Shown: positions 1 to 15,124 of the stretch, one piece after another
Layout: each line of letters opens with the position of its first letter
How positions within the stretch are numbered: the stretch's first letter is position 1
Virus genome (UHGV): UHGV-0073333
Strand: one strand, 5' to 3'
Length of the DNA stretch: 15,124 nt
DNA from: a virus
Made by a program: the position numbers and the translations under genes
Notes under the pieces: generated by a model
What the model saw: only the letters and a program-made list of their open reading frames with translations
Database searches by the model: none
What the model was told of the DNA's origin: nothing

Positions 1-47
1 GGCGTTTCCGGTGGTAGCGTAACCTGCTATCTGAAGGAGGCTGCCAC

Positions 48-242
48 ATGCTGGCTACTACCCCTACCCAAAAACCGCAATTTATCTGGATTATCGCCGC
101 AGTTCGCCGCGATTGCCCGACAATTACCGCCAAAATTCATCATATTGCTGCCGAGTCTGAACGCGATGCTCGCCGTTCTCTGGTGCGCGATCACGTCTGC
201 TTTTTTGCTGGTCGTATCCGCATGGAGGTGGCACATGATTAA
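48..242 (+). CDS. Small hypothetical protein (64 aa), first gene of a translationally coupled operon; possibly Icd-like (weak recollection only)
   Basis: ATG at 48 preceded by AAGGAGG at 34-40; stop TAA 240-242 overlaps next start ATG 235. Confidence 0.55.
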   Translation: MLATTPTQKPQFIWIIAAVRRDCPTITAKIHHIAAESERDARRSLVRDHVCFFAGRIRMEVAHD

Positions 243-453
243 AACCTACGATGTGCATATGGATCCCCTCGAACGCACAAGCCAGATCATCACACTGACA
301 GAAGTGATTAACGACATTCTGGTGAGCAACTCTCCCTCACGAGACGAAAGACTGAAGGCGTTACTCGCGATATTGGATCTCGCCGTTCGTGACGTTCATT
401 TCCTGCTGGAAGGTGGCGAAATGCCAGGAAAAACGGGGGCAACCAATGAATAA
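235..453 (+). CDS. Hypothetical small protein (72 aa)
   Basis: ATG 235 with GGAGG at 224-228; in frame with ORF 145..453; start overlaps upstream stop. Confidence 0.5.
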   Translation: MIKTYDVHMDPLERTSQIITLTEVINDILVSNSPSRDERLKALLAILDLAVRDVHFLLEGGEMPGKTGATNE

Positions 454-640
454 CTCAATTAATGCCCCTCGACTTACGTCCGCACTTCAATTAATCGAGC
501 AAGCAGCGGCTGTCCTGGTTGCTGTCAGTCTTTCGGCTGAAGAAATGGACGCTGCTGATGTCGTGGATGCGATTAAAGCGTGCTCATCTTTGGTTAACGA
601 TGCTCGTGCAGAGCTGGTAATTCTTGGTGGTGAAAAATGA
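446..640 (+). CDS. Hypothetical small protein (64 aa)
   Basis: ATG 446 with GGGGG at 435-439; overlaps upstream stop at 451-453; in frame with ORF 389..640. Confidence 0.45.
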   Translation: MNNSINAPRLTSALQLIEQAAAVLVAVSLSAEEMDAADVVDAIKACSSLVNDARAELVILGGEK

Positions 641-900
641 ATATCAACTTAATTTATCGTCATCCGTGTGAGCTGGAAATTGAATCATTGCTGAGCCGTG
701 AAGAGCCATATCCAGACACATTCACTCTTGCAGATCGCACGACTGAACGGCTTACCAGAGCGCGCACAGGTCTGGTTCATGTGATGAATGAGATTCTTCC
801 ATCGGTGGGAGGGGAACAGGCGACAGTAATCACTAGCTGGCTACAAAAAGTTACCTCTCTGATAGATATCAGTTTAATCGATGCGGAGAGTGCGAAATGA
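637..900 (+). CDS. Hypothetical small protein (87 aa)
   Basis: ATGA start/stop overlap with the upstream gene at 637-640; ORF track. Confidence 0.5.
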   Translation: MNINLIYRHPCELEIESLLSREEPYPDTFTLADRTTERLTRARTGLVHVMNEILPSVGGEQATVITSWLQKVTSLIDISLIDAESAK

Positions 901-1118
901 CCAACATCCAGCTCATTGAAGCACAATGTCGCATCGAACAGGTTCAGACTGTTTTAGGGTTCTGGCTTGAAGGGGCCAGCCCCAGCAACAGAGACAAGTT
1001 AATGATTGGCGCGGTTATGTCACTGCTCAATGGCGTACCAGAAGCTATTCAGGAAGCAGACGAATTGTTGGGCAAATATGAGTTACAGAATCATTCAGGC
1101 GAGGCGAAACATGAATAA
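897..1118 (+). CDS. Hypothetical small protein (73 aa)
   Basis: ATGA overlap at 897-900; ORF track. Confidence 0.5.
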   Translation: MTNIQLIEAQCRIEQVQTVLGFWLEGASPSNRDKLMIGAVMSLLNGVPEAIQEADELLGKYELQNHSGEAKHE

Positions 1119-1713
1119 TTTCTTAACTTTCCATGCAGAAGCAACGCCTGACGGCGTAAACATCATGTACCGCAGCAACGATGGCATGACAGAACGCGTT
1201 GAGGCCGTCTCATATATTGATGCCGTAAATCGTCTGGATGCCGGGGATTATGACGATAAACCAGATGAAGGTATGTCAATACATCTCGCTATAGCCGATG
1301 GCGGCAACCAGGGATATTTCGATTACACATCACAGCATAACGTCATTATGTGGAGATGGCTGATCGCAACAGTATTCATGCTGGAAATGAGAGAGGAAAA
1401 CGGCACTGTCAGCATCATTGATGATACTGGCAATCCTTCCGAAGTGGCTGTTTATTCCAACGGCATCGTCGCCATGCCGCTGTATCCAGTAGCAGAGCGC
1501 CTCGCTATGGCAAACAACATTGAGGGCGCGATGATAGAACGTTTTGGCATCGAGTCTGGCACAGAACGCGCCATCATTTTCTACAGAGCCATGATGGATG
1601 TGGAACAAGGAGCACTGACTCCATTTGGTCGTGAAACGCTTGCTGAACTTCACAACAGCTTTATAGCTGAACTGAATGAAAACGGCATGCCAGCGGAACC
1701 AGTGACGCACTGA
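1111..1713 (+). CDS. Hypothetical protein (200 aa)
   Basis: ATG 1111 overlaps the stop of the upstream gene (coupled); in frame with ORF 1006..1713, whose longer N-terminal extension would overlap the previous gene and is not preferred. Confidence 0.55.
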   Translation: MNNFLTFHAEATPDGVNIMYRSNDGMTERVEAVSYIDAVNRLDAGDYDDKPDEGMSIHLAIADGGNQGYFDYTSQHNVIMWRWLIATVFMLEMREENGTVSIIDDTGNPSEVAVYSNGIVAMPLYPVAERLAMANNIEGAMIERFGIESGTERAIIFYRAMMDVEQGALTPFGRETLAELHNSFIAELNENGMPAEPVTH

Positions 1714-1723
1714 GGATGGAACC

Positions 1724-2065
1724 ATGATTACTAAAAATTTCCGACTGAATGCGCTGGCAAATAAGTATGCGTCGGCACTGTATAACCACATTACCTCCAC
1801 CAGCGGCGGGGACTATTTCATGGTTGATGCGGACGGCGAGGCCGTCCGTGTGGAAATCGTCAATGGAGTAAAAGGCGTTCGCAGCCTGATCGATAGCTAC
1901 ACACTGGCAGCCATGAAAGTGTTCTACCCGCAGTGGGAAACCGTGGGGATCGAGCTTCTTGATCGTTGCGTCACTAAGGACGGATTGACTGACGTCGGGC
2001 GTGAGATATGGCAAAGCATGGTTAATGACATGGGCGCAACTGTAGCGGGAGGTTCTCATGCGTGA
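1724..2065 (+). CDS. Hypothetical protein (113 aa)
   Basis: ATG 1724 with GAGGA at 1712-1716 (7-nt spacer); ORF track. Confidence 0.6.
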   Translation: MITKNFRLNALANKYASALYNHITSTSGGDYFMVDADGEAVRVEIVNGVKGVRSLIDSYTLAAMKVFYPQWETVGIELLDRCVTKDGLTDVGREIWQSMVNDMGATVAGGSHA

Positions 2066-2429
2066 AAATGCAGAAATGGCGCTTAGCTCCGCAATCGGAG
2101 AGCAGGTGGCAAAGATTGCTGGTGCTGTGTGGATTCATAACCTTCATTCTACTGGTGAAGAGAAAATGGCAATTCAGACGCCAGAGGGACGCACCATTAC
2201 TACATCTCTGAAGCCGTCAGATGTTTGTGATCTGATTTGCGCATTCATGTACCCAGCAATGAGGACTGCCCACGGCGATAAGTGGAAACTTGCGACAACC
2301 GCTGAATTTGATATGTGGCTAAACAATGATGGCATGCTGACTGATTACGGAATAACCAAGTGGCAGATGCTGGTTAGCCATATCGCAAACGCTATAGACC
2401 ACGTGGGGTACGGTGATGCGAAACATTGA
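2058..2429 (+). CDS. Hypothetical protein (123 aa)
   Basis: ATG 2058 with GGGAGG at 2047-2052; overlaps upstream stop 2063-2065; ORF track. Confidence 0.6.
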   Translation: MRENAEMALSSAIGEQVAKIAGAVWIHNLHSTGEEKMAIQTPEGRTITTSLKPSDVCDLICAFMYPAMRTAHGDKWKLATTAEFDMWLNNDGMLTDYGITKWQMLVSHIANAIDHVGYGDAKH

Positions 2430-5172
2430 TCTTATCCGTCAGGTTATCAGTGCGTCTGAAAACAACTGGCCTCATGTGCTGGGCTGCCTGAACATAAATG
2501 TCCCTGACTCTCCGCGCCGTCATGCTCCCTGCCCTGCATGTGGGGGCAAAGATCGATTCCGGTTCGATGACAACGGGCGCGGTAGCTTCATCTGTAATCA
2601 GTGCGGCGCTGGTGATGGGCTGGATTTAATTAAACGCGTAAATAACTGCGACACAACAGAGGCGGCGCTTCTTGCCGCTGATGTTCTGGGTATTGATTAC
2701 CGGACAACGGAAACACCAGAAGCCACCAGCCAGAAACGGGAACAACTGGAAACCGAGCGCCAGCGACGCGAACAGGAGCGCCTGAAAAGGGCAGAGAAGG
2801 ACGAACAACAAAGACGGGATACGTTTTCCCGTCAGTTTGATGACATGCGCAGAAAGGCTGTAAACGGCAAATCTGATTATCTGGTTGCGAAAGGGGTAGG
2901 TGATTTTACATTCCCCGTGTTGCCCGATGGATCTCTGTTGCTGGCGCTGGTGGATAAATCCGGCGCAGTAACAGCAGCACAGACTATTACCTCACATGGT
3001 GAAAAAAGACTCCTGACAGGTTCAGCAAAGCGGGGGGCATATCACGCCATAAACGCACCAGAAACAACACAGAGCATCTTAATCGCAGAAGGGCTGGCAA
3101 CGGCATTATCTGCCCATTTAATTCGTCCAGAGGCGCTGACAGTGGCGGCGATTGATGCCGGGAACCTGTTATATGTCGCCCAGGTACTGCGGGATAAATT
3201 TCCTTCAGCACAAATCATCATTGCTGCGGATAACGACCACAGCGAAGGAAGACAAAACACGGGGAGAATAGCAGCAGAAAAAGCAGCTTTATCTGTTTCT
3301 GGATGGGTGGCATTACCCCCGACAGATCACAAAGCAGACTGGAATGATTACCACCAAAAACACGGCATTAAATGCGCCACAGAAGCGTTCAATAAGTCAA
3401 TGTACCAACCACAGGGTAATGGCGTGAAACAGGAGCCACAGACCATTGAGGGAAGCGATTTTAAGGTTATGGATACCGACCCACTGAAACCAAGAATAGA
3501 AAGCCGCGAGGATGGTATTTATTGGGTATCTCCGAGAGCTGACAGCCAGAGTGGAGAAATCATCAATAACGAAAGCTGGTTATGTTCTCCGTTAAGCGTT
3601 ATCGGTACTGGCAGAGACGATAAAGACCAGTATCTCATTCTTCGCTGGCTGTCGTTTGGTTCTGAAACGCCGACAACCGCTGCCATTCCACTGGCTGATA
3701 TTGGTGAACGTGAAGGATGGCGCACACTTAAAGCTGGTGGGGTAAATGTCACGACCAAAAGCAGCCTCAGAGCAATACTGGCAGACTGGCTACAACGCAG
3801 TGGCTCTCGTGAATTGTGGCGTGTTGCTCATGCCACTGGCTGGCAATGCGGAGCGTACATCATGCCTGATGGGGAAATCATCGGAACACCTGAAAATCCT
3901 GTGCTGTTCAGCGGGAGAAGCTCAGCCGCAGCCGGATATACCGTCTTAGGGAGCGCGAAAAGCTGGCGTGATAACGTGGCGCGTCTGGCCTTTGGTAACT
4001 ATTCAATGATGACCGGGATCGGCGCAGCACTGGCAGCGCCATTGATTGGGCTGGTGGGCGCTGACGGGTTCGGCATTCATTTCTATGAGCAGTCGAGCGC
4101 AGGGAAGACCACCACGGCAAACGTGGCGAGCAGCTTATACGGCAACCCTGATTTACTGCGGCTGACGTGGTACGGAACCGCGCTGGGGCTGGCAAATGAG
4201 GCCGCCGCCCACAATGACGGACTAATGCCGCTTGATGAAGTTGGTCAGGGCGCTGATCCTGTCAGCGTTTCACAGTCTGCCTATGCGTTATTTAACGGTG
4301 TAGGGAAACTGCAAGGCGCTAAAGATGGTGGAAACCGGGATCTAAAACGTTGGCGTACAGTGGCAATCAGCACCGGAGAAATGGATTTAGAAACATTTAT
4401 CGCTACTTCCGGGCGAAAAACCAAAGCCGGGCAACTGGTGCGACTGCTGAATATTCCGTTGAGTAAAGCAGTACGCTTTCACGATTACCAGAACGGAAAA
4501 CAGCACGCAGACGCACTGAAAGACGCTTACCAGCATCACCACGGCGCGTCCGGGCGTGAGTGGATTAAATGGCTGGCAGACCACCAGCAACAGGCTATTA
4601 AAACCGTTCGTGATTGCGAAAGCAGATGGAGAAGCCTGATCCCATCCGATTATGGTGAGCAGGTTCACCGTGTAGCCGCGCGATTTGCCATTCTGGAGGC
4701 CGCATTGTTGTTAGGCGAGGTTGTAACAGGCTGGGATGCTCAGACATGCCGTGATGCGATACAGCACAGCTATAACGCATGGTTGCGCGAGTTCGGCACA
4801 GGTAACAAAGAGCATCAGCAGATTATTGAACAAACGGAGGCATTTCTTAATGCCTATGGGCTTAGCCGTTTTGCACCATTTCCATACAGCCCGGCAGATT
4901 TGCCCATCAAAGATTTAGCCGGATACCGTCAGCGTGGAGAACATGACGAAAGCCCAATGATTTTCTACACATTCCCGGCCACATTTGAAAAGGAGATCGC
5001 ATGTGGTTTCAACGCAAAACAGTTTGCTGAAGTGTTGAAAAAAGCCGGGATGCTAACCCCACCAAACAGCGGTCGTGGATACCAAAGAAAATCACCACGT
5101 ATTCAGGGACGACAAATAAACGTTTATGTACTCAATTACCAGCCAGGAGATTATAACTCATCTGAAGAATGA
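2416..5172 (+). CDS. Bifunctional primase-helicase replication initiator, P4 alpha-like (zinc ribbon + TOPRIM + P-loop NTPase)
   Basis: 918-aa ORF; CxxC...CxxC zinc ribbon (CPACGG...CNQCG); TOPRIM signatures (IAEG glutamate, AADND DxD); Walker A-like SSAGKTT; start ATG 2416 (GTG 2413 also possible) overlapping the upstream stop. Confidence 0.88.
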   Translation: MRNIDLIRQVISASENNWPHVLGCLNINVPDSPRRHAPCPACGGKDRFRFDDNGRGSFICNQCGAGDGLDLIKRVNNCDTTEAALLAADVLGIDYRTTETPEATSQKREQLETERQRREQERLKRAEKDEQQRRDTFSRQFDDMRRKAVNGKSDYLVAKGVGDFTFPVLPDGSLLLALVDKSGAVTAAQTITSHGEKRLLTGSAKRGAYHAINAPETTQSILIAEGLATALSAHLIRPEALTVAAIDAGNLLYVAQVLRDKFPSAQIIIAADNDHSEGRQNTGRIAAEKAALSVSGWVALPPTDHKADWNDYHQKHGIKCATEAFNKSMYQPQGNGVKQEPQTIEGSDFKVMDTDPLKPRIESREDGIYWVSPRADSQSGEIINNESWLCSPLSVIGTGRDDKDQYLILRWLSFGSETPTTAAIPLADIGEREGWRTLKAGGVNVTTKSSLRAILADWLQRSGSRELWRVAHATGWQCGAYIMPDGEIIGTPENPVLFSGRSSAAAGYTVLGSAKSWRDNVARLAFGNYSMMTGIGAALAAPLIGLVGADGFGIHFYEQSSAGKTTTANVASSLYGNPDLLRLTWYGTALGLANEAAAHNDGLMPLDEVGQGADPVSVSQSAYALFNGVGKLQGAKDGGNRDLKRWRTVAISTGEMDLETFIATSGRKTKAGQLVRLLNIPLSKAVRFHDYQNGKQHADALKDAYQHHHGASGREWIKWLADHQQQAIKTVRDCESRWRSLIPSDYGEQVHRVAARFAILEAALLLGEVVTGWDAQTCRDAIQHSYNAWLREFGTGNKEHQQIIEQTEAFLNAYGLSRFAPFPYSPADLPIKDLAGYRQRGEHDESPMIFYTFPATFEKEIACGFNAKQFAEVLKKAGMLTPPNSGRGYQRKSPRIQGRQINVYVLNYQPGDYNSSEE

Positions 5173-5194
5173 GCTTCTTCATGTGCGTAGAAAA

Positions 5195-5310
5195 GGTGTT
5201 GGTTCAGTTGGTTCAGTTGGTTCAATTTGTAAAGAGTATTGTTTTATAAGGATTTTATTCTTTTTATTGAACCAACACTGAACCAACAACACGGTATTTT
5301 GAACCAACAC
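5195..5310. repeat. Iteron cluster A: 3 tandem GTTGGTTCA 9-mers, AT-rich spacer, 3 inverted TGAACCAAC 9-mers; ori/crr-like
   Basis: Tandem 9-mers at 5198-5224; inverted copies at 5268-5276, 5279-5287, 5300-5308; 5195-5236 is a perfect 42-bp inverted copy of 13753-13794. Confidence 0.75.
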
Positions 5311-5358
5311 AATGTGACTGAATTGATGCGCACAACACCTGGCTGGCATCAGAGAGTG

Positions 5359-5434
5359 TTTTACGAGACTTTCGTAAAATCCTGTGTACAAGGGCGTGAC
5401 GTTTTTGAAAGTGAGCACTACGAAATTTTCGTAG
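5359..5434. promoter_or_regulatory. Two palindromic protein-binding-site candidates sharing a TTTCGTA half-site
   Basis: TTTTACGA-N5-TCGTAAAA at 5359-5379 and perfect 17-bp palindrome CTACGAAATTTTCGTAG at 5418-5434; same core recurs at 14253-14288. Confidence 0.35.
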
Positions 5435-5628
5435 TTCAAAAAACAGCCTCTGAGAAGTTGTTATGCCTGTTCAGCAAACCATCCGCATAGCTGATCGCGA
5501 ATCAAATTACCAATGGAGCCAGAAGCAAGGGCAGAACTGAAAAGCGCCTGCCGTGAAGAGTAATGCGACACCATAAATATAGTTTTTAGAGTCCATAAAA
5601 AACCTGTCAAAACCTGACACACAGAACG

Positions 5629-5662
5629 ATGCCACCAGCTACTGAGCGGTGGCATTTTTTTG
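5629..5662 (+). terminator. Rho-independent terminator closing the primase operon
   Basis: 8-bp stem ATGCCACC (5629-5636) / GGTGGCAT (5648-5655) followed by a T-run at 5656-5661. Confidence 0.7.
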
Positions 5663-5756
5663 TGCTATTTGTTTCATATTTTGCAATTACGATGATGAAT
5701 ATTGCGATTTGTGAAACTATAATAACTGTTGTTTTATACAGTTCTAAGGGGGCGTT

Positions 5757-5918
5757 ATGGCTATTTCAGTAAAGCAGGTATTGATAAGTGAGAAGCAAAT
5801 GGAAGCGATAAAGAAAATTCAGGAAGAGCAGCGTAAAAAATCAGGAATTGGAGTAGCGCCAACTCTGCATGAAATTGCACGAGGGTTAATAGATAAGGCG
5901 CTGGCAGGCTGTATGTGA
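5757..5918 (+). CDS. Small protein (53 aa), first gene of the plus-strand cargo operon; possibly a ribbon-helix-helix-like DNA-binding protein
   Basis: ATG 5757 preceded by AAGGGGG at 5746-5752; not in the ORF track (below cutoff), translated by hand: MAISVKQVLISEKQMEAIKKIQEEQRKKSGIGVAPTLHEIARGLIDKALAGCM. Confidence 0.5.
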   Translation: MAISVKQVLISEKQMEAIKKIQEEQRKKSGIGVAPTLHEIARGLIDKALAGCM

Positions 5919-5934
5919 AAATGGATGGCATCGC

Positions 5935-6396
5935 ATGGAACTAAAATTTATTGATAACCCTGTGCGATTACAGGCCTTTCTTAACGAGCCAGGCAATACC
6001 GAAAATATTGTTGAGCCGGGGCACACGTACTACATCAAGCCTGATGCGGTATATCTCGGCATCTACGAAGGATTAGTGCTGGCTGGCGTTCATGAAGTGC
6101 GTAACTTCTGGCATAGCGTTGTTGAATGCCATGCGGTGTACGACCCCGGATTCCGTGGTGAATATGCACTGCAAGGGCATCGATTATTCTGCAAATGGCT
6201 TCTCGAAAACTCACCATTCCTTAACAGCATTACCATGGTTCCTGACACCACCAAATACGGACGGGCAATTATCCGTTTGCTTGGCGCTACCCGTGTTGGT
6301 CACCTTGATGATGCTTATATCAGATGTGGTAAACCCGTCGGCGTAACGCTTTATCAGTTAACTCGGCAACAATATAAGGAATTCAGCGAATGTTAA
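5935..6396 (+). CDS. Hypothetical protein (153 aa); occupies the gp14 position of a P22-type ejection cassette
   Basis: ORF track; starts 16 nt after the upstream stop; its stop overlaps the next start (ATGTTAA). Confidence 0.7.
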   Translation: MELKFIDNPVRLQAFLNEPGNTENIVEPGHTYYIKPDAVYLGIYEGLVLAGVHEVRNFWHSVVECHAVYDPGFRGEYALQGHRLFCKWLLENSPFLNSITMVPDTTKYGRAIIRLLGATRVGHLDDAYIRCGKPVGVTLYQLTRQQYKEFSEC

Positions 6397-7043
6397 TTAC
6401 CCACATAGCTCATAAACATCTCAATCGTGCCGTATACGAAAAAGGCGGTGATGGTGGTGCCTCTAAAGCTCAGGCGAAGGCCCAGCAGCAGGCAATTGAT
6501 TTGCAGCGCGAGCAGTGGAATACGGTGATGAATAATCTCAAGCCGTATGCAGAAGTCGGATTGCCTGCTTTACAACAACTACAAGGACTGATGACTCTGG
6601 AAGGGCAGAATAAAGCCGCGAATGATTTCTTTGGTTCTGGTTTATATAAAACACAGGCAGATCAGGCCCGTTATCAGAACCTTGTCTCAGCAGAAGCTAC
6701 CGGGGGGCTTGGCTCAACAGCTACCAGTAACCAGTTATCTTCCATTGCGCCCATGCTTTATAACAATTGGCTTAGTGGGCAAATGCAAAATTATGGAAAC
6801 CTGCTAAATGTCGGGATGAATGCGGCATCAGGGCAGGCAACAGCAGGGCAACTCTTGCAGGGGCTTGGCGCTATTCGTGCAGGTCAGGCGCAGCAGCCAT
6901 CCAGTCTTGCGCGTGGTATTGGTGGGGCGGCATCAGGCGCTTTAGCGGGTGCGCAACTTGGTTCCGTTGTTCCGGGTATAGGTAATGTCGCCGGGGCTAT
7001 TGGTGGTGGGCTTATTGGTCTTGTTGGGGGGCTTGGATTCTAA
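6390..7043 (+). CDS. Gly/Gln-rich protein (217 aa) with a glycine-zipper hydrophobic C-terminus; ejection-protein-like (gp7-like by position and size)
   Basis: ORF track; C-terminal GGLIGLVGGLGF; TAATG overlap with the next gene. Confidence 0.7.
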   Translation: MLITHIAHKHLNRAVYEKGGDGGASKAQAKAQQQAIDLQREQWNTVMNNLKPYAEVGLPALQQLQGLMTLEGQNKAANDFFGSGLYKTQADQARYQNLVSAEATGGLGSTATSNQLSSIAPMLYNNWLSGQMQNYGNLLNVGMNAASGQATAGQLLQGLGAIRAGQAQQPSSLARGIGGAASGALAGAQLGSVVPGIGNVAGAIGGGLIGLVGGLGF

Positions 7044-8464
7044 TGGCGACATGGCAACTTGGCGGGCTGCCTAGCATGGCACCGCAAAATGATAATGCTC
7101 CTCGTTCTTCCGTTCCTCAGCCTGTGCAGTATCAGCAGCAGCCAAACGTAGGTTTAATGGCGCTACAGGGGCTAAGAGGCGTTGCTGAGATTAATCAGCA
7201 GGCACGTCAACAACAGCGTAAAGCAGAGTTTCAGAAAGCATATGCCGGGGCTTTTGAGTCTGGAGACAGAAACAAAATGCGCAGTCTTATTTCTGAGTAT
7301 CCAGAAGAATTTGAAAGCGTTCAGAAAGGGATGGGCTTTATTGATGACGACCAGAGAAATTCTATTGGTCATCTTGCGACTAGTGCTCAAATCGCATCTT
7401 CGCTCGGAACTGGGGCATTTGGAAAATTCATAGCAGATAACGAAGATGAAATGCGTCGCTTGGGAATTTCTCCTGAGTCTGTTGCCGAAATGCATGTTAA
7501 TGATCCACAGGGATTCCAGCGGCTTGCTGGTAGTATGGCACTGTTTTCTCTCGGTCATGAGAAGTATTTCGATATCAAAGATCAAATGGAAGGTCGGGAT
7601 ATTGAGCGTGGCAAGTTGGCAGAAACAATCCGCAGCAATCAGGCTGGCGAAGCACTTCAGGCGAGAGGGCAGGATATTAGCCGAGCAAATGCGTTAACGT
7701 CAGCATATGCACCAACAGCAGCAATGCAGAATTACAATCAGTACGCTCAAATGTTAAAGGCGGATCCAGAGGGGGCGGCGGCATTTGCGGCAGCGGCTGG
7801 AATTAATACAAACGCCAAAAAATTAATGAGTGTTAGAGAAAACGATGATGGCACTGTCACAAAATACTACACAGACGGAAGTGAAGAGCAGGGAAAACTA
7901 AACCAGCCAATATCTGGAGATGGGTTTCGTCCAATAGCTTTGCCAACAGCCCAAAAGATCATGGAAAAGTCGCCAGAAGGGGCTAAAAAAGCTGCTGGAT
8001 TTGCATACAGGGTTAGGGATGCTCTTGATTCAATAGATACACTGAAAGACCAGCTTAGCCCACAGCGAGTGGCGATCATTAATAATGCTTTGGGTAATGG
8101 GACGCTGGCTAACTTAACGCTCAGCCCAATAGAGCAGCAATACGTTGTTAATGCTAATGACGCAATAATGGCAATACTCCGTCAGGAAACAGGGGCATCT
8201 ATCCTACCAGCTGAAATGTCCAAATATTATCAAATGTATTTCCCTCAGCCTGGTGATTCCACAAAAACCATTGATACCAAGCGCCGGAAGATGGAAAACC
8301 AGTTCAATTCGCTGAAAGCTGCTTCTGGTCGAGCTTATGATGCTTTGCGGGTTATTTCAGCAGTTGACAGAGGAACTTCTTCTTCGTCGCAGACATTGCC
8401 GCAATCTGAGCAGGTATCACAGCCAGCAGCCAGCAGTAATTTTTCTTCACTATGGGGTGATTAA
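7043..8464 (+). CDS. Low-complexity Gln/Ala-rich protein (473 aa); ejection/internal virion protein-like (gp20-like by position and size)
   Basis: ORF track; translationally coupled on both sides; no enzymatic motifs seen. Confidence 0.78.
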   Translation: MATWQLGGLPSMAPQNDNAPRSSVPQPVQYQQQPNVGLMALQGLRGVAEINQQARQQQRKAEFQKAYAGAFESGDRNKMRSLISEYPEEFESVQKGMGFIDDDQRNSIGHLATSAQIASSLGTGAFGKFIADNEDEMRRLGISPESVAEMHVNDPQGFQRLAGSMALFSLGHEKYFDIKDQMEGRDIERGKLAETIRSNQAGEALQARGQDISRANALTSAYAPTAAMQNYNQYAQMLKADPEGAAAFAAAAGINTNAKKLMSVRENDDGTVTKYYTDGSEEQGKLNQPISGDGFRPIALPTAQKIMEKSPEGAKKAAGFAYRVRDALDSIDTLKDQLSPQRVAIINNALGNGTLANLTLSPIEQQYVVNANDAIMAILRQETGASILPAEMSKYYQMYFPQPGDSTKTIDTKRRKMENQFNSLKAASGRAYDALRVISAVDRGTSSSSQTLPQSEQVSQPAASSNFSSLWGD

Positions 8465-10143
8465 TGGCTAAAGCATGGAAAGATGTTATCGCTTCTCCAC
8501 AGTATCAGGCGTTAGCACCAGAACAAAAAGCGCAGGCTCAAGAGCAATACTTCAATGAAGTCGTGGCCCCGCAAGCCGGAGAAAGTGTAGAGCAGGCTAA
8601 GCAGGCTTTTTATGCTGCCTATCCACTACCATCAACGAATGAAATAGACCGATCCCAATCAGCAACTCAAAATATTCAACATACATCATCTGATAATTCT
8701 CTTGCGTCAGGGTATGCAAAGTTAGCTACTCAGCAAAGAGAGGGGCTTGAGCGTTCAGCAGAACAGGGAGCCAGTCTTGGGGCTGCGATGCGCGATGCTA
8801 TAACAGGCGAAAGCCGAATGACTCCAGAGATGGAGAGACTGCAAAATGTCGCCTCTGCCCCAGAATTGAACTCACTAAGCATGGATGCCCTAAAGGCTGG
8901 ATGGTCTCAACTTTTCGGCTCTGACGCGTCTCAGGAAAAGATTCTTCAGGGAATGGGGGCGACATTAAGGCAGGATGAGAAGGGGAATACTATCGTTTCT
9001 CTGCCATCAGGTGATTATGCCCTGAACAAGCCGGGTTTATCACCGCAAGACCTGACTTCGTTTCTTGCTAATGCGTTGGCGTTTACACCAGCGGGCAGGG
9101 CTGGAACGGTGCTTGGTGCCATAGGAAAATCAGCAGCTACAGATTTAGCACTACAGGGAGCCACCAGCCTTGCTGGTGGAGAAGATATTGATCCGTTACA
9201 AACGGTAATTTCTGCTGGCATTGGTGGTATTGGTAAGGGGCTGGAAAATACAGCGAGTGCGGTTTCGAGGGCTGTTCGTGGTGATATGTCGCCTGAAGCA
9301 AAGGCTGCTGTCGACTTTGCATCGGAAAGAAATCTGCCGTTAATGACCAGTGACATGCTGAAAGATAAAACCTTTATGCAGAGTCAGGCTCAGACATTAG
9401 GCGAAAGAGTTCCTTTTTTTGGAACCGGTAAGAATCGGCTGAATCAACAACAAGCACGAGAAAATTTAGTCAGAACATTTAGCGATGGTCTGGGTGGCAT
9501 TTCTGATAAACAGCTTTATGAATCTGCGACTAAAGGGCAACAAAAATTCATTGAGGCAGCAGGAAAGCGATATAACCGCATAATTGACGCTATGGGGGAT
9601 ACCCCTGTCGATCTCTCAAACACGGTAAAAGCTATCGACAATCAGATTGCCGTGTTAAGCCGCCCGGGCAAATCTCAGGATAGAGCCGCGGTAAAAGTCT
9701 TGCAGCAATTTAAAGACGATATCACCAGCGGACCAAATGACCTGCGTCTGGCGAGGGAAAACAGAACCGATCTTCGAAAGCGATTTATGGCGTCATCTGA
9801 CACTGTTGATAAAGATACGCTCCAGAAAGCCAGCGATATTATCTACAAGGCATATACGGCGGATATGAAAAAAGCCGTAGCCAAAAATCTTGGAGCAGAC
9901 GAAGCCATTAATATGGCAAGGGTTGATCGCTCATGGTCTAAATTCAATGACATGATGGGAAGAACGCGCGTTCAAAAGGCAATAGCCAGCGGCAAGGCCA
10001 CGCCTGAGGATGTAACAAAACTCGTTTTTAGCCAAAGCCCATCAGAACGTTCTCAGCTTTACAGGCTTCTGGGTGACAATGGTAGGGAAAAAGCACCAGC
10101 AGCCATAGCTGCTGCGTTAGGCAAAACGCACGAGCGGCCATAG
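8464..10143 (+). CDS. Low-complexity Ala/Gln-rich protein (559 aa); ejection/internal virion protein-like (gp16-like by position)
   Basis: ORF track; ATG 8464 overlaps upstream stop (TAATG), GGGGTG Shine-Dalgarno-like sequence at 8451-8456. Confidence 0.78.
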   Translation: MAKAWKDVIASPQYQALAPEQKAQAQEQYFNEVVAPQAGESVEQAKQAFYAAYPLPSTNEIDRSQSATQNIQHTSSDNSLASGYAKLATQQREGLERSAEQGASLGAAMRDAITGESRMTPEMERLQNVASAPELNSLSMDALKAGWSQLFGSDASQEKILQGMGATLRQDEKGNTIVSLPSGDYALNKPGLSPQDLTSFLANALAFTPAGRAGTVLGAIGKSAATDLALQGATSLAGGEDIDPLQTVISAGIGGIGKGLENTASAVSRAVRGDMSPEAKAAVDFASERNLPLMTSDMLKDKTFMQSQAQTLGERVPFFGTGKNRLNQQQARENLVRTFSDGLGGISDKQLYESATKGQQKFIEAAGKRYNRIIDAMGDTPVDLSNTVKAIDNQIAVLSRPGKSQDRAAVKVLQQFKDDITSGPNDLRLARENRTDLRKRFMASSDTVDKDTLQKASDIIYKAYTADMKKAVAKNLGADEAINMARVDRSWSKFNDMMGRTRVQKAIASGKATPEDVTKLVFSQSPSERSQLYRLLGDNGREKAPAAIAAALGKTHERP

Positions 10144-10604
10144 TTCAGAATGCTGTAGATAAGGCGACTGATCCGTCTGGAAATATCAGTGTTGAGAAGT
10201 TTATTAATGCGTTACACCGGAACAGGAAGCAATCAGCAACTTTCTTTAAAGGCGTACATGGAAAGGAACTGGACGGCGTTATTAAATACCTCAACGATAC
10301 AAGACACGCGGCAAAAGCGAACGTTCAAAACTTAAATGGTCAGCAGCTTTATGGATTGTTAGTTGGTGGTGGCATCATAAACGCAGCAGTATTAGCGGGG
10401 ATGCTAAAAACGGCTGCGTTTGTTGTTCCTGCTGCTGGTGCCGTAGGCGGAGCAGCGAAGGCATACGAAAGCCCTGTTATACGAAATGCCTTGTTACGTC
10501 TGGCAAATACGCCAAAAGGTAGCACAGCATATGACAGAGCGATCAGTACGGTCACACAATCGCTCACCAGAGTCGCACAGGCATCACAAAAAGAAGCTCA
10601 ATAA
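10086..10604 (+). other. Open frame of 172 codons with no canonical start, overlapping the 3' end of the 559-aa gene; probable frameshifted C-terminal extension or frameshift-disrupted gene
   Basis: Stop-free from 10086 to TAA 10602-10604; first ATG/GTG/TTG only at 10356; operon terminator sits after 10604, not after 10143; encodes a Gly/Ala-rich hydrophobic segment. Confidence 0.45.
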
Positions 10605-10606
10605 CT

Positions 10607-10631
10607 GGTTAGCCACGGATGGCTAATTTTT
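10607..10631 (+). terminator. Rho-independent terminator of the plus-strand cargo operon
   Basis: Stem TTAGCCA (10609-10615) / TGGCTAA (10620-10626), loop CGGA, then TTTTT at 10627-10631. Confidence 0.55.
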
Positions 10632-11042
10632 GTTCTTTGCTCTCATCCACAGGTAAAGAAGGGCAAGAACAAGACAAAAAACAGAGAATAGATAACCTAC
10701 CTCATATGATGCGCCAAAAAAATTAGCTATTGATACGGGCAAAAAAGCTGAAGCGATCAAAATTGAAAGGCAAAAAATAAGACCAGTAATATAGTTTATT
10801 AAATTCTTAAATGAGAAACGTTTTGCTTGATTTATGGTCTTAGCGAACGATCGCTTAACGACGGATAAAAGCAAATAGATGGCGACAGTTGCTAATGCCC
10901 CTTTCCACCAGTCTGGATATAGTTTTGCGACAATCAGACCAAGGAAAACCATGATGACAGCCTGAGCATTCACACCAACCCTCCCTTTAGCGTTGTTTAG
11001 ATTGGCAATCATCATATATCCAAGACATGGCATTTGGTACAT
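10623..11042 (-). CDS. Small inner-membrane protein (about 139 aa, about 4 hydrophobic helices); start uncertain
   Basis: ORF track 10623..11210 begins at a TTG; first ATG is at 11042; strongly hydrophobic; AT-rich; no clear Shine-Dalgarno sequence. Confidence 0.5.
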   Translation of the reverse strand: MYQMPCLGYMMIANLNNAKGRVGVNAQAVIMVFLGLIVAKLYPDWWKGALATVAIYLLLSVVKRSFAKTINQAKRFSFKNLINYITGLIFCLSILIASAFLPVSIANFFGASYEVGYLFSVFCLVLALLYLWMRAKNKN

Positions 11043-11165
11043 AGCTTGGGTCGGGATTTCAAATCCGCCCCCGTTGATGGGGTCGTTACAGTACGCGCAT
11101 ATCCGCTTTATGTGAAACAGGAAGATTTTTCTGATATCACTGCCACAGCAAAACACCAATTTCGA

Positions 11166-11181
11166 GACAAGTACGCGCGCG
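11166..11181. repeat. 16-bp direct repeat GACAAGTACGCGCGCG, copy 1
   Basis: Exact copy at 11452-11467; partial third copy ACAGTACGCGCA at 11088-11099. Confidence 0.6.
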
Positions 11182-11451
11182 AGGGGTATCAGTTGCAAAA
11201 AATTTTGCAACTACGTCCGACCAATACACACACGATGGCGGGGGATACCATAAAACTGTTCTCTACATGAGACAGAGTGGTGGTGATGTGTTGATTATCG
11301 GCCTATATGCGCACAGGACGCGCTATGACAATGTTTTATGCGGGTACACCAATCACATGTATCTGGTGTGATAAATCGCGTTACATGACCTTTCATGTTG
11401 TGCTGGTGGTTATCACGACGTTCTGAATCTGGCTTTTGTCTGATATTTTGC

Positions 11452-11467
11452 GACAAGTACGCGCGCG
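11452..11467. repeat. 16-bp direct repeat GACAAGTACGCGCGCG, copy 2
   Basis: Exact match to 11166-11181, 286 bp apart, in a non-coding region. Confidence 0.6.
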
Positions 11468-11804
11468 TAACATCGAAATTATCGGATGGCGTATGTTGCT
11501 GGCAAGATAAAGTCGGCGTAATACAAAGGCGTTACTTGATAGCAGCAAGATTACAACAATGGTTGTTGAATTTGAGCGATGTAAGGAATTGATTTAGGGA
11601 GGCGCTGATGGCTAAAAAGTTCCACTACCAGCGGATGAATGCGCCAGCGATGGCCGTTTGGTAGTAAAAGAGGAGCCATTCCTCAATCAGTTGAATACAT
11701 TATGCCAACTAAATGGGTGGGGGCACTGTGTGGGTATTCAGCGGTGACGGTATTTTTTAAGCCAAGGACTATCCGTAGCAGGGGGACTCATTTTGAAATA
11801 TTTA

Positions 11805-12242
11805 TCATATGTAACTTATTATTTTAGATAAAGATTTCCAGTTAAAGAAAAAAGTTATCATTGATATAATCAAATATGCCCCTGCGAGTAGCAGGGCATA
11901 ATAATCCAGAGGCAGATTGCTGACAACAGGGGCAAACATCGAGATCATTGCTAATAGGCAGGCTGTGATCAGCGTAGTTCCTGTATCAAAAAGCCCCTCA
12001 ATAATGCCTTTTAGTACTCCGTTACTTTTTAGAGCGCCTACAATTCCCTTTGAACTATCAAAGCTACTTAGCATGGTGACTGATGCCAAAACAAAACCAA
12101 AGAGAACTCCAGAAATAGTTGAAAGAGCACCAGCAGCCGAAATGACAGCATTGTGATCTAGGTCGTGTAAAAAATGGGCACCAGCAATAGCCATAGCTAG
12201 AGCAAACAATGACTTGGCAGCAAACAATTTCCGAGAACTCAT
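11805..12242 (-). CDS. Small membrane protein (145 aa, 3-4 hydrophobic helices); second gene of the two-gene cargo operon
   Basis: ORF track; ATG with AGGA 7 nt upstream, 12 nt after the stop of the 361-aa gene; AT-rich. Confidence 0.75.
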   Translation of the reverse strand: MSSRKLFAAKSLFALAMAIAGAHFLHDLDHNAVISAAGALSTISGVLFGFVLASVTMLSSFDSSKGIVGALKSNGVLKGIIEGLFDTGTTLITACLLAMISMFAPVVSNLPLDYYALLLAGAYLIISMITFFFNWKSLSKIISYI

Positions 12243-12254
12243 AATGTATTCCTG

Positions 12255-13340
12255 TTACGTTTGACTAACCAAATAGTACTGGGTTAGATACCTAAGGTTG
12301 TCATTCTTTGCTTGTAGCATAGCATTTTTAACGTCAGTATCGGTCGGATACCCATCTGCTTGGATAGGCACCATCTTCTTTACCGTAAGAACTTCGTCTA
12401 CAAGACTTTTCTTCTTTTTATCGCCCTGAGCAACAACATTTGCTTTCTCAAAAGTTAAACGACCATCACCACCAGGGAACTTTTCTAGCATCTCCTTAAG
12501 GCTTTTTTTAACGTCATCCTCAAGCCATCCCTTTGCTTTTCTTTTTAATGGAGAATGTCCGCGTAACGAAATAGTCAGGTGGCTTGAACTGGTGCCTCTG
12601 ATCATCTCAATCATCTGATTCGCGAACATTCCATCGAGTTGATACTGTGCGGCATTGAAGTTTCTTGGGATGGCCACAGAAATCTCGCAGCTTCTTAGAT
12701 TGGATCCAGTTTCGAGTAGTTCTTTGATGCTTTCTTCTTTCCAAATGGCTTCAAAAGAAACAGGGACTCCGCGATCACTGGAGTTGAAAAGAAGGAAGGC
12801 TAAGTCACTATGGCGTGGACCTAAATGATTTAAAGACAATACTAGAATGTCTGTCTGAGGATAATAAATAAAGTATGTACGTTCTGAAAGAGTCTTTGCC
12901 CCGGCTAGAGGGATTTTCTCTTCCACCCACTCTTTATCTGTAATATATGCCAGTGTTGCGCTTTTTCTTCTTCGAGACATGAATCCGAAGTAGGAGCCAT
13001 CCTCGGGTGAGATGTCTAGAAAATGAATTTTAAGTTCTCTTTCACCAAAGTCTGCATAGTGGGTCATCTTGAAGTCTTTAGAACACCGATCATACAGATT
13101 TTTAAAGGCCTCTGCGGTTAACCCCTTGTTACTAGTGCGAATATTCTCAGAGCTTGTGTAAAAGCCCACCCTTACAGATTTCAAACTTTGATCTTTTGGT
13201 GCCACAGTCATTTGAGCTCCATTGTACTCTGCGATAGTTTTTGCACACCTTGAAATCAAAATCTCCATGTCAGTCACGAGAAAATAACTATGGATGAAAC
13301 CCATCAAAGGCATTGAATACAGGTGGCTTTTGAGAATCAT
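12255..13340 (-). CDS. Hypothetical soluble protein (361 aa), no recognisable catalytic motif; first gene of the two-gene cargo operon
   Basis: ORF track; about 40% GC by eye and AGA/AGG arginine codons suggest horizontal acquisition. Confidence 0.8.
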   Translation of the reverse strand: MILKSHLYSMPLMGFIHSYFLVTDMEILISRCAKTIAEYNGAQMTVAPKDQSLKSVRVGFYTSSENIRTSNKGLTAEAFKNLYDRCSKDFKMTHYADFGERELKIHFLDISPEDGSYFGFMSRRRKSATLAYITDKEWVEEKIPLAGAKTLSERTYFIYYPQTDILVLSLNHLGPRHSDLAFLLFNSSDRGVPVSFEAIWKEESIKELLETGSNLRSCEISVAIPRNFNAAQYQLDGMFANQMIEMIRGTSSSHLTISLRGHSPLKRKAKGWLEDDVKKSLKEMLEKFPGGDGRLTFEKANVVAQGDKKKKSLVDEVLTVKKMVPIQADGYPTDTDVKNAMLQAKNDNLRYLTQYYLVSQT

Positions 13341-13689
13341 CCTAACCTGGTGACGGTGGTTCGCATATCCTGATGGATGATCAGTGATTAATCAATGCGC
13401 CAAGCAGATGTGTCTATGTGTTTGTTAATCATTGCATGACAGTAGATCGACATGGGAGATCACGTTATATAGTTGAATTGTTAGGATATCCATGCACCGA
13501 TCAACTGACTAGGCTGATGTGCTTTTTAGCAGGTGCCATATAGTAGTTAGGCGGTTCTGTGAAATGATTACTGTTCCAGCATAACTGCGGCATAAAGCGG
13601 TGCTATATAAGCTATTTGCTGGCGGATTTAGTCTTCACCGTTCATATATGTAGTGACTATTTGACAGAGTGTTAGTTCACGGACACTTT

Positions 13690-13795
13690 TTGTTGGTTCA
13701 AAATGAGTTGATGTTGGTTCAATATTTTAGAAAAAACACAATAAAAACAACGCTCTTTACAAATTGAACCAACTGAACCAACTGAACCAACACCT
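13690..13795. repeat. Iteron cluster B (inverted copy of cluster A); ori/crr-like
   Basis: GTTGGTTCA at 13692-13700 and 13713-13721; three tandem TGAACCAAC at 13765-13791; 13753-13794 is the exact reverse complement of 5195-5236. Confidence 0.75.
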
Positions 13796-13827
13796 TTTTG
13801 CTTATCTATATAATCTGAGAGGCAGAA

Positions 13828-14115
13828 ATGATAAGGGACAGGAAAGCTGAAGAGCTGGAGTCAAAAGGGCTATACCGGAGAGCTGCCGCACGATGGGCAG
13901 AAGTCATGATGCTGGCAAATGGCGATAAAGAACGTGAACATGCAGCAAACAGGCGCTCTGAATGTATCCGTAAGGCGGCACGCCCACCAGCAACTACAGA
14001 CAGATTCGGAGATTTAAGACAGGCAGTTAAGCGAACTCATTCGGCTCTTGGTATGGATGAGGAAGCGAGAGGGTACTTCAGGCGTTATCGCGATAAAGAT
14101 TGCCAGAGACAGTAA
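13828..14115 (+). CDS. Small basic protein (95 aa), PerC-like transcriptional regulator (family assignment tentative)
   Basis: ATG 13828 with GAGAGG at 13817-13822; TATAAT at 13809-13814; N-terminal pattern AEELESKGLYRRAAARW recalls the PerC/Pch family. Confidence 0.6.
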   Translation: MIRDRKAEELESKGLYRRAAARWAEVMMLANGDKEREHAANRRSECIRKAARPPATTDRFGDLRQAVKRTHSALGMDEEARGYFRRYRDKDCQRQ

Positions 14116-14170
14116 TGCTCTCTCTGTTTTGGCAAATTACCCTTCACTTTGAAGGGAGCGGAGCTATAAA

Positions 14171-14413
14171 AATGGTTTTAGGTACATTCCTCAAATTGAG
14201 GTTTCCGAAAATATCAGCGGGTTAGCGATTAATCTGGCGAGTAATTAAACTGCGAAAATTTCGTAGGGGGTTACGAAAATTTCGTAGGTCTACTCATGGT
14301 TTAGGCTTACTTTCCCGACATCCCCCAATGGGGGGGTCGAAATAATCAATGGGTTAGGCTTACCTCCCCCCATTTCCTGCATTGCAGGTTTTCGAAAGAA
14401 TCAATGGGTTAGG
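14171..14413. repeat. Four direct copies of ATGG(G)TT(T)AGG in the integrase-upstream region; candidate arm-type or operator sites
   Basis: Copies at 14171-14185, 14295-14310, 14344-14358, 14399-14413; the last two are an identical 15-mer AATCAATGGGTTAGG 55 bp apart. Confidence 0.5.
14253..14288. promoter_or_regulatory. Tandem palindromic operator-like sites CGAAAATTTCGTAGG x2, 21-bp period
   Basis: Exact 15-mers at 14253-14267 and 14274-14288; same core as the palindrome at 5418-5434. Confidence 0.4.
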
Positions 14414-14814
14414 TCATCGTGCAAATTTGCACTCTGCCAGCCAACGCAATTTCTCGTTGGCGGAAATATCAGGTATTTACTGAACGAACGGTCTACCCGC
14501 CTGTTCAACTACCAGTTGTACATGGCTGCTTTATGTGCAAATGGTGGTGAGAGAAAATTGTTTGGGGGTACTTTTGGGGGTATCTCCAAAGATGTAATGG
14601 GGAAATGTCTTTATATATCAATGTATTTTTATTGTTTGTTTTGTTCCTATTATCGCACCATTCTAACGTCTCCCCAAGTCTACTCAAGTATTTAAAAACC
14701 TCTTATAATCAGTATATTAATGCCCCTTTTAGTCTTTTGACGTCTATTTAAGTACCCCAAACTCTACAAGCAATTGAGGGGATTTGCTGTTCAGTTTAGT
14801 GGAGATACCCCCAA

Positions 14815-15124
14815 GTGAAACTCAATGCCCGTCAAATAGACACTGCCAAGCCAAAAGAGAAGGCTTACAAGTTGGCTGATGGTGGTGGTCTGTACCTCCT
14901 GGTAAAACCTGGTGGAGGAGAATATTGGCGTCTCAAGTATCGTGTAGCTGGTAAAGAGAAGCTGTTAGCACTAGGTGTGTATCCTGAGGTCACCTTAGCT
15001 GATGCTCCTGCAAAACTTGAAGAAGCTAAAAGAGGTATCTCTGGGGGAATCGATCTGATGGAAGTGAAGCGAGAGGAAAAGATTGCCCGGGAAACGCAGT
15101 TAAACAACACCTTCAAAGATATTG
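14815..15124 (+). CDS. int: Tyrosine integrase, P4-type (DUF4102 arm-binding N-terminal domain); 5' partial, continues past window end
   Basis: GTG 14815 with GGAG at 14801-14804; N-terminal KPKEKAYKLADGGGLYLLVKPGGGEYWRLKYRVAGKEKLLALGVYPEV matches the conserved P4-family integrase signature. Confidence 0.85.
   Translation, partial: MKLNARQIDTAKPKEKAYKLADGGGLYLLVKPGGGEYWRLKYRVAGKEKLLALGVYPEVTLADAPAKLEEAKRGISGGIDLMEVKREEKIARETQLNNTFKDI

Follow-up and report, generated by a model that had tools for sequence, protein, structure and literature searches.

Why does a chain of eight small, overlapping genes stand directly in front of a primase-helicase, and what holds it together? The stretch of viral DNA analyzed here (the window, 15,124 nucleotides of UHGV virus genome UHGV-0073333) encodes eight plus-strand ORFs at 48-2429 that lead into a primase-helicase (ATG 2416). 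The original prediction had described just such a string from the letters alone, and both the reading of the ORFs and their coding signatures or diverged homologs bear it out. The features on which the argument rests are as follows.

1 to 47, plus strand: operon leader, directly 3' of a C4/CI-type antisense RNA gene that itself lies outside the window
About 13 to 31: small hairpin in the leader
30 to 38: seqC-like antisense target in the leader, TCTGAAGGA
36 to 40: Shine-Dalgarno motif of ORF1, GGAGG, overlapping the antisense target
1 to 453, plus strand: 3' part of a long read-through ORF in frame 1, with no stop from 1 to 453; 'ash family protein' in PGAP
48 to 242, plus strand: ORF1, 64 aa, Icd-like and P4 Kil-like (NCBIfam NF033153, BLASTP to P4 kil, phrog_1743)
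235 to 453, plus strand: ORF2, 72 aa, with GGAGG 6 nt upstream and a start overlapping the ORF1 stop
446 to 640, plus strand: ORF3, 64 aa, PGAP WP_001065661.1
637 to 900, plus strand: ORF4, 87 aa, among the more widely kept cassettes
897 to 1118, plus strand: ORF5, 73 aa, phrog_20558 (E 2.9e-9)
1111 to 1713, plus strand: ORF6, 200 aa, phrog_1515
1724 to 2065, plus strand: ORF7, 113 aa, phrog_37628 (E 2.2e-49)
2058 to 2429, plus strand: ORF8, 123 aa, its last 14 nt overlapping the primase start
2416 to 5172, plus strand: primase-helicase with Zn-ribbon, Toprim and DUF927 (PF08273, PF13362, PF06048; phrog_1139, E 2e-177); GTG 2413 is an alternative start

Nearly every stop had been said to overlap the next start, and 'nearly' was the right word, as 7 of the 8 junctions overlap. 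The overlaps measure 8 nt at ORF1/ORF2 (ATGATTAA), at ORF2/ORF3 and ORF5/ORF6 (ATGAATAA in both) and at ORF7/ORF8 (ATGCGTGA), 4 nt (ATGA) at ORF3/ORF4 and ORF4/ORF5, and 14 nt at ORF8/primase; the only gap in the chain, of 10 nt, separates ORF6 from ORF7. Every start has its own GGAGG-, GAGG- or GGTG-type Shine-Dalgarno motif 4-8 nt upstream, as read from the sequence. Given these motifs and the one gap, coupling need not be obligate and may be partial. No promoter-like or terminator-like sites were found on the plus strand in 1-2429; a weak terminator-like site lies inside the primase gene (4060-4074) and another at 5638-5653. Eight variants of differing gene content show the same chain architecture; by a tally from coordinates, 41 of their 49 junctions overlap. 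Overlapping junctions are ordinary in phage and satellite operons, and the arrangement is real and not in itself unusual.

Conservation and coding signatures were checked for each ORF, and all eight show coding signatures or have diverged homologs. Against diverged copies, dN/dS was 0.12-0.27 for ORF1, 0.34-0.41 for ORF5, 0.16-0.29 for ORF6, 0.11 for ORF8 and, over few sites, 0.08-0.16 for ORF3. ORF7 gave 0.14-0.41, with one near-identical pair (only 3 substitutions) at 0.60. For ORF4, dN was 0.33-0.41 with dS near or at saturation, dN/dS being 0.20 where computable, and three close pairs of about 12 substitutions each gave 0.50-0.75. Pooled SNPs fell mostly on the third codon position of the called frame, unlike in the other two frames (42/63 in ORF8, 27/47 in ORF1, 7/12 in ORF2 and 6/11 in ORF3).

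The early operon of a satellite, ending in a primase-helicase, had also been proposed, and this finds support in the element itself: the window is an EcCIMP1-family PICI at tRNA-Thr. EcCIMP1 (NZ_CP139039) shares identical protein accessions for 7 of the 8 ORFs, namely ORF1 and ORF3-8 (WP_001304881, WP_001065661, WP_001024679, WP_000181940, WP_001058743, WP_000628966 and WP_001208877), and the relatives L001 and L002 carry the same seven, their ORFs being 100% identical to those of the window. The island order is int, alpA, antA/B, DUF4222, isrK, C4, icd, small ORFs and primase, followed by P22-type ejection genes and PerC, with insertion at tRNA-Thr; an AntA/AntB antirepressor is thus encoded 5' of the operon. 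By definition, a Gram-negative PICI of the EcCIMP1 type has int and alpA at one terminus as well as a primase/replication module, is inserted at a tRNA or another fixed site, measures roughly 10-20 kb and lacks a full set of virion genes. L001, L002 and L045 show this arrangement, running from tRNA-Thr, int and AlpA (PF05930, E 7e-20) to the primase, 3' of which lie DUF2824, P22 gp7, gp20-like and gp16-like ejection genes and PerC. EcCIMP1 is the published PICI of E. coli MP1 (Pick, Stadel and Raivio, ISME J 2025, PMC11773190) and has the same integration site, tRNA-Thr adjoining proA, and the same gene order as the window family; the distal part of the window is unlike EcCIMP1 in having a truncated gp16-like gene and other accessory genes at 10.6-13.3 kb. 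Excision, replication and transfer of EcCIMP1 depend on the helper Kapi1 by experiment (PMC11773190). That paper labels these genes hypothetical proteins and 'Ash family protein', and names AlpA as master regulator of Gram-negative PICIs including EcCIMP1, with no RNA immunity described; Icd, the C4/isrK RNAs and RNA immunity go unmentioned there (0 occurrences of 'icd').

A P4-like satellite (sid, delta, psu, epsilon, alpha, int, alpA) was considered as the class of the element and rejected on the epsilon, sid, delta and psu genes. No sid, delta or psu appeared in the annotation of the complete islands L001, L002 and L045 or in Pfam scans of their listed ORFs, and none of the eight ORFs matched the epsilon family PF25738 (Derepression), which P4 epsilon matches at E 9e-51.

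The head of the operon is nonetheless of P4 type. The tentative likening of ORF1 to an Icd-like cell-division inhibitor in the original prediction proved sound as to family, as ORF1 matches NCBIfam NF033153 over residues 12-59 (E 3.7e-20, 71.7 bits, cutoff 25). It also shares 44% identity over 57 aa with the 65-aa P4 kil ORF (BLASTP, E 4e-9) and matches phrog_1743 (E 1.8e-12); RefSeq/PGAP labels ORF1 as Icd-like and ORF3-8 as hypothetical proteins. P4 Kil is toxic or division-inhibiting. Cell-division inhibition or toxicity is likewise known for P1 Icd (PMC8198154), and ORF1 is likened to both by its sequence.

Directly upstream of the window region, relatives carry an isrK (P4 seqA-like) RNA gene and a C4/CI RNA gene, with Rfam scores of 67.1 bits for isrK and 79.5 bits for C4. 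The 3' end of the C4/CI gene falls 6 nt short of window position 1, the Rfam C4 match at L001 13907-13994 corresponding to window -93..-6. P4 has both RNAs too, as do relatives from Kosakonia and Enterobacter. Rfam RF01695 was matched at 72.9-81.6 bits (gathering threshold 45) in L001, L004, L005, L010, L012 and P4; the c4-a1b1 model was reached by L010 and L012 only. In the nearest full-length relative, L002 (99.8% identical), C4 loop and target differ in specificity from the type of the window, and the C4 gene lies outside the window, so the C4 RNA of the window was inferred from L008 and L009, which have exactly the leader of the window. Their C4 loop, TCCTTCAGA, is perfectly complementary to window 30-38. 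The leader alignment shows at least 10 specificities across which loop and downstream target change together, and most loop/target types also have a co-varying upstream copy of the target inside isrK. The pairs include the following.

Loop TCCTTCAGA, target TCTGAAGGA: the type of the window
Loop TCCATTCGA, target TCGAATGGA
Loop TCCTTGTAC, target GTACAAGGA
Loop TCTGTGGAA, target TTCCACAGA
Loop TCTCTGATTC, target GAATCAGAG
Loop TCCTTTGTGT, target ACACAAAGGA
Loops CTATACAG, CCATTGAG and CCATACAGT, each with its own complement
P4: loop TCCTGTGAA, seqC TTCACAGGA abutting GGAGGCTGCC-ATG of kil

The P4 leader, TTCACAGGAGGCTGCC..ATG(kil), is laid out as in the window. Because the C4 target sits on the ribosome-binding site of ORF1, the overlap chain acquires a concrete regulatory rationale.

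Comparison with P4 extends this layout to the operon as a whole. Shared with the P4 left operon are an isrK/seqA-like RNA, then a C4/CI RNA, then a target abutting GGAGGCTGCC-ATG, a Kil/Icd-like first cistron of ~65 aa, small overlapping ORFs and finally a primase-helicase. In P4 the operon consists of kil, epsilon, orf151, cnr and alpha; kil overlaps epsilon by 8 nt, as epsilon does orf151, so that the first cistrons overlap by 8 nt in P4 and the window alike. Four features of a P4-type left operon are accordingly present: a leader C4/CI RNA (through L008 and L009, the gene itself being outside the window), seqC-like and seqA-like targets, a Kil homolog and a terminal primase-helicase. The intervening genes of the window are unrelated to those of P4, with no epsilon, orf151 or significant cnr, and the C-terminal part of its primase is of DUF927 type, unlike in P4. 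Unlike P4, the element of the window also lacks sid, delta and psu and has P22-type ejection genes and a P22-like helper (PMC11773190).

Two further known systems are comparable. At the Gifsy-1 locus of Salmonella (isrK-orf45-anrP), a processed, C4-like RNA region (STnc1160) comes after the isrK RNA, and the stop of the upstream ORF overlaps the next start (AUGA), this AUGA-coupled ORF being needed for anrP translation; in Gifsy-1, IsrK, a structural homolog of SeqA, acts in trans as a translation activator (PMC4825925). Its cargo is the antirepressor-like AnrP with no primase operon following, unlike in the window. In the immI region of P1/P7 (c4, icd, ant1/2), a C4-family RNA from the same transcript region targets the message just downstream, and in P1 Icd is the first cistron, on which expression of the following genes depends (PMC8198154). 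The downstream cargo of P1 is an antirepressor, as against a string of small ORFs and a primase in the window. The P1 C4 RNA is said, from the work of Citron and Schuster in 1990, to have two elements, a' and b', whereas the window and P4 use a single specificity loop.

The long read-through ORF is the remaining element of the leader. In L002, L009 and L015 it comprises 355 aa and runs from the DUF4222 stop across isrK, C4 and ORF1 (in the +1 frame) to the ORF2 stop. Among 22 distinct ORF2-type sequences, this frame is open for 80 (in an incomplete locus) to 234 codons 5' of the icd ATG; in eight elements without ORF2, the icd frame itself is open for 174-268 codons. Pfam Phage_ASH falls on aa 124-232 of the ORF, which is isrK plus C4 DNA. 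Within the ORF1 overlap the read-through frame shows 8 synonymous versus 45 non-synonymous changes, and its protein sequence is therefore not conserved there. P4 eta is a long ORF of this kind, reading through the RNA genes, to which the read-through ORF of the window is analogous; unlike in P4, the long ORF in the lineage of the window stops at the ORF2 stop and not at that of the kil homolog. Forti and colleagues in 1999 reportedly described P4 kil as 65 aa and translation of kil/eta as preventing termination at timm.

Together, the Kil homology of ORF1, the covariation of C4 loop and target and the P4 layout argue for a P4-type, immunity-controlled left operon, and we therefore consider it likely that window 1-5172 holds the early/replication operon of an EcCIMP1-family PICI, under immunity control and built like the P4 'left operon'. 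In P4, CI RNA pairs with seqA and seqC, leading to premature termination of the replication operon (PMC4825925). By analogy with P4 (CI RNA / seqA / seqC / kil), P1 (c4-icd-ant) and Gifsy-1 (isrK-orf45-anrP), expression of the entire string, down to the primase, is probably switched by an antisense RNA that covers the ribosome site of ORF1. While the element is resident, this RNA would pair with its target and block translation of ORF1; the untranslated message would then end prematurely (Rho-type polarity), or the downstream cistrons would stay untranslated, and neither ORF2-8 nor the primase would be made. The helper phage would induce AlpA-driven transcription from upstream, and ribosomes on the long read-through ORF would traverse the RNA genes and the target, bypassing the block, after which the entire coupled chain would be expressed. 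We infer that ORF2-8 are interchangeable accessory cassettes riding on this RNA switch.

A bolder version, which we hold only tentatively, is that EcCIMP1 PICIs carry working P4-type RNA immunity, that one ribosome-binding site gates the chained cassettes and the primase, and that the long ORF terminating with ORF2 is a helper-triggered bypass. If so, PICIs now described as governed by AlpA alone would hold many exchangeable RNA specificities, a plug-and-play array of translationally chained effector cassettes would sit behind one ribosome-binding site, and a long ORF would have been kept open over two structured RNA genes, its stop moved from kil to ORF2. With AlpA as the published master regulator, the RNA module could instead be vestigial or have another role.

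What the cassettes themselves encode was approached with profile and structure-based searches, which gave no function for ORF2-8. As the original prediction had recognized none besides ORF1, so the other seven matched no family of known function in profile searches; fold searches returned generic helical bundles only and no significant match to characterized proteins. ORFs 2-8 form, as judged from comparison among the elements, a mosaic set of cassettes whose content differs while the overlapping junctions stay. Homologs of ORF5 at 31-48% identity occur in L005, L006 (two tandem copies) and L024-27, and temperate phages, too, carry ORF6 (phrog_1515) in their early-left regions. ORF7 is a distant paralog of ORF8, and ORF7 homologs of 55-96% identity immediately precede primases of three different types.

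Their position makes the ORF6 and ORF7/8 families the foremost candidates for modulators of the primase or of replication: the gene directly before the primase always belongs to one or other of them. A corresponding alternative, possible if somewhat doubtful, is that ORF6, ORF7, ORF8 and possibly further ORFs assist or control the primase-helicase in replication, with the overlap setting stoichiometry. The model for such a factor is P4 Cnr, a regulator of alpha whose gene immediately precedes alpha. Whichever of three primase types an element has (DUF927, 'P4 family' or DUF5906), the gene adjoining it upstream is always ORF7 or ORF8, or ORF6 in elements that lack both, and the paralogy of ORF7 and ORF8 fits the same reading. 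Among P4-like satellites, 90% have a cnr-family gene and 61% a further 75-aa gene between epsilon and alpha (PMC8628076). ORF8 ends in VGYGDAKH, a nearly invariant C-terminus encoded across the primase start, though the overlapping primase N-terminus may be all that keeps it so. Residues 43-75 of Cnr are weakly similar to ORF6 ~128-172 (132-163 in the window copy) in 9/9 ORF6 family members compared, and three ORF6 relatives bear a precomputed DUF5375 flag; however, the similarity is not significant (hhalign probability 2%), neither ORF6 nor 46 ORF6 family members matched DUF5375 (PF17345), and ORF7 and ORF8 show no similarity to Cnr (hhalign probability 0.2% each). Membership of ORF6, ORF7 or ORF8 in P4 Cnr / DUF5375 was rejected accordingly. 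Elements without ORF7/8 (L005, L007, L009) or without ORF6 (L011-L013) exist, so none of these genes is individually essential.

It is less likely that, along the lines of the original prediction, ORF2-8 are mainly anti-defense or host-takeover effectors for which the operon is merely the delivery vehicle, a reading compatible with the RNA-gated operon. Gene content is mosaic among otherwise related elements and divergence is uneven, ORF2 being 37-39% identical in L024-27 where ORF1 is about 80% and ORF8 about 87% identical; ORF6 has its relatives in early-left accessory regions of temperate phages, and relatives of ORF1 are cell-division inhibitors or killers (PMC8198154). Yet profile searches gave no significant similarity to a characterized anti-defense or takeover protein or to a defense-system model, and the generic helical bundles of the fold searches point to no such protein.

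ORF2 may be a separate coupled cistron, the tail of the read-through ORF, or both. That it is only the C-terminal tail of the 'ash family' ORF, with ORF2 and ORF3 perhaps nonfunctional lineage-specific filler, we regard as improbable. PGAP usually calls the 355-aa ORF with no separate ORF2, which is annotated on its own in some genomes only (e.g., WP_000598361.1 in L008), and all elements with ORF2 keep the long frame open. Both ORFs are confined to one lineage, at 97-100% identity over the 490 E. coli genomes in which ORF2 is present, and a database of 5.8 billion proteins held very few relatives of ORF2, all near-identical. Against this, an ORF2 homolog of 37-39% identity in IMG/VR loci L024-L027 has the same start Met and the same 8-nt icd overlap, and conservation begins exactly at Met235 (MIKTYDV vs MLKTYDL), whereas the long frame upstream of Met235 shows noncoding-like substitutions. 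A GGAGG of its own precedes ORF2, whose ATG overlaps the ORF1 stop; of its SNPs, 7 are synonymous and 4 non-synonymous when read in frame, with 1-2 synonymous in the other frames. ORF3, which matched no family above threshold, has 64-aa relatives at 41-73% identity. An ORF2 gene and a long-ORF tail would be compatible as nested genes, as with P4 eta/kil.

Little credence attaches, finally, to the idea that some small ORFs act on the helper (derepression or interference, P4 epsilon-like) and so explain the reported effects of EcCIMP1 on Kapi1: P4 epsilon does stand at the corresponding place, next after kil and overlapping it by the same 8 nt, but none of the ORFs matches its Derepression family, and the island already has its AntA/AntB antirepressor upstream.

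ORF4 is among the farther-ranging cassettes, being 55-62% identical to homologs from Kosakonia, Enterobacter and further E. coli elements. In some genomes it is mis-annotated as 'nicotinic acetylcholine receptor subunit beta'.

The chain of eight small genes leading into the primase-helicase is real and is largely explained by known biology. By analogy with P4, we read the module as the early/replication operon of a published PICI family, probably RNA-gated in the P4 manner, with small genes that differ from those of P4 and vary as a mosaic. The chain, with ORF coordinates taken from the ORF listing and from reading of the DNA, runs as follows.

48-242, plus strand, ORF1
235-453, plus strand, ORF2
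446-640, plus strand, ORF3
637-900, plus strand, ORF4
897-1118, plus strand, ORF5
1111-1713, plus strand, ORF6
1724-2065, plus strand, ORF7
2058-2429, plus strand, ORF8
ATG at 2416, plus strand, primase-helicase of 918 aa (Zn-ribbon/Toprim/DUF927), directly after ORF8

From ORF1 to the primase, the junctions were overlaps of 8, 8, 4, 4, and 8 nt, a 10-nt gap, and overlaps of 8 and 14 nt. The original prediction that nearly every stop overlaps the next start therefore held at seven of eight junctions, failing at the 10-nt gap. Motifs of the GGAGG, GAGG, or GGTG type were located a few bases 5' of every start in the chain, and neither promoter-like nor terminator-like sites were found on the plus strand within 1-2429.

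The 2.5-kb region was present in 570 of 5,426 complete E. coli genomes (~10%), and related loci from other Enterobacterales and IMG/VR were used for comparison. Against diverged copies, Nei-Gojobori dN/dS was 0.12-0.27 for ORF1, 0.34-0.41 for ORF5, 0.16-0.29 for ORF6, 0.14-0.41 for ORF7 (0.60 in one near-identical pair with only three substitutions), and 0.11 for ORF8. For ORF4, dN was 0.33-0.41 with dS near or at saturation, the ratio being 0.20 where computable and 0.50-0.75 in three close pairs of about 12 substitutions each. In the called frame, pooled polymorphisms were enriched at third codon positions; the other two frames looked non-coding. Distant-mode DNA searches of E. coli for diverged copies of ORF2/3 and ORF8 returned none, all matches being at least 97% identical; IMG/VR, not E. 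coli, was the source of such copies. ORF3 had 64-aa relatives with identity down to 41%. ORF2 was usually uncalled by PGAP and its relatives in a search of 5.8 billion proteins were near-identical copies only; its homologue in four IMG/VR loci (L024-L027) was 37-39% identical, with the same initial methionine and the same 8-nt overlap with ORF1. Together, dN/dS, third-position bias, and the diverged ORF2 and ORF3 homologues bear out the claim that these are genuine genes, and on this sequence evidence we accept all eight, including ORF2, at first the doubtful case.

The module belongs to an island inserted at tRNA-Thr, adjoining proA, as read from the flanks in two genomes. Its order is integrase, AlpA, PM1773-family protein, AntA/AntB antirepressor, DUF4222, and the module, followed by DUF2824, P22 gp7/gp20/gp16-type ejection genes, a variable region, and PerC. 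Judged by sequence, the island is the PICI EcCIMP1 (Pick et al. 2025, PMC11773190), whose RefSeq accessions for ORF1 and ORF3-8 are those of the loci with window-identical ORFs. The P22-like phage Kapi1 induces EcCIMP1 and mediates its transfer, with alpA being required; the published description treats the module's small genes as hypothetical and mentions neither Icd nor the RNAs (PMC11773190). Many genome annotations lack ORF2, and so does the one for EcCIMP1. Gram-negative PICIs are usually presented without repressor-type immunity, with AlpA as the sole switch.

ORF1 scored above the cutoff of the NCBIfam Icd-like model, in line with the original suggestion that the first gene is Icd-like, and shared 44% identity with P4 kil, the 65-aa ORF closing the old P4 'cI' frame. 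Rfam placed isrK and the C4 antisense RNA directly 5' of the window, C4 ending 6 nt before position 1, and detected the same pair in Kosakonia and Enterobacter relatives and in P4. In the leader alignment, the second C4 hairpin loop was exactly complementary to 8-10 nt abutting or overlapping the ORF1 Shine-Dalgarno. The window target is TCTGAAGGA at 30-38, with GGAGG at 36-40, and the C4 loop matching it is TCCTTCAGA. Loop and downstream target co-varied, usually together with a third copy within isrK, giving at least 10 specificities across 30 distinct loci. P4 shows the identical arrangement: its loop is TCCTGTGAA, its seqC TTCACAGGA is adjacent to the GGAGGCTGCC-ATG that begins kil, and its isrK-like region contains seqA. 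P4 CI RNA pairs with seqA and seqC, leading to premature termination so that the replication genes are unexpressed; the structural homologue of SeqA is IsrK, and in Gifsy-1 an AUGA-coupled upstream ORF needs to be translated for expression of the next gene (PMC4825925). In P1, C4 RNA, icd, and ant are in related use (PMC8198154).

Further features were observed in the leader between C4 and the target. At window 10-18, GGTGGTAGC is complementary to the C4 3' end (GCTACCACC), and a small hairpin, TAGC-N7-GCTA, occupies 15-29; elsewhere (loci L001-L011) the hairpin sequence changed with its pairing kept (GGGAA..TTCCC, TGAT..ATCA, GGTT..AACC). An alternative structure or a processing signal is possible for these features at 10-31. 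The closest full-length genome match, locus L002 (99.8% over 2.5 kb), carries another specificity (TCGAATGGA; 14001-14047 versus window 1-47). Because L002 differs from the window at little besides the C4 target and hairpin, recombination appears to have swapped the immunity determinant separately from the downstream genes. The isrK 3' end forms an intrinsic-terminator-like hairpin with a T-run (1324-1344 of L008, a locus with the window's leader), likewise in Salmonella. A perfect TATAAT lies ~15 nt 5' of C4 (13886-13891 of L001, a locus with window-identical ORFs), and C4 may therefore have its own promoter as well as arising by processing of read-through transcripts.

Each distinct locus showed a long frame, free of stops, that begins at the DUF4222 stop and spans isrK, C4, and the leader. 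Where ORF2 is lacking, this frame closes with the ORF1 stop, like P4 eta/kil; in the window lineage it crosses ORF1 in the +1 frame and closes with the ORF2 stop. PGAP calls of 'ash family protein' coincided with the isrK and C4 RNA genes, as did the position of the Pfam Ash domain (PF10554; L002 13755-14081, window approximately -246 to 81), and in P4 (L042 8168-8584) the Ash match coincided with the obsolete 'cI protein' ORF. For the most part, the 'Ash' family appears to be conserved RNA genes in translation. Conservation of the N-terminal 122 aa of the long ORF was limited to the E. coli type, and the part overlapping ORF1 evolved in a non-coding-like manner in that frame. Given the unconserved N-terminus, the coincidence of Ash with isrK/C4, and this non-coding-like overlap, we rejected the reading of this long 'ash' ORF as a normal protein-coding gene; selection on the frame seems to be for openness, i.e., ribosome transit. 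Forti et al. reportedly found in 1999 that eta translation from an upstream promoter renders P4 transcription immunity-insensitive. By analogy, an eta-like role, making transcription immunity-insensitive, is plausible for the long ORF here.

For the front end, the homology of its parts, their order, and loop/target covariation are established. In the mechanism we propose, a C4-type RNA would occlude the ORF1 ribosome-binding site, and loss of ORF1 translation would result in termination or polarity, so that the chained cistrons and primase would stay off. Helper-induced, AlpA-dependent upstream transcription would override the RNA block, a step that the conserved open frame across isrK, C4, and the leader fits.

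Across loci, the chains were mosaic in gene content. ORF2 and ORF3 are found in this E. coli lineage, with diverged ORF2 in L024-L027; ORF4, ORF5, ORF6, and ORF7 are widespread, each being dispensable, and ORF8 occurred in about half of E. coli copies (252 genomes). Other elements carry different inserted small ORFs of 59, 104, 77, 65, or 75 aa, and an ORF of 59-68 aa found in such elements groups with the ORF4 family. Across loci, the primase is of the DUF927, 'P4 family', or DUF5906 type. Tallied from coordinates, 4- or 8-nt overlaps were kept at 41 of 49 junctions in eight architectures, with gaps occurring only before ORF7, or before the primase when ORF7/8 were absent. ORF7 and ORF8 are distantly related paralogues (hhalign 73%, E 3e-5), the one case of paralogy that was upheld. 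Tandem paralogy of ORF2-5 was not supported, all-against-all BLASTP giving only marginal cross-matches (E no lower than 0.006, against a very small database).

At least one of ORF6 and ORF7 was always just upstream of the primase, the position corresponding to that of cnr in P4, where a cnr-family gene is retained in 90% of P4-like satellites (PMC8628076). Similarity of ORF6/7/8 to P4 Cnr was not significant. Three ORF6 relatives carried a precomputed Pfam flag for DUF5375, the family of P4 ORF106; assignment of ORF6 to P4 Cnr/DUF5375 was rejected, with no hmmscan match among 46 members and an hhalign probability of 2%, leaving a weak lead only. phiP27, Stx phages, and Klebsiella phages also carry ORF6 (phrog_1515) in their early-left regions. 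A short motif (G-x-L-T-x-x-G-R/I-E/x...) is shared by ORF6 (165-180), ORF7 (84-99), and ORF8 (90-105), close to their C-terminal helices, and aligns loosely with P4 Cnr 73-98; for ORF6 and Cnr the similarity is statistically insignificant. This motif may mark a common primase-proximal protein superfamily. Matches of ORF3 to TY-Chap1 (16.9 bits versus a cutoff of 27), and sub-threshold matches of ORF8 to PTPS or DUF6952 and of ORF7 to GldM, were treated as noise, and PADLOC defence models gave no meaningful match to any of the eight ORFs. RefSeq names ORF4 homologues 'nicotinic acetylcholine receptor subunit beta' in several genomes and the neighbouring 104-aa cassette (L011, L013, L014) 'ubiquinol-cytochrome C reductase', evident annotation errors via name transfer.

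These data do not overturn current knowledge, mostly tying a recent island to an old, well-studied mechanism. What the analysis adds is a probable link of EcCIMP1-type PICIs to P4 RNA immunity with many specificities, the interpretation of 'Ash family' calls as RNA genes in translation, a read-through ORF that switches frame, the finding that annotations often omit ORF2, and the ORF7/ORF8 paralogy. If isrK/C4/icd works as in P4, PICIs and P4-like satellites would share one RNA-based replication control, and islands often co-resident in E. coli would fall into incompatibility or immunity groups according to their many loop/target specificities. The mosaic, junction-preserving cassettes provide a defined set of seven proteins for tests of replication control, helper manipulation, and host takeover.

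Elsewhere in the island, window 5935-10143, 3' of the primase, encodes DUF2824 (P22 gp14-like), P22 gp7, a gp20-type injectosome translocase, and a gp16-like protein, copies of helper-type DNA-ejection proteins in a satellite without capsid or tail genes. The gp16-like ORF may be truncated, being 559 aa versus ~700-900 aa in L001 and EcCIMP1. The low-GC (~0.41) variable region at 10623-13340 contains three minus-strand ORFs, two of them membrane-like (195 and 145 aa) and the third 361 aa long, with no Pfam or PADLOC matches. Other island copies have different genes at this position, including an Abi family protein in L001, and the region is a candidate accessory or defence hotspot. Between integrase and alpA, the Rfam int-alpA RNA motif was found in the Kosakonia (L004 2381-2444) and Cedecea (L006 1369-1437) relatives.

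Follow-up and report, generated by a model that had tools for sequence, protein, structure and literature searches.

Two mirror-image iteron modules bracketing the late zone of a PICI-type satellite at thrW, a probable split replication origin

Gene content of the thrW island

The window analysed here, a stretch of 15,124 nucleotides from the UHGV virus genome UHGV-0073333, is a PICI-type island at the tRNA-Thr gene (thrW) of E. coli. The island is annotated with int, HTH, AntA/B, DUF4222, ash, pri, late zone and PerC, spanning about 19 kb to attR, and the hallmarks of Gram-negative PICIs were found in it: an integrase together with an AlpA-type regulator and pri, a unidirectional organization, a size of 10-20 kb and an att site of its own. 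Searches with Pfam and PHROGs detected no capsid, portal or terminase gene in the window. The attR core (TCCTATTATCGCACCA, 14647-14665, plus strand), located by comparison with the tRNA-Thr/attL region of a related locus (L002), is a copy of the tRNA-Thr 3' end, and a second island with a truncated integrase starts at this site. The copy of the element captured in the window is partly decayed, presenting a truncated gp16-like gene, an upstream ORF with an internal stop and the second island abutting attR, and its replication may have been lost.

The pri gene (2416-5172, plus strand; annotated in RefSeq as WP_001244105.1) encodes a fused primase-helicase, Pri-Rep, comprising a zinc ribbon (Pfam Zn_Ribbon_Prim, 2.8e-15), a Toprim domain (Toprim_3, 6.2e-15), a DUF927 helicase (7.5e-47) and a predicted C-terminal DNA-binding tail. 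Residues 8-362 present 33% identity to the P4 alpha protein, a likeness confined to the primase part, and BLASTP returned no similarity between the C-terminal regions of the two proteins (E 1.2). A phmmer search against the PDB matched residues 403-814 to 8tch_A, a 'Pathogenicity island protein' (E 2.5e-11), with 5dgk at 0.012. By sequence comparison, the helicase of Pri-Rep resembles SaPI Rep and not P4 alpha. In the AlphaFold model, the last 110 residues (mean pLDDT 68; 75-87 for residues 40-100) adopt a strand-helix-helix-hairpin arrangement, for which the best match among solved structures was the winged-helix, oriT-binding protein TcpK, with weak scores (Foldseek E 0.1-0.3, TM 0.44-0.48, probability 0.97-0.99).

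The 8.4 kb that follow (5317-13663, unstranded), annotated with Pfam and PHROGs, are the known late/accessory zone of PICIs, and hold captured phage virion genes encoding P22-type ejection proteins. They encompass a 53-aa ORF (5757-5918), a P22 gp14-like gene (5935-6396; Pfam DUF2824, 1.5e-61), a gp7-like gene (6390-7043; P22_gp7, 1.4e-63), a gp20-like gene (7043-8464), the truncated gp16-like gene (8464-10143) and, on the minus strand, three other genes (10623-11210, 11805-12242 and 12255-13340). Inj_translocase (4.5e-58) was also among the Pfam matches in this zone, and PHROGs matches comprised a transglycosylase/DNA transfer protein, phrog_8552 and phrog_7651. In related elements the same interval carries defence-type genes (AbiD, SoFic and PD-Lambda-2_C/beta).

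Two inverted iteron clusters at the borders of the late zone

A sequence-only reading of the window had proposed that this cargo lies between a pair of inverted iteron clusters, A and B, and the pair proved to be real. Positions 5195-5236 are the exact reverse complement of 13753-13794, defining a 42-bp identical core. As delimited with a repeat finder, the repeat arms reach 55 nt at 96% identity (5191-5245 and 13744-13798), and the rest of the clusters is, as had been suggested, diverged yet homologous (70-79%). Global alignment of A with the reverse complement of B yielded 105 identical columns out of 138, and homology between their flanks stops 4-7 nt outside the tandem triples described below.

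Module A (5191-5316, plus strand) was delineated by repeat finding, an iteron scan, Tandem Repeats Finder and its layout in relatives, and contains six exact copies of GTTGGTTCA. Three of them (5198, 5207 and 5216, plus strand) form a tandem triple with a 9-bp period (5198-5224), which is followed by a 43-bp spacer of 83.7% A+T (5225-5267) and by three inverted copies, read as TGAACCAAC (5268, 5279 and 5300, minus strand), lying 11 and 21 bp apart. The module is indeed located directly downstream of the primase-helicase gene, starting 26 bp past the stop codon, and the same A-type layout is found 22-60 bp from the primase stop codon in nearly all relatives. Module B (13664-13798, minus strand), delineated by the same means, is the mirror image of A. 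Its direct iterons, as read on the plus strand, are located at 13671, with one mismatch, 13692 and 13713, that is, 21 and 21 bp apart, and precede a 43-bp spacer of 79.1% A+T (13722-13764) that contains CTTTACAAAT. A tandem triple follows (13765-13791), reading as three TGAACCAAC on the plus strand and corresponding to minus-strand copies at 13765, 13774 and 13783, so that B harbors five exact copies of GTTGGTTCA and one with a single mismatch. The third, degenerate iteron moves the lower limit of this cluster from 13690, as first drawn, to 13671. The mirror layout of the two clusters holds, but they are not simple copies of each other, since their spaced iterons are separated by 11/21 bp in A and 21/21 bp in B, a difference that is kept in other genera.

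With at most one mismatch allowed, the window contains GTTGGTTCA 17 times where 3.6 occurrences were expected; none of 200 shuffled sequences reached 17. Both three-copy, 9-bp arrays were called independently by Tandem Repeats Finder, and the A+T content of the two spacers compares with 53.4% for the window.

The two clusters had been thought to enclose all of the cargo. They do bracket the 8.4-kb late/accessory zone, but a PerC-family regulator gene that is part of the element (13828-14115, plus strand; Pfam PerC, 3e-33) sits outside the bracket, between B and attR, and three E. coli cargo variants share an identical junction between B and this gene. The anticipated variation of the cargo between the clusters was observed among E. 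coli relatives, most of it at 11.5-13.66 kb, beside B. Across the E. coli thrW elements, A and B are fixed, and the 7.5-10.7 kb that separate them contain different genes.

Conservation of the modules and covariation with the helicase tail

Some 140 related loci, which represent many genera of Enterobacterales and include IMG/VR contigs, made up the comparison set. They follow a common ground plan, in which a tandem triple, an AT spacer and spaced inverted iterons are followed by a linker and then by spaced iterons, an AT spacer and an inverted tandem triple. The two modules are adjacent in about 60 loci and lie 1.2-10.7 kb apart in 31, where they are mirror images without exception; in compact and split loci alike, the tandem triples are always outside and the spaced iterons inside. 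Where both modules were found, the linker spans about 20-100 bp in roughly two thirds of the relatives, and it is occupied by the late/accessory zone in the window and 30 other loci. Spacers of both the A and B types are conserved across genera. Specific to B, and kept across genera and iteron classes, are the 21/21 spacing, CTTTACAAAT and a TTATATATA-like motif after the triple, with the B-type spacing and CTTTACAAAT present in loci from Lonsdalea, Rosenbergiella, Chimaeribacter, Pantoea, Serratia, Leclercia, Cedecea and Erwinia. The maintenance of this architecture and of class-specific iterons at kilobase distances indicates that B is under selection as a Pri-Rep site. In eleven genome loci, the roughly 10 kb of sequence available downstream contained no B, which may there lie further off or be dispensable.

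At least ten iteron classes were identified among the relatives, including GTTGGTTCA, GTTGTCTCA, GTCGGTTCA, ACGGGTTAT, GTGGGTTAT, GTCGGGTAA, GGTCGGTT, TGGGATAAGT, GGTGGTTC, CGTGGTTC and CGGGTTCA. Each of these listed classes pairs with its own motif in the C-terminal region of Pri-Rep, and A and B share their iteron in every class. Split loci keep this match, as seen in L066, in which the two modules carry TGGGATAAGT at a distance of 7.8 kb, and in L045. In the window, the class-tracking patch is QRKSPRI (residues 891-897, encoded at 5083-5103 on the plus strand), which maps to the predicted beta-hairpin 'wing' of the tail. Within one alignment, QRKSPR[IV] was present in all 17 proteins of the GTTGGTTCA class and QGRVRE in all six of the GTTGTCTCA class, and a few GTTGGTTC-class proteins with QKKSPRI, QQKSPR[IV] or QKKGPRI were detected in the larger set of viral contigs. 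Residues 871-900 stood out as the one stretch of 30 residues in which identity within classes clearly exceeded that between classes (+12.5 points); no other stretch of this length surpassed +3.4, and most were negative.

These data would place the specificity signal in the hairpin of the Pri-Rep tail. The C-terminal patch changes together with the iterons of A and those of B over at least ten classes, and this three-way covariation supports the identification of both clusters as cognate, putative binding-site arrays of the adjacent primase-helicase. It also predicts the residues that set origin specificity, with QRKSPRI and QGRVRE paired with GTTGGTTCA and GTTGTCTCA, and may explain the compatibility or cross-talk of co-resident satellites.

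A putative split origin and alternative readings

The closest known systems are the Rep-ori modules of SaPIs and Gram-negative PICIs (Ubeda et al.; Fillol-Salom et al. 2018, PMC6092414; Qiao et al. 2022, PMC9371898), whose origins lie directly 3' of rep and contain 6-12 iterons, in opposed sets around an AT-rich center (PMC6092414; PMC9371898). Autonomous replication by pri-rep-ori has been assayed through plasmid maintenance for EcCICFT073 (PMC6092414). Here too an origin-like module, A, lies directly 3' of pri-rep, opposed iteron sets (3 + 3) flank an AT-rich spacer in both A and B, the putative initiator fuses a primase to a self-loading helicase related to SaPI Rep (8tch), and specificity appears to reside in a C-terminal domain cognate to its own iterons. 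The island context, with int, an AlpA-like HTH, a Bro/Ash zone, a replication zone, a late zone and PerC, is likewise that of a PICI. The difference lies in the presence of two mirror-oriented modules, with 1.2-10.7 kb of genes between them in 31 loci.

The clusters had also been likened to the ori and crr sites of phage P4. The underlying facts are right: in the P4 record, type-1 repeats of TGTTCAC(C) are annotated both in crr, directly downstream of alpha, and in ori, 4.7 kb away. In both systems, two cis sites share one short iteron; the first immediately follows the primase-helicase gene and the second lies at a distance of kilobases. A crr unit likewise has two tandem iterons at a 9-bp period, a spacer and inverted iterons, and the primase domains are homologous. 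The parallel is valid as logic but not as membership, since the helicase is of the DUF927/SaPI Rep type and the C-terminal regions of Pri-Rep and alpha are dissimilar. Furthermore, crr consists of two 120-bp direct repeats and ori has another layout, whereas A and B are single mirror modules with one layout, and the modules are adjacent in many relatives, which is not known for P4.

Distant iteron arrays served by one initiator, with protein-mediated looping or handcuffing, are also known from R6K, P1 incA and F incC, and the R6K pi protein acts at the gamma origin and at the distant alpha and beta origins. The initiators of these iteron plasmids are of the RepA/pi type, without helicase activity and unrelated to Pri-Rep, and their arrays are direct repeats, unlike the mirror-image, AT-centered modules described here.

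On these sequence comparisons, we consider it probable that the replication origin of this Gram-negative PICI-type satellite at thrW consists of A and B as its two mirror-image modules. Each cluster taken alone has all the parts of a SaPI/PICI-type origin, so that the pair would be better described as one PICI origin duplicated in mirror image than as an origin with a distinct enhancer. Pri-Rep would combine a P4 alpha-like primase with a SaPI Rep-like self-loading helicase, read the 9-bp iterons through its C-terminal winged-helix-like tail, melt the AT-rich spacer of 43 bp that the convergent iteron sets flank, and load itself there. Following excision and circularization, Pri-Rep bound to A and B might fire both modules or join them by looping, the latter by analogy with P4 alpha at ori/crr and R6K pi. 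Replication would then be independent of the content between the modules, making the interval a slot tolerant of gene turnover.

PICIs and P4-like satellites carry virulence and anti-phage genes among enterobacteria, and where they store such genes, and why these sites tolerate turnover, is an active question. The accessory region that PICIs carry downstream of pri has been described (He et al. 2024, PMC11364771), as has a 'Late zone' in which late genes captured from the helper are gathered (Tommasini et al. 2023, PMC10111431). Both accounts place the zone after the replication module, and the parts of these papers considered here do not report its enclosure by a second origin module. No account of a second, distant PICI origin module was found in the literature searched, and the location of the late/accessory zone between two putative origin halves looks new. 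This zone would thereby gain a defined far boundary, and the natural series of elements, whose modules are separated by anything between about 60 bp and 10.7 kb, makes the distance-dependence of origin function directly testable. More tentatively, the origin of this satellite family could be an obligate two-site one, with Pri-Rep assemblies on A and B pairing over distances of up to about 10 kb. In that case initiation would be distance-independent, and the interval would be a protected plug-in slot for captured virion and defence genes that might also be amplified in another way than the core arc. Such long-range cooperation in cis would be a first among PICI origins, reached independently of P4 ori/crr and with a different helicase.

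Alternatively, B could be a negative copy-number locus akin to P1 incA or F incC, an additional array that would titrate Pri-Rep and handcuff A. Such second control arrays are established in iteron plasmids, the anatomy of the pair would suit this role too, this model also predicts cognate iterons in B that covary with the protein, and the eleven relatives without B within 10 kb are compatible with its being dispensable for initiation. We nonetheless regard it as unlikely, given that B has full origin anatomy, with convergent iteron sets and a 43-bp, roughly 80% A+T spacer, beyond mere iterons, that the spacers of both types are maintained from genus to genus, and that PICIs are described as devoid of a plasmid state and of copy-control genes (PMC6092414).

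The inverted repeats had further been suggested to drive inversion or deletion of the cargo, and could be recombination substrates delimiting an invertible segment or a terminal-inverted-repeat cassette, with the cargo flipped or exchanged. The length of the repeat, 42 bp exact and 55 bp at 96%, would suit this role, and the change of cargo between strains with A and B in place makes exchange between elements by homologous recombination at A/B plausible. Inversion is largely refuted: of 526 E. coli genomes screened at a coverage of 80% or more, 361 contained the native junction and none the inverted one, and in each of the 11 primase-bearing loci with homologous cargo, the cargo runs in the same direction as the primase. 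Deletion through the repeats is not expected either, as simple homologous recombination between inverted repeats yields none, and cargo-less relatives (about 60 loci) keep both modules side by side, with no single fused cluster. Neither Pfam on the window nor PHROGs on the cargo ORFs identified a recombinase or transposase belonging to the interval, and covariation of the iterons with the helicase tail is not expected of a recombination site, leaving this reading highly improbable. An IS66 element in L083 is a secondary insertion.

Equally remote is the notion that a second satellite inserted or recombined here in inverted orientation and that B is the functionless fossil of its origin. There are indeed remnants that retain a B-type cluster and PerC and lack a primase (e.g. 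L004), about 175 E. coli genomes present only a partial cluster match and tandem islands occur at thrW, but the tandem triple of B adjoins PerC and not a primase remnant, the flank homology of A and B ends immediately past the triples, the B-specific features persist across genera and classes, and no fossil would be expected to follow iteron class switches, as B does.

Anatomy of the two putative origin modules

The sequence-only reading had described two inverted iteron clusters bracketing the cargo, and these exist as proposed, with positions 5195-5236 forming the exact reverse complement of 13753-13794. The arms delimited by the repeat finder reach 55 nt at 96% identity (5191-5245 and 13744-13798), and the remainder of both clusters was found, as anticipated, to be diverged yet homologous, at 70-79% in the repeat-finder output and with 105 of 138 columns identical in a global alignment of module A (5191-5316) against the reverse complement of module B (13664-13798). 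The internal organization attributed to each cluster was likewise recovered: three tandem units, a 43-bp AT-rich spacer and three inverted units, with an A+T content of 83.7% and 79.1% in the two spacers versus 53.4% for the window. Exact copies of GTTGGTTCA occur six times in A and five times in B, which carries an additional copy with one mismatch. Allowing up to one mismatch, 17 matches were detected in the window against 3.6 expected, a count that none of 200 shuffles reached, and Tandem Repeats Finder independently recovered both three-copy 9-bp arrays. In A, the spaced units on the inner side are separated by 11 and 21 bp; in B, both separations are 21 bp. The clusters are mirror images rather than plain copies.

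A consensus sigma-70 scan identified no promoter at A or B, and an Rfam scan of the window returned no matches, including to P4 CI/C4-type RNA. A near-palindrome, CTACGAAA(A/T)TTTCGTAG, was observed three times, once just inside A (5418-5435) and twice between PerC and attR (14253-14267 and 14274-14288). Close to the latter pair, a 22-bp direct repeat, TCGAAA(T/G)AATCAATGGGTTAGG, is present at 14337 and 14392. These repeats may serve as arm-type sites for an integrase or as sites for a regulator.

Compact and split putative origins among relatives

Using the fused primase-helicase (Pri-Rep, 2416..5172, + strand) as a query, 77 loci were retrieved from one-genome-per-species contigs and 80 from IMG/VR, together with several E. 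coli regions; individual loci are designated here by L numbers. In nearly all relatives with a full-length gene, an iteron array starts 22-60 bp past the stop codon. About 60 loci present a compact layout, in which a second, inverted tandem triple is found 170-664 bp past the stop and the origin reads, in order, tandem triple, AT spacer, spaced inverted units, short linker, spaced units, spacer and inverted tandem triple. In 31 loci, including the window, the origin is split, with the second module located 1.2-10.7 kb away; the genera involved include Lonsdalea, Rosenbergiella, Chimaeribacter, Pantoea, Serratia, Leclercia, Cedecea, Citrobacter and Erwinia, and the tandem triples point outward in every split locus.

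Several B-specific traits recur across split genera, namely the 21/21 spacing, CTTTACAAAT beside the triple and a TTATATATA-like motif past it. This recurrence across genera indicates that the A-B pair is an old, conserved design, and not the product of a recent duplication in the strain carrying the window. Directly after the triple of B, a T-rich stretch followed by TTATATATA was observed in all iteron classes (window 13792-13815; L016, L024, L038, L063, L064 and L066), and the sigma-70 consensus scan called no promoter there. The idea of an outward promoter overlapping the tandem triple of B was dropped on the basis of this empty scan, despite the conserved motif.

In many compact origins, a GC-rich element, AAACCCAG-N4-5-TGGCGCGG-CTG, takes the place of B's AT-rich spacer (L005 14232-14267; also L007, L008, L009, L025, L036, L043 and L049), and this element is conserved and common to several iteron classes. 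Separately, the Yersinia pekkanenii locus L037 presents three origin-like iteron clusters (4289-4557, 8871-9139 and 13917-14215) and a primase match exceeding the usual length by about 1.1 kb, and one database protein from its contig is named HNH endonuclease domain protein. This locus may contain an insertion within the primase gene, or tandem elements.

The Pri-Rep protein and putative recognition of both modules

Pri-Rep comprises 918 aa, with a primase zinc ribbon, a Toprim domain and DUF927 identified by Pfam. Its primase part aligns with P4 alpha at 33% identity over residues 8-362, and the PDB matches of its helicase part are 8tch ('Pathogenicity island protein', E 2.5e-11) and, more weakly, 5dgk. 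A first AlphaFold run on residues 700-919 yielded pLDDT values of 35-55 in the C-terminal tail, which was left out of the fold search. A second model, of the last 110 residues and based on 94 sequences, defined a strand-helix-helix-hairpin arrangement with pLDDT 75-87. The best solved match to this model was the winged-helix oriT-binding protein TcpK, with probability 0.97-0.99 but with E 0.1-0.3 and TM 0.44-0.48, so that a winged-helix-like tail is suggestive only.

At least ten iteron classes were identified (GTTGGTTCA, GTTGTCTCA, GTCGGTTCA, ACGGGTTAT, GTGGGTTAT, GTCGGGTAA, GGTCGGTT, TGGGATAAGT, GGTGGTTC, CGTGGTTC and CGGGTTCA), and within a class the iteron of A is always that of B. The split Citrobacter locus L066 conforms, with A and B sharing their iteron at a distance of 7.8 kb. 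The last ~30 residues of the Pri-Rep proteins vary with iteron class. GRG[YF]QRKSPR[IV] was present in 17/17 aligned proteins of the GTTGGTTCA class, which elsewhere share 60-81% identity with the window protein, and GRGYQGRVRE in all six proteins of the GTTGTCTCA class (74-81% identity elsewhere). QRKTPRI was found in one GTCGGTTCA protein, and the larger viral-contig set contributed a few GTTGGTTC-class proteins with QKKSPRI, QQKSPR[IV] or QKKGPRI. In a scan with 30-residue windows, identity within classes clearly exceeded identity between classes only at residues 871-900 (+12.5 points), the next highest value being +3.4 and most others negative, and the class-covarying patch maps to the hairpin of the tail model. 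Taken together, these observations constitute strong indirect evidence that Pri-Rep reads both A and B.

SaPI Reps are described as self-loading helicases in which a C-terminal winged-helix domain reads short iterons; these are located immediately downstream of rep and divided equally between the two flanks of an AT-rich centre (PMC9371898), and the same layout of iterons and AT centre has been reported for E. coli PICIs (PMC6092414). A alone and B alone each match this published origin layout, and by the features tested the element belongs with, and probably works like, Rep-ori systems of the SaPI/PICI kind. The proposal that the two clusters are equivalent to P4 ori and crr stood with respect to its two-site logic, which A and B resemble, but not with respect to membership: the helicase, the C-terminal region and the repeat layout of P4 all differ, and the C-terminal regions of Pri-Rep and P4 alpha showed no similarity when compared.

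The two-module anatomy, the helicase homology to SaPI Rep and the conserved bipartite mirror design are established here at the level of sequence, as is the three-way covariation linking the protein tail to the iterons of both modules. In the proposed mechanism, Pri-Rep would bind both modules, melt their AT spacers and self-load there, and B would stay functional at a distance. Speculatively, A and B could cooperate via looping, by analogy with P4 alpha, which loops ori to crr, and with R6K pi, which connects gamma in this way to its distant origins. The main rival, itself speculative, is that B serves as a copy-control array of the incA/incC kind.

The one-module PICI origin was already known (PMC6092414), as was an accessory or late zone (PMC11364771, PMC10111431). 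In the literature searched, no description was found of a mirror-image double origin module or of an accessory zone between origin halves, and the iteron strings returned only chance primer matches.

Cargo, rearrangement and island setting

The window forms part of an E. coli island adjoining tRNA-Thr (thrW) and proA, as in strain ABU 83972. Annotation of the island begins with an integrase and then runs through a helix-turn-helix regulator, AntA/B, DUF4222, ash, icd-like, small ORFs, the TOPRIM+DUF927 protein, cluster A, a 53-aa ORF, homologues of P22-type gp14, gp7 and gp20, a truncated gp16 homologue, three minus-strand genes and cluster B to PerC; attR is located at about 14647-14665. This is the four-zone layout of Gram-negative PICIs (integration, Bro, replication and late) outlined in PMC10111431, and PMC11364771 reports an accessory region downstream of pri. 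Neither the thrW element nor the GTTGGTTCA iteron appears in the ISME 2018 supplements.

The expected variation of the cargo was borne out: in E. coli thrW elements the A-B interval spans 7.5-10.7 kb with differing content, while A, B and the B-PerC junction remain constant. Module A is carried by about 390 E. coli genomes. In L083, IS66 has inserted into the interval, which also encodes a gp16-like transglycosylase of full length; the interval of L084 contains AbiD, and the window segment at 11.5-13.66 kb is shared by only a few relatives. In other genera, the interval, or the region past B in compact elements, encodes tape-measure proteins, SLT transglycosylases and a P2 gpV-type spike with baseplate hub, as well as SoFic, a PD-Lambda-2_C/P4 beta homologue and SSB. 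The virion genes at these positions agree with the idea of late-gene capture by PICIs put forward in PMC10111431.

Genes past the origin repeatedly encode DNA-delivery or envelope-penetration proteins of differing virion types (window 5935-10143; L024 14632-18042; L023 14448-16250; L038 13918-16125; L017 17927-20548; L009 9984-12983), among them the P22 ejection proteins in E. coli. No capsid genes were seen among the post-origin genes of this satellite family, and the bias of captured genes towards injection machinery may merit attention. For the 53-aa ORF (WP_001018526; window 5757-5918, + strand), neither Pfam nor PHROGs gave a match. Most relatives encode a homologue of this ORF, which as a rule immediately precedes the large delivery-protein gene; these matches are approximate owing to a slightly shifted tblastn query (5724-5885).

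The most variable slot adjoins B and holds, in the window, two adjacent minus-strand genes (phrog_8552 and phrog_7651; 11805-13340) with no PADLOC or Pfam match. Relatives carry AbiD, SoFic or PD-Lambda-2_C/beta inside the A-B interval, and both window genes are candidates for an accessory or defence function. A conserved minus-strand ORF of about 147 aa, missing from the window, borders B on its inward side in seven of the split loci (L023 19449-19892, L024 21101-21499, L029 21291-21734, L063 19152-19613, L064 12816-13250, L083 23551-24006 and L084 20603-21043); Pfam returned no match to this ORF, and PHROGs only a marginal one.

The suggestion that the repeats drive inversion or deletion of the cargo was not sustained. 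With the inverted junction modelled within the 42-bp core and 5,426 complete E. coli genomes searched, coverage of at least 80% was found in none of the 526 genomes with any match, these being consensus assemblies in which rare subpopulations could be missed; the native junction was covered in 361. Among primase-bearing loci, 11 have cargo homologous to that of the window, and in all of them it runs in the same direction as the primase. Simple homologous recombination between inverted repeats yields no deletion, and cargo-less relatives keep both modules instead of being joined at a single cluster. Readings of the repeats as a transposon, a fossil origin or an invertible segment were all rejected.

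A single cargo insertion into the linker is too simple an account of the split, given the late zone past B in compact relatives. Outside E. coli, the sequences immediately inward of A and of B lack conservation, and are therefore silent on how the split arose. PerC follows A in some split loci and B in the window, and these differing positions of PerC and the late zone indicate that modules and genes have been reshuffled more than once.

In the segment 14647-15124, attR is directly followed by the left end of a second island, with an integrase cut down to its Arm-binding domain; in ABU 83972 this truncated integrase is followed by MarR and the vat autotransporter toxin gene. Satellite and second island thus stand in tandem at thrW. 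Elsewhere in the chromosome, E. coli O111:NM (L004 13690-14140) carries an orphan B-type module with PerC and without a primase gene, an arrangement apparently also present in about 175 other E. coli genomes; these loci are remnants of related satellites.

Follow-up and report, generated by a model that had tools for sequence, protein, structure and literature searches.

Satellites hijack or modify capsids, terminases and tails, and we know of no described satellite that supplies its own genome-delivery (ejection) proteins. SieA exclusion targets gp20 and gp16, which rank with the most variable virion genes of P22-like phages. Satellite P4 has an ori and a crr. The classical E. coli phage-inducible chromosomal islands (PICIs) EcCICFT073 and EcCIEDL933 combine an int-alpA-primase backbone with an AlpA-dependent, helper-induced cycle; they lack structural genes, and their defence/cargo hotspot lies close to the right end (PMC11773190). 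Their helpers are cos-type lambdoid siphoviruses, and packaging-redirection genes follow the primase.

EcCIMP1, a PICI of E. coli MP1 (Pick, Stadel & Raivio, ISME J 2025, PMC11773190; GenBank OR778291), belongs to a family that is phylogenetically distant from the classical E. coli PICIs in the published tree. Its excision requires the P22-like phage Kapi1 as helper, and Kapi1 also transduces it; both steps need Kapi1, alpA and int, and transduction is low, with the helper titre unaffected (PMC11773190). Its describers labelled genes as 'DNA transfer' or DUF2824 and guessed at a packaging role; the P22 ejection set was not recognised (PMC11773190). In P22 itself, gp7, gp16 and gp20 are required for injection but dispensable for assembly and packaging; virions incorporate foreign ejection proteins, which function; gp16 and gp20 must be cognate, whereas gp7 can be swapped alone; and SieA escape mutations map to gp16 and gp20 (PMC10883804).

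The window lies within an EcCIMP1-like satellite

The stretch of DNA analysed here (UHGV-0073333, 15,124 nucleotides, referred to as the window) covers the right-hand three quarters of an EcCIMP1-like PICI at tRNA-Thr of E. coli, a satellite of P22-like podoviruses. Positions 34-7203 are 98.96% identical to EcCIMP1 (7.2 kb), and the two elements have in common the tRNA-Thr site between proA and yagU, next to the Vat island, the att core TCCTATTATC, the backbone, the leader gene, gp14, gp7 and the terminal PerC gene. Between attL and attR at tRNA-Thr the gene set comprises int, AlpA, AntA, Ash, primase and PerC, in an element of about 18.7 kb. The element's own integrase is outside the window, to the left, beside tRNA-Thr in ABU 83972, and the AlpA regulator is downstream of int, also left of the window (Pfam Phage_AlpA, 7.4e-20). 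Several features of Gram-negative PICIs are present: int next to att, direct repeats bounding an element within the 10-20 kb range, AlpA, and a primase with an adjacent iteron origin.

Coat, portal, terminase, tail and lysis genes, which the initial annotation had reported missing from the window, were found neither there nor in the whole element, flanking part included; despite their absence, the element encodes virion components in the form of its ejection proteins. That annotation had placed the cassette between a P4 alpha-like replication module and an integrase. The former is correct, while the right-hand 'integrase' is no more than an Arm-domain fragment belonging to the adjacent island. 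It had also offered two readings, a satellite-like element or a prophage remnant. The PICI signature, the att sites and the identity to EcCIMP1 speak for the first, and the second is contradicted by the PICI architecture, by recurrence at different att sites and by the EcCIMP1 relative; the induction and transduction of EcCIMP1 by Kapi1 (Pick et al. 2025) thus support the satellite and reject the remnant. Satellite behaviour has been established for this close relative and, by analogy, would be expected here. A satellite supplying its own ejection proteins had been called unusual among known satellites; the element type is known, having been published in 2025 (EcCIMP1-like), and the remark holds for the ejection genes, whose keeping by the satellite is real and conserved.

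In contrast to the classical PICIs, this family has pac-type podovirus helpers and carries ejection genes in the post-primase slot. The element resembles P4 in its alpha-like primase, its AlpA-type regulator and the Ash and Icd-like genes of relatives, and its two separated iteron clusters recall P4 ori and crr; it differs in that Psu, Sid and Delta genes were neither annotated nor detected in the element, and in having a podovirus rather than P2 as helper. The cargo slot is occupied by AbiD, Abi_2, RnlAB or ImmA-type genes in relatives, and the cargo of the window gave no PADLOC match.

Table 1. Features of the window (positions in the 15,124-nucleotide stretch; a dot marks features without strand)
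Feature	Position	Strand	Evidence and remarks
Satellite primase/replicase, P4 alpha-like architecture	2413..5172	+	Pfam Zn_Ribbon_Prim, Toprim_3, DUF927; PHROG 1139 2e-177
Origin-like region	5191..5316	.	3 × GTTGGTTCA, AT-rich spacer, 3 × inverted TGAACCAAC; repeat families and inverted pairs
Two adjacent pac-like tags (5581-5602, 5599-5619)	5581..5619	+	Each 21-22 nt
Terminator-like hairpin and T-run	5620..5664	+	Hairpin 5638-5653 and inverted repeat; about 95 nt upstream of cassette
Leader gene of cassette (53 aa)	5757..5918	+	ORF; precedes ejection genes in every relative examined
gp14 homologue (DUF2824; 153 aa)	5935..6396	+	Pfam DUF2824 1.5e-61; PHROG 651 1e-66
gp7 ejection-protein homologue (217 aa), in-frame 8-aa deletion	6390..7043	+	Pfam P22_gp7 1.4e-63; alignment
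gp20 ejection-protein homologue (473 aa)	7043..8464	+	Pfam Inj_translocase 4.5e-58; PHROG 917 5e-112
gp16 homologue, disrupted	8464..10604	+	N-terminal ORF 8464-10143 (559 aa); 35-bp insertion 10083-10117; out-of-frame C-terminal remainder 10356-10604
Intrinsic-terminator-like hairpin at cassette end	10607..10628	+	Closes the cassette
Variable cargo region	10623..13340	-	Three genes: two membrane proteins and a 361-aa protein
Cargo: 129-195-aa membrane protein	10623-11210	-	
Cargo: 145-aa membrane protein	11805-12242	-	PHROG 8552
Cargo: 361-aa protein	12255-13340	-	PHROG 7651
Inverted second copy of iteron/origin-like region	13664..13798	.	55 nt at 96% complementarity
PerC-family regulator, last gene of satellite	13828..14115	+	Pfam PerC 3e-33
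attR core TCCTATTATC	14645..14654	+	Right end of element; repeats tRNA-Thr 3' end; identical to published EcCIMP1 att core (PMC11773190)
Arm-DNA-binding integrase fragment of neighbouring (Vat) island	14815..15124	+	Outside satellite

The post-primase genes form a P22-type ejection operon

Homologues of P22 gp14 (DUF2824), gp7, gp20 and gp16 are encoded at positions 5935-10604, behind the conserved 53-aa gene (Table 1). The gp7 product scores 215 bits with Pfam P22_gp7 (cut-off 28), and gp20 scores 197 bits with its N-terminal Inj_translocase domain (cut-off 29.7) and matches PHROG 917 over its full length. The 559-aa gp16 ORF matches PHROG 770 'DNA transfer protein' (2.9e-112) and, by BLASTP, P22 gp16 (4e-53), with no Pfam match. 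Judged by this homology, which is far beyond chance, the five-gene stretch is a P22-type DNA-ejection operon; gene identity and family membership, together with the selection described below, are established in the present analysis. The Pfam and PHROG profile searches thus bear out the likeness to gp14-gp7-gp20-gp16 noted in the initial annotation, and the plus-strand ORFs have the reported sizes and overlaps (ATGTTAA at 6390-6396, TAATG at 7041-7045 and 8462-8466). The richness in Gln, Ala and Gly is seen in gp7, gp20 and gp16, and the 217-aa gp7 ends, as described, in a Gly-rich hydrophobic tail.

The same four families occur in the same order, 14-7-20-16, with coupled starts, in the operons of P22 (14, 7, 20, 16) and Sf6 (gp11-13). 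Identity to P22 is 59% for gp7, 38% for the N-terminal domain of gp20 and 30% for gp16, which has the C-terminal motif YESxxIRNxLLRLANT in common with its P22 counterpart; gp14, which bears the PHROG label 'head morphogenesis', is 84% identical to that of Kapi1 and 23% to that of P22. Unlike the P22 operon, the satellite cassette stands outside a virion-assembly operon: gp26 is missing on its upstream side, sieA and tailspike on its downstream side, and what precedes it is the primase, the origin and the 53-aa gene.

The initial annotation had counted five genes in the cassette, which holds for gp14, gp7, gp20 and gp16. We rejected the 53-aa gene as a P22 cassette member; it has no family match (Pfam, PHROG and PDB were searched with its product) and is absent from phages. 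Read from sequence only, the product appears ribbon-helix-helix-like, and the dN/dS of the gene is 0.03-0.17.

The two pac-like tags upstream of the leader gene each match, with 100% identity, a segment within a terS gene of P22-like phages, the gene type differing between the two. Four terS gene types are represented among the element tags identical to the pac region. These identities suggest that the tags may function as pac sites. Positions 5405-5442 contain a 32-38-nt match to the 5' portion of tailspike genes of the P22-like kind.

The operon is maintained and has its own alleles

The primase/leader/gp14 junction was found in 328 of 5426 complete E. coli genomes (about 6%), which makes this a common family, with defence and virulence-regulating cargo. 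The same architecture is seen together with a different integrase at a second integration site, and the gene set recurs with different att sites, integrases and primases and in other genera, the cassette being present in Citrobacter- and Serratia-type relatives as well. A Klebsiella relative has a TerS-like protein in the slot held elsewhere by the cassette. All ejection ORFs are intact in each of the ten related elements examined. Comparison of EcCIMP1 with a divergent satellite gave dN/dS of 0.025-0.09, with synonymous sites near saturation, and gp16 gave 0.12 (ABU 83972 versus strain C8). A share of this purifying-selection signal could date from the time of the alleles in phages. We conclude that the satellite family maintains the operon as a functional module and that it is not debris.

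The cassette alleles are mosaic and unlike those of the helper: EcCIMP1 and Kapi1 are 26% identical in gp20 and 23% in gp16. The closest homologues in sequenced phages are 67.6% (gp16) and 52.7% (gp20, from APSE) identical. On this comparison, the alleles represent the satellite's own lineages. Between the window and EcCIMP1 the gp20/gp16 types differ (473/701 aa against 439/906 aa with an SLT domain), with 48% identity or none detectable. The two genes are always found together, three satellite lineages carry these two only, and the gp16 type co-varies with the C-terminal part of gp20, which fits the need for a cognate pair known from P22 (PMC10883804).

Possible role of the satellite ejection proteins

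We infer that the maintained operon most likely provides proteins that are loaded into helper procapsids and build a delivery conduit (probability of roughly 0.55). Upon helper induction, the satellite would excise, replicate from its iteron origin and be packaged by the helper terminase via the pac-like tags. Its ejection proteins would enter helper procapsids, as foreign ejection proteins do in engineered P22 hybrids, and on the next cell would form a trans-envelope conduit through which the packaged DNA is delivered. A conduit type of its own could make transfer independent of the helper's highly variable gp20/gp16 type and could admit particles to cells that block the helper's conduit, for example by SieA-type exclusion. 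Since ejection proteins enter procapsids before DNA packaging, helper particles would get them too, and the benefit would not be private to the satellite. Such a conduit swap, if true, would bring a further dimension to the conflicts among helper, satellite and host and would go some way towards explaining how these islands get into lysogens; with a tractable member available (EcCIMP1 with Kapi1), the cassette question is directly testable. Only tentatively do we extend this to the whole family, which might be specialised for pac-type P22-like podoviruses, with an array of short tags matching the pac region of several unrelated terS gene types, for packaging by many helpers, and its own gp20/gp16 conduit, alone or together with gp7 and gp14, in helper heads evading SieA-type exclusion in lysogenic recipients.

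The main rival, rather unlikely, is that the operon serves as a defence or exclusion device in the resident cell, where non-cognate gp20/gp16 would poison an incoming P22-like conduit or the inner-membrane docking site, or would lower the infectivity of helper progeny by co-assembly. P22 with a single foreign gp16 or gp20 is indeed non-infectious (PMC10883804), the satellite alleles are far from the helper's, and the window cargo is without a PADLOC match; yet post-induction Kapi1 titres are unchanged by EcCIMP1, infection of the non-lysogen is unaffected (PMC11773190), and with a full cognate gp20/gp16 pair supplied, functional sets would remain in mixed particles. No mechanism is known by which cytoplasmic ejection proteins block an incoming conduit, and membrane or lipoprotein genes directly 3' of gp16 could equally confer immunity. 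The sole phenotype near the cassette region, a contribution to superinfection immunity, suits exclusion at least as well as delivery.

A function in packaging or capsid morphogenesis of satellite DNA, suggested by Pick et al. from the position downstream of the primase, appears improbable. Packaging-redirection genes do occupy the matching position in other E. coli PICIs (PMC11773190), and both the PHROG label of gp14 and the TerS-like protein of the Klebsiella relative point the same way; however, P22 particles without gp7, gp16 or gp20 assemble and package, their defect being in delivery (PMC10883804). Moreover, a satellite of about 19-20 kb, roughly half of a P22-like genome, would allow headful packaging of concatemers without capsid resizing, and the pac-like tags better account for packaging specificity. 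The idea of a heavily deleted P22-like or APSE-like prophage with only replication, ejection and integration genes left is highly improbable and was rejected: P22 integrates at thrW, the closest full-length match to the window gp20 among phages comes from APSE, the gp16 frame is shifted in this copy, and the tailspike-like stretch is present, but that stretch is the sole trace in a search for late-operon and immunity remnants (gp26, sieA, tailspike, c2/cro; no genes, no SieA motif), a search of 50,697 phage records gave nothing corresponding to the left arm (1-5760) save weak primase similarity, the architecture is that of a PICI with AlpA, the gene set recurs across att sites, integrases, primases and genera under strong purifying selection, and mobilisation of the close relative EcCIMP1 as a satellite has been shown by experiment.

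The window copy carries a private gp16 frameshift

The 559-aa ORF, initially taken for a complete gene, is a truncated gp16 homologue; the intact allele in ABU 83972 is a 701-codon ORF. The frame is shifted by a 35-bp insertion, an imperfect copy of the bases next to it on the 3' side, and the C-terminal remainder survives as an 82-aa ORF (PHROG 770 positions 586-667). Of the 5426 complete E. coli genomes searched, 412 match this stretch and none shows the insertion: none matches at 99% identity or above, and among the matches listed all span 166 bases, against 201 in the window. It is thus private to the window copy. Cargo genes also differ between EcCIMP1 and the window, and of the two only the window copy has the gp16 frameshift and a gp7 that lacks 8 aa found in EcCIMP1, P22 and Kapi1. 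With gp16 frameshifted, the ejection cassette of this copy is probably defective. A copy with both the gp16 frameshift and the gp7 motif deletion still persists in a lineage, which indicates that the cassette is dispensable for maintenance.

An EcCIMP1-like satellite at tRNA-Thr

In ABU 83972, the region is flanked by tRNA-Thr (adjoining proA) and by a second island with vat, and its genes follow the order integrase, AlpA-family regulator, AntA/AntB, DUF4222, Ash, small ORFs, primase, cassette (the leader gene with the gp14, gp7, gp20 and gp16 homologues), variable genes and PerC. The element's own integrase lies to the left of the window. What the initial annotation had taken for an integrase, to the right of the cassette, is an Arm-DNA-binding fragment of the neighbouring island. 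Downstream of the EcCIMP1 att core TCCTATTATC there is a repeat of the tRNA 3′ end and of the start of an integrase. Genes for capsid, portal, terminase, tail and lysis functions are absent from the whole element, as initially described for the window. Apart from ~68% similarity to primase genes, nothing in 50,697 phage records corresponds to the left arm at the DNA level. A single place in ABU 83972 matches the cassette, which argues weakly against a P22-like prophage in the source genome.

EcCIMP1 was described in E. coli MP1 by Pick, Stadel and Raivio (ISME J 2025; PMC11773190) as a 19,963-bp island that shares its tRNA-Thr site and att core with the window element. It does not excise unless the P22-like podophage Kapi1 is there, requires its own int and alpA, and is transduced by Kapi1 at a low rate (PMC11773190). 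EcCIMP1 is 98.96% identical to positions 34-7203 of the window; the identity ends within gp20, with only patches beyond, which makes the two elements siblings that differ in their gp20-gp16-cargo module. Two readings had been offered at the outset. That of a satellite with its own ejection genes is right as to the satellite, its published relative being mobilised by Kapi1, and that of a deleted P22-like or APSE-like prophage remnant is wrong. The element type was published in 2025 and ours is another member; unreported so far is that EcCIMP1-like satellites retain a P22-type ejection operon that is complete, under selection and of a type of their own. A full-text literature search returned no paper connecting satellites to ejection proteins.

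The cassette encodes all four P22 ejection-related families

The initially noted resemblance to gp14-gp7-gp20-gp16 was borne out by profile searches, which identified all four families. The genes (53, 153, 217, 473 and 559 aa) are tightly coupled on the plus strand as described, with ATGTTAA between the 153-aa and 217-aa ORFs and TAATG at the next two junctions. The 53-aa leader protein has no match in Pfam, PHROG or PDB and no BLASTP similarity to Arc/Mnt of P22 and Kapi1; judged from its sequence alone, it may be ribbon-helix-helix-like. A search of 5100-5960 revealed no sigma-70 consensus promoter, and Rfam gave no RNA family within the window.

Features of the satellite (window positions, unless a locus is named; L001 is the ABU 83972 locus)
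Feature	Position	Strand	Description
116-nt terS-like stretch	L001 8035-8150	inverted	~350 nt left of the window; 85-93% identical to P22-type gene 3
25-nt tag	L001 8204-8228		near the 116-nt stretch; 100% identical to terS
Leader ORF	5757-5918	+	53 aa
Two adjoining tags	5581-5602 and 5599-5619		each 100% identical to a different terS type
gp14 homologue	5935-6396	+	153 aa; DUF2824, Pfam 1.5e-61
gp7 homologue	6390-7043	+	217 aa; P22_gp7, Pfam 1.4e-63
gp20 homologue	7043-8464	+	473 aa; Inj_translocase domain, 4.5e-58
gp16 homologue, N-terminal ORF	8464-10143	+	559 aa; PHROG 770 'DNA transfer protein', 2.9e-112
gp16 remainder ORF	10356-10604	+	82 aa; matches last 80 positions of the PHROG 770 gp16 profile
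Terminator-like hairpin	10607-10628		end of cassette operon
First gene past gp16	10623-11210	-	counterparts L003 15867-16304, L004 15047-15442
Cargo pair	11805-13340	-	PHROG 8552 (145-aa membrane protein) and PHROG 7651 (about 320-360 aa)
EcCIMP1 att core TCCTATTATC	14645-14654		single occurrence in the window
Arm-DNA-binding domain ORF	14815-15123		from the neighbouring island's integrase; pseudogene in ABU 83972

The 559-aa protein, initially read as a full gene, is not one. ABU 83972, which aligns with the window at 99.9% identity, has gp16 as an unbroken ORF of 701 codons; relative to it, the window carries a 35-bp insertion at 10083-10117, an imperfect tandem duplicate of the bases directly following, which shifts the gp16 frame. 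Among the 412 matching complete E. coli genomes (5426 searched) the insertion was seen in none: there was no match of at least 99% identity, and the matches listed all span 166 bases against the window's 201. The '559-aa gene' is therefore a gp16 with a private truncation, and the insertion behind it is either a private mutation or an assembly error. The window gp7 is without eight residues, GQNYANNT, that EcCIMP1, P22 and Kapi1 all have. A separate difference concerns a 113-aa ORF at 1724-2065, intact in the window and with an internal stop in ABU 83972 through a single C/T change at 1931; the window thus derives from a strain closely related to ABU 83972 and not from the ABU 83972 assembly itself.

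The cassette is conserved, selected and mosaic

The cassette is a maintained module and not debris. The junction running from the primase through the intergenic region and leader to gp14 is present (at least 80% coverage) in 328 of 5426 complete E. coli genomes, and the ejection ORFs are intact in 10 out of 10 related elements examined. When EcCIMP1 is compared with a divergent metagenomic satellite (primases 79% identical), the leader has a dN/dS of 0.025 and gp14 one of 0.05, and gp20 and gp16 each reach 0.09; synonymous sites are near saturation in this comparison. For gp16 of ABU 83972 and strain C8, which carries a related satellite, the value is 0.12 (47 substitutions).

The same backbone is found with another integrase at a second integration site, yicC/dinD, where one element also differs in primase type; behind the leader gene, these elements have gp20 and gp16 alone. 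As a contig search with the gp20 sequence gave one locus only, from Escherichia sp., the cross-genus context was obtained via the 53-aa leader protein, homologues of which occur in Citrobacter, Serratia, Klebsiella and Salmonella. Leader loci of the Serratia nevei type are arranged int-AlpA-AntA-Ash-DUF927-leader-gp20-gp16, and those of the Citrobacter portucalensis type hold the complete gp14-gp7-gp20-gp16 set. In a Klebsiella michiganensis relative (L091 10248-12649), the place of the ejection set behind the leader is taken by a 605-aa protein, the C-terminal part of which resembles a tape-measure or injection transglycosylase, and by a protein that is TerS-like at its N-terminus. This content suggests that the slot behind the leader is a helper-specific virion-hijack module.

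Cassette alleles are mosaic, with three unrelated gp16 types in four E. coli satellites; gp20 of C8 is chimeric, its C-terminal part accompanying the C8 gp16 type. Identity between EcCIMP1 and its helper Kapi1 is 83% for gp14, 57% for gp7, 26% for gp20 and 23% for gp16. Nor were the alleles acquired recently from known phages: the closest homologues in sequenced phages reach 67.6% (gp16, phage N7) and 52.7% (gp20, APSE).

Proposed role in DNA delivery

P22 without gp7, gp16 or gp20 assembles and packages DNA and fails in delivery (Leavitt et al., mBio 2024, PMC10883804). According to the same study, ejection proteins of Sf6, L, CUS-3 and HK620 are functional when assembled into P22 virions; gp16 and gp20 must share their phage origin, and gp7 can be swapped by itself; changes in gp16 and gp20, or use of the HK620 set, allow escape from SieA exclusion; and few virion genes vary as much as 16 and 20 (PMC10883804). 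The satellites fit these genetics closely: gp20 and gp16 always occur together, with gp14 and gp7 optional. From this fit we infer that satellite ejection proteins are loaded into helper procapsids and would form the conduit for particles holding satellite DNA. The satellite would gain a conduit independent of helper type and possibly resistant to exclusion as well. Because loading precedes DNA packaging, helper particles too would receive the satellite proteins.

The main rival explanation gives the ejection proteins a part in the superinfection immunity that, according to Pick et al., depends on EcCIMP1 (PMC11773190). A packaging role, proposed by the same authors for the cassette genes (annotated by them as 'DNA transfer' / DUF2824), is unlikely, since P22 particles without ejection proteins still package DNA.

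Segments of terS in the satellites

A further sign of a satellite family built for P22-like helpers comes from short terS-like tags. With the cassette excluded, exact matches of at least 20 nt between the satellites and 80 P22-like phage loci lie nearly all 1.66-2.2 kb upstream of the portal gene, a zone within terS; the P22 pac site is itself located within the terS gene (PMC9611059). ABU 83972 has four such segments, each matching the interior of a different terS gene type at the position of the defined P22 pac site. The 116-nt stretch spans this 22-bp site and lies, together with the 25-nt tag, about 270-470 nt left of window position 1. Helper terS types that match a tag include the P22 type, the 'MARPTKYQ' type and the Terminase_2 type. 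Of the four tags in the divergent satellite, one is identical to Kapi1 terS; EcCIMP1 has no tag for Kapi1 terS, which could account for its low transduction rate. The tags look like an array of pac-site mimics serving several helper terminases, and they may function as pac sites. The similarity between the 'Ash' ORF and phage loci, at first sight one of proteins, proved to be antisense DNA identity with terS and not protein homology.

Origin-like blocks and cargo

At 5191-5316, 3′ of the primase, three GTTGGTTCA repeats are separated by an AT-rich spacer from three inverted copies, forming an origin-like block. A second, inverted copy of the entire block stands at 13664-13798, directly before perC (55 nt, 96% complementarity), and the two copies flank the ejection cassette and cargo on both sides. 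The pairing is reminiscent of ori and crr in P4.

The interval between gp16 and perC varies among relatives, which carry AbiD, Abi_2, RnlAB or an ImmA-type pair; in the window it holds three genes without assigned function, for which PADLOC reported nothing. The genes directly past gp16 share the N-terminus MIA(N/I)LN.AKGRVGV and differ in the remainder: the window and the related satellite AH21H025 encode multi-pass membrane proteins, and the C8 product is soluble. In EcCIMP1 the position is occupied by a lipoprotein gene. These genes are candidates for superinfection immunity of the EcCIMP1 type. The membrane gene has the position and orientation of sieA in P22; homology to SieA was rejected, as there is no PHROG match and the motif FxRYPxEAxxFNK is missing from all satellites. 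The PHROG 8552/7651 pair is a mobile two-gene module, found also in the K. michiganensis relative (L091 7228-8634), between primase and leader gene.

Upstream of the cassette, a non-coding stretch at 5405-5442 matches, over 32-38 nt and with 97-100% identity, the 5′ part of P22-like tailspike genes, which encodes the head-binding domain. Palindromes TACGA-N5-TCGTA are located at 5362-5376 and 5419-5433, the latter overlapping the tailspike-like stretch.

Follow-up and report, generated by a model that had tools for sequence, protein, structure and literature searches.

A 172-codon frame without a start codon behind a gp16-family gene is best explained as the severed end of that gene

The window (the whole 15,124-nt stretch of DNA analysed here) carries a 559-codon open reading frame (ORF) opened by the ATG at 8464 and, in the −1 frame relative to it, a run of 172 sense codons without a start codon at its head, which raises the question of whether the second frame is joined to the first by recoding, is a gene in its own right, or is a displaced part of the first. 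The −1 frame starts at 10086, immediately 3' of a TAG (10083–10085), ends with the TAA at 10602–10604 and overlaps the 559-codon gene by 58 nt. The only start codons (ATG, GTG or TTG) in it are TTG 10356, ATG 10401, and TTG 10491, and no convincing Shine-Dalgarno sequence was found 5' of any of these three. It ranks sixth in length among the open stretches of the + strand of the window, and it is free of stops only because it coded for protein until a very short time ago, if it does not do so to this day. Its openness by chance has a probability of ca. 6e-5 at the local base composition (0 of 20,000 shuffles were stop-free), in keeping with the original prediction, which had put it below 0.1%. 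The layout described there was likewise reproduced: the 559-aa gene ends at TAG 10141–10143, no stop interrupts the −1 frame between 10086 and 10604 and its first start is at 10356, an A5 run lies at 10088–10092, and a terminator-like hairpin with a T-run (10607–10628) follows the second frame and not position 10143. The Gly/Ala-rich hydrophobic stretch noticed in the extension was recovered as well, with Kyte-Doolittle 19-residue means peaking at 1.6–1.8 in 10347–10457 and exceeding 1.6 at residues 617–649 of the full-length protein.

The answer is provided by the orthologs, the comparison with which had been proposed together with the prediction and reveals one continuous protein of 701 aa. 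Over 15 kb the window and the E. coli 83972 sequence agree at 99.8% identity, and all the differences between them are a 35-bp block, a single-nucleotide polymorphism (SNP) at 10073, three further SNPs, and two small indels elsewhere. The 35 bp are absent from E. coli ABU 83972, 83972, EcPF14, EC36, and CFSAN061761; the 701-aa ORF is continuous in all five E. coli loci checked directly and is annotated in RefSeq as one CDS in CFSAN061761 (WP_001585370.1). Removal of 10083–10117 in silico yields a single 701-aa ORF with one residue unlike that of E. coli 83972/ABU 83972. The preferred explanation, to which we assign a probability of about 0.93, is that 8464–10143 and 10086–10604 are two pieces of one 701-aa gene split by the 35-bp insertion, with no recoding involved (Table 1). 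The supposition of a once-continuous longer gene was therefore correct, while the original length of about 710 aa was not. The region 10086–10143 had been singled out as the only place where the frames could be joined, and the lesion maps within exactly this overlap; a mutational frameshift or an indel error had been named as the alternatives to a programmed shift, and this is what was found, in the form of a 35-bp insertion and not of a 1-nt slip at A5. Orthologs stopping at the same position and followed by a separate downstream gene, a pattern which had been set against a once-continuous gene, were not seen.

Table 1. Coordinates of the features of the locus in the window
Feature	Position	Strand	Description and basis
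Upstream genes of the ejection-protein operon	5935–8464	+	starts and stops overlap; Pfam
DUF2824 protein	5935–6396	+	Pfam DUF2824, E 1.5e-61
gp7-like protein	6390–7043	+	Pfam P22_gp7, E 1.4e-63
gp20-like protein	7043–8464	+	Pfam Inj_translocase, E 4.5e-58; directly 5' of the gp16-family gene
N-terminal piece of the gp16-family ejection protein	8464–10143	+	559 codons and TAG; PHROG 770 profile, protein alignment
Single-base change	10073		G for A, Gly537 for Asp; 10 nt 5' of the insertion
Frame-shifting insertion	10083–10117		35 bp, TAGGGAAAAAGCACCAGCAGCCATAGCTGCTGCGT; absent from E. coli relatives
Native C-terminal piece of the same gene	10118–10604	+	161 codons (RQNARAAIVQNAV...QKEAQ) and TAA, now in the −1 frame
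Gly/Ala-rich hydrophobic segment	10347–10457	+	LYGLLVGGGIINAAVLAGMLKTAAFVVPAAGAVGGAA; residues ~617–653 of the 701-aa protein; hydropathy
Terminator-like hairpin	10607–10638	+	GGTTAGCCA-CGGA-TGGCTAATT, then a T-run; 3 nt past the true stop of the gene

In the pairwise alignment the insertion, which sits inside the 58-nt overlap of the frames, appears as a clean 35-bp gap with TAGG at its flanks. The sequence of 10118–10143 is repeated in its first 26 nt at 85% identity (4 mismatches), and 9 unrelated bases follow. The lesion is an imperfect duplication with 9 extra bases; simple tandem duplication, slippage in a homopolymer, and IS insertion do not describe it. The A5 run was brought in by the insertion itself, which also holds a perfect 7-bp inverted repeat, CAGCAGC-CATA-GCTGCTG (10097–10114). 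The G at 10073 probably belongs to the same event, since just four single-base differences from 83972 are found in 15 kb outside the insertion. The junctions of the insertion are represented by the 31-mers GACAATGGTAGGGAAAAAGCACCAGCAGCCA and AGCTGCTGCGTTAGGCAAAACGCACGAGCGG.

The native part of the 559-codon ORF comprises residues 1–539, while its final 20 codons are non-native: 12 codons of the insertion (REKAPAAIAAAL), 7 native codons read out of frame (GKTHERP), and the stop. The first 11 codons of the −1 frame (10086–10118, GKSTSSHSCCV) represent out-of-frame translation of the insertion, and the translation of 10118–10604 is identical in alignment to residues 541–701 of the ortholog. By adding 2 mod 3 bases the insertion shifts the frame, and a ribosome would read the 12 foreign and 7 out-of-frame codons and halt at TAG 10141, leaving the native C-terminal 161 codons stranded in the −1 frame without a start. 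Among the stranded codons are those for the conserved motif GRxxxR, for the putative membrane segment with its hydrophobic residues, and for the conserved YES...RNALLRLANTPKGSTAYD tail, and the truncated product would presumably be non-functional in DNA delivery. Ordinary frameshift pseudogenes and assembly indels in prophage genes likewise leave a long start-less frame homologous to the parent gene.

Profile and alignment matches place the gene in the P22 gp16 family of DNA transfer/ejection proteins (PHROG 770). The ortholog covers positions 3–667 of 668 of the PHROG 770 'DNA transfer protein' profile (E 2.5e-163), and the two pieces in the window share it out, the 559-codon one matching positions 3–508 (E 2.9e-112) and residues 12–171 of the −1 frame positions 501–667 (E 2e-47). 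In tblastn searches residues 1–700 align in one piece with Sf6 gene 13, ST64T gene 16, and phage L, with an identity of 32–33% to Sf6 and ST64T, and residues 69–701 match ORF13 of phage N7 at 66% identity. These homologs are continuous ORFs of 668 (N7), 665 (Sf6), and 658 aa (ST64T), and protein alignment locates the junction motif GRQNARAAIV within a continuous ORF in all of these phages. The sequence searches of Pfam-A, NCBIfam, and PDB with the protein gave no match, and only a weak precomputed match to PF26808 is available. P22 gp16 itself is 609 aa long and its homologs in Sf6, CUS-3, and HK620 are 665–722 aa, and putative transmembrane helices are present at the C-terminus of all gp16-like homologs (PMC8954989). 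The gene studied here shares with this family the size class, the C-terminal hydrophobic segment, and a terminator directly after the gene. The segment at 10347–10457, a putative membrane-inserting region missing from the 559-aa product, aligns with a hydrophobic Gly-rich stretch of N7, Sf6, and ST64T. A single ORF of ~600–720 aa, characteristic of the family, is found in the five E. coli orthologs and is split in the window (559 and 172 codons), and the window therefore holds a disrupted gp16-family member.

The intact form is widespread. About 405 complete E. coli genomes span the site, none of them with the 35 bp (125–126 nt versus 161 nt in the window) and none matching the site at 99% or more. 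Of the 15 members listed for the protein cluster, 12 have a length of 701 aa, and each of these 701-aa sequences is met in exact form on hundreds of contigs, the two commonest on 603 and 251. Among ~15 billion proteins the 559-aa form is found on one contig only, the window itself, which is a metagenome contig (ENA ERZ1742085 NODE_1264) with a k-mer coverage of 3.25. Neither the insertion nor the 559-aa product was found elsewhere in 5,426 complete E. coli genomes, 185,579 species-representative genomes, IMG/VR, JGI metagenomes, or the protein collection just mentioned. A near-identity search of 9700–10700 against GenBank phages gave no match; the element is chromosomal and not a sequenced phage. 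Since the insertion is seen only in a low-coverage contig, the locus represents either a gene that has been broken or a fault of the assembly, not programmed frameshifting.

The split-gene explanation embraces two cases, which differ only in whether the lesion is biological. In the non-biological one the 35 bp do not exist in the organism, having come from a chimeric or fold-back read or from mis-assembly, and the 701-aa gene of the strain is intact. We regard this as a serious contender, at somewhat less than even odds. It is favoured by the very low coverage, by the uniqueness of the insertion and its product across all genome, metagenome, and protein collections searched, by the palindromic core at 10097–10114, which is of the kind that template switching yields, and by the crowding of five base changes into 29 nt (10073–10101) on an otherwise near-identical background. 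Against it, a de Bruijn path through the site requires reads holding the whole insertion together with both flanks, and a minority erroneous path would, judging from assembler behaviour, normally be collapsed to the better-covered allele. Moreover, genuine decay of this gene is frequent, as it is interrupted in other assemblies, independently, by IS66, IS1, and indels of 1–4 nt. On balance, the presence of the insertion in the DNA of the organism is mildly favoured.

No donor of the inserted sequence was found anywhere, and no simple duplication accounts for its origin. An exact 24-mer from the insert and a degenerate back-translation of GREKAPAAIAAA each gave 0 matches in the genome, viral, and metagenome contig collections, blastn against complete E. 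coli genomes returned the normal single copy only (31 nt, 3 mismatches), and phages and plasmids gave matches at chance level only. The search for a self-template within the window yielded only 9–13-mers resembling CAGCAGC/GCTGCTG, such as AGCACCAGCAGCC at 12126–12138 and reverse-complement 10–11-mers at 10380–10441, and self-templating was set aside, these being judged low-complexity coincidences. Mutagenesis of the DGR type was ruled out because the mismatches between the copies (C>G, C>A, G>C, G>A) are not adenine-specific. A protein search with an 80-aa query across the junction produced 3 fragments and no donor allele, its word index being ill-suited to short queries.

Recoding would take two forms. 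The first supposes a genuine and complex templated insertion in vivo, which by chance created an A_AAA slip site followed by a hairpin, where a few ribosomes shift to −1 and produce a gp16 of almost full length that carries 12 inserted residues. Spontaneous −1 slippage may occur at a low level at G_GAA_AAA, with the 7-bp hairpin 4 nt after A_AAA, and the island would then have a dosage-reduced, leaky ejection protein; the scenario as a whole is, nevertheless, improbable. Even less credit is due to the second form, a programmed −1 frameshift within 10086–10143 fusing the frames into a ~712-aa protein made beside the 559-aa product. Programmed −1 frameshifts occur in phage structural genes, e.g., in lambda G/G-T at G_GGA_AAG, and the present locus shares with that case a pair of frames that overlap within an operon of late genes, as well as a string, GGGAAAAAG, similar to the lambda site. 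The 58-nt overlap would accommodate such a shift; the zero-frame A-site codon AAA (10090–10092) is preceded by A, which makes single-tRNA −1 slippage possible, and the 7-bp GC-rich hairpin (10097–10114) begins 4 nt past this codon. Unlike in lambda, however, the GGA_AAA codons here lie in the target frame and not in the zero frame, and the site lacks conservation. Enumeration of the zero-frame positions in 10075–10138 revealed X_XXY_YYZ in register at none of them, as had been noted before, the sole partial match being the A-site tetranucleotide A_AAA at G_GAA_AAA. For the hairpin region (10084–10150) the predicted fold is −18.7 kcal/mol with z −1.48, and 14 of 200 shuffles are equally good. 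The entire candidate signal lies within an insertion private to this contig, the fused product would gain 10–11 nonsense residues (STSSHSCCV) beside a duplicated and damaged conserved motif, and the orthologs and phage homologs examined are all single ORFs, none of the gp16 homologs in these genomes being made by frameshifting. Programmed frameshifting, left as unproven by the original prediction, is thus unsupported, because both a slippery heptamer in register and conservation are absent.

It is equally hard to credit that the second frame is a separate gene for a membrane peptide, either of 82 aa (TTG 10356) or of 67 aa (ATG 10401). Gene callers do report the 67-aa ORF here and on 17 other contigs, but in every such contig examined the call comes after a break in the upstream gene or after the edge of the contig. 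In intact genomes the region lies within the 701-aa CDS, neither start is preceded by a good Shine-Dalgarno sequence, and gp16 homology begins at the 12th codon of the frame, 79 codons upstream of TTG 10356.

Both the phage gene family, a well-known one, and the type of island have been described before, and a lesion private to one contig, or a mistake of assembly, carries little biological weight. The practical value is for annotation: the 559-aa and 67-aa products called on this contig are best joined and marked as a single disrupted gene of the gp16 family, and a long frame without a start in a metagenome contig of low coverage calls for a comparison with isolate genomes before recoding is invoked.

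Of greater biological interest is the context. The gp16-family gene is the last of a DUF2824/gp7/gp20/gp16 operon, an order common in P22-like podoviruses, with which N7, Sf6, and ST64T agree; unlike in those phages, the gene sits here in a satellite-type island without capsid, portal, or tail genes. Judged by gene content and order, the locus belongs to the type of EcCIMP1, a phage-inducible chromosomal island in E. coli MP1, which the P22-like phage Kapi1 mobilises (PMC11773190). Such a helper-dependent island carries its own gp7/gp20/gp16 set and no capsid genes, a combination noted in the literature without a functional explanation. The order common to EcCIMP1 comprises an Icd-like gene, small hypothetical genes, a TOPRIM/DUF927 primase, DUF2824, gp7-like and gp20-like genes, and the gene at the gp16 position, and a variable region and PerC come next, with the MarR-Vat island beyond them, as in the 83972 locus. 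MP1 was compared with this locus, which stands for the window at 99.8% identity, and the two strains share six identical RefSeq proteins (WP_001208877.1, WP_001058743.1, WP_000181940.1, WP_001024679.1, WP_001065661.1, and WP_001304881.1). In the window itself the DUF927/Toprim primase and PerC are matched by Pfam, the downstream minus-strand genes gave nothing by PADLOC or Pfam, and the integrase/tRNA-Thr end of EcCIMP1 falls outside the 15-kb contig. The allele at the gp16 position in MP1 differs from the one described here, being 906 aa long and containing a lytic transglycosylase domain.

The gp16-family gene (P22 gp16 ejection or DNA transfer family) lies in the window in two pieces, and reading and translation of both frames bore out the layout of the original prediction: a 559-codon ORF, a stop-free frame at −1, an A5 run (10088-10092), and a terminator placed after the second frame. 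The second frame contains only three candidate starts, TTG 10356, ATG 10401, and TTG 10491, and no convincing ribosome-binding site was found before any of them. The chance of 172 stop-free codons at the local base composition is ca. 6e-5, and none of 20,000 shuffles was free of stops. The 559-aa product covers positions 3-508 of the 668 in PHROGs profile 770, "DNA transfer protein"; the match of the start-less frame begins at codon 12 of that frame and takes in positions 501-667, so that a single family profile is covered by the two frames in succession. Directly upstream lie genes for a DUF2824 protein and homologs of P22 gp7 and gp20 (E-values 1e-58 to 1e-63), in the same order as in the ejection-protein operon of P22-like phages, where gene 16 is the last, and as in phages N7, Sf6, and ST64T.

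Coordinates of the features discussed (window positions unless a locus is named; L001, L002, L004, and L005 are complete-genome loci, L010 the E. coli MP1 locus, L011 and L018 contigs carrying the 67-aa fragment)
Feature	Position	Strand	Remark
N-terminal ORF	ATG 8464 to TAG 10141-10143	+	559 codons; translation of sequence
Start-less frame	10086 to TAA 10602-10604	+	one base behind the ORF; 172 sense codons; directly after TAG 10083-10085
Terminator-like hairpin and T-run	10607-10628	+	just past the end of the start-less frame
Minus-strand gene right after gp16	10623-11012	-	variable; 129-aa window form, no family match
204-aa variant of that gene	L011 1723-2337; L018 482-1096		weak SieA matches
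906-aa allele at gp16 position	L010 12598-15318		lytic transglycosylase domain
Two minus-strand genes, 145 and 361 aa	11805-13340	-	PHROGs 8552 and 7651, function unknown
PGAP pseudogene calls	L001 1765-3580; L002 8765-10580; L004 8931-10746; L005 8955-10770		RefSeq/PGAP annotation

Over its full length the window matches the chromosome of E. coli 83972 and its relatives at 99.8% identity. A base-by-base comparison with 83972 over 15 kb revealed SNPs at 1931, 4104, and 14336 and one 16-bp indel (14653-14668) away from the lesion, and a cluster of differences at it, namely G for A at 10073 and 35 extra bases at 10083-10117 (TAGGGAAAAAGCACCAGCAGCCATAGCTGCTGCGT); the surrounding sequence hardly differs from the reference. 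As 35 equals 2 modulo 3, the block produces exactly the observed −1 displacement, and its in silico removal restores an ORF of 701 aa, one residue off the 83972 protein (G537D). Over its first 26 nt the block matches the 26 nt that come after it (10118-10143) at 85%, and nine extra bases after this diverged repeat complete it. At the protein level GREKAPAAIA, encoded by the insertion, aligns as a second, damaged version of the junction motif GR(Q/A)(N/Q)(A/M)R, which is internal to a continuous ORF in all the phages aligned. The block also contains a perfect 7-bp inverted repeat, CAGCAGC-CATA-GCTGCTG (10097-10114), which may be a trace of template switching; on the minus strand the same repeat, followed by a T5 run, is scored as terminator-like.

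Among the alternatives originally proposed, the one that proved correct is an indel in a gene that used to be continuous: the orthologs have a single 701-aa ORF, and none of those examined has the same stop followed by a separate downstream gene. The ORF is unbroken in all five E. coli loci fetched, and in CFSAN061761 RefSeq gives it as one CDS, WP_001585370.1, of an intact 701 aa. The site is present in 405 of 5,426 complete genomes, where all the matches listed are 125-126 nt long vs. 161 in the window and none reaches at least 99% identity. In tblastn, residues 1-700 of the 701-aa protein align in one piece with Sf6 gene 13, ST64T gene 16, phage L, and others, and N7 ORF13 is 66% identical across residues 69-701. 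In several complete genomes PGAP calls the continuous ORF a pseudogene ("incomplete; missing C-terminus", 605 codons) despite its 701 continuous codons; these calls seem to stem from evidence-based annotation, with no real truncation behind them, and are inconsistent with the CFSAN061761 entry.

The 559-aa product lacks the last 161 native residues, among them a hydrophobic Gly/Ala-rich segment (residues ca. 617-653, window 10347-10457, Kyte-Doolittle means up to 1.6-1.8) and a block at the C-terminus, YES...RNALLRLANTPKGSTAYD, that N7, Sf6, and ST64T also conserve. The literature supports a membrane role of the family: P22-type gp16 has been described as the inner-membrane component of a trans-envelope DNA conduit, and putative C-terminal transmembrane helices are reported for all gp16-like homologs (PMC8954989). 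DNA injection needs all three ejection proteins, and SieA-escape substitutions fall in the C-terminal part of P22 gp16 (PMC10461980). The truncated product would probably be non-functional.

The lesion itself is private to the window, a public metagenome contig (ENA ERZ1742085 NODE_1264_length_15124_cov_3.25489). In a set of ca. 15 billion proteins no other contig carries the exact 559-aa product; the 701-aa forms of the same 90% cluster (2,417 members) are on hundreds of contigs. Neither a 24-mer from the insert nor a degenerate pattern for its peptide was found in 185,579 species-representative genomes, IMG/VR, or JGI metagenomes; with the insert as blastn query, complete E. coli genomes, GenBank phages, and PLSDB plasmids yielded nothing beyond the normal single copy or chance hits, and no template was identified within the window. 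The block may be a patch acquired from an unsampled allele by out-of-register recombination, a template-switch mutation, or a chimeric or fold-back read taken into the 3x assembly. We consider the lesion real with a probability of about 0.6; an artefact is somewhat less probable, and against it stands the independent breakage of the gene elsewhere, favouring real decay. A 67-aa C-terminal fragment (window 10401-10604) is called as a gene of its own on 18 contigs. An IS66 or IS1 element, small indels, and contig ends are among the causes there, and none of those contigs has the 35-bp block; L011 and L013-L020 are contigs of this kind, the gene being broken independently by IS66, IS1, or small indels, which suggests recurrent decay of the gp16-family gene in E. 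coli islands. A Logan fragment carries a different 1-nt frameshift reading into the same TAG as the 559-aa ORF.

Of the two readings originally put forward, decay by an indel stood and a programmed −1 shift, now very improbable, did not: no X_XXY_YYZ heptamer occurs in the zero frame at any position of the overlap, whose sole slip feature, within G_GAA_AAA, is the A-site tetranucleotide A_AAA, and the whole candidate signal lies inside an insertion seen in no other genome; no conservation suggests a selected mechanism. A 7-bp hairpin lies 4 nt past A_AAA. The region is no more stably folded than its shuffles (z −1.48; 14 of 200 fold as well). Any shifted product would carry the nonsense residues STSSHSCCV. 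The GGA_AAA codons resembling the lambda G-T site fall in the target frame and not in the zero frame. Spontaneous slippage might occur at a trace level and would not be a designed feature.

The window element is not a prophage. It comprises, in order, genes for an Icd-like protein, small hypothetical genes, a TOPRIM/DUF927 primase, the ejection-protein module, a variable minus-strand region, and PerC, past which a MarR-Vat island adjoins. Order and content are those of EcCIMP1, a phage-inducible chromosomal island carried by E. coli MP1 and mobilised by the P22-like phage Kapi1; the paper on it already records that "DNA transfer" and DUF2824 genes follow the primase and that capsid and terminase genes are lacking (PMC11773190). 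MP1 and 83972 share six identical RefSeq proteins. At the gp16 position MP1 has a different allele, of 906 aa, which makes the final gene of the ejection module mosaic from island to island. What the window shows is either a broken copy of a known gene, in an island of known type, or an artefact of its assembly.

The whole contig (1-15124) has a complete P22-type ejection module (DUF2824, gp7, gp20, gp16) without capsid, portal, terminase, or tail genes. The EcCIMP1 paper offers no explanation of why a satellite has its own ejection proteins (PMC11773190); one possibility is that they match or evade SieA-type exclusion. The 204-aa variant of the gene next to gp16, found in some islands, weakly matches Pfam PF26849 and PHROG 7745, "superinfection exclusion SieA-like" (E 4e-4). 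On the P22 map, sieA follows gene 16. The 145- and 361-aa genes gave no PADLOC or Pfam match, and in other strains their slot holds an Abi-family or a pRiA4b ORF-3-family gene, which gives it the look of a hotspot for variable cargo or defence genes.

Minor polymorphisms were also seen. Two small indels vary among the closest relatives. The 16 bases at 14653-14668 are missing from 83972, and at 6846, in the gp7-like gene, E. coli EcPF14 has 24 extra bases, giving 225 aa vs. 217. Position 1931, within a 113-aa gene (1724-2065), is T in 83972 and C in the window and EcPF14; the 83972 copy of this gene is annotated with an internal stop, and the window copy is intact.

What the first reader, a model, noticed from the sequence alone, without database searches (positions are those of the whole stretch)
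10623..11042. Convergent AT-rich membrane protein after the ejection-like cassette, in the position of a superinfection-exclusion gene
A protein of about 139 aa with about four hydrophobic helices is encoded convergently, its stop codon lying inside the plus-operon terminator hairpin. In P22 the ejection genes are followed by sieA, a small inner-membrane protein that blocks DNA entry of superinfecting phage; this is an analogy by position only. Its translation start is unclear (no Shine-Dalgarno sequence; the palindrome GGATTTCAAATCC lies over the expected ribosome-binding region), suggesting regulated translation.
Basis: inference. Interest (0 to 1): 0.5.

Follow-up and report, generated by a model that had tools for sequence, protein, structure and literature searches.

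The report
Unnamed membrane gene in sieA slot
A real, conserved gene for a small four-helix membrane protein sits exactly where phage P22 keeps its superinfection-exclusion gene sieA, but it is unrelated in sequence to SieA, so it is a good untested candidate for a new blocker of phage DNA entry.

Summary
It runs 10623-10973 on the minus strand and encodes 116 aa. It starts at a GTG six bases after a strong Shine-Dalgarno sequence (GGAGG). The start column, SD and reading frame are conserved in all 30 copies examined (17 distinct coding sequences) from eight enterobacterial species, and dN/dS is 0.12-0.43. The claims of "no SD" and a palindrome over the ribosome-binding site are wrong.

The protein is AT-rich and has four predicted helices. 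Its TAG stop lies in the 3' arm of the conserved hairpin that ends gene 16. In every context seen, the gene is convergent with a P22 gp16-type ejection gene, 17-24 nt away. P22 sieA and E. coli HS1 sieA occupy the same position and orientation, and this family and SieA never co-occur in the loci held.

There is no detectable homology to SieA types A or B (hhalign probability 0.2%; no PF26849 or phrog_7745 match; signature motif absent), nor to any Pfam, PHROG, PADLOC, NCBIfam or PDB entry.

Here the gene lies in an EcCIMP1-like phage satellite (PICI) that carries a P22-type ejection-gene module, not in a prophage.

[quoted passage not shown] Function and expression are untested.

The parts
10623..10973 (-). 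Coding sequence of the 116-aa four-helix membrane protein (GTG start at 10973-10971, TAG stop at 10625-10623). It belongs to an uncharacterised family restricted to Enterobacterales.
   Evidence: Start. Purifying selection. Helices. Family size and taxa.
10980..10984 (-). Shine-Dalgarno sequence GGAGG (within AAGGGAGG), 6 nt upstream of the GTG start.
   Evidence: Sequence read. Conserved in the closer homologues, with GAGG or GTGAG in the most distant ones.
10607..10628 (.). Hairpin shared by the converging genes. On the plus strand it is followed by a T-run and ends the ejection-gene operon. The membrane gene's stop codon lies in its 3' arm.
   Evidence: Conserved in all family loci with compensatory changes (G-C to A-T in L009, A-T to T-A in L030) and near-identical to the P22 gene 16 terminator stem.
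8464..10604 (+). Gene 16-type ejection (DNA transfer) protein gene. In this window it is broken by a 35-nt imperfect duplication near 10086-10120, giving a 559-aa N-terminal part plus an out-of-frame C-terminal part at 10356-10604. It is intact (701 aa) in ABU 83972.
7204..11047 (.). Swappable module: most of gp20, gp16, the hairpin, the membrane gene and 74 nt upstream of it. The characterised satellite EcCIMP1 of strain MP1 has, in its place, another gp20/gp16 pair plus a co-directional 232-aa lipoprotein.
   Evidence: blastn of window against MP1. MP1 annotation and HMM scan.
5935..8464 (+). gp14 (DUF2824, 5935-6396), gp7 (6390-7043) and gp20 (7043-8464) homologues. These are the rest of the P22-type ejection module.
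11054..11066 (.). It is not part of the gene. It lies just outside the module boundary, in the 5' part of a divergent frameshifted ORF.

Best explanation
The gene encodes a small inner-membrane protein of 116 aa with four transmembrane helices. Both termini and the basic middle loop are predicted to be cytoplasmic. The invariant KLYP(D)WW turn is predicted at the periplasmic face.

It behaves as a 'moron'. It is AT-rich, lies on the opposite strand, has its own ribosome-binding site and ends in the late-operon terminator. It would be made in the lysogen or satellite-bearing cell.

I propose that it acts like P22 SieA. From the inner membrane it would interfere with the gp20/gp16 conduit that P22-like virions build, so that superinfecting P22-like phage DNA does not reach the cytoplasm.

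Shown: the gene, its start and stop, purifying selection, predicted helices, strict linkage to gene 16, occupancy of the sieA slot, and absence of SieA from the same loci.

Inferred: membrane location and topology, expression in the lysogen, and the exclusion activity with its target.
For: 1. The position and orientation match functionally proven sieA genes: P22 and HS1 type B (function shown in PMC10883804).
2. In every context examined the gene is convergent with a gp16 gene, 17-24 nt away. This holds from 99% down to 35% protein identity, in complete P22-like prophages and in satellites.
3. HMM scans found no SieA within about 8-10 kb of any family member, and no family member in the P22 or HS1 loci. 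The same host species carry SieA A or B in other strains (Yersinia, Serratia, E. coli, Salmonella). The two therefore look like alternative cassettes in one gene pool.
4. The terminator hairpin at the junction is homologous between P22 and this family's loci, which indicates a cassette replacement at a fixed boundary.
5. Four predicted helices. The K/R distribution fits a cytoplasmic-in topology across the family.
6. Purifying selection, a strong conserved SD, and low GC.
7. The ORF is intact here although the neighbouring gp16 is frameshifted.
8. A related satellite, EcCIMP1, adds to superinfection immunity against its P22-like helper by an unknown mechanism (PMC11773190). Satellites of this type therefore do carry anti-P22-like functions.
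Against: - There is no sequence or profile similarity to SieA A or B: BLASTP E > 1 and hhalign probability 0.2%.
- There is no match to phrog_7745, although that model detects type B SieA at 6.5e-21. There is no PF26849 match.
- The conserved SieA motif FxRYPxEAxxFNK and the roughly 50-residue cytoplasmic loop are absent.
- No convincing sigma-70 promoter was found directly upstream, here or in other contexts, so expression is not shown.
- MP1's EcCIMP1, the only related element with a phenotype, lacks this gene, so that phenotype cannot be credited to it. In that study the satellite did not protect non-lysogens.
- The slot also holds unrelated genes of unknown function, such as the 106-aa single-helix protein of phage N7. 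Position alone therefore does not fix function.
- The structure model has low confidence (pLDDT 66).
Confidence: 0.45

Rival explanations
1. It is a membrane moron with another role. Examples are exclusion of, or abortive response to, phages other than P22-like ones, or a change in host envelope physiology. On this view it sits next to gene 16 only because the end of the late operon is a tolerated insertion site.
For: - The slot holds diverse unrelated genes: the N7 106-aa protein, the MP1 lipoprotein, and ClpP/DUF805/peptidase genes upstream in L004.
- There is no homology to any exclusion family.
- Nearby cargo genes at 11805-13340 also occur in lambdoid phages.
Against: - The gene is never found away from a gp16 gene, even at 35% identity and in two different kinds of element.
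- Only 7 cluster representatives exist among 1.84 billion proteins, and the ones whose contigs could be read were all in this context.
- A general moron would be expected to appear in other phage types, yet none of 50,697 phage records has it.
Confidence: 0.25
2. It works with the linked gp16 in the element's own life cycle. It might protect the producing cell membrane from the membrane-active ejection proteins. Or it might discriminate between entry by virions carrying the cognate gp16 type and entry by other types.
For: - All members are linked to one gp16 sequence type (62-99% identity), while the gp20 and gp7 types vary.
- The module is exchanged as a unit between satellites.
- The gp16 proteins of four of the five family loci aligned (the Edwardsiella gp16 is the exception) carry an extra hydrophobic stretch in the C-terminal segment where P22 SieA-escape mutations map (PMC10883804).
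Against: - Convergent transcription, with a terminator between the genes, argues against co-expression with the late operon.
- Tight linkage is expected from adjacency alone.
- A related gp16 type (67% identity) occurs in phage N7 without this gene.
- P22 SieA excludes P22 itself, so no cognate-sparing precedent exists.
Confidence: 0.12
3. It is a very distant SieA homologue whose similarity has decayed below detection. It would then be a 'type D' SieA rather than an independent invention.
For: - The slot, orientation and terminator are the same.
- SieA types A, B and C are themselves only about 25% identical.
- Types B and C are reported to have one more predicted helix than the three of type A, which would give four.
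Against: - hhalign probability is 0.2% against a profile of types A and B.
- Length and domain layout differ: 116 aa against 164-212 aa in the type A and B proteins read here.
- The only well conserved SieA motif is absent.
Confidence: 0.1
4. It is an unexpressed or decaying ORF with no current function in this strain.
For: - No clear promoter.
- The neighbouring gp16 is broken here.
- Truncated and frameshifted variants exist in some genomes.
Against: - dN/dS is 0.12-0.43.
- The SD and start are conserved over deep divergence.
- The ORF is intact here, and window 10300-11400, which contains it, is 100% identical to ABU 83972.
- Each of two exact protein variants was seen on at least 1000 contigs.
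Confidence: 0.05

Closest known systems
SieA of phage P22 and P22-like prophages (types A, B, C; Pfam PF26849, phrog_7745)
   Same: - Encoded immediately after gene 16 on the opposite strand, about 20 nt from its stop, at the late-operon terminator.
- A small polytopic membrane protein.
- Found only in P22-type gene neighbourhoods of Enterobacterales.
- The two are mutually exclusive in the loci examined.
   Different: - No detectable sequence or profile similarity.
- 116 aa against 164-212 aa.
- Four closely spaced helices without SieA's long cytoplasmic loop.
- Lacks FxRYPxEAxxFNK. Its own conserved motif (LIVAKLYPDWW) is predicted at the periplasmic side, whereas SieA's motif is cytoplasmic.
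- Function untested.
EcCIMP1, a phage-inducible chromosomal island of E. coli MP1 mobilised by the P22-like phage Kapi1 (Pick, Stadel and Raivio 2025, PMC11773190). This is the genomic context, not the gene.
   Same: - The window's element shares the backbone at 98.9% identity over 7.2 kb.
- It uses the same thrW site in ABU 83972.
- It has the same att core TCCTATTATC at 14645-14654.
- It carries a primase, PerC and the gp14/gp7 genes.
   Different: MP1's element has a different gp20/gp16 pair and a lipoprotein gene in place of window 7204-11047, and it lacks this membrane gene.
Other small inner-membrane DNA-entry blockers and four-helix phage membrane proteins: T4 Imm, HK97 gp15, lambda RexB and GtrA. 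These are named from my own knowledge of the field.
   Same: Small size, membrane location and expression from a resident element. RexB and GtrA also have four helices and about 120-145 aa.
   Different: No family of any kind reached significance for this protein in Pfam, PHROGs, PADLOC or NCBIfam. I did not check which of these named proteins has a model in those libraries. They also occupy different genomic settings.

Membership tests
SieA (P22 superinfection exclusion protein A; PF26849, phrog_7745) | Sequence or profile similarity to SieA types A, B or C | tested here: not met
   - BLASTP E > 1 against P22 and HS1 SieA.
- hhalign probability 0.2% against type A and A+B profiles.
- No phrog_7745 hit at E <= 0.1, although that model finds type B at 6.5e-21.
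- Precomputed PF26849 is present on all but one truncated SieA hit and absent from all family members.
SieA (P22 superinfection exclusion protein A; PF26849, phrog_7745) | Conserved C-terminal motif FxRYPxEAxxFNK (PMC10883804) | tested here: not met
   The motif is present in P22 and HS1 SieA. It is absent from all ten aligned family members.
SieA (P22 superinfection exclusion protein A; PF26849, phrog_7745) | Located between genes 16 and 9 of a P22-like element, next to gene 16 on the opposite strand | tested here: met
   In complete prophages a tailspike head-binding domain gene lies further on (L003, L004, L023, L026-L029).
SieA (P22 superinfection exclusion protein A; PF26849, phrog_7745) | Integral inner-membrane protein with 3-4 transmembrane helices | tested here: inconclusive
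   Four helices are predicted, and the charge distribution fits an in-in topology. This is prediction only, the model confidence is low, and localisation was not measured.
SieA (P22 superinfection exclusion protein A; PF26849, phrog_7745) | Blocks DNA injection by P22-like phages, with escape mutations in gp16 and gp20 | not testable with these tools
   This needs plating, K+ efflux and escape-mutant experiments.
Moron (an independently expressed extra gene in a phage late region; concept of Hendrix and colleagues, from my own knowledge) | Distinct base composition, own terminator, orientation independent of the operon, and own promoter | tested here: inconclusive
   Composition, orientation and terminator criteria are met. 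No convincing promoter was found.
EcCIMP1-like PICI (the element that contains the gene) | Integrase at tRNA-Thr (thrW), AlpA-type regulator, primase, PerC, flanking att core TCCTATTATC, and no capsid or lysis genes | tested here: met
   - The window is 99.7-99.9% identical to the element annotated in ABU 83972, which supplies the left-end features (integrase, regulator, tRNA-Thr) that lie outside the window.
- 98.9% identity to the MP1 EcCIMP1 backbone.
- att core at 14645-14654.
- No coat, portal, terminase or tailspike hits.
- Helper-dependent mobilisation was not tested.

The most novel reading that the evidence does not exclude
The gene founds a fourth class of gp16-linked DNA-entry blockers that arose independently of SieA. 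It travels with one gp16 type as a module, in both P22-like prophages and their satellites. The blocker and the linked gp16 would form a matched pair: the satellite or prophage shuts the membrane gate to virions carrying foreign ejection proteins while sparing or favouring its own. That would explain why satellites of P22-like phages carry ejection genes at all.
Probability: 0.1. Interest if true: 0.7.

Novelty: new variant of a known kind. Interest (0 to 1): 0.42.

Why it matters
SieA is the only understood example of a resident protein that jams the ejection-protein conduit of short-tailed P22-like phages. How it recognises very divergent gp16 and gp20 proteins remains an open question (PMC10883804). 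A second, unrelated protein in the same slot would give an independent handle on that conduit.

The gene is common in extraintestinal pathogenic E. coli. It matched 599 of 5426 complete genomes, and each of two exact protein variants was seen on at least 1000 contigs. It also lies on a satellite family whose anti-helper superinfection immunity has no known mechanism (PMC11773190).

In practical terms, it is a candidate determinant of resistance to P22-like phages and of transduction barriers. Current defence finders do not recognise it.

Tried and rejected
Searches that found nothing useful:
- Pfam, PHROGs, PADLOC and NCBIfam on the ORF, including every family member at E <= 1, gave only hydrophobic-composition noise such as MgtC, DUF2070 and FlhB.
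- A PDB profile search gave nothing.
- Foldseek against viral structures had a best E of 0.26, and the model confidence was low.
- Megablast, distant blastn and tblastn against 50,697 phage records gave no hit to the gene or its upstream DNA.
- A scan of one genome per species found no relative.
- Simple promoter scans in four contexts found nothing convincing upstream. A 10/12 match on the minus strand at 11505-11478 lies about 500 nt upstream and was left uninterpreted.

Ideas rejected:
- No known family matched, so membership of GtrA, RexB, Imm, holin or small multidrug-resistance families has no support. I did not check which of these have models in the libraries.
- The palindrome as a translational operator was rejected on position, lack of conservation and chance frequency.
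- Crediting EcCIMP1's published superinfection immunity to this gene was rejected, because MP1's element lacks it.

Errors corrected along the way:
- My first reading of the gp16 defect as a 35-nt deletion was wrong. It is a 35-nt insertion, an imperfect duplication.
- A first alignment to MP1 used the wrong strand and was replaced by blastn.

Full report
**What is in the sequence**

The window is 99.7-99.9% identical to a chromosomal island of E. coli ABU 83972. On the plus strand it carries four P22-type genes:
- gp14 (DUF2824), 5935-6396
- gp7, 6390-7043
- gp20, 7043-8464
- gp16, 8464-10604

Identifications are from Pfam and PHROGs. In this window gp16 is frameshifted by a 35-nt imperfect duplication near 10086-10120. 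It is intact at 701 aa in ABU 83972.

A stop-to-stop ORF on the minus strand runs from 11210 to 10623.

**The true gene**

GTG 10973 is the start, for these reasons:
- GTG 10973 is preceded by AAGGGAGG with a 6-nt spacer.
- In a DNA alignment with E. coli, Edwardsiella and Yersinia homologues, similarity begins abruptly at GGAGG-N6-GTG. Everything upstream is unalignable. ATG 10952 is ATA in one homologue.
- In 29 of the 30 copies found (17 distinct coding sequences), a script located a start codon at the same column. It is GTG in the close members and ATG in the distant ones, after GGAGG, GAGG or GTGAG. The script missed L020, but its printed translation carries VNAQ at that column.
- The distant proteins (35-38% identity) begin MN.Q at that column.

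The product is therefore 116 aa (10623-10973).

The palindrome GGATTTCAAATCC is at 11054-11066. It lies 81-93 nt upstream of the start and outside the conserved module. Seven such palindromes occur in the window against 3.7 +/- 1.8 in shuffles.

**Is it a real gene?**

Yes.
- Pairwise dN/dS is 0.12-0.43 where dS is not saturated.
- The exhaustive profile search found only 7 cluster representatives among 1.84 billion proteins.
- Named members come from E. coli, E. albertii, Salmonella enterica, Citrobacter freundii, Edwardsiella tarda, Yersinia enterocolitica, Serratia fonticola and Pluralibacter gergoviae. All are annotated as hypothetical.
- The 1.1-kb region matches 599 of 5426 complete E. 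coli genomes.
- Each of two exact protein variants was seen on at least 1000 contigs.
- No isolated phage genome carries it.

**The protein**

- GC content is 37.6%, against 48% for the ejection genes.
- AlphaFold2 with the family alignment predicts four helices: 3-18, 23-47, 54-85 and 90-115. Confidence is low (pLDDT 66, pTM 0.43).
- Across the family, the loop between helices 2 and 3 carries 3-6 K/R and the C-terminus 1-3. The other two loops carry 0-2.
- By the positive-inside rule (established knowledge), this fits N-in, C-in with four spans.
- That topology puts the most conserved stretch, L-x-L-I-V-A-K-L-Y-P-D-W-W, at the periplasmic turn.
- No Pfam, PHROG, PADLOC, NCBIfam or PDB family matches, and Foldseek against viral models gave nothing.

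**The hairpin**

The TAG stop (10625-10623) lies in the 3' arm of GGTTAGCCA-CGGA-TGGCTAATT (10607-10628). The hairpin is followed by a T-run on the plus strand, 18 nt after the gp16-frame stop.

The stem is kept in all family loci. There are two compensatory changes: G-C to A-T in L009 and A-T to T-A in L030. The stem GCC-AAGGAC-GGC of the Yersinia locus is nearly identical to the one after P22 gene 16. It is thus the conserved late-operon terminator, and the converging gene ends in it.

**Context elsewhere**

Wherever the contig allowed a reading, the gene is convergent with a gp16 gene, with 17-24 nt between the two called genes. Two settings occur:
- Complete P22-like prophages with coat, gp10, needle, ejection genes and a tailspike beyond (L003-L007, L019, L023, L025-L029).
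- Elements with a TOPRIM/DUF927 primase, gp14-gp7-gp20-gp16 and often PerC, but no capsid genes (the window, L002, L015, L016, L018, L021, L030, L031). The last two have only 37-38% identity in the membrane protein.

The gp16 is always of one sequence type (62-99% identity), whereas the gp20 and gp7 types vary.

**Comparison with sieA**

P22 sieA (164 aa) is on the opposite strand, 22 nt after gene 16. The functionally tested type B sieA of prophage HS1 (212 aa) is 21 nt after gene 16 (PMC10883804).

HMM scans of all loci found no SieA near any family member, and no family member near SieA. Yet the same species carry SieA A or B in other strains.

Homology is absent:
- BLASTP E > 1.
- hhalign probability 0.2% against type A and A+B profiles.
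- No phrog_7745 hit, although that model finds type B at 6.5e-21.
- No PF26849 match.
- The FxRYPxEAxxFNK motif and the long cytoplasmic loop are missing.

The gene is therefore not a SieA family member by any sequence test available. It does occupy the sieA slot as an alternative cassette.

The slot also takes other genes. Phage N7, whose gp16 is 67% identical, has a 106-aa single-helix protein there.

**The element in this window**

It is an EcCIMP1-like phage-inducible chromosomal island.
- In ABU 83972 it starts with an integrase next to tRNA-Thr (thrW).
- It shares 98.9% identity over 7.2 kb with EcCIMP1 of strain MP1.
- It ends at the published att core TCCTATTATC, here at 14645-14654 (PMC11773190).

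EcCIMP1 is mobilised by the P22-like phage Kapi1. It adds to superinfection immunity of Kapi1 lysogens by an unknown mechanism, and PADLOC and DefenseFinder find no defence system in it.

However, MP1's copy lacks this gene. Window 7204-11047 is replaced there by another gp20, a 906-aa gp16 with a transglycosylase domain, and a co-directional 232-aa lipoprotein. The published phenotype therefore cannot be assigned to this gene.

What the comparison does show is that [gp20 part - gp16 - terminator - membrane gene - 74 nt] moves as one module.

**Mechanism proposed**

Shown:
- A conserved, selected gene for a small hydrophobic four-helix protein.
- Its own ribosome-binding site.
- Termination in the late-operon hairpin.
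- Obligate linkage to gp16.
- Mutual exclusivity with SieA in the loci held.

Inferred: it is made in cells carrying the prophage or satellite, sits in the inner membrane, and interferes with the gp20/gp16 conduit of incoming P22-like virions, as SieA does. I put this at about 0.45.

Weak points:
- No promoter was identified.
- There is no homology to any exclusion protein.
- No experiment has been done.
- Other unrelated genes use the same slot.

Rivals:
- Another kind of membrane moron (0.25).
- A role tied to its own gp16 (0.12). It rests on the gp16-type linkage and on an extra hydrophobic stretch, present in four of the five family-linked gp16 proteins aligned, in the segment where P22 SieA-escape mutations map.
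- A SieA homologue diverged beyond detection (0.10).
- A silent ORF (0.05).

**Verdict**

It is an uncharacterised family and a plausible non-homologous counterpart of SieA. It is of moderate interest and directly testable.

Noticed in passing
window 1-14654 (att core at 14645-14654); ABU 83972 locus L033/L001; MP1 locus L034: The whole region is an EcCIMP1-like phage satellite (PICI) integrated at thrW. It carries a P22-type gp14-gp7-gp20-gp16 module but no capsid, portal, terminase or tailspike genes. The same layout recurs in Edwardsiella (L002) and in far-diverged elements (L030, L031). The published description calls these genes only 'DNA transfer/DUF2824-like' and suggests a packaging role. 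Why a satellite carries its own ejection proteins is not explained.
   Followed up: partly
window 7204-11047 against L034 11731-16556: Between this element and MP1's EcCIMP1 the backbone is 95-99% identical. The segment from inside gp20 to 74 nt upstream of the membrane gene has no nucleotide similarity. MP1 instead has a 906-aa gp16 with an N-terminal lytic transglycosylase domain and a co-directional 232-aa lipoprotein (lipobox LLAGC). That lipoprotein is itself a candidate for MP1's unexplained superinfection immunity.
   Followed up: partly
window about 10086-10120: A 35-nt imperfect tandem duplication (24 of 35 matches) frameshifts gp16 in this window. The gene is intact (701 aa) in ABU 83972 and in other loci.
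   Followed up: yes
window 11805-12242 and 12255-13340, minus strand: This is a two-gene cargo: a 145-aa membrane protein (phrog_8552) and a 318-361-aa protein (phrog_7651). There is no Pfam, PADLOC or NCBIfam match. It is present in L016 but absent from MP1, L015 and L017. Homologues of the larger protein (42-44% identity) occur in lambdoid phages such as cdtI. It may be an unrecognised defence pair.
   Followed up: partly
window 11034-11372, plus strand: A divergent ORF here is split by a frameshift. The intact 126-aa version is in L017 (9601-9981). It has no Pfam match.
   Followed up: partly
window 10623-11012 (RefSeq WP_042025458.1): RefSeq annotates the gene from ATG 11012 (129 aa). Other gene callers give 130, 116 or 109 aa for the same family. 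The conserved start gives 116 aa.
   Followed up: yes
gp16 C-terminus, window 10356-10604; alignment: The gp16 proteins next to this family in four of the five loci aligned (not Edwardsiella) carry an extra stretch (Q/K)LYGLL-x-GGG. It lies in the Gly/Ala-rich hydrophobic C-terminal segment where P22 SieA-escape mutations G532W and P546S map. G532 is conserved in all types. The P546 position is K or N in four of these five, and P in Edwardsiella.
   Followed up: partly
L032 (phage N7) 5902-6222, minus strand: Phage N7 has the closest gp16 among isolated phages (67.6% identity). In the same convergent slot it has a different 106-aa protein with one N-terminal hydrophobic helix (phrog_10450, unknown function).
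   Followed up: no
window 11505-11478, minus strand: This is the best sigma-70-like match in the region (TTGCCA-16-GATAAT, 10 of 12). It points toward the membrane gene from about 500 nt upstream, in backbone DNA shared with MP1. Its significance is unknown.
   Followed up: no
window about 14654-14669: There is a 16-nt insertion relative to ABU 83972 immediately after the att core repeat.
   Followed up: no

Follow-up and report, generated by a model that had tools for sequence, protein, structure and literature searches.

The DNA analysed here (hereafter the window, a stretch of 15,124 nucleotides deposited as UHGV virus genome UHGV-0073333) is borne by E. coli ABU 83972 and carries, in this order, an integrase gene, the C4/isrK RNAs, a TOPRIM-DUF927 primase, iterons, P22-like ejection genes, cargo and PerC. 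This gene order follows the architecture of the Gram-negative PICIs, with their Bro/Ant zone and late zone of captured helper late genes (PMC10111431), an architecture also described in PMC6092414. The tyrosine integrase precedes a 67-aa HTH regulator, all on the plus strand in the annotated record, as is typical of the integrase and AlpA-type regulator pair of these elements; the TOPRIM-DUF927 protein, encoded at 2413-5172, is followed by an iteron-type candidate origin; AntA/B accompanies isrK (69 bits) and C4 (81 bits; both RNA scores from L001) in the Bro/Ant zone; and P22_gp7, DUF2824, gp20-/gp16-like and gp14-like genes form the late zone. An “ash family” CDS annotation overlies the RNA genes and was corrected in the local annotation. 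Terminase is absent from the island annotation, and a TerS HMM applied to the six-frame translation matched a short motif only; capsid genes are likewise absent. The window is a Gram-negative PICI-type phage satellite, and its P22-like ejection-protein genes suggest that its helpers are P22-like (Lederbergvirus) phages. The minus-strand cargo operon of the island comprises 12255..13340 and 11805..12242, and searches of the cargo proteins with Pfam and PADLOC returned no matches.

A non-coding module between two cargo slots

The 760 bp between the minus-strand cargo genes consist of two parts, 11046-11476, which is kept among related islands, and 11477-11804, which is variable. The features of this stretch, together with the iterons of the island, are as follows.

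5197-5288: GTTGGTTCA-type iteron repeats just 3' of the primase gene
13684-13798: inverted homologue of the 5197-5288 iterons
10971..11045, minus strand: conserved expression platform of the swapped minus-strand cargo gene, with Shine-Dalgarno sequence GGGAGG at 10985..10980 and GTG start codon at 10973..10971
11040..11011, minus strand: candidate promoter GTACCA-18-TATGAT, found only by scanning with a relaxed consensus
11046..11476: non-coding backbone module of ~430 bp, conserved at 95–97% identity in ~545 of 5426 E. coli genomes, and proposed packaging-signal region
11054..11084: left end of the module, with palindrome GGATTTCAAATCC and then hairpin CCCCCGTTGATGGGG; no compensatory changes
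11085..11099, plus strand: partial motif copy TTACAGTACGCGCAT, invariant in eight of nine variants
11121..11142, plus strand: best match to the P22 pac site in the whole window (16/22), GAAGATTTTTCTGATATCACTG against the annotated GAAGATTTATCTGAAGTCGTTA
11159..11181, plus strand: terS-derived motif copy 1, ATTTCGAGACAAGTACGCGCGCG, with terS homology reaching ~15 nt further upstream, from 11140
11191..11212: perfect 22-bp palindrome AGTTGCAAAA-AA-TTTTGCAACT, whose arms do not vary and whose centre, with an A6T4 tract, does
11219..11234, plus strand: degenerate motif copy, GACCAATACACACACG in the window and GACCAGTACGCACACG or GACTAGTACGCGCACG in relatives
11445..11467, plus strand: terS-derived motif copy 2, ATTTTGCGACAAGTACGCGCGCG, at the right edge of the universally conserved block
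11478..11505, minus strand: sigma-70-like promoter match TTGCCA-16-GATAAT (10/12), reading into the module
11477..11664: semi-conserved, decaying sequence including the micro-ORF, in a subset of genomes only and ~85–89% identical
11670..11684, minus strand: terminator-like hairpin GAGGAATGGCTCCTC plus TTTTAC, 3' of the cargo operon

The genes flanking 11046-11476 are swapped on both sides among the ~545 genomes and the module itself is retained, so that it is conserved island backbone between two variable cargo slots. A preliminary description of this DNA had associated the stretch with defence cargo; the module is instead found also where no cargo gene adjoins it. In L349, 11046-11512 is kept without the left promoter, ribosome-binding site and cargo part, and in L002, a relic that has lost the rest of the island, the module is still present. 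Sharp mosaic boundaries occur at 10968-10971, 11476, 11512 and 11646. Variants of the block are ~98% identical to one another, and the repeats are not clearly better conserved than the rest of the module.

A blastn search of 10900-11950 against 50,697 phage records found no match at E ≤ 1e-5. Three candidate identities for the region were rejected. The sole match among 72,556 plasmid records was a mislabelled 4.9-Mb E. coli chromosome, which removes an oriT or other plasmid cis element; ARAGORN found no tRNA, which disposes of a tRNA/att remnant at GGATTTCAAATCC; and for a replication origin the iterons directly after the primase gene, with their inverted copy, are the better candidate.

The absence of a convincing ORF, as first described, agrees with the PGAP annotation, which places no feature in the stretch. 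The longest frame, 11034..11270 (78 codons), is shifted by 1-nt indels among relatives, and because of these indels 11046-11476 is not protein-coding. Translation of this frame, or of the 18-codon ORF 11608..11664, into a functional small protein or leader peptide is very improbable. The frame across copy 1 is open in every variant examined, but the start of the 78-codon ORF is not conserved, its N- and C-terminal parts switch frame between variants through the indels, and the two longer ORFs gave no Pfam match. The micro-ORF does have its ATG at 11608 and a strong, correctly spaced GGGAGG at 11597-11602; against a leader peptide, the ATG is GCG in the relative L004, and four non-synonymous changes stand against two synonymous ones. 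A 29-codon ORF in this decaying part, open in L004, is broken in the window. The supposed second, orphan Shine-Dalgarno sequence AAAGAGGAG at 11667-11675 turned out to be the complement of the minus-strand terminator-like hairpin and its T-run (11684..11670).

Repeats copied from small-terminase genes

The 16-bp direct repeat GACAAGTACGCGCGCG is present at 11166-11181 and 11452-11467, as is the partial third copy ACAGTACGCGCA at 11088-11099 and the palindrome GGATTTCAAATCC at 11054-11066; the repeats are retained in related elements. Shuffled sequences gave an expectation of 0.05 matches to GACAAGTACGCGCGCG with up to three mismatches, against the two observed. The direct repeat is longer than first noted, 21 of 23 bases being shared between 11159-11181 and 11445-11467, and its motif can be written ATTTYGNGACMAGTACGCGCGCG. 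Among relatives, the sole variable bases of copy 1 are N (A/T/G) and M (A/C), and copy 2 shares ~45 nt with an additional copy 3' of perC in related islands. The near-palindrome reported downstream of copy 1 exists, and its extent had been understated: it belongs to the perfect 10+10 inverted repeat with a 2-nt spacer at 11191-11212, which may be a protein-binding site or a bend.

At the nucleotide level, the motif corresponds to the coding sequence of the FRD(K/Q)YAR(A) segment in PF20901 (Sf6_terminase) genes; Sf6 gene 1 reads GATTTTCGCGACAAGTACGCG at this position. In 2013, Leavitt and co-workers reportedly located the Sf6 pac site within the coding sequence for the DNA-binding domain in gene 1. 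The stretch shared with E. coli prophage terS covers ~38 nt for copy 1 and ~40 nt for the perC-side copy, and the codons of Sf6-type terS with which the 18-nt core coincides are exactly those under nucleotide constraint. Among 40 unique Sf6-type terS genes, the pairwise synonymous difference is 0.00 at F56, D58 and Y60 and 0.14 at A61, compared with a gene mean of 0.38 and values of 0.36–0.50 in other F, D and Y columns. The lack of synonymous change at F56, D58 and Y60 therefore shows a constraint at the DNA level. In terS, R57 (0.56) and K/Q59 are variable, and the identical positions vary in the island copies. Phages carry the segment once, and islands carry two to four or more copies on a single strand. 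Full-length Sf6-type terS occurs in 232 E. coli genomes, whose phages are plausible helpers.

The likeness has limits. The terS constraint could serve another purpose, for example as an mRNA feature. Codons 70-77 of terS, a further patch under equal constraint, have no counterpart in the module (best match 14/24, P = 0.42), and past the shared core E. coli terS continues with AAGGCAAC where the island has CGCGAGG. The P22 pac match at 11121..11142, 16 nt upstream of copy 1, is suggestive only: P is ~0.0015 under a block-sized null, and a window-sized null reaches 16 in 13% of trials. The annotated P22 pac site itself showed no variation among 60 P22-type terS sequences, a positive control that is weakly informative because the 80 loci retrieved encode nearly identical proteins.

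Decay of a gene, one of the origins first proposed for the stretch, is borne out insofar as the repeats are short small-terminase-derived fragments, and fails insofar as they are not the wreck of a gene formerly sited here. A whole terS gene in ruins was rejected, as the TerS HMM on six-frame translations gave only ~7-bit matches at the motif copies, and no further part of the block matches terS neighbourhoods. The broader notion of a functionless relic, in which terS fragments and debris look conserved only through the recent spread of the island family in E. coli, has some basis in the block identity of 95–98%, which is similar to that of certain backbone neighbours (primase 97.7% and perC region 98.4% in the comparison with L003), and in the clear decay of 11477-11804. 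Against it, the module is kept in many mosaic contexts, including the otherwise lost island of L002; a single short terS segment has been multiplied, a pattern that gene decay does not yield; and independent non-coding arrays of the motif occur in distant phyla. We consider such a relic unlikely.

Regulatory and RNA readings of the module

The palindrome GGATTTCAAATCC had been placed immediately upstream of a gene start at 11042. The neighbouring minus-strand gene most likely starts instead at GTG 10973..10971, up to which three unrelated cargo genes (those of the window, L003 and L004) share identical sequence; in L004, the product begins with a signal peptide right after this shared codon. 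The proposal that the stretch is regulatory DNA thus holds for its left edge, with its ribosome-binding site, start codon and candidate promoter of the swapped cargo gene. The L002 and L004 types retain the second promoter match, at 11478..11505, and the L003 type lacks it. Sequence reading by eye revealed no conserved sigma-54 or P2 Ogr/Delta-type promoter motif near the repeats.

These observations raise the question of whether the entire block serves only to express the left cargo gene, as a platform of promoter, operator and long leader, and at the same time to provide homology for the exchange of cassettes at both cargo hotspots. On this joint explanation, the repeats and the 22-bp palindrome would be operators for an island or helper regulator, and the likeness to terS would be historical. 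Conservation that extends exactly to the Shine-Dalgarno sequence and GTG of unrelated cargo genes, the candidate minus-strand promoters at 11040..11011 and 11505..11478, and the invariant palindrome arms all agree with regulation; the mosaic boundaries show that recombination takes place here, and copy 2 and the perC-side copy form ~45-nt direct repeats flanking the right-hand cargo slot. Against the joint explanation, 11046-11512 persists in L349 without promoter, ribosome-binding site or cargo, and the explanation does not account for both the coincidence of the repeat with nucleotide-constrained terS codons and the recurrence of the motif outside genes in other phyla. None of the island proteins resembles the TerS DNA-binding domain. 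We therefore regard this joint explanation as rather doubtful, while giving it appreciable weight.

A non-coding RNA was likewise considered, either structured or transcribed from the minus strand as an antisense to the conserved segment of helper terS mRNA in the style of the C4/CI immunity RNAs. The island family does use the RNA regulators C4 and isrK, transcription from the promoter-like site at 11505..11478 would yield the complement of every motif copy, and 11172-11181 is perfectly complementary to 11460-11469 over 10 nt. The structured RNA suggested in the preliminary description nevertheless received no backing: Rfam gave no match in 11043-11804 at E ≤ 1, the MFE z-scores of the two strands were -1.0 and -1.1, and none of the 146 predicted pairs was compensatory (covariation term +0.38), a comparison of low power in a block that is 98% identical. 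The covariance scan proposed there, run against Rfam on the window, the related loci and the environmental loci, found nothing at the motif. Moreover, L003-type islands are devoid of the promoter at 11505, in other islands the copy that precedes isrK is in sense orientation with respect to its operon, and silencing of helper terS would harm an island lacking a terS gene. An RNA function thus appears improbable. Targets of the P4 seqA/seqC kind were rejected, since the C4 loop (CCUUGUACGCC) is similar to the motif itself, not to its complement, and usable complementarity does not exceed ~5 nt.

A candidate pac-type packaging signal

Since the repeats are pieces of a phage packaging gene, the likeliest role of the module is that of a signal for packing the island in helper capsids, and we propose tentatively, with a confidence that stays a little short of even, that it is a candidate pac-type packaging signal borrowed from P22-like helper phages. 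The module would act in cis as a DNA element whose two to four same-strand repeats copy the nucleotide-constrained stretch of Sf6-type terS. After induction and replication of the island, the helper TerS ring would recognise these repeats as it does pac within its own gene, TerL would cut near them, and headful packaging of island concatemers into helper capsids would follow. Independently of this, 10971-11045 would give a ribosome-binding site and start codon, and probably a promoter, to whichever cargo gene lies on the left. From sequence comparison, we infer that the constrained terS stretch may be pac or a part of it, that TerS may bind the island copies and that packaging may start there.

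The Sf6 TerS protein recognises a specific pac site (PMC7672466). On the other side, TerS of Sf6, P22 and SPP1 binds pac weakly or without specificity in vitro (PMC9611059), and a pac signal does not explain the greater part of the 430-bp module (11235-11440 and the palindromes). The unmatched terS codons 70-77, the CGCGAGG divergence past the core and the conservation of the repeats, no better than that of the module, also count against it.

The packaging of terS-less satellites offers the closest comparison. EcCICFT073, a PICI without terS, carries two functional helper cos sites, cos1 and cos2, and has the same E. coli PICI backbone as the window, namely int, alpA, primase with ori, and PerC alleles (PMC6092414). 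Like the cos SaPIs of the SaPIbov5 type, it resembles the window island as a satellite without small terminase and, on the proposal made here, with a helper packaging sequence in non-coding DNA. The PICI cos sites belong to lambdoid helpers and were proven by deletion and plasmid transfer, whereas the window module is a candidate pac for P22-like headful packagers, and its proposed signal, unlike those cos sites, derives from inside the helper terS coding sequence and is multiplied two to four times. The pac sites of P22 gene 3 and Sf6 gene 1 lie inside terS, and the window motif is the image of a terS stretch without synonymous variation. Phage pac is single and within a coding gene, whereas the motif copies in the window are non-coding and repeated, and their match to the mapped Sf6 pac is putative.

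Satellite P4 is, like the window island, integrative, with a C4/CI-family immunity RNA and an ori/crr-like pair of iteron regions. P4 has borrowed the P2 cos site, whereas the candidate borrowed site of the window island would be pac; moreover, sid, delta and psu genes are absent here and the primase is of a different lineage. The P4 CI RNA acts with seqA/seqC repeats, and the window repeats are complementary to the C4 loop over ~5 nt at most. A likeness in placement exists to sieA of P22-like phages, a gene expressed from the prophage that lies downstream of gene 16 on the opposite strand: with respect to the gp16 homologue, the cargo gene 10623..10973 is sited and oriented as sieA is, and its product is a small membrane protein (PMC10883804). 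In P22, a short PsieA promoter, 85 bp upstream, suffices, and the phage has no 430-bp conserved module with terS repeats.

The motif is also found elsewhere. In some related islands, copies lie upstream of isrK/C4 and downstream of perC, which fit pac and equally fit a regulatory or recombination site. A 22-base pattern had 12 matches across phyla in the genome_contigs set against ~0.07 expected by chance, and ten of these lay outside any terS gene; several of the cross-phylum matches are located at the distal end of small elements that encode a P4-type integrase together with a DUF3987 or AAA_25 helicase. In metagenomes, ~31 of 34 environmental motif sites fell outside TerS-like ORFs, 14 had TGN at the “Arg” codon, and eight loci held arrays of two to three copies each. 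The att core of a terS-targeting integrase was rejected as the origin of the copies: they are internal to the island, the cross-phylum loci have no flanking second copy besides nearby arrays, and the HE-PICI paper names other late-gene integration targets. It is possible, though on present grounds we would not count on it, that ~18–30 nt in Sf6-type terS (TTT NNN GAC NAG TAC GCG...) are the pac core of this very widespread TerS family, copied, often as arrays, into non-coding DNA of terS-less satellites in Gammaproteobacteria, Alpha-/Betaproteobacteria and Acidobacteria. Given the 16/22 match to P22 pac, mimics of both the Sf6-type and the P22-type pac might even be present together in the E. 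coli module.

Islands of the window's type adjoin virulence loci such as vat. If the packaging explanation is correct, it would provide the packaging route of common, uncharacterised E. coli PICI-like islands with swappable cargo, present in ~10% of complete genomes, and it would extend the borrowing of helper packaging sites from cos phages to P22-like headful phages. It would also yield, purely by the analysis of sequences, a candidate pac core of the Sf6-type small terminases, a family in which DNA recognition has proved refractory to study in vitro. Were the wider occurrence of the motif to have the same meaning, it would be a pan-phylum packaging-signal mimic and a usable sequence tag for unrecognised pac-type satellites, so that one short motif could point to satellites, and to sites where lateral transduction starts, in many phyla.

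Island setting and cargo slots

An identical sequence was found in E. coli ABU 83972 (NC_017631.1), and the window sits within an integrative island that starts, in this order, with a tyrosine integrase, a small HTH regulator, an AntA/AntB protein and an "ash family" ORF. Rfam placed isrK (69 bits; 2903-2980 of the comparison locus L001) and a C4 antisense RNA (81 bits; 3043-3130) within this ORF, and the "ash family protein" CDS of PGAP may be a spurious protein call over RNA genes. The first base of the window is already inside the C4 RNA (window 1-29). The island continues as follows:

2413-5172: TOPRIM-DUF927 primase
5197-5288: AT-rich stretch with GTTGGTTCA-type repeats, after the primase
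5935-10604: DUF2824, P22_gp7, gp20-like and gp16-like ejection genes
between the ejection genes and the 760-bp region, minus strand: a small gene
right of the 760-bp region: two further minus-strand genes, then PerC (13828-14115)

Neither terminase nor capsid genes were found in the island by annotation and with a TerS HMM. This gene order is that of Gram-negative phage-inducible chromosomal islands (PICIs), for which a Bro zone with C4/isrK RNAs, primase, ori and a late zone of captured helper genes (PMC10111431), as well as int, alpA, pri-rep with ori and, in some E. coli PICIs, PerC alleles (PMC6092414) have been described.

The P22-like ejection cluster at 5935-10604 is full (DUF2824/gp14, gp7, gp20, gp16) and is unaccompanied by capsid, portal or terminase genes; its gp20 homologue has only 45-53% identity to any phage protein, with the best match in APSE phages, and its gp16 homologue is frameshifted in the window (8464..10143, with the C-terminal end at 10356..10604). 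No description of ejection genes in satellites was found in the literature searched. An inverted homologue (~77-80% identity) of the post-primase iteron-like region (5191-5312) lies upstream of perC at 13684-13798; this pair, also present in the island's relatives, is reminiscent of P4 ori/crr. The right-hand minus-strand cargo genes (11805-13340) encode proteins of 145 and 361 aa without a match in Pfam or PADLOC. In other strains, the same slot is taken up by ImmA/IrrE-family, HTH or further unknown genes, so that, judged by its contents, it acts as a second hotspot of cargo variation.

Conserved block and its boundaries

Every feature that the preliminary description had listed for 11043-11804 was found in its place, and the proposed lack of protein coding was borne out by the absence of a PGAP call, by single-base indels that alter the frame of the longest ORF among relatives and by the lack of any Pfam match for its translations. 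The direct repeat, far above chance expectation, proved longer than the 16 bp described (21 of 23 bases), and the near-palindrome belongs to a perfect inverted repeat with two 10-nt arms (11191-11212). The elements of the region and its left border are:

11159-11181, plus strand: repeat copy 1
11445-11467, plus strand: repeat copy 2
11085-11099 and 11219-11234, plus strand: two further degenerate copies
11040..11011, minus strand: weak proximal promoter candidate for the minus-strand cargo gene

The left part of the region occurs at 95-97% identity in ~545 of 5426 complete E. coli genomes, and the whole 760 bp in only 38 of them. Alignment of loci with different neighbours delimited a conserved block, ~10971 to 11476, whose neighbours on either side are unrelated, swapped genes and which splits into two separable parts, 10971-11045 and 11046-11476. 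The end of the first coincides exactly with a GTG (10973..10971) that follows GGGAGG (10985..10980); this start is all that three unrelated proteins encoded downstream have in common, and the cargo product of locus L004 shows a textbook signal peptide directly after it. This shared end identifies 10971-11045 as the segment that supplies the minus-strand cargo gene with its RBS and start codon; judged by this alignment, the gene should probably be re-annotated as 10623..10973 instead of from the annotated ATG at 11012; the GTG is also likelier than the start earlier placed at 11042. Such sharing up to the GTG indicates cassette exchange behind a fixed RBS/start codon, and the position of the gene is that of sieA in P22.

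A purely regulatory or recombination-anchor role of the block, the main alternative to a packaging function, is certainly true for 10971-11045, but it leaves unexplained strain CH10508 (locus L349), in which 11046-11476, containing all the repeats and palindromes, is present without 10971-11045 and without a minus-strand cargo gene. Since the module is found there without either, 11046-11476 is not simply the cargo gene's leader. A structured RNA, as first suggested, or an antisense RNA from the module is disfavoured by fold z-scores of ~-1, by the absence of covariation in a low-power test and by a distal promoter that is not present in all islands. As for a leader peptide, the micro-ORF and a 78-codon ORF both fail conservation tests; the ATG of the former reads GCG in L004, and the "orphan" AAAGAGGAG, taken for a Shine-Dalgarno sequence, is actually the complement of a minus-strand terminator-like hairpin following the 11805..12242 gene. 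The remaining part, 11477-11804, occurs in fewer genomes and at lower identity than the left part, includes a 29-codon ORF open in L004 and broken in the window, and looks like decaying remnants on this comparison. Block variants are ~98% identical, so that a higher conservation of the repeats than of the rest of the module cannot be shown.

Origin of the repeat in the small-terminase gene

Related islands carry additional copies of this repeat, as a 23-45-nt unit and always on the plus strand, with an extra copy just downstream of perC (e.g., L012, L002, L059) or, in the more distant islands L022, L045 and L060, ~150 nt upstream of isrK/C4. In these three (L022 11223-11238, L045 42-57, L060 128-143), whose primase is ~74% identical, the 23-nt motif upstream of the c4-a1b1, isrK, C4 cluster adjoins two small hairpins; the island of the window has no motif copy upstream of its isrK/C4 cluster.

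Scanning one genome per species for ATTTYGNGACMAGTACGCGCGCG gave 12 matches, in Acidobacteria and Alpha-, Beta- and Gammaproteobacteria, against ~0.07 expected by chance. Two lay inside small-terminase (terS) genes encoding ...EFRDQYARAREAQ..., which led to the Pfam family PF20901 (Sf6_terminase), and many IMG/VR matches to the 16-mer are intact PF20901 genes; Sf6 gene 1 reads GAT TTT CGC GAC AAG TAC GCG at codons 55-61. Copy 1 has ~38 nt in common with E. coli prophage terS genes, and the perC-side copy ~40 nt, including CTGGCTGGC (encoding RWLA). The rest of the window gave no further TerS HMM match and the rest of the block no match to terS neighbourhoods; the terS match being limited to one short, multiplied segment, the block is not a decayed terminase gene. 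A pure relic is also hard to square with this multiplication and with the independent recurrence of the same segment elsewhere.

A set of 40 unique terS genes of the Sf6 type, collected by means of degenerate protein patterns, was used to calculate synonymous constraint as the fraction of same-amino-acid pairs with differing codons in each codon column. The gene mean was 0.38, with 0.00 at F56, D58 and Y60 and 0.14 at A61, against 0.36-0.50 in other F, D and Y columns; the invariant GAC and TAC are generally not the more frequent synonymous codons of E. coli. Variation is free at R57 (0.56) and at the first base of K/Q59, and nearly all the variation among the island copies likewise falls on these two places, the N and the M of the pattern. 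Past GCG, no constraint is seen on the terS codons (0.51-0.62), and it is here that the island copies and E. coli terS diverge. Codons 56-61 are among the two most constrained six-codon windows of terS; the other, 70-77, has no counterpart in the block. As a weak control, none of 51 variable sites in 60 distinct P22-type terS sequences fell within 266-299, inside which the annotated P22 pac (268-289) lies.

Synonymous variation is also strongly reduced at terS codons 9-18, as at 70-77 (L101, L103-L185), the latter patch (IFEEIF) being an inverted repeat (8/9) around a 6-nt spacer; either patch may belong to the pac site or to a different cis element. The palindrome AATTTCGTAGGGGGTTACGAAAAT (14257-14280), downstream of perC at roughly the position of the related islands' extra motif, loosely resembles the inverted-repeat architecture of the latter constrained terS patch, ATTTTCGAAGAGATATTCGAAATT (16/24, not significant).

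Ten of the 12 species-genome matches lie outside any TerS-like ORF, several of them at the integrase-distal end or downstream of replication genes in small elements (L095, L100, L097, L090) with P4-type integrases, DUF3987 or AAA_25 helicases, or Mob_Pre. Three of the matches are accompanied on the same strand by another, degenerate copy at a distance of 67-174 nt. Among 34 environmental sites from metagenomes, ~31 do not fall within TerS-like ORFs, 14 sites have TGA, TGC or TGG at the position of the terS Arg codon, and eight loci contain 2-3 copies within 400 nt, while real phage loci have one copy only, in terS. No Rfam family covers the non-coding copies; the motif scans return exact matches only, and the variability of the motif is not readable from them. 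Outside genes, the form (G)ATTTYGNGACCAGTACGCGCGCG(CG)AGG was seen in metagenomes from soil, peat and freshwater as well as in Acidobacteria, Bradyrhizobium, Duganella and Rodentibacter genomes (L093, L094, L098, L200, L222, L225, L247, L258, L265), frequently with two or three copies on one strand spaced by 50-250 nt, half of the copies having TGN in place of the Arg codon. A purely regulatory or anchor role accounts neither for these cross-phylum arrays nor for the coincidence with constrained terS codons.

A possible packaging region

On these comparisons, the module is a conserved cis element of a PICI-type satellite, assembled around repeated pieces of a helper-type small-terminase gene. 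The captured late genes point to P22-like helpers, and a satellite without terminase and capsid genes has to borrow the helper's cis-acting packaging signal. The Sf6 pac reportedly lies, according to Leavitt et al. in 2013, within the part of gene 1 encoding the DNA-binding domain, at the end of which codons 56-61 are located. A total of 232 E. coli genomes contain an Sf6-type terS, and recognition of a specific pac site by Sf6 TerS has been described (PMC7672466). The closest precedent for a helper packaging site carried by a satellite without terS is the E. coli PICI EcCICFT073, in which the cos site of the helper is present in two functional copies (PMC6092414).

Thus, as the likeliest reading, 11046-11476 may be a pac-type packaging region, its repeats serving as TerS recognition boxes; we put this at slightly under an even chance, all the evidence for it being comparative. 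Both the repetition and the A6T4 tract beside copy 1 would be consistent with a TerS ring that touches several of the boxes on wrapped DNA. The best P22 pac match in the whole window (16/22) lies 16 nt upstream of copy 1 and may serve as a lead only: P is ~0.0015 under a block-sized null, and a window-sized null reaches 16 in 13% of trials.

The finding is genuine and of greater interest than "a long spacer" would be; if the packaging reading is true, the module would represent a new variant of the known satellite strategy of borrowing packaging sites.

Follow-up and report, generated by a model that had tools for sequence, protein, structure and literature searches.

A two-gene cargo cassette on an E. 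coli island, a probable divergent relative of lambda RexA/RexB

How Rex exclusion works is a problem 70 years old. RexB has, besides, a reported role in the protection of unstable proteins from proteolysis. Its soluble partner in phage lambda, RexA, acts on the bistable cI/cro switch independently of RexB (PMC11077077). Sbash gp30/gp31, CarolAnn gp44/gp43 and Butters gp30/gp31 are prophage defence pairs composed of a cytosolic and a four-TM protein, an architecture like that of the pair described here; actinophage Rex-like systems live in Actinobacteria, unlike our pair. In Kiwa, the four-TM KwaA and the DNA-binding KwaB of about 315 aa defend by stalling phage replication.

Here, we analyse a cassette of two genes in virus genome UHGV-0073333. 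Its whole stretch of 15,124 nucleotides, hereafter the window, matches the thrW-linked island of E. coli ABU 83972 at 100% identity. We hold, with moderate confidence, that the cassette is best read as a divergent two-component phage-exclusion (abortive-infection) module of the RexAB type.

Layout and boundaries of the cassette

Both minus-strand open reading frames, 12255..13340 and 11805..12242, lie 12 nt apart, where a previous sequence-only reading of the window had placed a two-gene operon. The same reading gave the large protein 361 aa, which is probably an over-extension: the product is most likely a protein of 318 aa starting at 13211. This is the start in the RefSeq annotation. Homologues, with lengths of 309-318 aa, reach a coverage of just 84-88% when the 361-aa version is the query, the PHROG alignment of the longer version begins at residue 46, and in relatives at 91% identity the frame opens at the equivalent methionine. 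A GGAG ribosome-binding site is suitably placed for the shorter product (Table 1).

The small gene's AGGA, previously assigned to the 3′ end of the upstream gene, in fact follows the TAA stop of the latter (12257-12255) and falls in the spacer. An intergenic distance of 12 nt that holds this site suggests translational coupling or an operon. No consensus σ70 promoter was detected upstream by a promoter scan. Around 120 nt downstream of the small gene there is a hairpin with a T-run; as the consensus terminator scan returned 2 sites against 1.8 expected, it is only suggestive of the operon's end. Rfam and tRNA scans across the window gave no match.

Table 1 Features of the cassette, in window coordinates
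Feature	Coordinates	Strand	Description or basis
rexA-like gene	12255..13211	-	318-aa soluble protein, divergent DUF6731 branch, RexA/RdgC fold
In-frame ORF extension of 43 codons, probably untranslated	13212..13340	-	homologue lengths, RefSeq start, PHROG, relatives
GGAG ribosome-binding site	13217..13220	-	5 nt before the ATG at 13211; read from sequence
Intergenic spacer, 12 nt	12243..12254	-	holds the small gene's AGGA (12253-12250); sequence
Small gene, 145-aa four-helix membrane protein	11805..12242	-	hydropathy, positive-inside count, AF2, RexB-family profile
Terminator-like hairpin and T-run, candidate operon end	11660..11684	-	consensus scan; weak evidence

The composition of the cassette is AT-rich, as had been noted by eye: the GC fractions of its large and small genes are 0.415 and 0.400, against 0.512 in the primase gene. 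The accompanying remark on AGA/AGG arginine codons applies to the large gene (9 of 17), and the small one has a single arginine codon, CGG; since the AGA/AGG fraction is similar in the neighbouring genes (gp16, 0.47; perC, 0.50), rare-codon use does not discriminate. The segment is indeed bracketed by iterons. The 9-mer TGAACCAAC occurs in 12 exact copies, divided between a cluster at 5198-5308 and another, similar in organisation, at 13692-13791; once one-mismatch sites are counted, there are 17 matches compared with 3.7 expected.

Probable relation of both proteins to the Rex families

Neither window protein is matched by Pfam, PADLOC or NCBIfam. In PHROGs they hit just families 7651 and 8552, both of unknown function; a weak match to TubZ-like_C (E 0.02) was dismissed as chance. 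Homologues of the large protein at 45-49% identity carry the Pfam domain DUF6731 (PF20505), and E. coli prophage relatives bear the RefSeq label ‘DUF6731 family protein’. A profile search of 1.84 billion representatives found 250 relatives. The domain is detected in 12 of 34 close homologues and in 72 of the 81 distant profile matches tested; with the window protein itself, the Pfam model stays below detection. From its occurrence in close and distant homologues, we place the large protein on a divergent branch of the DUF6731 superfamily. No paper in the literature that we searched mentions the family.

We compared an AlphaFold2 model of the large protein (pLDDT 79) with solved structures. In a Foldseek search of the PDB, lambda RexA (8twq_B) ranks first, with E 3.5e-7 and probability 1.0, and E. 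coli RdgC comes next; the TM-scores to RexA are low, at 0.35-0.39. The model has the RdgC-like fold of RexA, made of a globular domain that is split, plus a dimerisation domain. A pairwise BLASTP alignment of the large protein with lambda RexA is colinear, extends over 128 residues and has 27% identity (E 0.005).

The curated RexA models (Pfam PF15969 and PADLOC PDLC02339), both of which match lambda RexA, do not match the window protein at E up to 1. Only profile-profile comparison ties its family to that of RexA, with E about 1e-6 for deep alignments and 0.004-0.05 for shallower ones. The signal strengthens with depth in a constant register: a query alignment of 34 sequences yields P of 0.02-0.05, one of 81 sequences 0.002-0.006, and one of 167 sequences 4e-7 to 1.5e-6. 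The deepest alignment reaches 90-93% probability over 253-260 columns, almost the full length of both proteins. Reversed, column-shuffled and cross-paired controls gave E of at least 0.16. A plain profile HMM of the large protein, run against PDB sequences, does not retrieve RexA, so the homology is remote and is carried mainly by structure and deep profiles. The same search returned a match to eIF2-alpha (E 0.0055, 79 residues), which we treated as chance.

The small protein of 145 aa, to which three or four hydrophobic helices had been attributed, has four by hydropathy and in its AF2 model. Its hydrophobic segments span residues 6-24, 40-58, 89-107 and 112-130; those of lambda RexB, 144 aa long, span 8-26, 48-66, 84-102 and 109-127. 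The model shows four long helices at low confidence (pLDDT 69). From the positive-inside pattern, both termini and the central loop (59-88) are predicted to be cytoplasmic. Conservation in the protein is highest in this TM2-TM3 loop, where D62, K65, N74 and G79 are conserved, and mutating the corresponding loop inactivates Sbash gp31 (PMC6426596). Compared with viral structures, the small-protein model yields no significant match (E at least 0.026); second in rank is a 165-aa Sbash protein, of gp31's length, at E 0.05.

The RexB models Pfam PF15968 and PADLOC PDLC02340 do not match the window's small protein, and a shallow profile of its family gave a weak P of 8e-4 against the RexB family. 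Because of this weakness, we turned to metagenomes and viral contigs and collected the genes surrounding distant DUF6731 genes, 75 loci with 1378 ORFs in all. At 57 of these loci, an HMM of the small protein picks up a homologous ORF immediately downstream of the DUF6731 gene. An HMM built solely from lambda-RexB homologues matches 25 of the 1378 ORFs, with E between 1.8e-6 and 7e-3. Together the two HMMs match 59 ORFs, 57 of them directly downstream of the DUF6731 gene. The PADLOC RexB model recognizes two distant partners (E 2e-4); below threshold, Pfam RexB is the top model for five of ten distant partners and is listed for a sixth. Finally, the alignment of the RexB family with a deep profile of the small protein covers TM2, the loop and TM3 and scores 85.5% (E 5.7e-6), with clean controls.

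Altogether, both components are probably homologous to lambda Rex, beyond a shared architecture. The likeness to known defence systems drawn by the sequence-only reading is therefore upheld for RexA/RexB, and is unsupported for Pycsar, CBASS and Kiwa.

It is highly doubtful that the Rex similarity stems from fold convergence or an alignment artefact, with the cassette being inactive cargo or having another role, as a toxin-like or addiction module or in some membrane process that does not involve phages. Such an explanation can point to the failure of both window proteins with curated models, to the low TM-scores, to the eIF2-alpha hit as the sole yield of the PDB sequence search, and to the spurious profile matches that TM proteins can produce. 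Our own tally against the Rex reading includes the curated-model misses, the PDB profile search that missed RexA, the weak shallow profiles, the low confidence and non-significant viral matches of the small-protein model, the lack of a cI-type repressor nearby and the lack of a consensus promoter.

Linkage, carriers and distribution of the pair

The two genes are adjacent and in constant order at 93 of 93 close loci, where the spacers measure between -20 and +88 nt and, in most cases, 3-21 nt; the pair usually lies on the strand opposite to the flanking genes. Lambdoid prophages account for 72 of the 93 loci. In these, the Q antiterminator adjoins the pair on one side and the lysis genes lie on the other; orf54/orf53 of phage cdtI are one example. 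Other carriers include the tail cluster of a Cronobacter siphovirus, the end of a Salmonella prophage, a Klebsiella primase-type island in which the pair adjoins a superinfection-immunity gene, an element of a non-tailed Vibrio virus (Vinavirales) in which it adjoins the integrase, and a metagenomic contig in which it adjoins TacAT. A scan of genome contigs returned 3 loci only.

In the window, the pair is located between a truncated P22-type gp16 gene and perC. This slot is variable: in other E. coli strains it is taken by an ImmA/IrrE cassette or by a gene labelled ‘Abi family protein’. Along with the moron slots occupied in many prophages, this bears out the idea that the cassette sits in a cargo hotspot. 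Of 5426 complete E. coli genomes, 42 carry the window allele, always at 99% identity or more, and two prophage lineages occur in 73 and 18 complete E. coli genomes. The cassette is intact and mobile. The pair is accessory, not core, in E. coli; it is inherited as a unit and is swappable cargo in the slots of mobile elements.

Could the pair serve the life cycle of its own element instead, either by biasing, as a DNA binder, the lysogenic/lytic or induction switch or by shielding unstable proteins from proteolysis? Nearly all carriers are temperate, the cassette has a regulator gene of the perC family and a cluster of iterons beside it, and lambda RexA works on its switch without RexB (PMC11077077). 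We nonetheless judge this very unlikely. The carriers (lambdoid prophages, a siphoviral tail cluster, Vinavirales, primase-type islands) have unrelated regulatory circuits, and this, with the orientation opposite to the genes of the element, is more in keeping with autonomous cargo than with an integrated regulator. A role in the switch would also leave unexplained the strict retention of the membrane partner, and in P. putida the main finding is defence, not an effect on the repressor promoter.

Proposed action and comparison with known systems

Taking lambda RexAB, Sbash gp30/31 and P. putida RexABpp as models, we propose that the large protein would be a dimeric sensor that binds DNA without sequence specificity. 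Its trigger may be a DNA or protein-DNA intermediate made by the phage. The sensor would then activate the membrane protein through its conserved cytoplasmic TM2-TM3 loop, and the membrane protein would oligomerise to form a channel or pore, with a collapse of membrane potential and ATP. The infected cell would be arrested and the infection aborted, with the host population of the island protected as a result. The suggestion of a defence or abortive-infection role and the analogy to lambda Rex seem to have held up better than the earlier reader expected.

An unlikely variant retains the homology and does away with killing: the RexA/RdgC-fold protein would itself be the effector, clamping phage DNA as it enters or replicates and blocking its replication or recombination, and the membrane protein would anchor it or act in sensing. 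The fold is that of the ring- or clamp-like, non-specific DNA binders RdgC and RexA, and Kiwa provides the precedent of a four-TM protein that stalls phage replication with a DNA-binding dimer, although the folds of KwaB (Rossmann-like and DUF4868) are absent from the structure matches of the large protein. In Butters, the role of effector is ascribed to the RexA-like cytosolic gp30 instead of the membrane protein (PMC12894663), which we also count against the abortive-infection reading; in lambda, Sbash and P. putida, the growth-arresting effector is the membrane protein, and the loop best conserved in the small protein is the one required for defence in Sbash gp31.

On a wider scale, DUF6731 proteins and their four-TM partners could form a large branch of the Rex superfamily that senses or acts unlike lambda Rex. 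DUF6731-type relatives make up about 250 clusters at 50% identity, and the range of such a branch would take in environmental bacteria as well as tailed prophages, Vinavirales elements and satellite-like islands. It might, for instance, work as a DNA clamp that is tethered to the membrane and stops phage replication while the cell survives, bridging Rex-type and Kiwa-type systems. We regard this as doubtful; if true, a member that can be studied readily in E. coli could settle how Rex-type systems come to be triggered.

Under the RexAB-type exclusion reading, DUF6731 gains a probable role, as the RexA-like sensor of a phage-exclusion pair with an unnamed membrane partner that is RexB-like. The defence-annotation models of PADLOC 2.0, Pfam and NCBIfam miss these pairs. 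Carriers of the window allele include ABU 83972, a therapeutic bacteriuria strain, and the pair is relevant to the prediction of host range in phage therapy. It reveals no new principle. What divergent members borne by E. coli do supply for the study of Rex exclusion is comparative material, namely the conserved residues of the TM2-TM3 loop and the RexA-like clamp.

Among the other known systems, CBASS and Pycsar are not supported, as neither Pfam nor PADLOC finds a cyclase and the fold is RexA/RdgC-like. Kiwa differs in gene order, with the four-TM kwaA encoded first, and in its Rossmann-like and DUF4868 KwaB. Kinship between DUF6731 and the DUF4868 of KwaB was rejected too: Pfam and PADLOC give no match, and the structure matches are RexA and RdgC. 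KwaB does not appear among the PDB matches of the large protein, in a library that may hold no KwaB chain. E. coli RdgC (PDB 2OWL), which modulates recombination as a housekeeping protein, lacks a membrane partner and matches far less well than RexA.

We located the genes of RexABpp from P. putida prophage P1, PP_5643/PP_5644, by a published primer sequence. They match the models of PADLOC candidate PDC-M53A/B (E 8e-157 and 3e-72), which match neither the window pair nor its relatives; neither an HMM relation to RexABpp nor a sequence link with it was found. RexBpp is longer (188 aa) and the locus is near a cI-like repressor. As single sequences, Sbash gp30 and gp31 give no signal with the window pair. 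The family of the pair is not described in the recent Rex literature that we searched.

The closest system is lambda RexA/RexB (PF15969/PF15968; 8TWQ). The two differ: identity is around 15%, every curated RexA/RexB model misses the window proteins, and lambda RexA is shorter than the large protein by about 40 residues. The lambda rex genes lie by the cI repressor under PRM, whereas the window pair and its relatives occupy moron or cargo slots with no cI-type repressor nearby. In both systems, nevertheless, the gene of the soluble protein comes first, a spacer of about 12-15 nt follows, and the carrier is a temperate element. The membrane partners, of 144 aa in lambda and 145 aa here, have their four TM segments at matching positions, and for both components the profiles of the families align with each other. 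The pair called unassignable and undescribed from its sequence fits, then, a known type, with a large protein from the DUF6731 superfamily: it is a very distant relative of RexA/RexB, and not a categorically new system.

The Rex-like gene pair in other elements

An integrated Vinavirales element (non-tailed, PM2/autolykivirus-like) of Vibrio cyclitrophicus has the same gene pair (PQ189356.1, 1389-2896). There, the two genes encode proteins of 351 and 150 aa and lie immediately behind the element's integrase. The cassette thus crosses virus realms.

The PADLOC candidate PDC-M67B is also matched by the RexB-like partners of distant proteins of DUF6731, the Pfam superfamily of the large RexA-like protein: at L142 (1031-1471) and L150 (4797-5276), with E-values of 9e-5 and 0.02. 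PDC-M67 may be another Rex-type candidate system.

A variable slot in a composite island

The cargo site between the gp16 remnant and the perC-family regulator gene (perC) differs among E. coli strains. Elsewhere, the place of the Rex-like pair is taken by an ‘Abi family protein’ and a hypothetical gene, or by an ImmA/IrrE metallopeptidase and hypothetical genes. The hypothetical protein encoded downstream of the pair has no match in Pfam, PHROG or NCBIfam; its gene accompanies only the E. coli island version of the pair.

Features of the window and corresponding loci.
Feature	Location	Strand	Remarks
Cargo slot	window, about 10150-13800		
Slot in other E. coli strains	L221, 2289-5220; L222, 2289-4902		
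Hypothetical protein gene	window, 10623-11210 (RefSeq CDS 10623-11012)	- (as Rex-like pair)	~800 nt downstream of pair
P22-type DNA-ejection genes	window, 5935-10143		DUF2824/gp14-like, gp7, gp20, gp16
TGAACCAAC clusters (9-mer), two	window, 5198-5308 and 13671-13791	both	12 exact copies
TCGAAAnAATCAATGGGTTAGG direct repeat (22-mer)	window, within 14205-14413		3 copies; 3' of perC
CGAAAATTTCGTAGG direct repeat	window, 14253-14288		2 exact copies, 21 nt spacing; 3' of perC

The P22-type ejection block, whose gp16 is truncated according to RefSeq, is situated within an integrase/primase-type island at tRNA-Thr. Either the island is mosaic and contains the remnant of a P22-like prophage, or it is a satellite bearing ejection proteins. 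Behind the island, strain ABU 83972 carries an integrase fragment, a MarR-family regulator and vat, the gene of a vacuolating autotransporter toxin (NC_017631.1, 19200-24753); the Rex-like cassette therefore belongs to a composite thrW pathogenicity/prophage island.

Repeats bracketing the cargo

The whole cargo segment is enclosed by the two TGAACCAAC clusters, the first directly past the TOPRIM-DUF927 primase gene and the second immediately upstream of perC. Each of them runs from a one-strand set through an AT-rich spacer to an opposite-strand triplet. The two clusters have the appearance of a pair of origin-type iteron regions, similar to ori and crr of P4.

Follow-up and report, generated by a model that had tools for sequence, protein, structure and literature searches.

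Closest described systems

The phage-inducible island (PICI) EcCIMP1 and the adjacent MarR/vat island lie at tRNA-Thr in Escherichia coli MP1, a layout published in 2025 (ISME J; PMC11773190). The core repeat of EcCIMP1, TCCTATTATC, was mapped by PCR and Sanger sequencing of the excision product/attP, and the paper makes no mention of an arm motif, of IHF sites or of an array like the one described below (PMC11773190). Induction and transfer of EcCIMP1 by the helper phage Kapi1 have been demonstrated. By definition, Gram-negative PICIs have an origin directly after the replicase gene, with a set of iterons on either side of an A/T-rich segment (PMC6092414). In HE-PICIs, attP bears a tandem doubled motif once per arm, co-oriented, at -81 +/- 2 and +132 +/- 2, and 'damaged' Thr-tRNA fragments are known in PICI attR sites (PMC10111431; NAR Genom Bioinform 2023).

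The window analyzed here is the whole stretch of 15,124 nucleotides of the UHGV virus genome UHGV-0073333, and our focus is its interval 14116-14814. The element to which this interval belongs occupies the same locus as EcCIMP1 in MP1 (proA-thrW ... yagU) and has the same order of genes: int, alpA, antA, ash, the TOPRIM/DUF927 primase, P22-like DNA-transfer genes and perC. As in MP1, a truncated second integrase follows, then MarR, vat and IS1, and both elements have the core repeat TCCTATTATC and a doubled GGGGGTAY arm motif. They differ in length (19.96 kb for EcCIMP1 and 18.7 kb here) and in the cargo upstream of perC. A further difference is what follows perC on the way to the att arm: three cargo genes without a hairpin/IHF array in MP1, and the array in this element, EcPF14, KK19-02 and ABU 83972.

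Two islands stacked at thrW

The interval 14116-14814 is a seam at the E. coli tRNA-Thr gene thrW, where the attR of one chromosomal island is fused to the attL of the next. This follows from the sequence at 14645-14660 (+ strand), which is the 3' end of thrW and repeats the core found at the intact thrW 18.7 kb upstream. The core, TCCTATTATCGCACCA, corresponds to the 3'-terminal 16 nt of the tRNA (TCCTATTATCG-CACCA with one G deleted), i.e., to its T-stem 3' strand, acceptor 3' strand and CCA, and serves both islands, as attR for the PICI and as attL for the vat island. In locus L001 the direct repeats lie at 2626-2642, inside thrW and followed by int1, and at 21346-21361, the equivalent of 14645-14660 in the window. 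In other words, a repeat of a tRNA 3' end bounds the element, with an intact tRNA and an integrase at the opposite end, which is the arrangement of an att junction. Homology between solo copies of the PICI ends at this core repeat, and in strain KK19-02, which has the same PICI and no second island, it ends at window position ~14666. The sequence 3' of the core has ~85% homology to that downstream of the real thrW.

In the 99.9% identical EcPF14 record, the gene order is proA, thrW, int1, PICI genes, perC, the interval 14116-14814, truncated int2, MarR, vat, IS1 and yagU. To the left of the seam (14116-14660) is the right end of an EcCIMP1-like PICI, and to its right (14661-15124) a decayed vat island with a truncated integrase. 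All complete genomes examined have the locus on the chromosome (3050 of 3053 matching places are chromosomal), and at least part of the 547-bp region with the non-coding array described below is present in about one quarter of complete E. coli genomes.

The original prediction had proposed an attP-like region, in excised or plasmid form or in tandem elements, with ATGGGTTAGG and neighboring repeats as integrase arm sites and with no tRNA. The gene order of EcPF14 bears out its parenthetical mention of tandem elements, and ARAGORN, which looks for the full cloverleaf, indeed found no tRNA gene in the window or in 13 related loci. Yet the T-arm/acceptor signature that the prediction did not see is present in TCCTATTATCGCACCA, and a search for a core shared with a tRNA 3' end located one. 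By the criterion that the prediction itself had set, this att core inside the interval refutes the model, which we now find barely credible: the repeats are real and adjoin an integrase-like ORF, but the core is tRNA-derived, the locus is chromosomal and not an excised or plasmid form, and the repeats accompany unrelated integrases while being absent from EcCIMP1, which has the same integrase type.

The PICI is 18.7 kb long and its int1 lies 18.7 kb upstream, outside the window; int1 and an AlpA-like HTH gene are present in L001. Within the window, the TOPRIM/DUF927 primase gene (2413-5172) is followed at 5198-5308 by TGAACCAAC iterons that form a PICI-type origin, with iterons flanking A/T-rich DNA, and a second copy of this origin lies at 13692-13791. 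The element thus has the genes and origin of a Gram-negative PICI, with int and alpA co-oriented at one end, a primase and an iteron origin. Scanned for defence functions with PADLOC, the three cargo ORFs that precede perC yielded no hits. The last PICI gene (13828-14115, +) belongs to the perC family (Pfam PerC, E = 3e-33) and is annotated as PerC in EcPF14. Its stop codon is followed after 25 nt by a hairpin with a 7-bp stem, CCCTTCActtTGAAGGG (14140-14156, +), which is found in both the MFE and centroid folds. This hairpin may mark the end of the perC transcript, though it has no T-run and the terminator scan did not call it. Two ORFs crossing the att core (14505-14687 on the - strand and 14516-14695 on the + strand) were discarded as spurious. 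Int1 would act on the 16/17-bp core from the thrW 3' end, joining the repeat at 14645-14660 to its counterpart within thrW, and this recombination would release an 18.7-kb circle.

The vat island is immobile, and what the window contains of it is its attL arm and truncated integrase (14661-15124). The arm and integrase leader (14661-14814, +) align at 85% with the thrW-int1 spacer. A consensus search found an IHF consensus there, AATCAGTATATTA (14707-14719, +). Further along come an arm-like site in inverted orientation, AAGTACCCCAAA (14750-14761), then TTGAGGGGATTT (14774-14785), which is what is left of the doubled arm motif in degenerate form with a 12-nt deletion, and an inverted arm motif, TGGAGATACCCCCAA (14800-14814), abutting the int2 start codon. 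The ORF that follows, taken for an integrase in the original prediction, is int2 (14815-15124, +), the 5' remnant of a P4-type tyrosine integrase. Its sole remaining domain is the arm-binding one (Pfam Arm-DNA-bind_3, E = 7e-24), and it is annotated as a 336-bp pseudogene without C-terminus in EcPF14 and MP1.

Candidate integrase arm sites

The motif GGGGGTAY, a better arm-site candidate that the original prediction had not flagged, occurs three times in the window, always inside the interval 14116-14814. On the PICI side it forms a doubled candidate arm-type site, TTTGGGGGTACTTTTGGGGGTATCT (14561-14585, +), centered 79 bp left of the core; the doubled motif is the same in sequence and spacing in EcCIMP1 of MP1, where the flanks have diverged. 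A partner doubled motif lies in attL beside int1, at +132.5 from the core (2755-2778 of L001). The motif is absent from the arm of a yicC-type element, whose integrase is 29% identical. Hence, GGGGGTAY is found in both arms, is rare elsewhere, keeps a fixed distance from the core and changes with the integrase, as arm sites do, which is not the case for ATGGGTTAGG. This pattern makes the doubled motifs at ~-79 and ~+132, together with an inverted copy on the integrase start codon, the likely arm sites.

The N-terminal arm domain of the integrase is predicted to dock on these two doubled motifs, and the inverted copy over the integrase's own start codon could allow autoregulation. The DNA between these motifs and the core is A/T-rich and IHF-like. 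Direct reading of the A/T-rich stretch from arm motif to core gave a near-consensus IHF site with 1 mismatch, TATCAATGTATTT (14616-14628, +), a candidate attP bending site. The sequence of this stretch is not conserved in MP1, yet it is A/T-rich there as well.

The layout resembles that of HE-PICIs in the position of the doubled motif, here at -79 and +132.5, and in the 'damaged' Thr-tRNA fragment in attR that both have. It differs in the motif (TGTATTGC there and GGGGGTAY here), in the integrase clade and target, and in the extra inverted copy on the int start codon. In phage lambda, attP combines arm-type Int sites with the IHF sites H1, H2 and H' over a span of ~240 bp. The putative attP described here follows the same general logic, in which arm sites for the N-domain of the integrase flank a core and IHF would bend the DNA in between.

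A tandem array of palindromes and IHF consensus sites

Between perC and the arm sites, 14165-14479 is a separate accessory module composed of four intact units and one decayed unit, plus tandem CGAAAATTTCGTAGG near-palindromes. Its distance from the core is 165-455 bp, beyond the arm that is specific to the integrase, and it differs from the sites of lambda attP in not being tied to the integrase. Each intact unit has, in this order, a palindrome with a 5-7-bp stem, an A/T-rich spacer of 5-10 nt and a perfect IHF consensus, WATCARNNNNTTR. All units are co-oriented, with neighbors typically ~54-55 bp apart.

The ATGGGTTAGG repeats are the 3' halves of these perfect IHF consensus sites. The original prediction listed four direct copies, among which ATGGGTTAGG at 14349 and 14404 and ATGGTTTAGG at 14296 are confirmed (3 hits clustered in 118 bp, when 0.75 would be expected across the window), while the copy at 14171, ATGGTTTTAGG, is an indel variant that belongs to a roi-homologous flank and not to a true unit. 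The repeats are also longer than had been described, 22-23 nt or 39 nt with the palindrome. The tandem sites at 14253-14288, the tight hairpin at 14322-14336 and the palindrome at 14376-14388 were correctly recognized.

Unit A (14165-14267, +) comprises the roi-homologous flank, then the palindrome CCTCAAATTGAGG (14189-14201, +) and, after an A/T-rich spacer, the IHF consensus TATCAGCGGGTTA (14212-14224, +), with an extension on the 3' side that is conserved. An 80-bp block of the unit is 95-96% conserved in O157 and other strains. In the extension, a repeat search identified the two tandem near-palindromes CGAAAATTTCGTAGG, 21 bp apart at 14253 and 14274 (14250-14288, +), which together make one long inverted repeat that is paired in both folds. 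The decayed unit, ACTCATGGTTTAGGCTTAC (14289-14321, +), is 86% identical to 14349-14369 and has lost its IHF consensus by an indel and substitutions, so that no consensus match is left. The following unit (14322-14375, +) has the palindrome CCCCCAATGGGGG, written CCCCCAATGGGGG(GG) for the full hairpin at 14322-14336, and the IHF consensus AATCAATGGGTTA (14344-14356); the next (14376-14419, +) has the palindrome CCTGCATTGCAGG (14376-14388) and again AATCAATGGGTTA (14399-14411). In the last unit (14420-14479, +), the palindrome TGCAAATTTGCA (14420-14431) and the IHF consensus TATCAGGTATTTA (14467-14479) are accompanied by a hairpin, GCCAACG-N8-CGTTGGC, at 14440-14461. Comparison with the yicC sister element (locus L005) shows that the spacer at 14480-14535 has been kept alongside the array, and homology to this element of different integrase stops near 14535.

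We found 8 matches to WATCARNNNNTTR in the window, where 1.5 +/- 1.2 are expected and none of 200 shuffles reaches 8. Five + strand matches fall within 14212-14719, starting at 14212, 14344, 14399, 14467 and 14707. A/T-rich spacers (TTTCCGAAAA, GGTCGAAAT and TTTTCGAAAG) precede the IHF consensus, giving the combination of WATCARNNNNTTR and an upstream A/T-rich tract that characterizes IHF sites, and an alignment of the units shows no change in the consensus A-T-C-A and T-T-A, with variation at the N4 positions. From these features, the array is most likely to bind several IHF dimers.

Of 48 distinct array sites, 26 have a hairpin at a constant offset; of 34 control sites, 3 do. Compensatory double changes were seen in each of the 5 stem pairs, and 96.6% of the cells were paired, a level that none of 500 shuffles reached, in a set of units partly picked for having hairpins; dyad symmetry of this kind would be left alike by hairpin formation and by binding of a dimeric protein. 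The region also folds better than shuffled sequences on both strands (z = -4.0 and -3.4). Searches of Rfam 15 gave no matches at the gathering score, with only chance-level ones at E <= 10, and a promoter/terminator scan gave nothing above chance in the array.

Repeated modules with IHF sites are known from the E. coli chromosome, where in RIP/RIB (BIME-1) elements an IHF site is flanked by REP palindromes. The array is likewise made of repeated non-coding modules with short palindromes and an IHF consensus. However, REP palindromes are ~35 nt long, G+C-rich, of fixed sequence and scattered between chromosomal genes; they do not form tandem satellite arrays, and there is no sequence similarity.

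The array is not specific to one kind of island. It is kept in the yicC sister element, with an integrase only 29% identical, and occurs in cos-type PICIs elsewhere (L003, L004 and L010), where its orientation relative to the adjacent operon is inverted compared with this element. In other PICIs it sits at the distal end, the number of units differs among strains, and the same kind of array is found in Xenorhabdus. It is absent from the functional, experimentally mobile EcCIMP1 at the MP1 locus. Excision and transfer therefore do not require the array, which could be neutral. Its independence from the integrase contradicts the earlier proposal that the repeats are arm-type integrase sites.

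Relation to lambdoid roi genes

The array most likely derives from the palindrome-plus-IHF site inside lambdoid roi genes, judging from the matches of ~40-65 bp between array units and the interior of differing roi alleles, including the roi of the helper phage Kapi1. Unit A matches at 82% over 50 bp inside the roi of HK620, Stx phages and others, and at the unit A position of a relative (L030) 44 of 44 positions are identical to Kapi1/HK620 roi. The palindrome of the 14322 unit, CCCCCAATGGGGG, is matched in phage mEp044 by CCCCCAATGGGG, which falls on the same codons of a Rha/roi-like gene, and at the position equivalent to the 14376 unit HK022 roi has CCTGCATTGCAG followed by AATCAATGATTTA. 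In other words, three palindrome types of the array correspond to three roi/Rha alleles (HK620/Kapi1, HK022 and mEp044) at the same codons. These codons fall in the part of the Roi DNA-binding domain that is hypervariable and determines specificity, and the IHF consensus is 9-11 nt downstream of the palindrome in roi and array alike, so that the homology covers the palindrome-plus-IHF segment of an internal Roi/IHF site. In HK022, Roi reportedly binds within its own gene beside an IHF site, with IHF stabilizing the binding. The likeness to that region lies in the palindrome 9-11 nt upstream of an IHF consensus and in 40-65 bp of homology. The differences are that the phage site is single and within the coding sequence of a Rha-type DNA-binding domain, whereas here four intact and one decayed non-coding copies stand in tandem at a satellite end with no roi gene.

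The correspondence does not extend to all alleles and units. Roi alleles of the 933W/Lahn1 type have neither palindrome nor IHF consensus, and for the CCCCC and CCTGC units we found no phage counterpart of the spacer and IHF parts. The first unit keeps 22 bp of additional roi flank. In the array-bearing loci, tblastn recovered roi fragments of 21-23 aa and no other roi sequence, and the element encodes no roi gene or Rha-domain protein. The units were rejected as coding, with stops in the roi frame on direct reading and a 54-55 bp spacing that does not consistently keep the frame, and the satellite AntA was rejected as a Roi homologue, no similarity having been found. An in-frame stop inside the palindrome of the Stx1_1649 roi allele suggests that satellites and phages exchange this segment both ways. 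Close roi relatives from viral contigs were all 97-100% identical, too alike for a conservation test.

Possible roles of the array

We infer from these patterns which protein binds where and what the array may do, and several readings of its role were weighed. The array could be a sensor of, or a decoy for, the Roi of a helper phage, an idea that we put forward tentatively. Each palindrome would be the operator of one Roi allele, with IHF stabilizing the complex; having several palindrome types, the satellite would bind Roi from several possible helpers and so time its own cycle or modulate the helper. The match of three palindromes to HK620/Kapi1, HK022 and mEp044 alleles at the same codons points in this direction, together with their place in the specificity-determining part of Roi, the shared 9-11 nt distance to the IHF consensus, the presence of roi in the proven helper Kapi1 and the reported binding of Roi next to an IHF site in its own gene. 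But binding of Roi to the palindrome is an assumption, EcCIMP1 and Kapi1, the one proven pair of PICI and helper, do without the array, the 933W/Lahn1-type roi has neither palindrome nor IHF consensus, and the CCCCC and CCTGC units have no phage counterpart for spacer and IHF. It is possible, though doubtful, that satellites carry tandem sets of Roi operator-plus-IHF sites, one palindrome type per specificity, as a multi-helper sensor or sponge. The array would then capture Roi, IHF would lock the complex, and the satellite cycle would be coupled to, or would tune, the early lytic programme of the helper. The same units may instead be functionless, as short pieces of roi deposited when satellites and lambdoid phages recombined time and again, and later multiplied by local duplication; we hold this to be unlikely. 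Homology to coding sequence, including the 22 bp of extra flank at the first unit, is in line with such debris, as are the decayed unit at 14289-14321, the strain-to-strain variation in unit number, a functional EcCIMP1 without array and the two-way exchange suggested by the Stx1_1649 stop. On the other hand, the palindrome-plus-IHF segment is all that has been retained, with the rest of roi undetected by tblastn, dyad symmetry is maintained through compensatory changes, the IHF consensus positions are constant while N4 varies, neighbors are regularly spaced (~54 bp), and similar arrays exist in Xenorhabdus.

An action as RNA seems quite improbable to us, whether the stretch from the last PICI gene to attP/int were a structured 3' UTR, a stack of terminators or insulators, or an sRNA. 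The region does fold significantly better than shuffles, TTTT follows several hairpins, one L028 unit pairs only by G-T wobble on the + strand, and the circular form places the array between the last operon and int. However, stems are only 5 bp long, Rfam gave no match above chance even at E <= 10, the terminator scan was empty in the array, and the inverted orientation relative to the adjacent operon in L003, L004 and L010 means that a sense-specific RNA role is not conserved. It is very improbable that the array is the packaging site (cos/pac) or replication origin of the satellite, even though it lies at the distal satellite end, near rpp/terS-like genes in cos-type PICIs, and IHF sites occur in lambda cosB and many origins. 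In cos-type PICIs a lambda-like cosN lies ~1 kb off, on the other side of the rpp/terS-like gene; searches for lambda cosN and P2 cos found neither in the window or L001, which led us to reject the array as a cos site; and EcCIMP1 is transduced without it. The PICI-type iterons are located elsewhere (5198-5308 and 13692-13791), and the origin reading was therefore rejected. A likeness to P22 pac was also considered and dropped, being weak and hard to square with the presence of this array in cos-type PICIs. The account that we favor, a seam of tandem islands at thrW with putative arm sites and a separate, roi-derived IHF array module, is probably right as a whole. Its core repeat, tandem layout, motif distributions and roi homology were observed directly, as was the lack of the array in a mobile relative.

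Implications

The seam itself is ordinary and has already been published: at a single tRNA gene, the vat virulence island, now dead, is stacked with a PICI that is mobile. The analysis adds a concrete candidate attP architecture for this integrase, with a 16/17-bp thrW core, doubled GGGGGTAY at -79 and +132 and a copy on the start codon, which carries the doubled-motif geometry of HE-PICIs over to another integrase clade.

A literature search with the unit sequences, and with IHF or Roi together with PICI, returned no description of the array, and a satellite-borne array of regulator-binding sites has not previously been described. The array is thus an undescribed non-coding module that associates perfect, regularly spaced IHF sites with covarying palindromes. 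Its probable origin ties it to roi, a poorly understood IHF-linked lambdoid gene that is carried by the proven helper of this PICI family. If satellites do use it as a Roi sponge, this could bear on the still-sought helper cue for Gram-negative PICIs, and if the array binds Roi, it would offer a handle on the function of Roi and on how satellites read their helpers.

Two islands in tandem at thrW

Over its last 1.8 kb, the window agrees with the E. coli EcPF14 chromosome at 99.9% identity, and many further complete genomes carry close copies. Coordinates in this part were converted by subtracting 6701 from the position in the EcPF14 locus (L001). The left flank of this locus carries proB, proA, and the tRNA-Thr gene thrW, followed by an intact tyrosine integrase (int1), an AlpA-like HTH gene, antA, ash, several small ORFs, and a TOPRIM/DUF927 primase. 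Then come four genes resembling P22/HK620 genes 14, 7, 20, and 16, three opposite-strand ORFs of unknown function, perC, and the interval under study (14116-14814), to the right of which lie a 336-bp integrase pseudogene, MarR, vat, IS1, and yagU. EcCIMP1, published in 2025, is a PICI at tRNA-Thr between proA and yagU, next to an "unclassified genomic island" with MarR, vat, and IS1 (PMC11773190). We fetched this locus from its host, strain MP1, and its layout matches that of EcPF14. The excision, circularisation, and transduction of EcCIMP1 occur only upon induction of the P22-like helper phage Kapi1, and its flanking direct repeat, taken from the sequenced attP product, is TCCTATTATC (PMC11773190). 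Neither the seam between the tandem islands nor its core is new to the literature.

A repeat search of the EcPF14 locus revealed that the last bases of thrW and the following ~170 bp recur directly upstream of the truncated integrase. In the alignment, 14645-14660 (TCCTATTATCGCACCA) matches TCCTATTATCGGCACCA of thrW, one G short, the latter comprising the T-stem 3' strand, the acceptor 3' strand, the discriminator base, and the CCA. The original prediction saw neither a tRNA nor a T-arm or acceptor signature in this region. ARAGORN indeed reports no tRNA gene, but the thrW fragment at 14645-14660 carries these very tRNA parts and is the kind of core, shared with a tRNA 3' end, that the prediction had proposed to look for. 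The attR fragment lacks one acceptor-stem G in the window, EcPF14 (where the intact thrW copy is at L001 2626-2642), KK19-02, and MP1; one relative among the viral contigs, L031, has the complete sequence (TCCTATTATCGGCACCA). This loss is of the kind reported as "damage" where PICIs targeting Thr tRNA carry tRNA fragments in their attR (PMC10111431).

In KK19-02, which has a solo PICI, homology stops at the core repeat, with unrelated chromosomal DNA beyond, and in the viral-contig copies it ends at the same repeat. From the thrW core repeat and these homology ends, the interval is therefore a composite of the PICI attR (up to 14660), the attL arm of the next island (14661-14814), and the integrase stump of that island (14815 onwards), which has only the Arm-DNA-bind_3 domain. 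Hence, the tandem elements suggested originally are borne out, as a PICI followed by the vat island at thrW in the EcPF14 gene order, while the absence of a tRNA and the arm-type role given to the repeats are the parts of that interpretation that fail. The PICI would be excised by int1 through recombination between the two copies of the thrW core, as demonstrated for EcCIMP1. It is almost certain, in our view, that int1 excises the PICI in this way and that the vat island beyond is a dead neighbour. Directly after the attR core of the solo PICI, on the chromosomal side (L002 ~21010-21030), and at the same position in the relative L030, there is a perfect IHF consensus (ACCATTTAAATCAAGTAGTTA), which may be the arm of another decayed thrW island.

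Candidate arm sites of the integrase

The motif GGGGGTAY was found three times in the motif search of the 15-kb window, at 14564 and 14576 (+) and at 14805 (-), always inside the interval. Of the eight copies in the 41.8-kb EcPF14 locus, six are arranged around the two cores in the same way: each side has a tandem pair, and each integrase start codon is abutted by an inverted copy. The centre of the pair is 79 bp left of the core in the PICI attR and 132.5 bp right of it in attL (L001 2755-2778). This matches the geometry of the "doubled motif" of the HE-PICI attP, located at -81 +/- 2 and +132 +/- 2 (PMC10111431), whereas the sequence is different. The attR arm of EcCIMP1 in MP1 has diverged nearly totally, yet ATGGGGGTACTTTTGGGGGTATCT is exact and its distance to the core is unchanged. 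In the arm comparison, the right arm of the yicC sister element, whose integrase is only 29% identical, was unrelated and lacked the motif. Given this distribution and conservation, we infer arm-type sites at GGGGGTAY rather than at the repeats of the original prediction, which are present in the yicC element despite its distant integrase and missing from EcCIMP1. As judged from sequence, GGGGGTAY is quite probably the Int arm site, and the copy over the integrase start codon suggests autoregulation. The pair in the vat-island attL has decayed (12 nt deleted, the remainder mutated), which fits an immobilised remnant. The proposed attP architecture is a modest addition to published knowledge.

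An array of hairpins and IHF sites

The direct repeats (14171-14413), tandem sites (14253-14288), hairpin (14322-14336), and palindrome (14376-14388) listed originally are all present. They lie in an array (14165-14479) in which ATGGGTTAGG forms the 3' half of a larger unit: a palindrome with a stem of 5-7 bp, an A/T-rich spacer of 5-10 nt, and a perfect IHF consensus WATCARNNNNTTR (for example AATCAATGGGTTA, TATCAGCGGGTTA, and TATCAGGTATTTA). Adjacent units are spaced by 54-55 bp, both here and in relatives. The window has eight consensus matches against 1.5 expected, a number reached by none of 200 shuffles, and five of one orientation fall within 14212-14719. Comparison between loci revealed at least seven different stems at an identical offset. 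When all distinct array consensus sites were taken, with or without hairpin, a perfect 5-bp hairpin ended 8-11 nt upstream in 26 of 48, against 3 of 34 elsewhere. An alignment of 12 units, chosen partly because they bear hairpins, has compensatory double changes at all five stem pairs and 96.6% of cells paired (0/500 shuffles); the A-T-C-A and T-T-A positions of the consensus are invariant and the N4 positions variable. The array is predicted, as a likely outcome, to bind several IHF dimers. The interval folds better than shuffles on each strand, as palindromes would, and Rfam gave no RNA family match.

Parts of the 547-bp region are found in 1,382 of 5,426 complete E. coli genomes. Other satellites too have the array at their integrase-distal end, with varying unit number: a PICI adjoining yejO, PICIs within lambdoid prophage late genes, one adjoining clpS, and the yicC element. 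Several array-bearing PICIs (L004 4779-6370, L014, and L015), which are the "helper-embedded" PICIs of PMC10111431, lie within truncated lambdoid late genes, in the portal region; in L004, a small ORF 3' of the rpp/terS-like gene has its TAA stop in the GTTA of an IHF-consensus unit. EcCIMP1, whose mobility was shown by experiment, has cargo genes in that slot and lacks the array altogether; excision, circularisation, and transfer can therefore proceed without the array. The array is no integrase feature. Arrays of like kind occur in two Xenorhabdus genomes (L006, and L007 4000-5170 of Xenorhabdus anantnagensis). The one in L007 is non-coding, ~1.1 kb long, and packed with hairpins, with at least four hairpin-plus-IHF-consensus units. 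One Xenorhabdus unit (TTCCTCAAATTGAGGTTTCCGGAATTATCAATAAGTTA) nearly matches the first E. coli block, unit A (14165-14267); other hairpins repeated in this stretch are GGTGAAGATCACC and CACCTCTTTAAGAGGTG.

Similarity to the phage gene roi

Among phage sequences, the array has homology only to roi: a 50-bp stretch matches at 82% within the N-terminal region of the gene that encodes the Rha domain, in HK620, Stx phages, and others. In the L030 array, the initial 44 bp, including CCTCAAATTGAGG, are identical to roi of Kapi1 and HK620; these two genes are 98.6% identical, and Kapi1 is the proven helper of EcCIMP1. The equivalent position in roi of HK022, the allele used in the first work on Roi, is occupied by CCTGCATTGCAG with the IHF consensus AATCAATGATTTA after it, a match to the unit at 14376; in the Rha-like gene of mEp044 it is occupied by CCCCCAATGGGG, a match to the unit at 14322. 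The roi palindromes fall in a hypervariable segment of Roi (~residues 22-65) with identical flanks on either side. In work by Clerget and Boccard (J Bacteriol 1996), Roi is said to bind within its own gene beside an IHF site, with IHF stabilising the complex. No additional roi sequence was detected in array-bearing loci, and the proteins of the element include no Rha-domain protein.

In several roi/Rha genes (HK620 roi, L034 1220-1260; HK022 roi, L123; mEp044, L121; and APSE-7, L119), the hypervariable wing-region codons themselves form the palindrome, which varies among alleles through compensatory substitutions: PQIE is encoded by CCTCAAATTGAGG, PQSE by CCTCAATCTGAGG, PALQ by CCTGCATTGCAG, and PPMG by CCCCCAATGGGG. 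The palindrome is absent from the 933W/Lahn1 roi alleles. This pattern points to inheritance of the binding site together with the specificity-determining protein segment, as a single cassette. In the Stx1a-converting phage Stx1_1649 (L116), roi has an in-frame TAA within the palindrome (CCTTAAATTGAGG, ~position 130), and the surrounding sequence is identical at 37 of 38 positions to the commonest unit of cos-type PICIs. This allele may result from gene conversion from a satellite array to a phage gene.

Replication origin, ejection genes, and cargo

The origin of PICIs is defined by two iteron sets on either side of A/T-rich DNA (PMC6092414). We found 11 exact copies of TGAACCAAC (0.1 expected) in two clusters, 5198-5308 and 13692-13791, each with inverted and direct sets around A/T-rich DNA. 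The first comes directly after the stop codon of the primase gene, in agreement with the published layout. The second lies 8.5 kb away, upstream of perC, and is reminiscent of the paired ori and crr of P4. EcCIMP1 of MP1 has both clusters as well.

The PICI homologues of P22/HK620 genes 14, 7, 20, and 16 (5935-10143) encode head-completion and DNA-ejection proteins, with matches to phrog_651 and phrog_598 and 34% identity to the N-terminal ~250 aa of HK620 gp20. The gp16-like gene is truncated here and full length (2.7 kb) in KK19-02, MP1, and CE-O153H30. To our knowledge, ejection proteins encoded by the satellite itself are unusual. The authors of the EcCIMP1 study mention these genes and offer no explanation (PMC11773190). 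Between them and perC is a variable cargo slot (10143-13340), whose content differs between EcPF14, KK19-02, CE-O153H30 (an ImmA/IrrE pair), and MP1. Its three ORFs here, all on the - strand (10623-11210, 11805-12242, and 12255-13340), gave no hit in Pfam or PADLOC; in PHROG, two hit families of unknown function (phrog_8552 and phrog_7651) and the third is without a match.

What the array may do

The similarity to roi bears on two explanations. The array may, at a low probability, be a Roi/IHF sensor or decoy toward helper phages; that it is neutral debris derived from roi is only slightly less likely. An RNA or insulator role is improbable. In cos-type PICIs (L003, L004, and L010), the array is oriented relative to the adjacent operon in the opposite way to the present element, and this inversion argues for a DNA-level role, or none, over a sense RNA. 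A packaging site or an origin is the least credible option: the cos-type PICIs have a lambda-like cosN ~1 kb from the array, past the rpp/terS-like gene, so the array is not cos, and it is not the origin because the iteron-defined PICI origin is at 5198-5308, with a second copy at 13692-13791. The remaining probability goes to an architectural or unknown role.

In the literature searched, we found no description of a hairpin/IHF array or of its descent from roi. The array is a variant of known things, namely IHF-site clusters and protein-binding sites on mobile elements. If Roi binding is true, it could prove to be more than that.

Follow-up and report, generated by a model that had tools for sequence, protein, structure and literature searches.

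The perfect inverted repeat near the end of the window, the window being the whole 15,124-nucleotide stretch analysed here (UHGV-0073333), very probably pairs two arm-type sites for the N-terminal domain of P4-family integrases, which were brought together by tandem integration at the tRNA-Thr gene thrW. By sequence comparison, the window is a tandem junction in an Escherichia coli chromosome at the thrW insertion hotspot, and positions 14645-14663 mark the exact boundary between two mobile elements stacked at that gene. The repeat can thus be fully explained without a new regulatory mechanism.

The repeat consists of TTGGGGGTATCTCCA at 14574-14588 and TGGAGATACCCCCAA at 14800-14814, with a spacer of 211 nt. 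Its right arm includes the Shine-Dalgarno sequence GGAG (14801-14804), and ends at 14814 in direct abutment with the GTG start codon at 14815-14817. The first-pass annotation had described a 14-bp perfect inverted repeat with a right arm that holds the GGAG and ends 1 nt before the GTG. The repeat is real and the GGAG lies within it, but its length is 15 nt and its right arm reaches the start codon. A related GGGGGTAC, previously placed at 14565-14572, is present one base away, at 14564-14571, as part of TTGGGGGTAC at 14562-14571. A second, weaker inverted pair is formed by 14562-14573 and 14750-14761, which are complementary at 11 of 12 positions.

Dinucleotide-preserving shuffles of the window produced a perfect inverted repeat of at least 15 nt, with a spacer of at most 400 nt, in 2 of 300 cases. 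A motif scan for TTGGGGGTAY with up to one mismatch located five copies in the 15 kb, four of them inside 14562-14814; the expected number is 1.1, and five copies were reached in 1 of 200 shuffles. The four clustered GGGGGTAY motifs are direct at 14562 and 14574, 12 bp apart, and inverted at 14752 and 14805. Given the rarity of such a repeat in shuffled sequence and the clustering of the motif, the repeat is not due to chance. The predicted parts of the hybrid attachment site are the following.

14562-14571, + strand: P-arm arm-type site 1, TTGGGGGTAC, in the putative attR of the upstream thrW satellite-like element (motif scan; aligns with the P4 repeat at L001 1248-1259)
14574-14588, + strand: P-arm arm-type site 2, TTGGGGGTAT at 14574-14583, with the CTCCA extension; left arm of the repeat (aligns with the P4 repeat at L001 1260-1271)
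14645-14663, + strand: core or crossover region, TCCTATTATCGCACCA(TTC) (thrW comparison; aligns with the P4 attP core)
14704-14709, + strand: TATAAT in the P' arm, a candidate -10 box (P'-arm alignment)
14750-14761, - strand: weak inverted copy of the motif, TTTGGGGTAC at 14752-14761, of uncertain status (partner in the 12-nt repeat I2; motif scan)
14774-14783, + strand: degenerate arm-type site, TTGAGGGGAT, left over from the P' direct pair (aligned with P4, the intact neighbour and 17 related P' arms)
14800-14814, - strand: P' inverted arm-type site, TTGGGGGTAT at 14805-14814, with GGAG at 14801-14804; right arm of the repeat (homologous to the P4 repeat at L001 1496-1507)
14815-15124, + strand: 5' part of a truncated P4-family integrase gene, with the arm DNA-binding domain only (Pfam; translation in L002; RefSeq)

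P-arm site 2 lies in 12-bp phase with site 1. The core TCCTATTATCGCACCA (14645-14660) equals the last 17 nt of the tRNA-Thr gene thrW minus one G, and is followed by 3 further bases from downstream of the gene (compared with thrW at L002 167-245). A tRNA scan of the window found no tRNA, the core being a tRNA fragment of only 16 nt. Megablast matches that bear tRNA-Thr begin at window position 14645, and the 150 nt after the core share 74-88% identity with the sequence downstream of the thrW gene itself. Of the 17 thrW-linked rows in the P'-arm alignment, 16 retain TATAAT or TATACT, which is found neither in P4 nor in two non-thrW rows; the consensus promoter match at 14691-14718, which neighbours TATAAT, does not exceed chance expectation. 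The inverted copy at 14752-14761 is partly conserved at the same position in related P' arms and is absent in P4. Compared to intact relatives, the P' arm of the window is missing exactly one 12-bp repeat unit and its remaining direct site is degenerate, both of which fit a decayed island with a truncated int. A search with the IHF consensus yielded no exact site between the arms and the core, and two exact matches upstream, at 14344 and 14399. The P' arm also contains three direct GTCTAC(T)nnAAGT-like copies, at 14678-14689, 14742-14753 and 14762-14771, which are conserved in related thrW-type loci, while P4 has TCCGAG-type repeats at the same positions. These copies would be candidate sites for an excision factor of the Vis/AlpA type.

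The origin of the junction can be read from chromosomes that carry its halves together or apart. Over the 1,425 nt compared, the window and the E. coli EcPF14 chromosome share 99.9% identity. The order in EcPF14 is proA, thrW (tRNA-Thr), an intact tyrosine integrase, an element of ~18.7 kb, the region studied here, int', a marR-family gene and vat, and the element includes genes for an AlpA/Vis-like helix-turn-helix protein, an antirepressor, an ash-family protein, a TOPRIM/DUF927 primase, P22-type ejection proteins and perC. The clone D i14 has proA, thrW, the int remnant, marR and vat with nothing between them; the right arm of the repeat is present and the left is absent. In strain KK19-02, perC is followed by the two left sites, the core and then directly by unrelated chromosomal DNA, such that P-arm site 1 and the core are present and the right arm is absent. 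The end of the KK19-02 element carries the same core, one base short of the 3' end of thrW. The core is a recombination junction, given that in some genomes thrW is joined to the right part and in another the left part ends at the core. By megablast, the right part (14630-15124) occurs in 984 of 5,426 complete E. coli genomes, in 532 of them at an identity of at least 99%, and in most of the matches listed the alignment starts at window position 14645, overlapping tRNA-Thr. The left part (14440-14644) is found in 92 E. coli genomes, and the whole junction in 16. Besides EcPF14, ABU 83972 (NC_017631.1) is an example of a strain with the tandem. Since the arms are found apart in genomes, the left arm can be assigned to the attR P arm of the newer element and the right arm to the attL P' arm of the vat island.

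The most probable history begins with an older marR-vat island, which would have integrated at thrW to give the order thrW 3' end, P' arm and int, and whose int would later have been cut to 112 codons. A second element of ~18.7 kb, with its own intact and related integrase beside thrW, would then have entered the same tRNA end. Its right end, consisting of the two-site P arm and then the core, would have landed against the P' arm of the old island, resulting in an attP-like layout. Of the two repeat arms, the left would be the P-arm site of the newer element that lies nearest the core, and the right would be the inverted P' site that abuts the start codon of the older int. Both arms would represent the same motif of 10-12 bp, (T/A)TGGGGGTAY(CT), with three further matching bases as a lineage-specific coincidence; the close relationship of the two integrases, whose arm-binding domains are 92% identical, would account for the shared motif. 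In the attR of the newer element the left arm probably still works, and the right arm is probably a relic. By analogy to P4 and the lambda-type paradigm, integrase bound to the arm sites of intact elements would bridge arm and core to build the recombination complex, and sites that overlap the int promoter or start codon would allow for negative autoregulation.

The element that would have donated the left arm is an integrative element of ~18.7 kb at thrW, covering about 1-14660 of the window and L002 243-18960. Along with its P4-family integrase gene, its cargo includes the TOPRIM/DUF927 primase gene at 2413-5172, perC at 13828-14115 and a P22-type DNA-ejection block at about 5935-10143, which is unusual cargo for a satellite-like element; RefSeq annotates the last ejection-protein gene as truncated. 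Between the perC stop codon and the P-arm sites, at 14187-14472, there are about five repeat units, each with a short palindrome that differs by unit: CCTCAAATTGAGG, CGAAAATTTCG twice, CCCCCAATGGGGG, CCTGCATTGCAGG and GCCAACG..CGTTGGC. Each palindrome is followed by a conserved tail, roughly TTCGAAAnAATCAnnGGGTTAGG, and the two IHF matches noted above are tails that agree exactly with the consensus WATCAANNNNTTR. Relative to attP, this palindrome block is positioned like the crr/ori repeats of P4, and it could therefore be a replication origin or some other array of protein-binding sites.

A second, independent tandem junction is present in an IMG/VR locus, L014 (IMGVR_UViG_2617270975_000009). 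There, an intact thrW-type integrase is preceded by a P-arm pair, at -265 and -253, and by a core without a full tRNA. In addition, 2 of 41 parsed P arms precede a flank that resembles a P' arm. Together, L014 and the two P'-flanked P arms indicate that the stacking of such elements at thrW recurs.

The layout of the sites was compared in two collections of related loci. In IMG/VR viral contigs, a protein-based scan located 80 loci whose integrases share 86-100% identity with that of the intact neighbour. In all 52 loci with enough upstream DNA, an inverted GGGGGTAY abuts the start codon, and the direct pair at -53 and -41 is found in 51, with the remaining locus keeping only the site at -41. 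A genome collection with one genome per species likewise gave 80 loci, at 63-98% identity, spread over some 25 genera, mostly enterobacterial, including Escherichia, Citrobacter, Pectobacterium, Klebsiella, Serratia, Yersinia and Photorhabdus. The inverted site abuts the start codon in all 55 of these loci for which the start codon was located, and the three-site P' layout holds among them, although two Serratia loci show one direct site only. All three P' sites switch together between GGGGGTAY and GGGGGCAT, and the bases at the Shine-Dalgarno position vary (GGAG, CTGAG, GGGAG, AGTTG, AAAAG, AAGTG). If a single protein reads the sites, all copies would be expected to change in concert like this, between flanks that vary freely. 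The P arm was sought in viral contigs with a pattern of two phased motifs plus the thrW core, which gave 48 stretches, 31 of them on contigs independently returned by the integrase scan. Because the search pattern itself demanded the motif, its constancy in the 41 P arms parsed from these data is not independent evidence. The assignment of the GGGGGTAY sites as arm-type sites is a prediction from homology and conservation.

The same comparisons show which bases of the repeat belong to the motif. The five bases that follow P-arm site 2 are diverse among the 41 parsed P arms (CTATA in 8, CTAAT in 4, CTCAT in 4, and many others), and the CTCCA extension is seen in a single one, from the window's own lineage. 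In 19 elements for which both ends are available, P-arm site 2 and the element's own start-abutting site share a perfect run of 8-12 nt, with 13 of 19 at 9 nt and none at 15. Given these variable bases and short cognate runs, comparison among lineages indicates that the conserved motif accounts for only about 10-12 of the 15 positions of the repeat. By the same comparison, the last 3-5 positions (CTCCA, the anti-Shine-Dalgarno part) are specific to the window's lineage, and the part of the match outside the motif reads as a coincidence of roughly 1 in 64, with one lineage among 41 showing it. In the satellite lineage of the window, the P arm matches the leader of the element's own integrase (TTGGGGGTACCTCCA) at 14 of 15 positions; the perfect 15-mer exists only because the satellite P arm happens to adjoin the vat island's TTGGGGGTATCTCCA. 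That the inverted repeat as a whole is a product of chance with no biological meaning is scarcely credible. Two of the 300 shuffles of the window did reach 15 nt, and the final 3-5 matching bases do look coincidental, but a chance origin leaves aside the four clustered motif copies with their 12-bp phasing, the position-for-position homology with the annotated P4 repeats and the conservation of the motif across the genera listed above. For the 10-12 bp motif, the conservation data already refute chance.

P4 has a comparable extension. Its core-proximal P-arm repeat and its int-start inverted repeat share ATTTC beyond the 12-bp repeat (L001 1262-1277 and 1491-1505), which echoes the CTCCA of the window; this likeness is probably a coincidence. 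There may be a somewhat longer recognition sequence at P-arm site 2 and the inverted site. The suggestion from P4 that CTCCA is part of a conserved longer site was rejected as a general rule, given that the 41 P arms and the 19 cognate pairs show none.

Two functional readings of the repeat had been offered by the first-pass annotation: a long-range hairpin that sequesters the ribosome-binding site, or paired protein-binding sites flanking the int promoter. For the hairpin, a transcript covering 14574-14814 would pair the two arms and occlude the int Shine-Dalgarno sequence and start codon, resulting in translational control. If 14560-14860 is taken as one RNA, a 15-bp helix does appear in both the minimum-free-energy and the centroid structures, and no terminator-like site was found on the + strand between perC and int, such that read-through is possible. 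The promoter and terminator consensus scans were at chance level and uninformative. The predicted fold of 14560-14860 has no excess stability (z = -1.19; 11 of 100 shuffled sequences were equally or more stable), that of the proximal leader, 14725-14900, is unremarkable (z = -0.24), and a search of the window against Rfam at gathering thresholds matched no family. The pairing also fails as a conserved device. The arms belong to different elements and are found together in only about 16 of the 984 genomes with the right arm, perfect complementarity within single elements covers 8-12 nt and never fully reaches the GGAG, the anti-Shine-Dalgarno extension is limited to one P arm out of 41, and the bases at the Shine-Dalgarno position change beside an unchanging motif. 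The -35 and -10 boxes annotated for Pint of P4 fall between core and int and overlap with the direct repeats of the P' arm, so the P-arm repeats lie outside the Pint transcript; in the window, moreover, the gene to be regulated is a truncated remnant. Translational control by this hairpin is very improbable, and a conserved RNA switch on int is not supported.

The protein-site reading was right in substance, given that the arms are homologous to the annotated attP arm sequence repeats of P4. What it had missed is the tRNA-derived core, the origin of the pairing in tandem islands and the reduction of int to a remnant of 112 codons. The open reading frame at 14815-15123 contains a complete Arm-DNA-bind_3 domain (Pfam, E = 7e-24) and stops after 112 codons, at about 15150, just past the window, as judged from the translation of the 99.9%-identical locus L002. 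RefSeq annotates it as 'Arm DNA-binding domain-containing protein', 'missing C-terminus'. The full-length integrase of the neighbouring element (L002 408-1622, WP_000772646.1) has Arm-DNA-bind_3, Phage_int_M and Phage_integrase domains, and the stub is 92% identical to it over the arm-binding domain.

The remnant could itself be active, in that an expressed stub would bind the shared arm-type sites, both its own and those of incoming thrW elements, and repress or modulate the integration or excision of its neighbour. The stub has kept its start codon, the GGAG, the abutting arm site and the complete Arm-DNA-bind_3 domain, and its similarity to the domain of the neighbour's integrase is accompanied by use of the same motif. 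The N-terminal part of P4 Int is reportedly enough for autorepression. The same 112-codon truncation, at an identity of at least 99%, lies beside thrW and vat in hundreds of E. coli genomes, 532 by count. These copies are nearly identical, though, probably by clonal descent, and the fact that they are intact is therefore poor evidence of selection; furthermore, the promoter-proximal direct sites of the P' arm have decayed. An active stub is therefore very unlikely. The same low probability is given to its interpretation as a domesticated arm-binding gatekeeper near the vat island, which would influence whether thrW satellites integrate, stay or excise; if it were true, the perfect 15-nt repeat would mark two of the stub's operators.

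The preferred reading, of arm-type sites paired by tandem integration, has uses beyond the window. The arrangement of (T/A)TGGGGGTAY in a P pair, the core, a P' pair and the inverted start-codon site can serve to delimit thrW-integrating P4-family elements and their tandem arrays in the Enterobacterales, and the motif predicts the DNA that is bound by the integrase N-terminal domain. The architecture is known, and is of the ordinary kind of attachment site that is annotated in P4 records and attributed to work from 1987. A description of the motif for this thrW-specific integrase clade was not found; what comparison adds here are P4-type arm repeats for that clade, at a tandem-island junction.

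P4 is the closest known system. Among phage records that match the stretch, only three, all of P4, have an annotated feature there, and a fourth, unannotated match is a Klebsiella phage. The match in the P4 record is at the start of int, beneath a feature labelled 'attP arm sequence repeat'. In X51522, the annotated order is two tandem 12-bp arm repeats, the 20-bp attP core, two more tandem repeats, the inverted repeat and int, and the inverted repeat (ATGTGCCCCCAA) directly precedes ATGAAGCTCAAC, which encodes MKLNARQ. Pairwise alignment of window positions 14540-14830 with P4 is colinear over the full length (291 versus 297 nt), and pairs the two left sites with the P4 P-arm repeats, core with core, TTGAGGGGAT with a P4 P' repeat, and the right arm with the inverted repeat at the start of int. 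The attP/int region of P4 (X51522, X05947) thus resembles the window in having two repeats 12 bp apart, about 55 bp, a core from a tRNA 3' end, about 115 bp, two tandem repeats, about 20 bp and an inverted repeat that abuts the int start (MKLNARQ), and in encoding an integrase with an Arm-DNA-bind_3 domain.

The two also differ. The motif is GGGGGCAT in P4 and GGGGGTAY in the window, one base apart, and the integrase is 43% identical to P4 Int. P4 is a phage attP, whereas the window is a chromosomal hybrid junction with P and P' arms from two elements, and with a decayed P' direct pair and a truncated int. The donor of the P arm has different genes from P4, namely the TOPRIM/DUF927 primase, the ejection-protein genes and perC. 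The leucine tRNA locus of P4 is leuX. The target is thrW (tRNA-Thr) for the window and a leucine tRNA locus for P4 (PMC7286903). For the attP/int region of P4, PMC7286903 cites Pierson and Kahn (1987, J Mol Biol 196:487). P4 int is negatively regulated by Int and Vis, according to the title of Piazzolla 2006, a paper cited by both PMC7286903 and PMC2951348.

In the IntS/TorI system of KplE1, int also reads away from the tRNA, with P' arm-type sites that lie between the tRNA end and the start codon and overlap the promoter or leader region. Arm-type sites bind the integrase N-terminal domain (PMC2951348), and overlap of attL with the int promoter leads to negative autoregulation, which was shown for IntS and proposed to be general by Panis and coworkers (Panis et al. 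2010, PMC2951348). IntS differs in that it belongs to another integrase group and uses a TAAA-containing motif, and in the window a promoter and autoregulation would be expected by analogy. The CP4-6 element of E. coli K-12 at thrW, with the link to intF autoregulation tested in PMC2951348, was considered as a further parallel and rejected; it is not comparable because no integrase lies next to thrW in the same orientation. PMC7545054 lists a report by Parreira and Gyles (2003) of the VAT pathogenicity island next to thrW. The right half of the feature corresponds to the thrW-proximal end of that island, with the int remnant, the marR-family gene and vat, and the window differs in that a second element has been inserted between thrW and the island.
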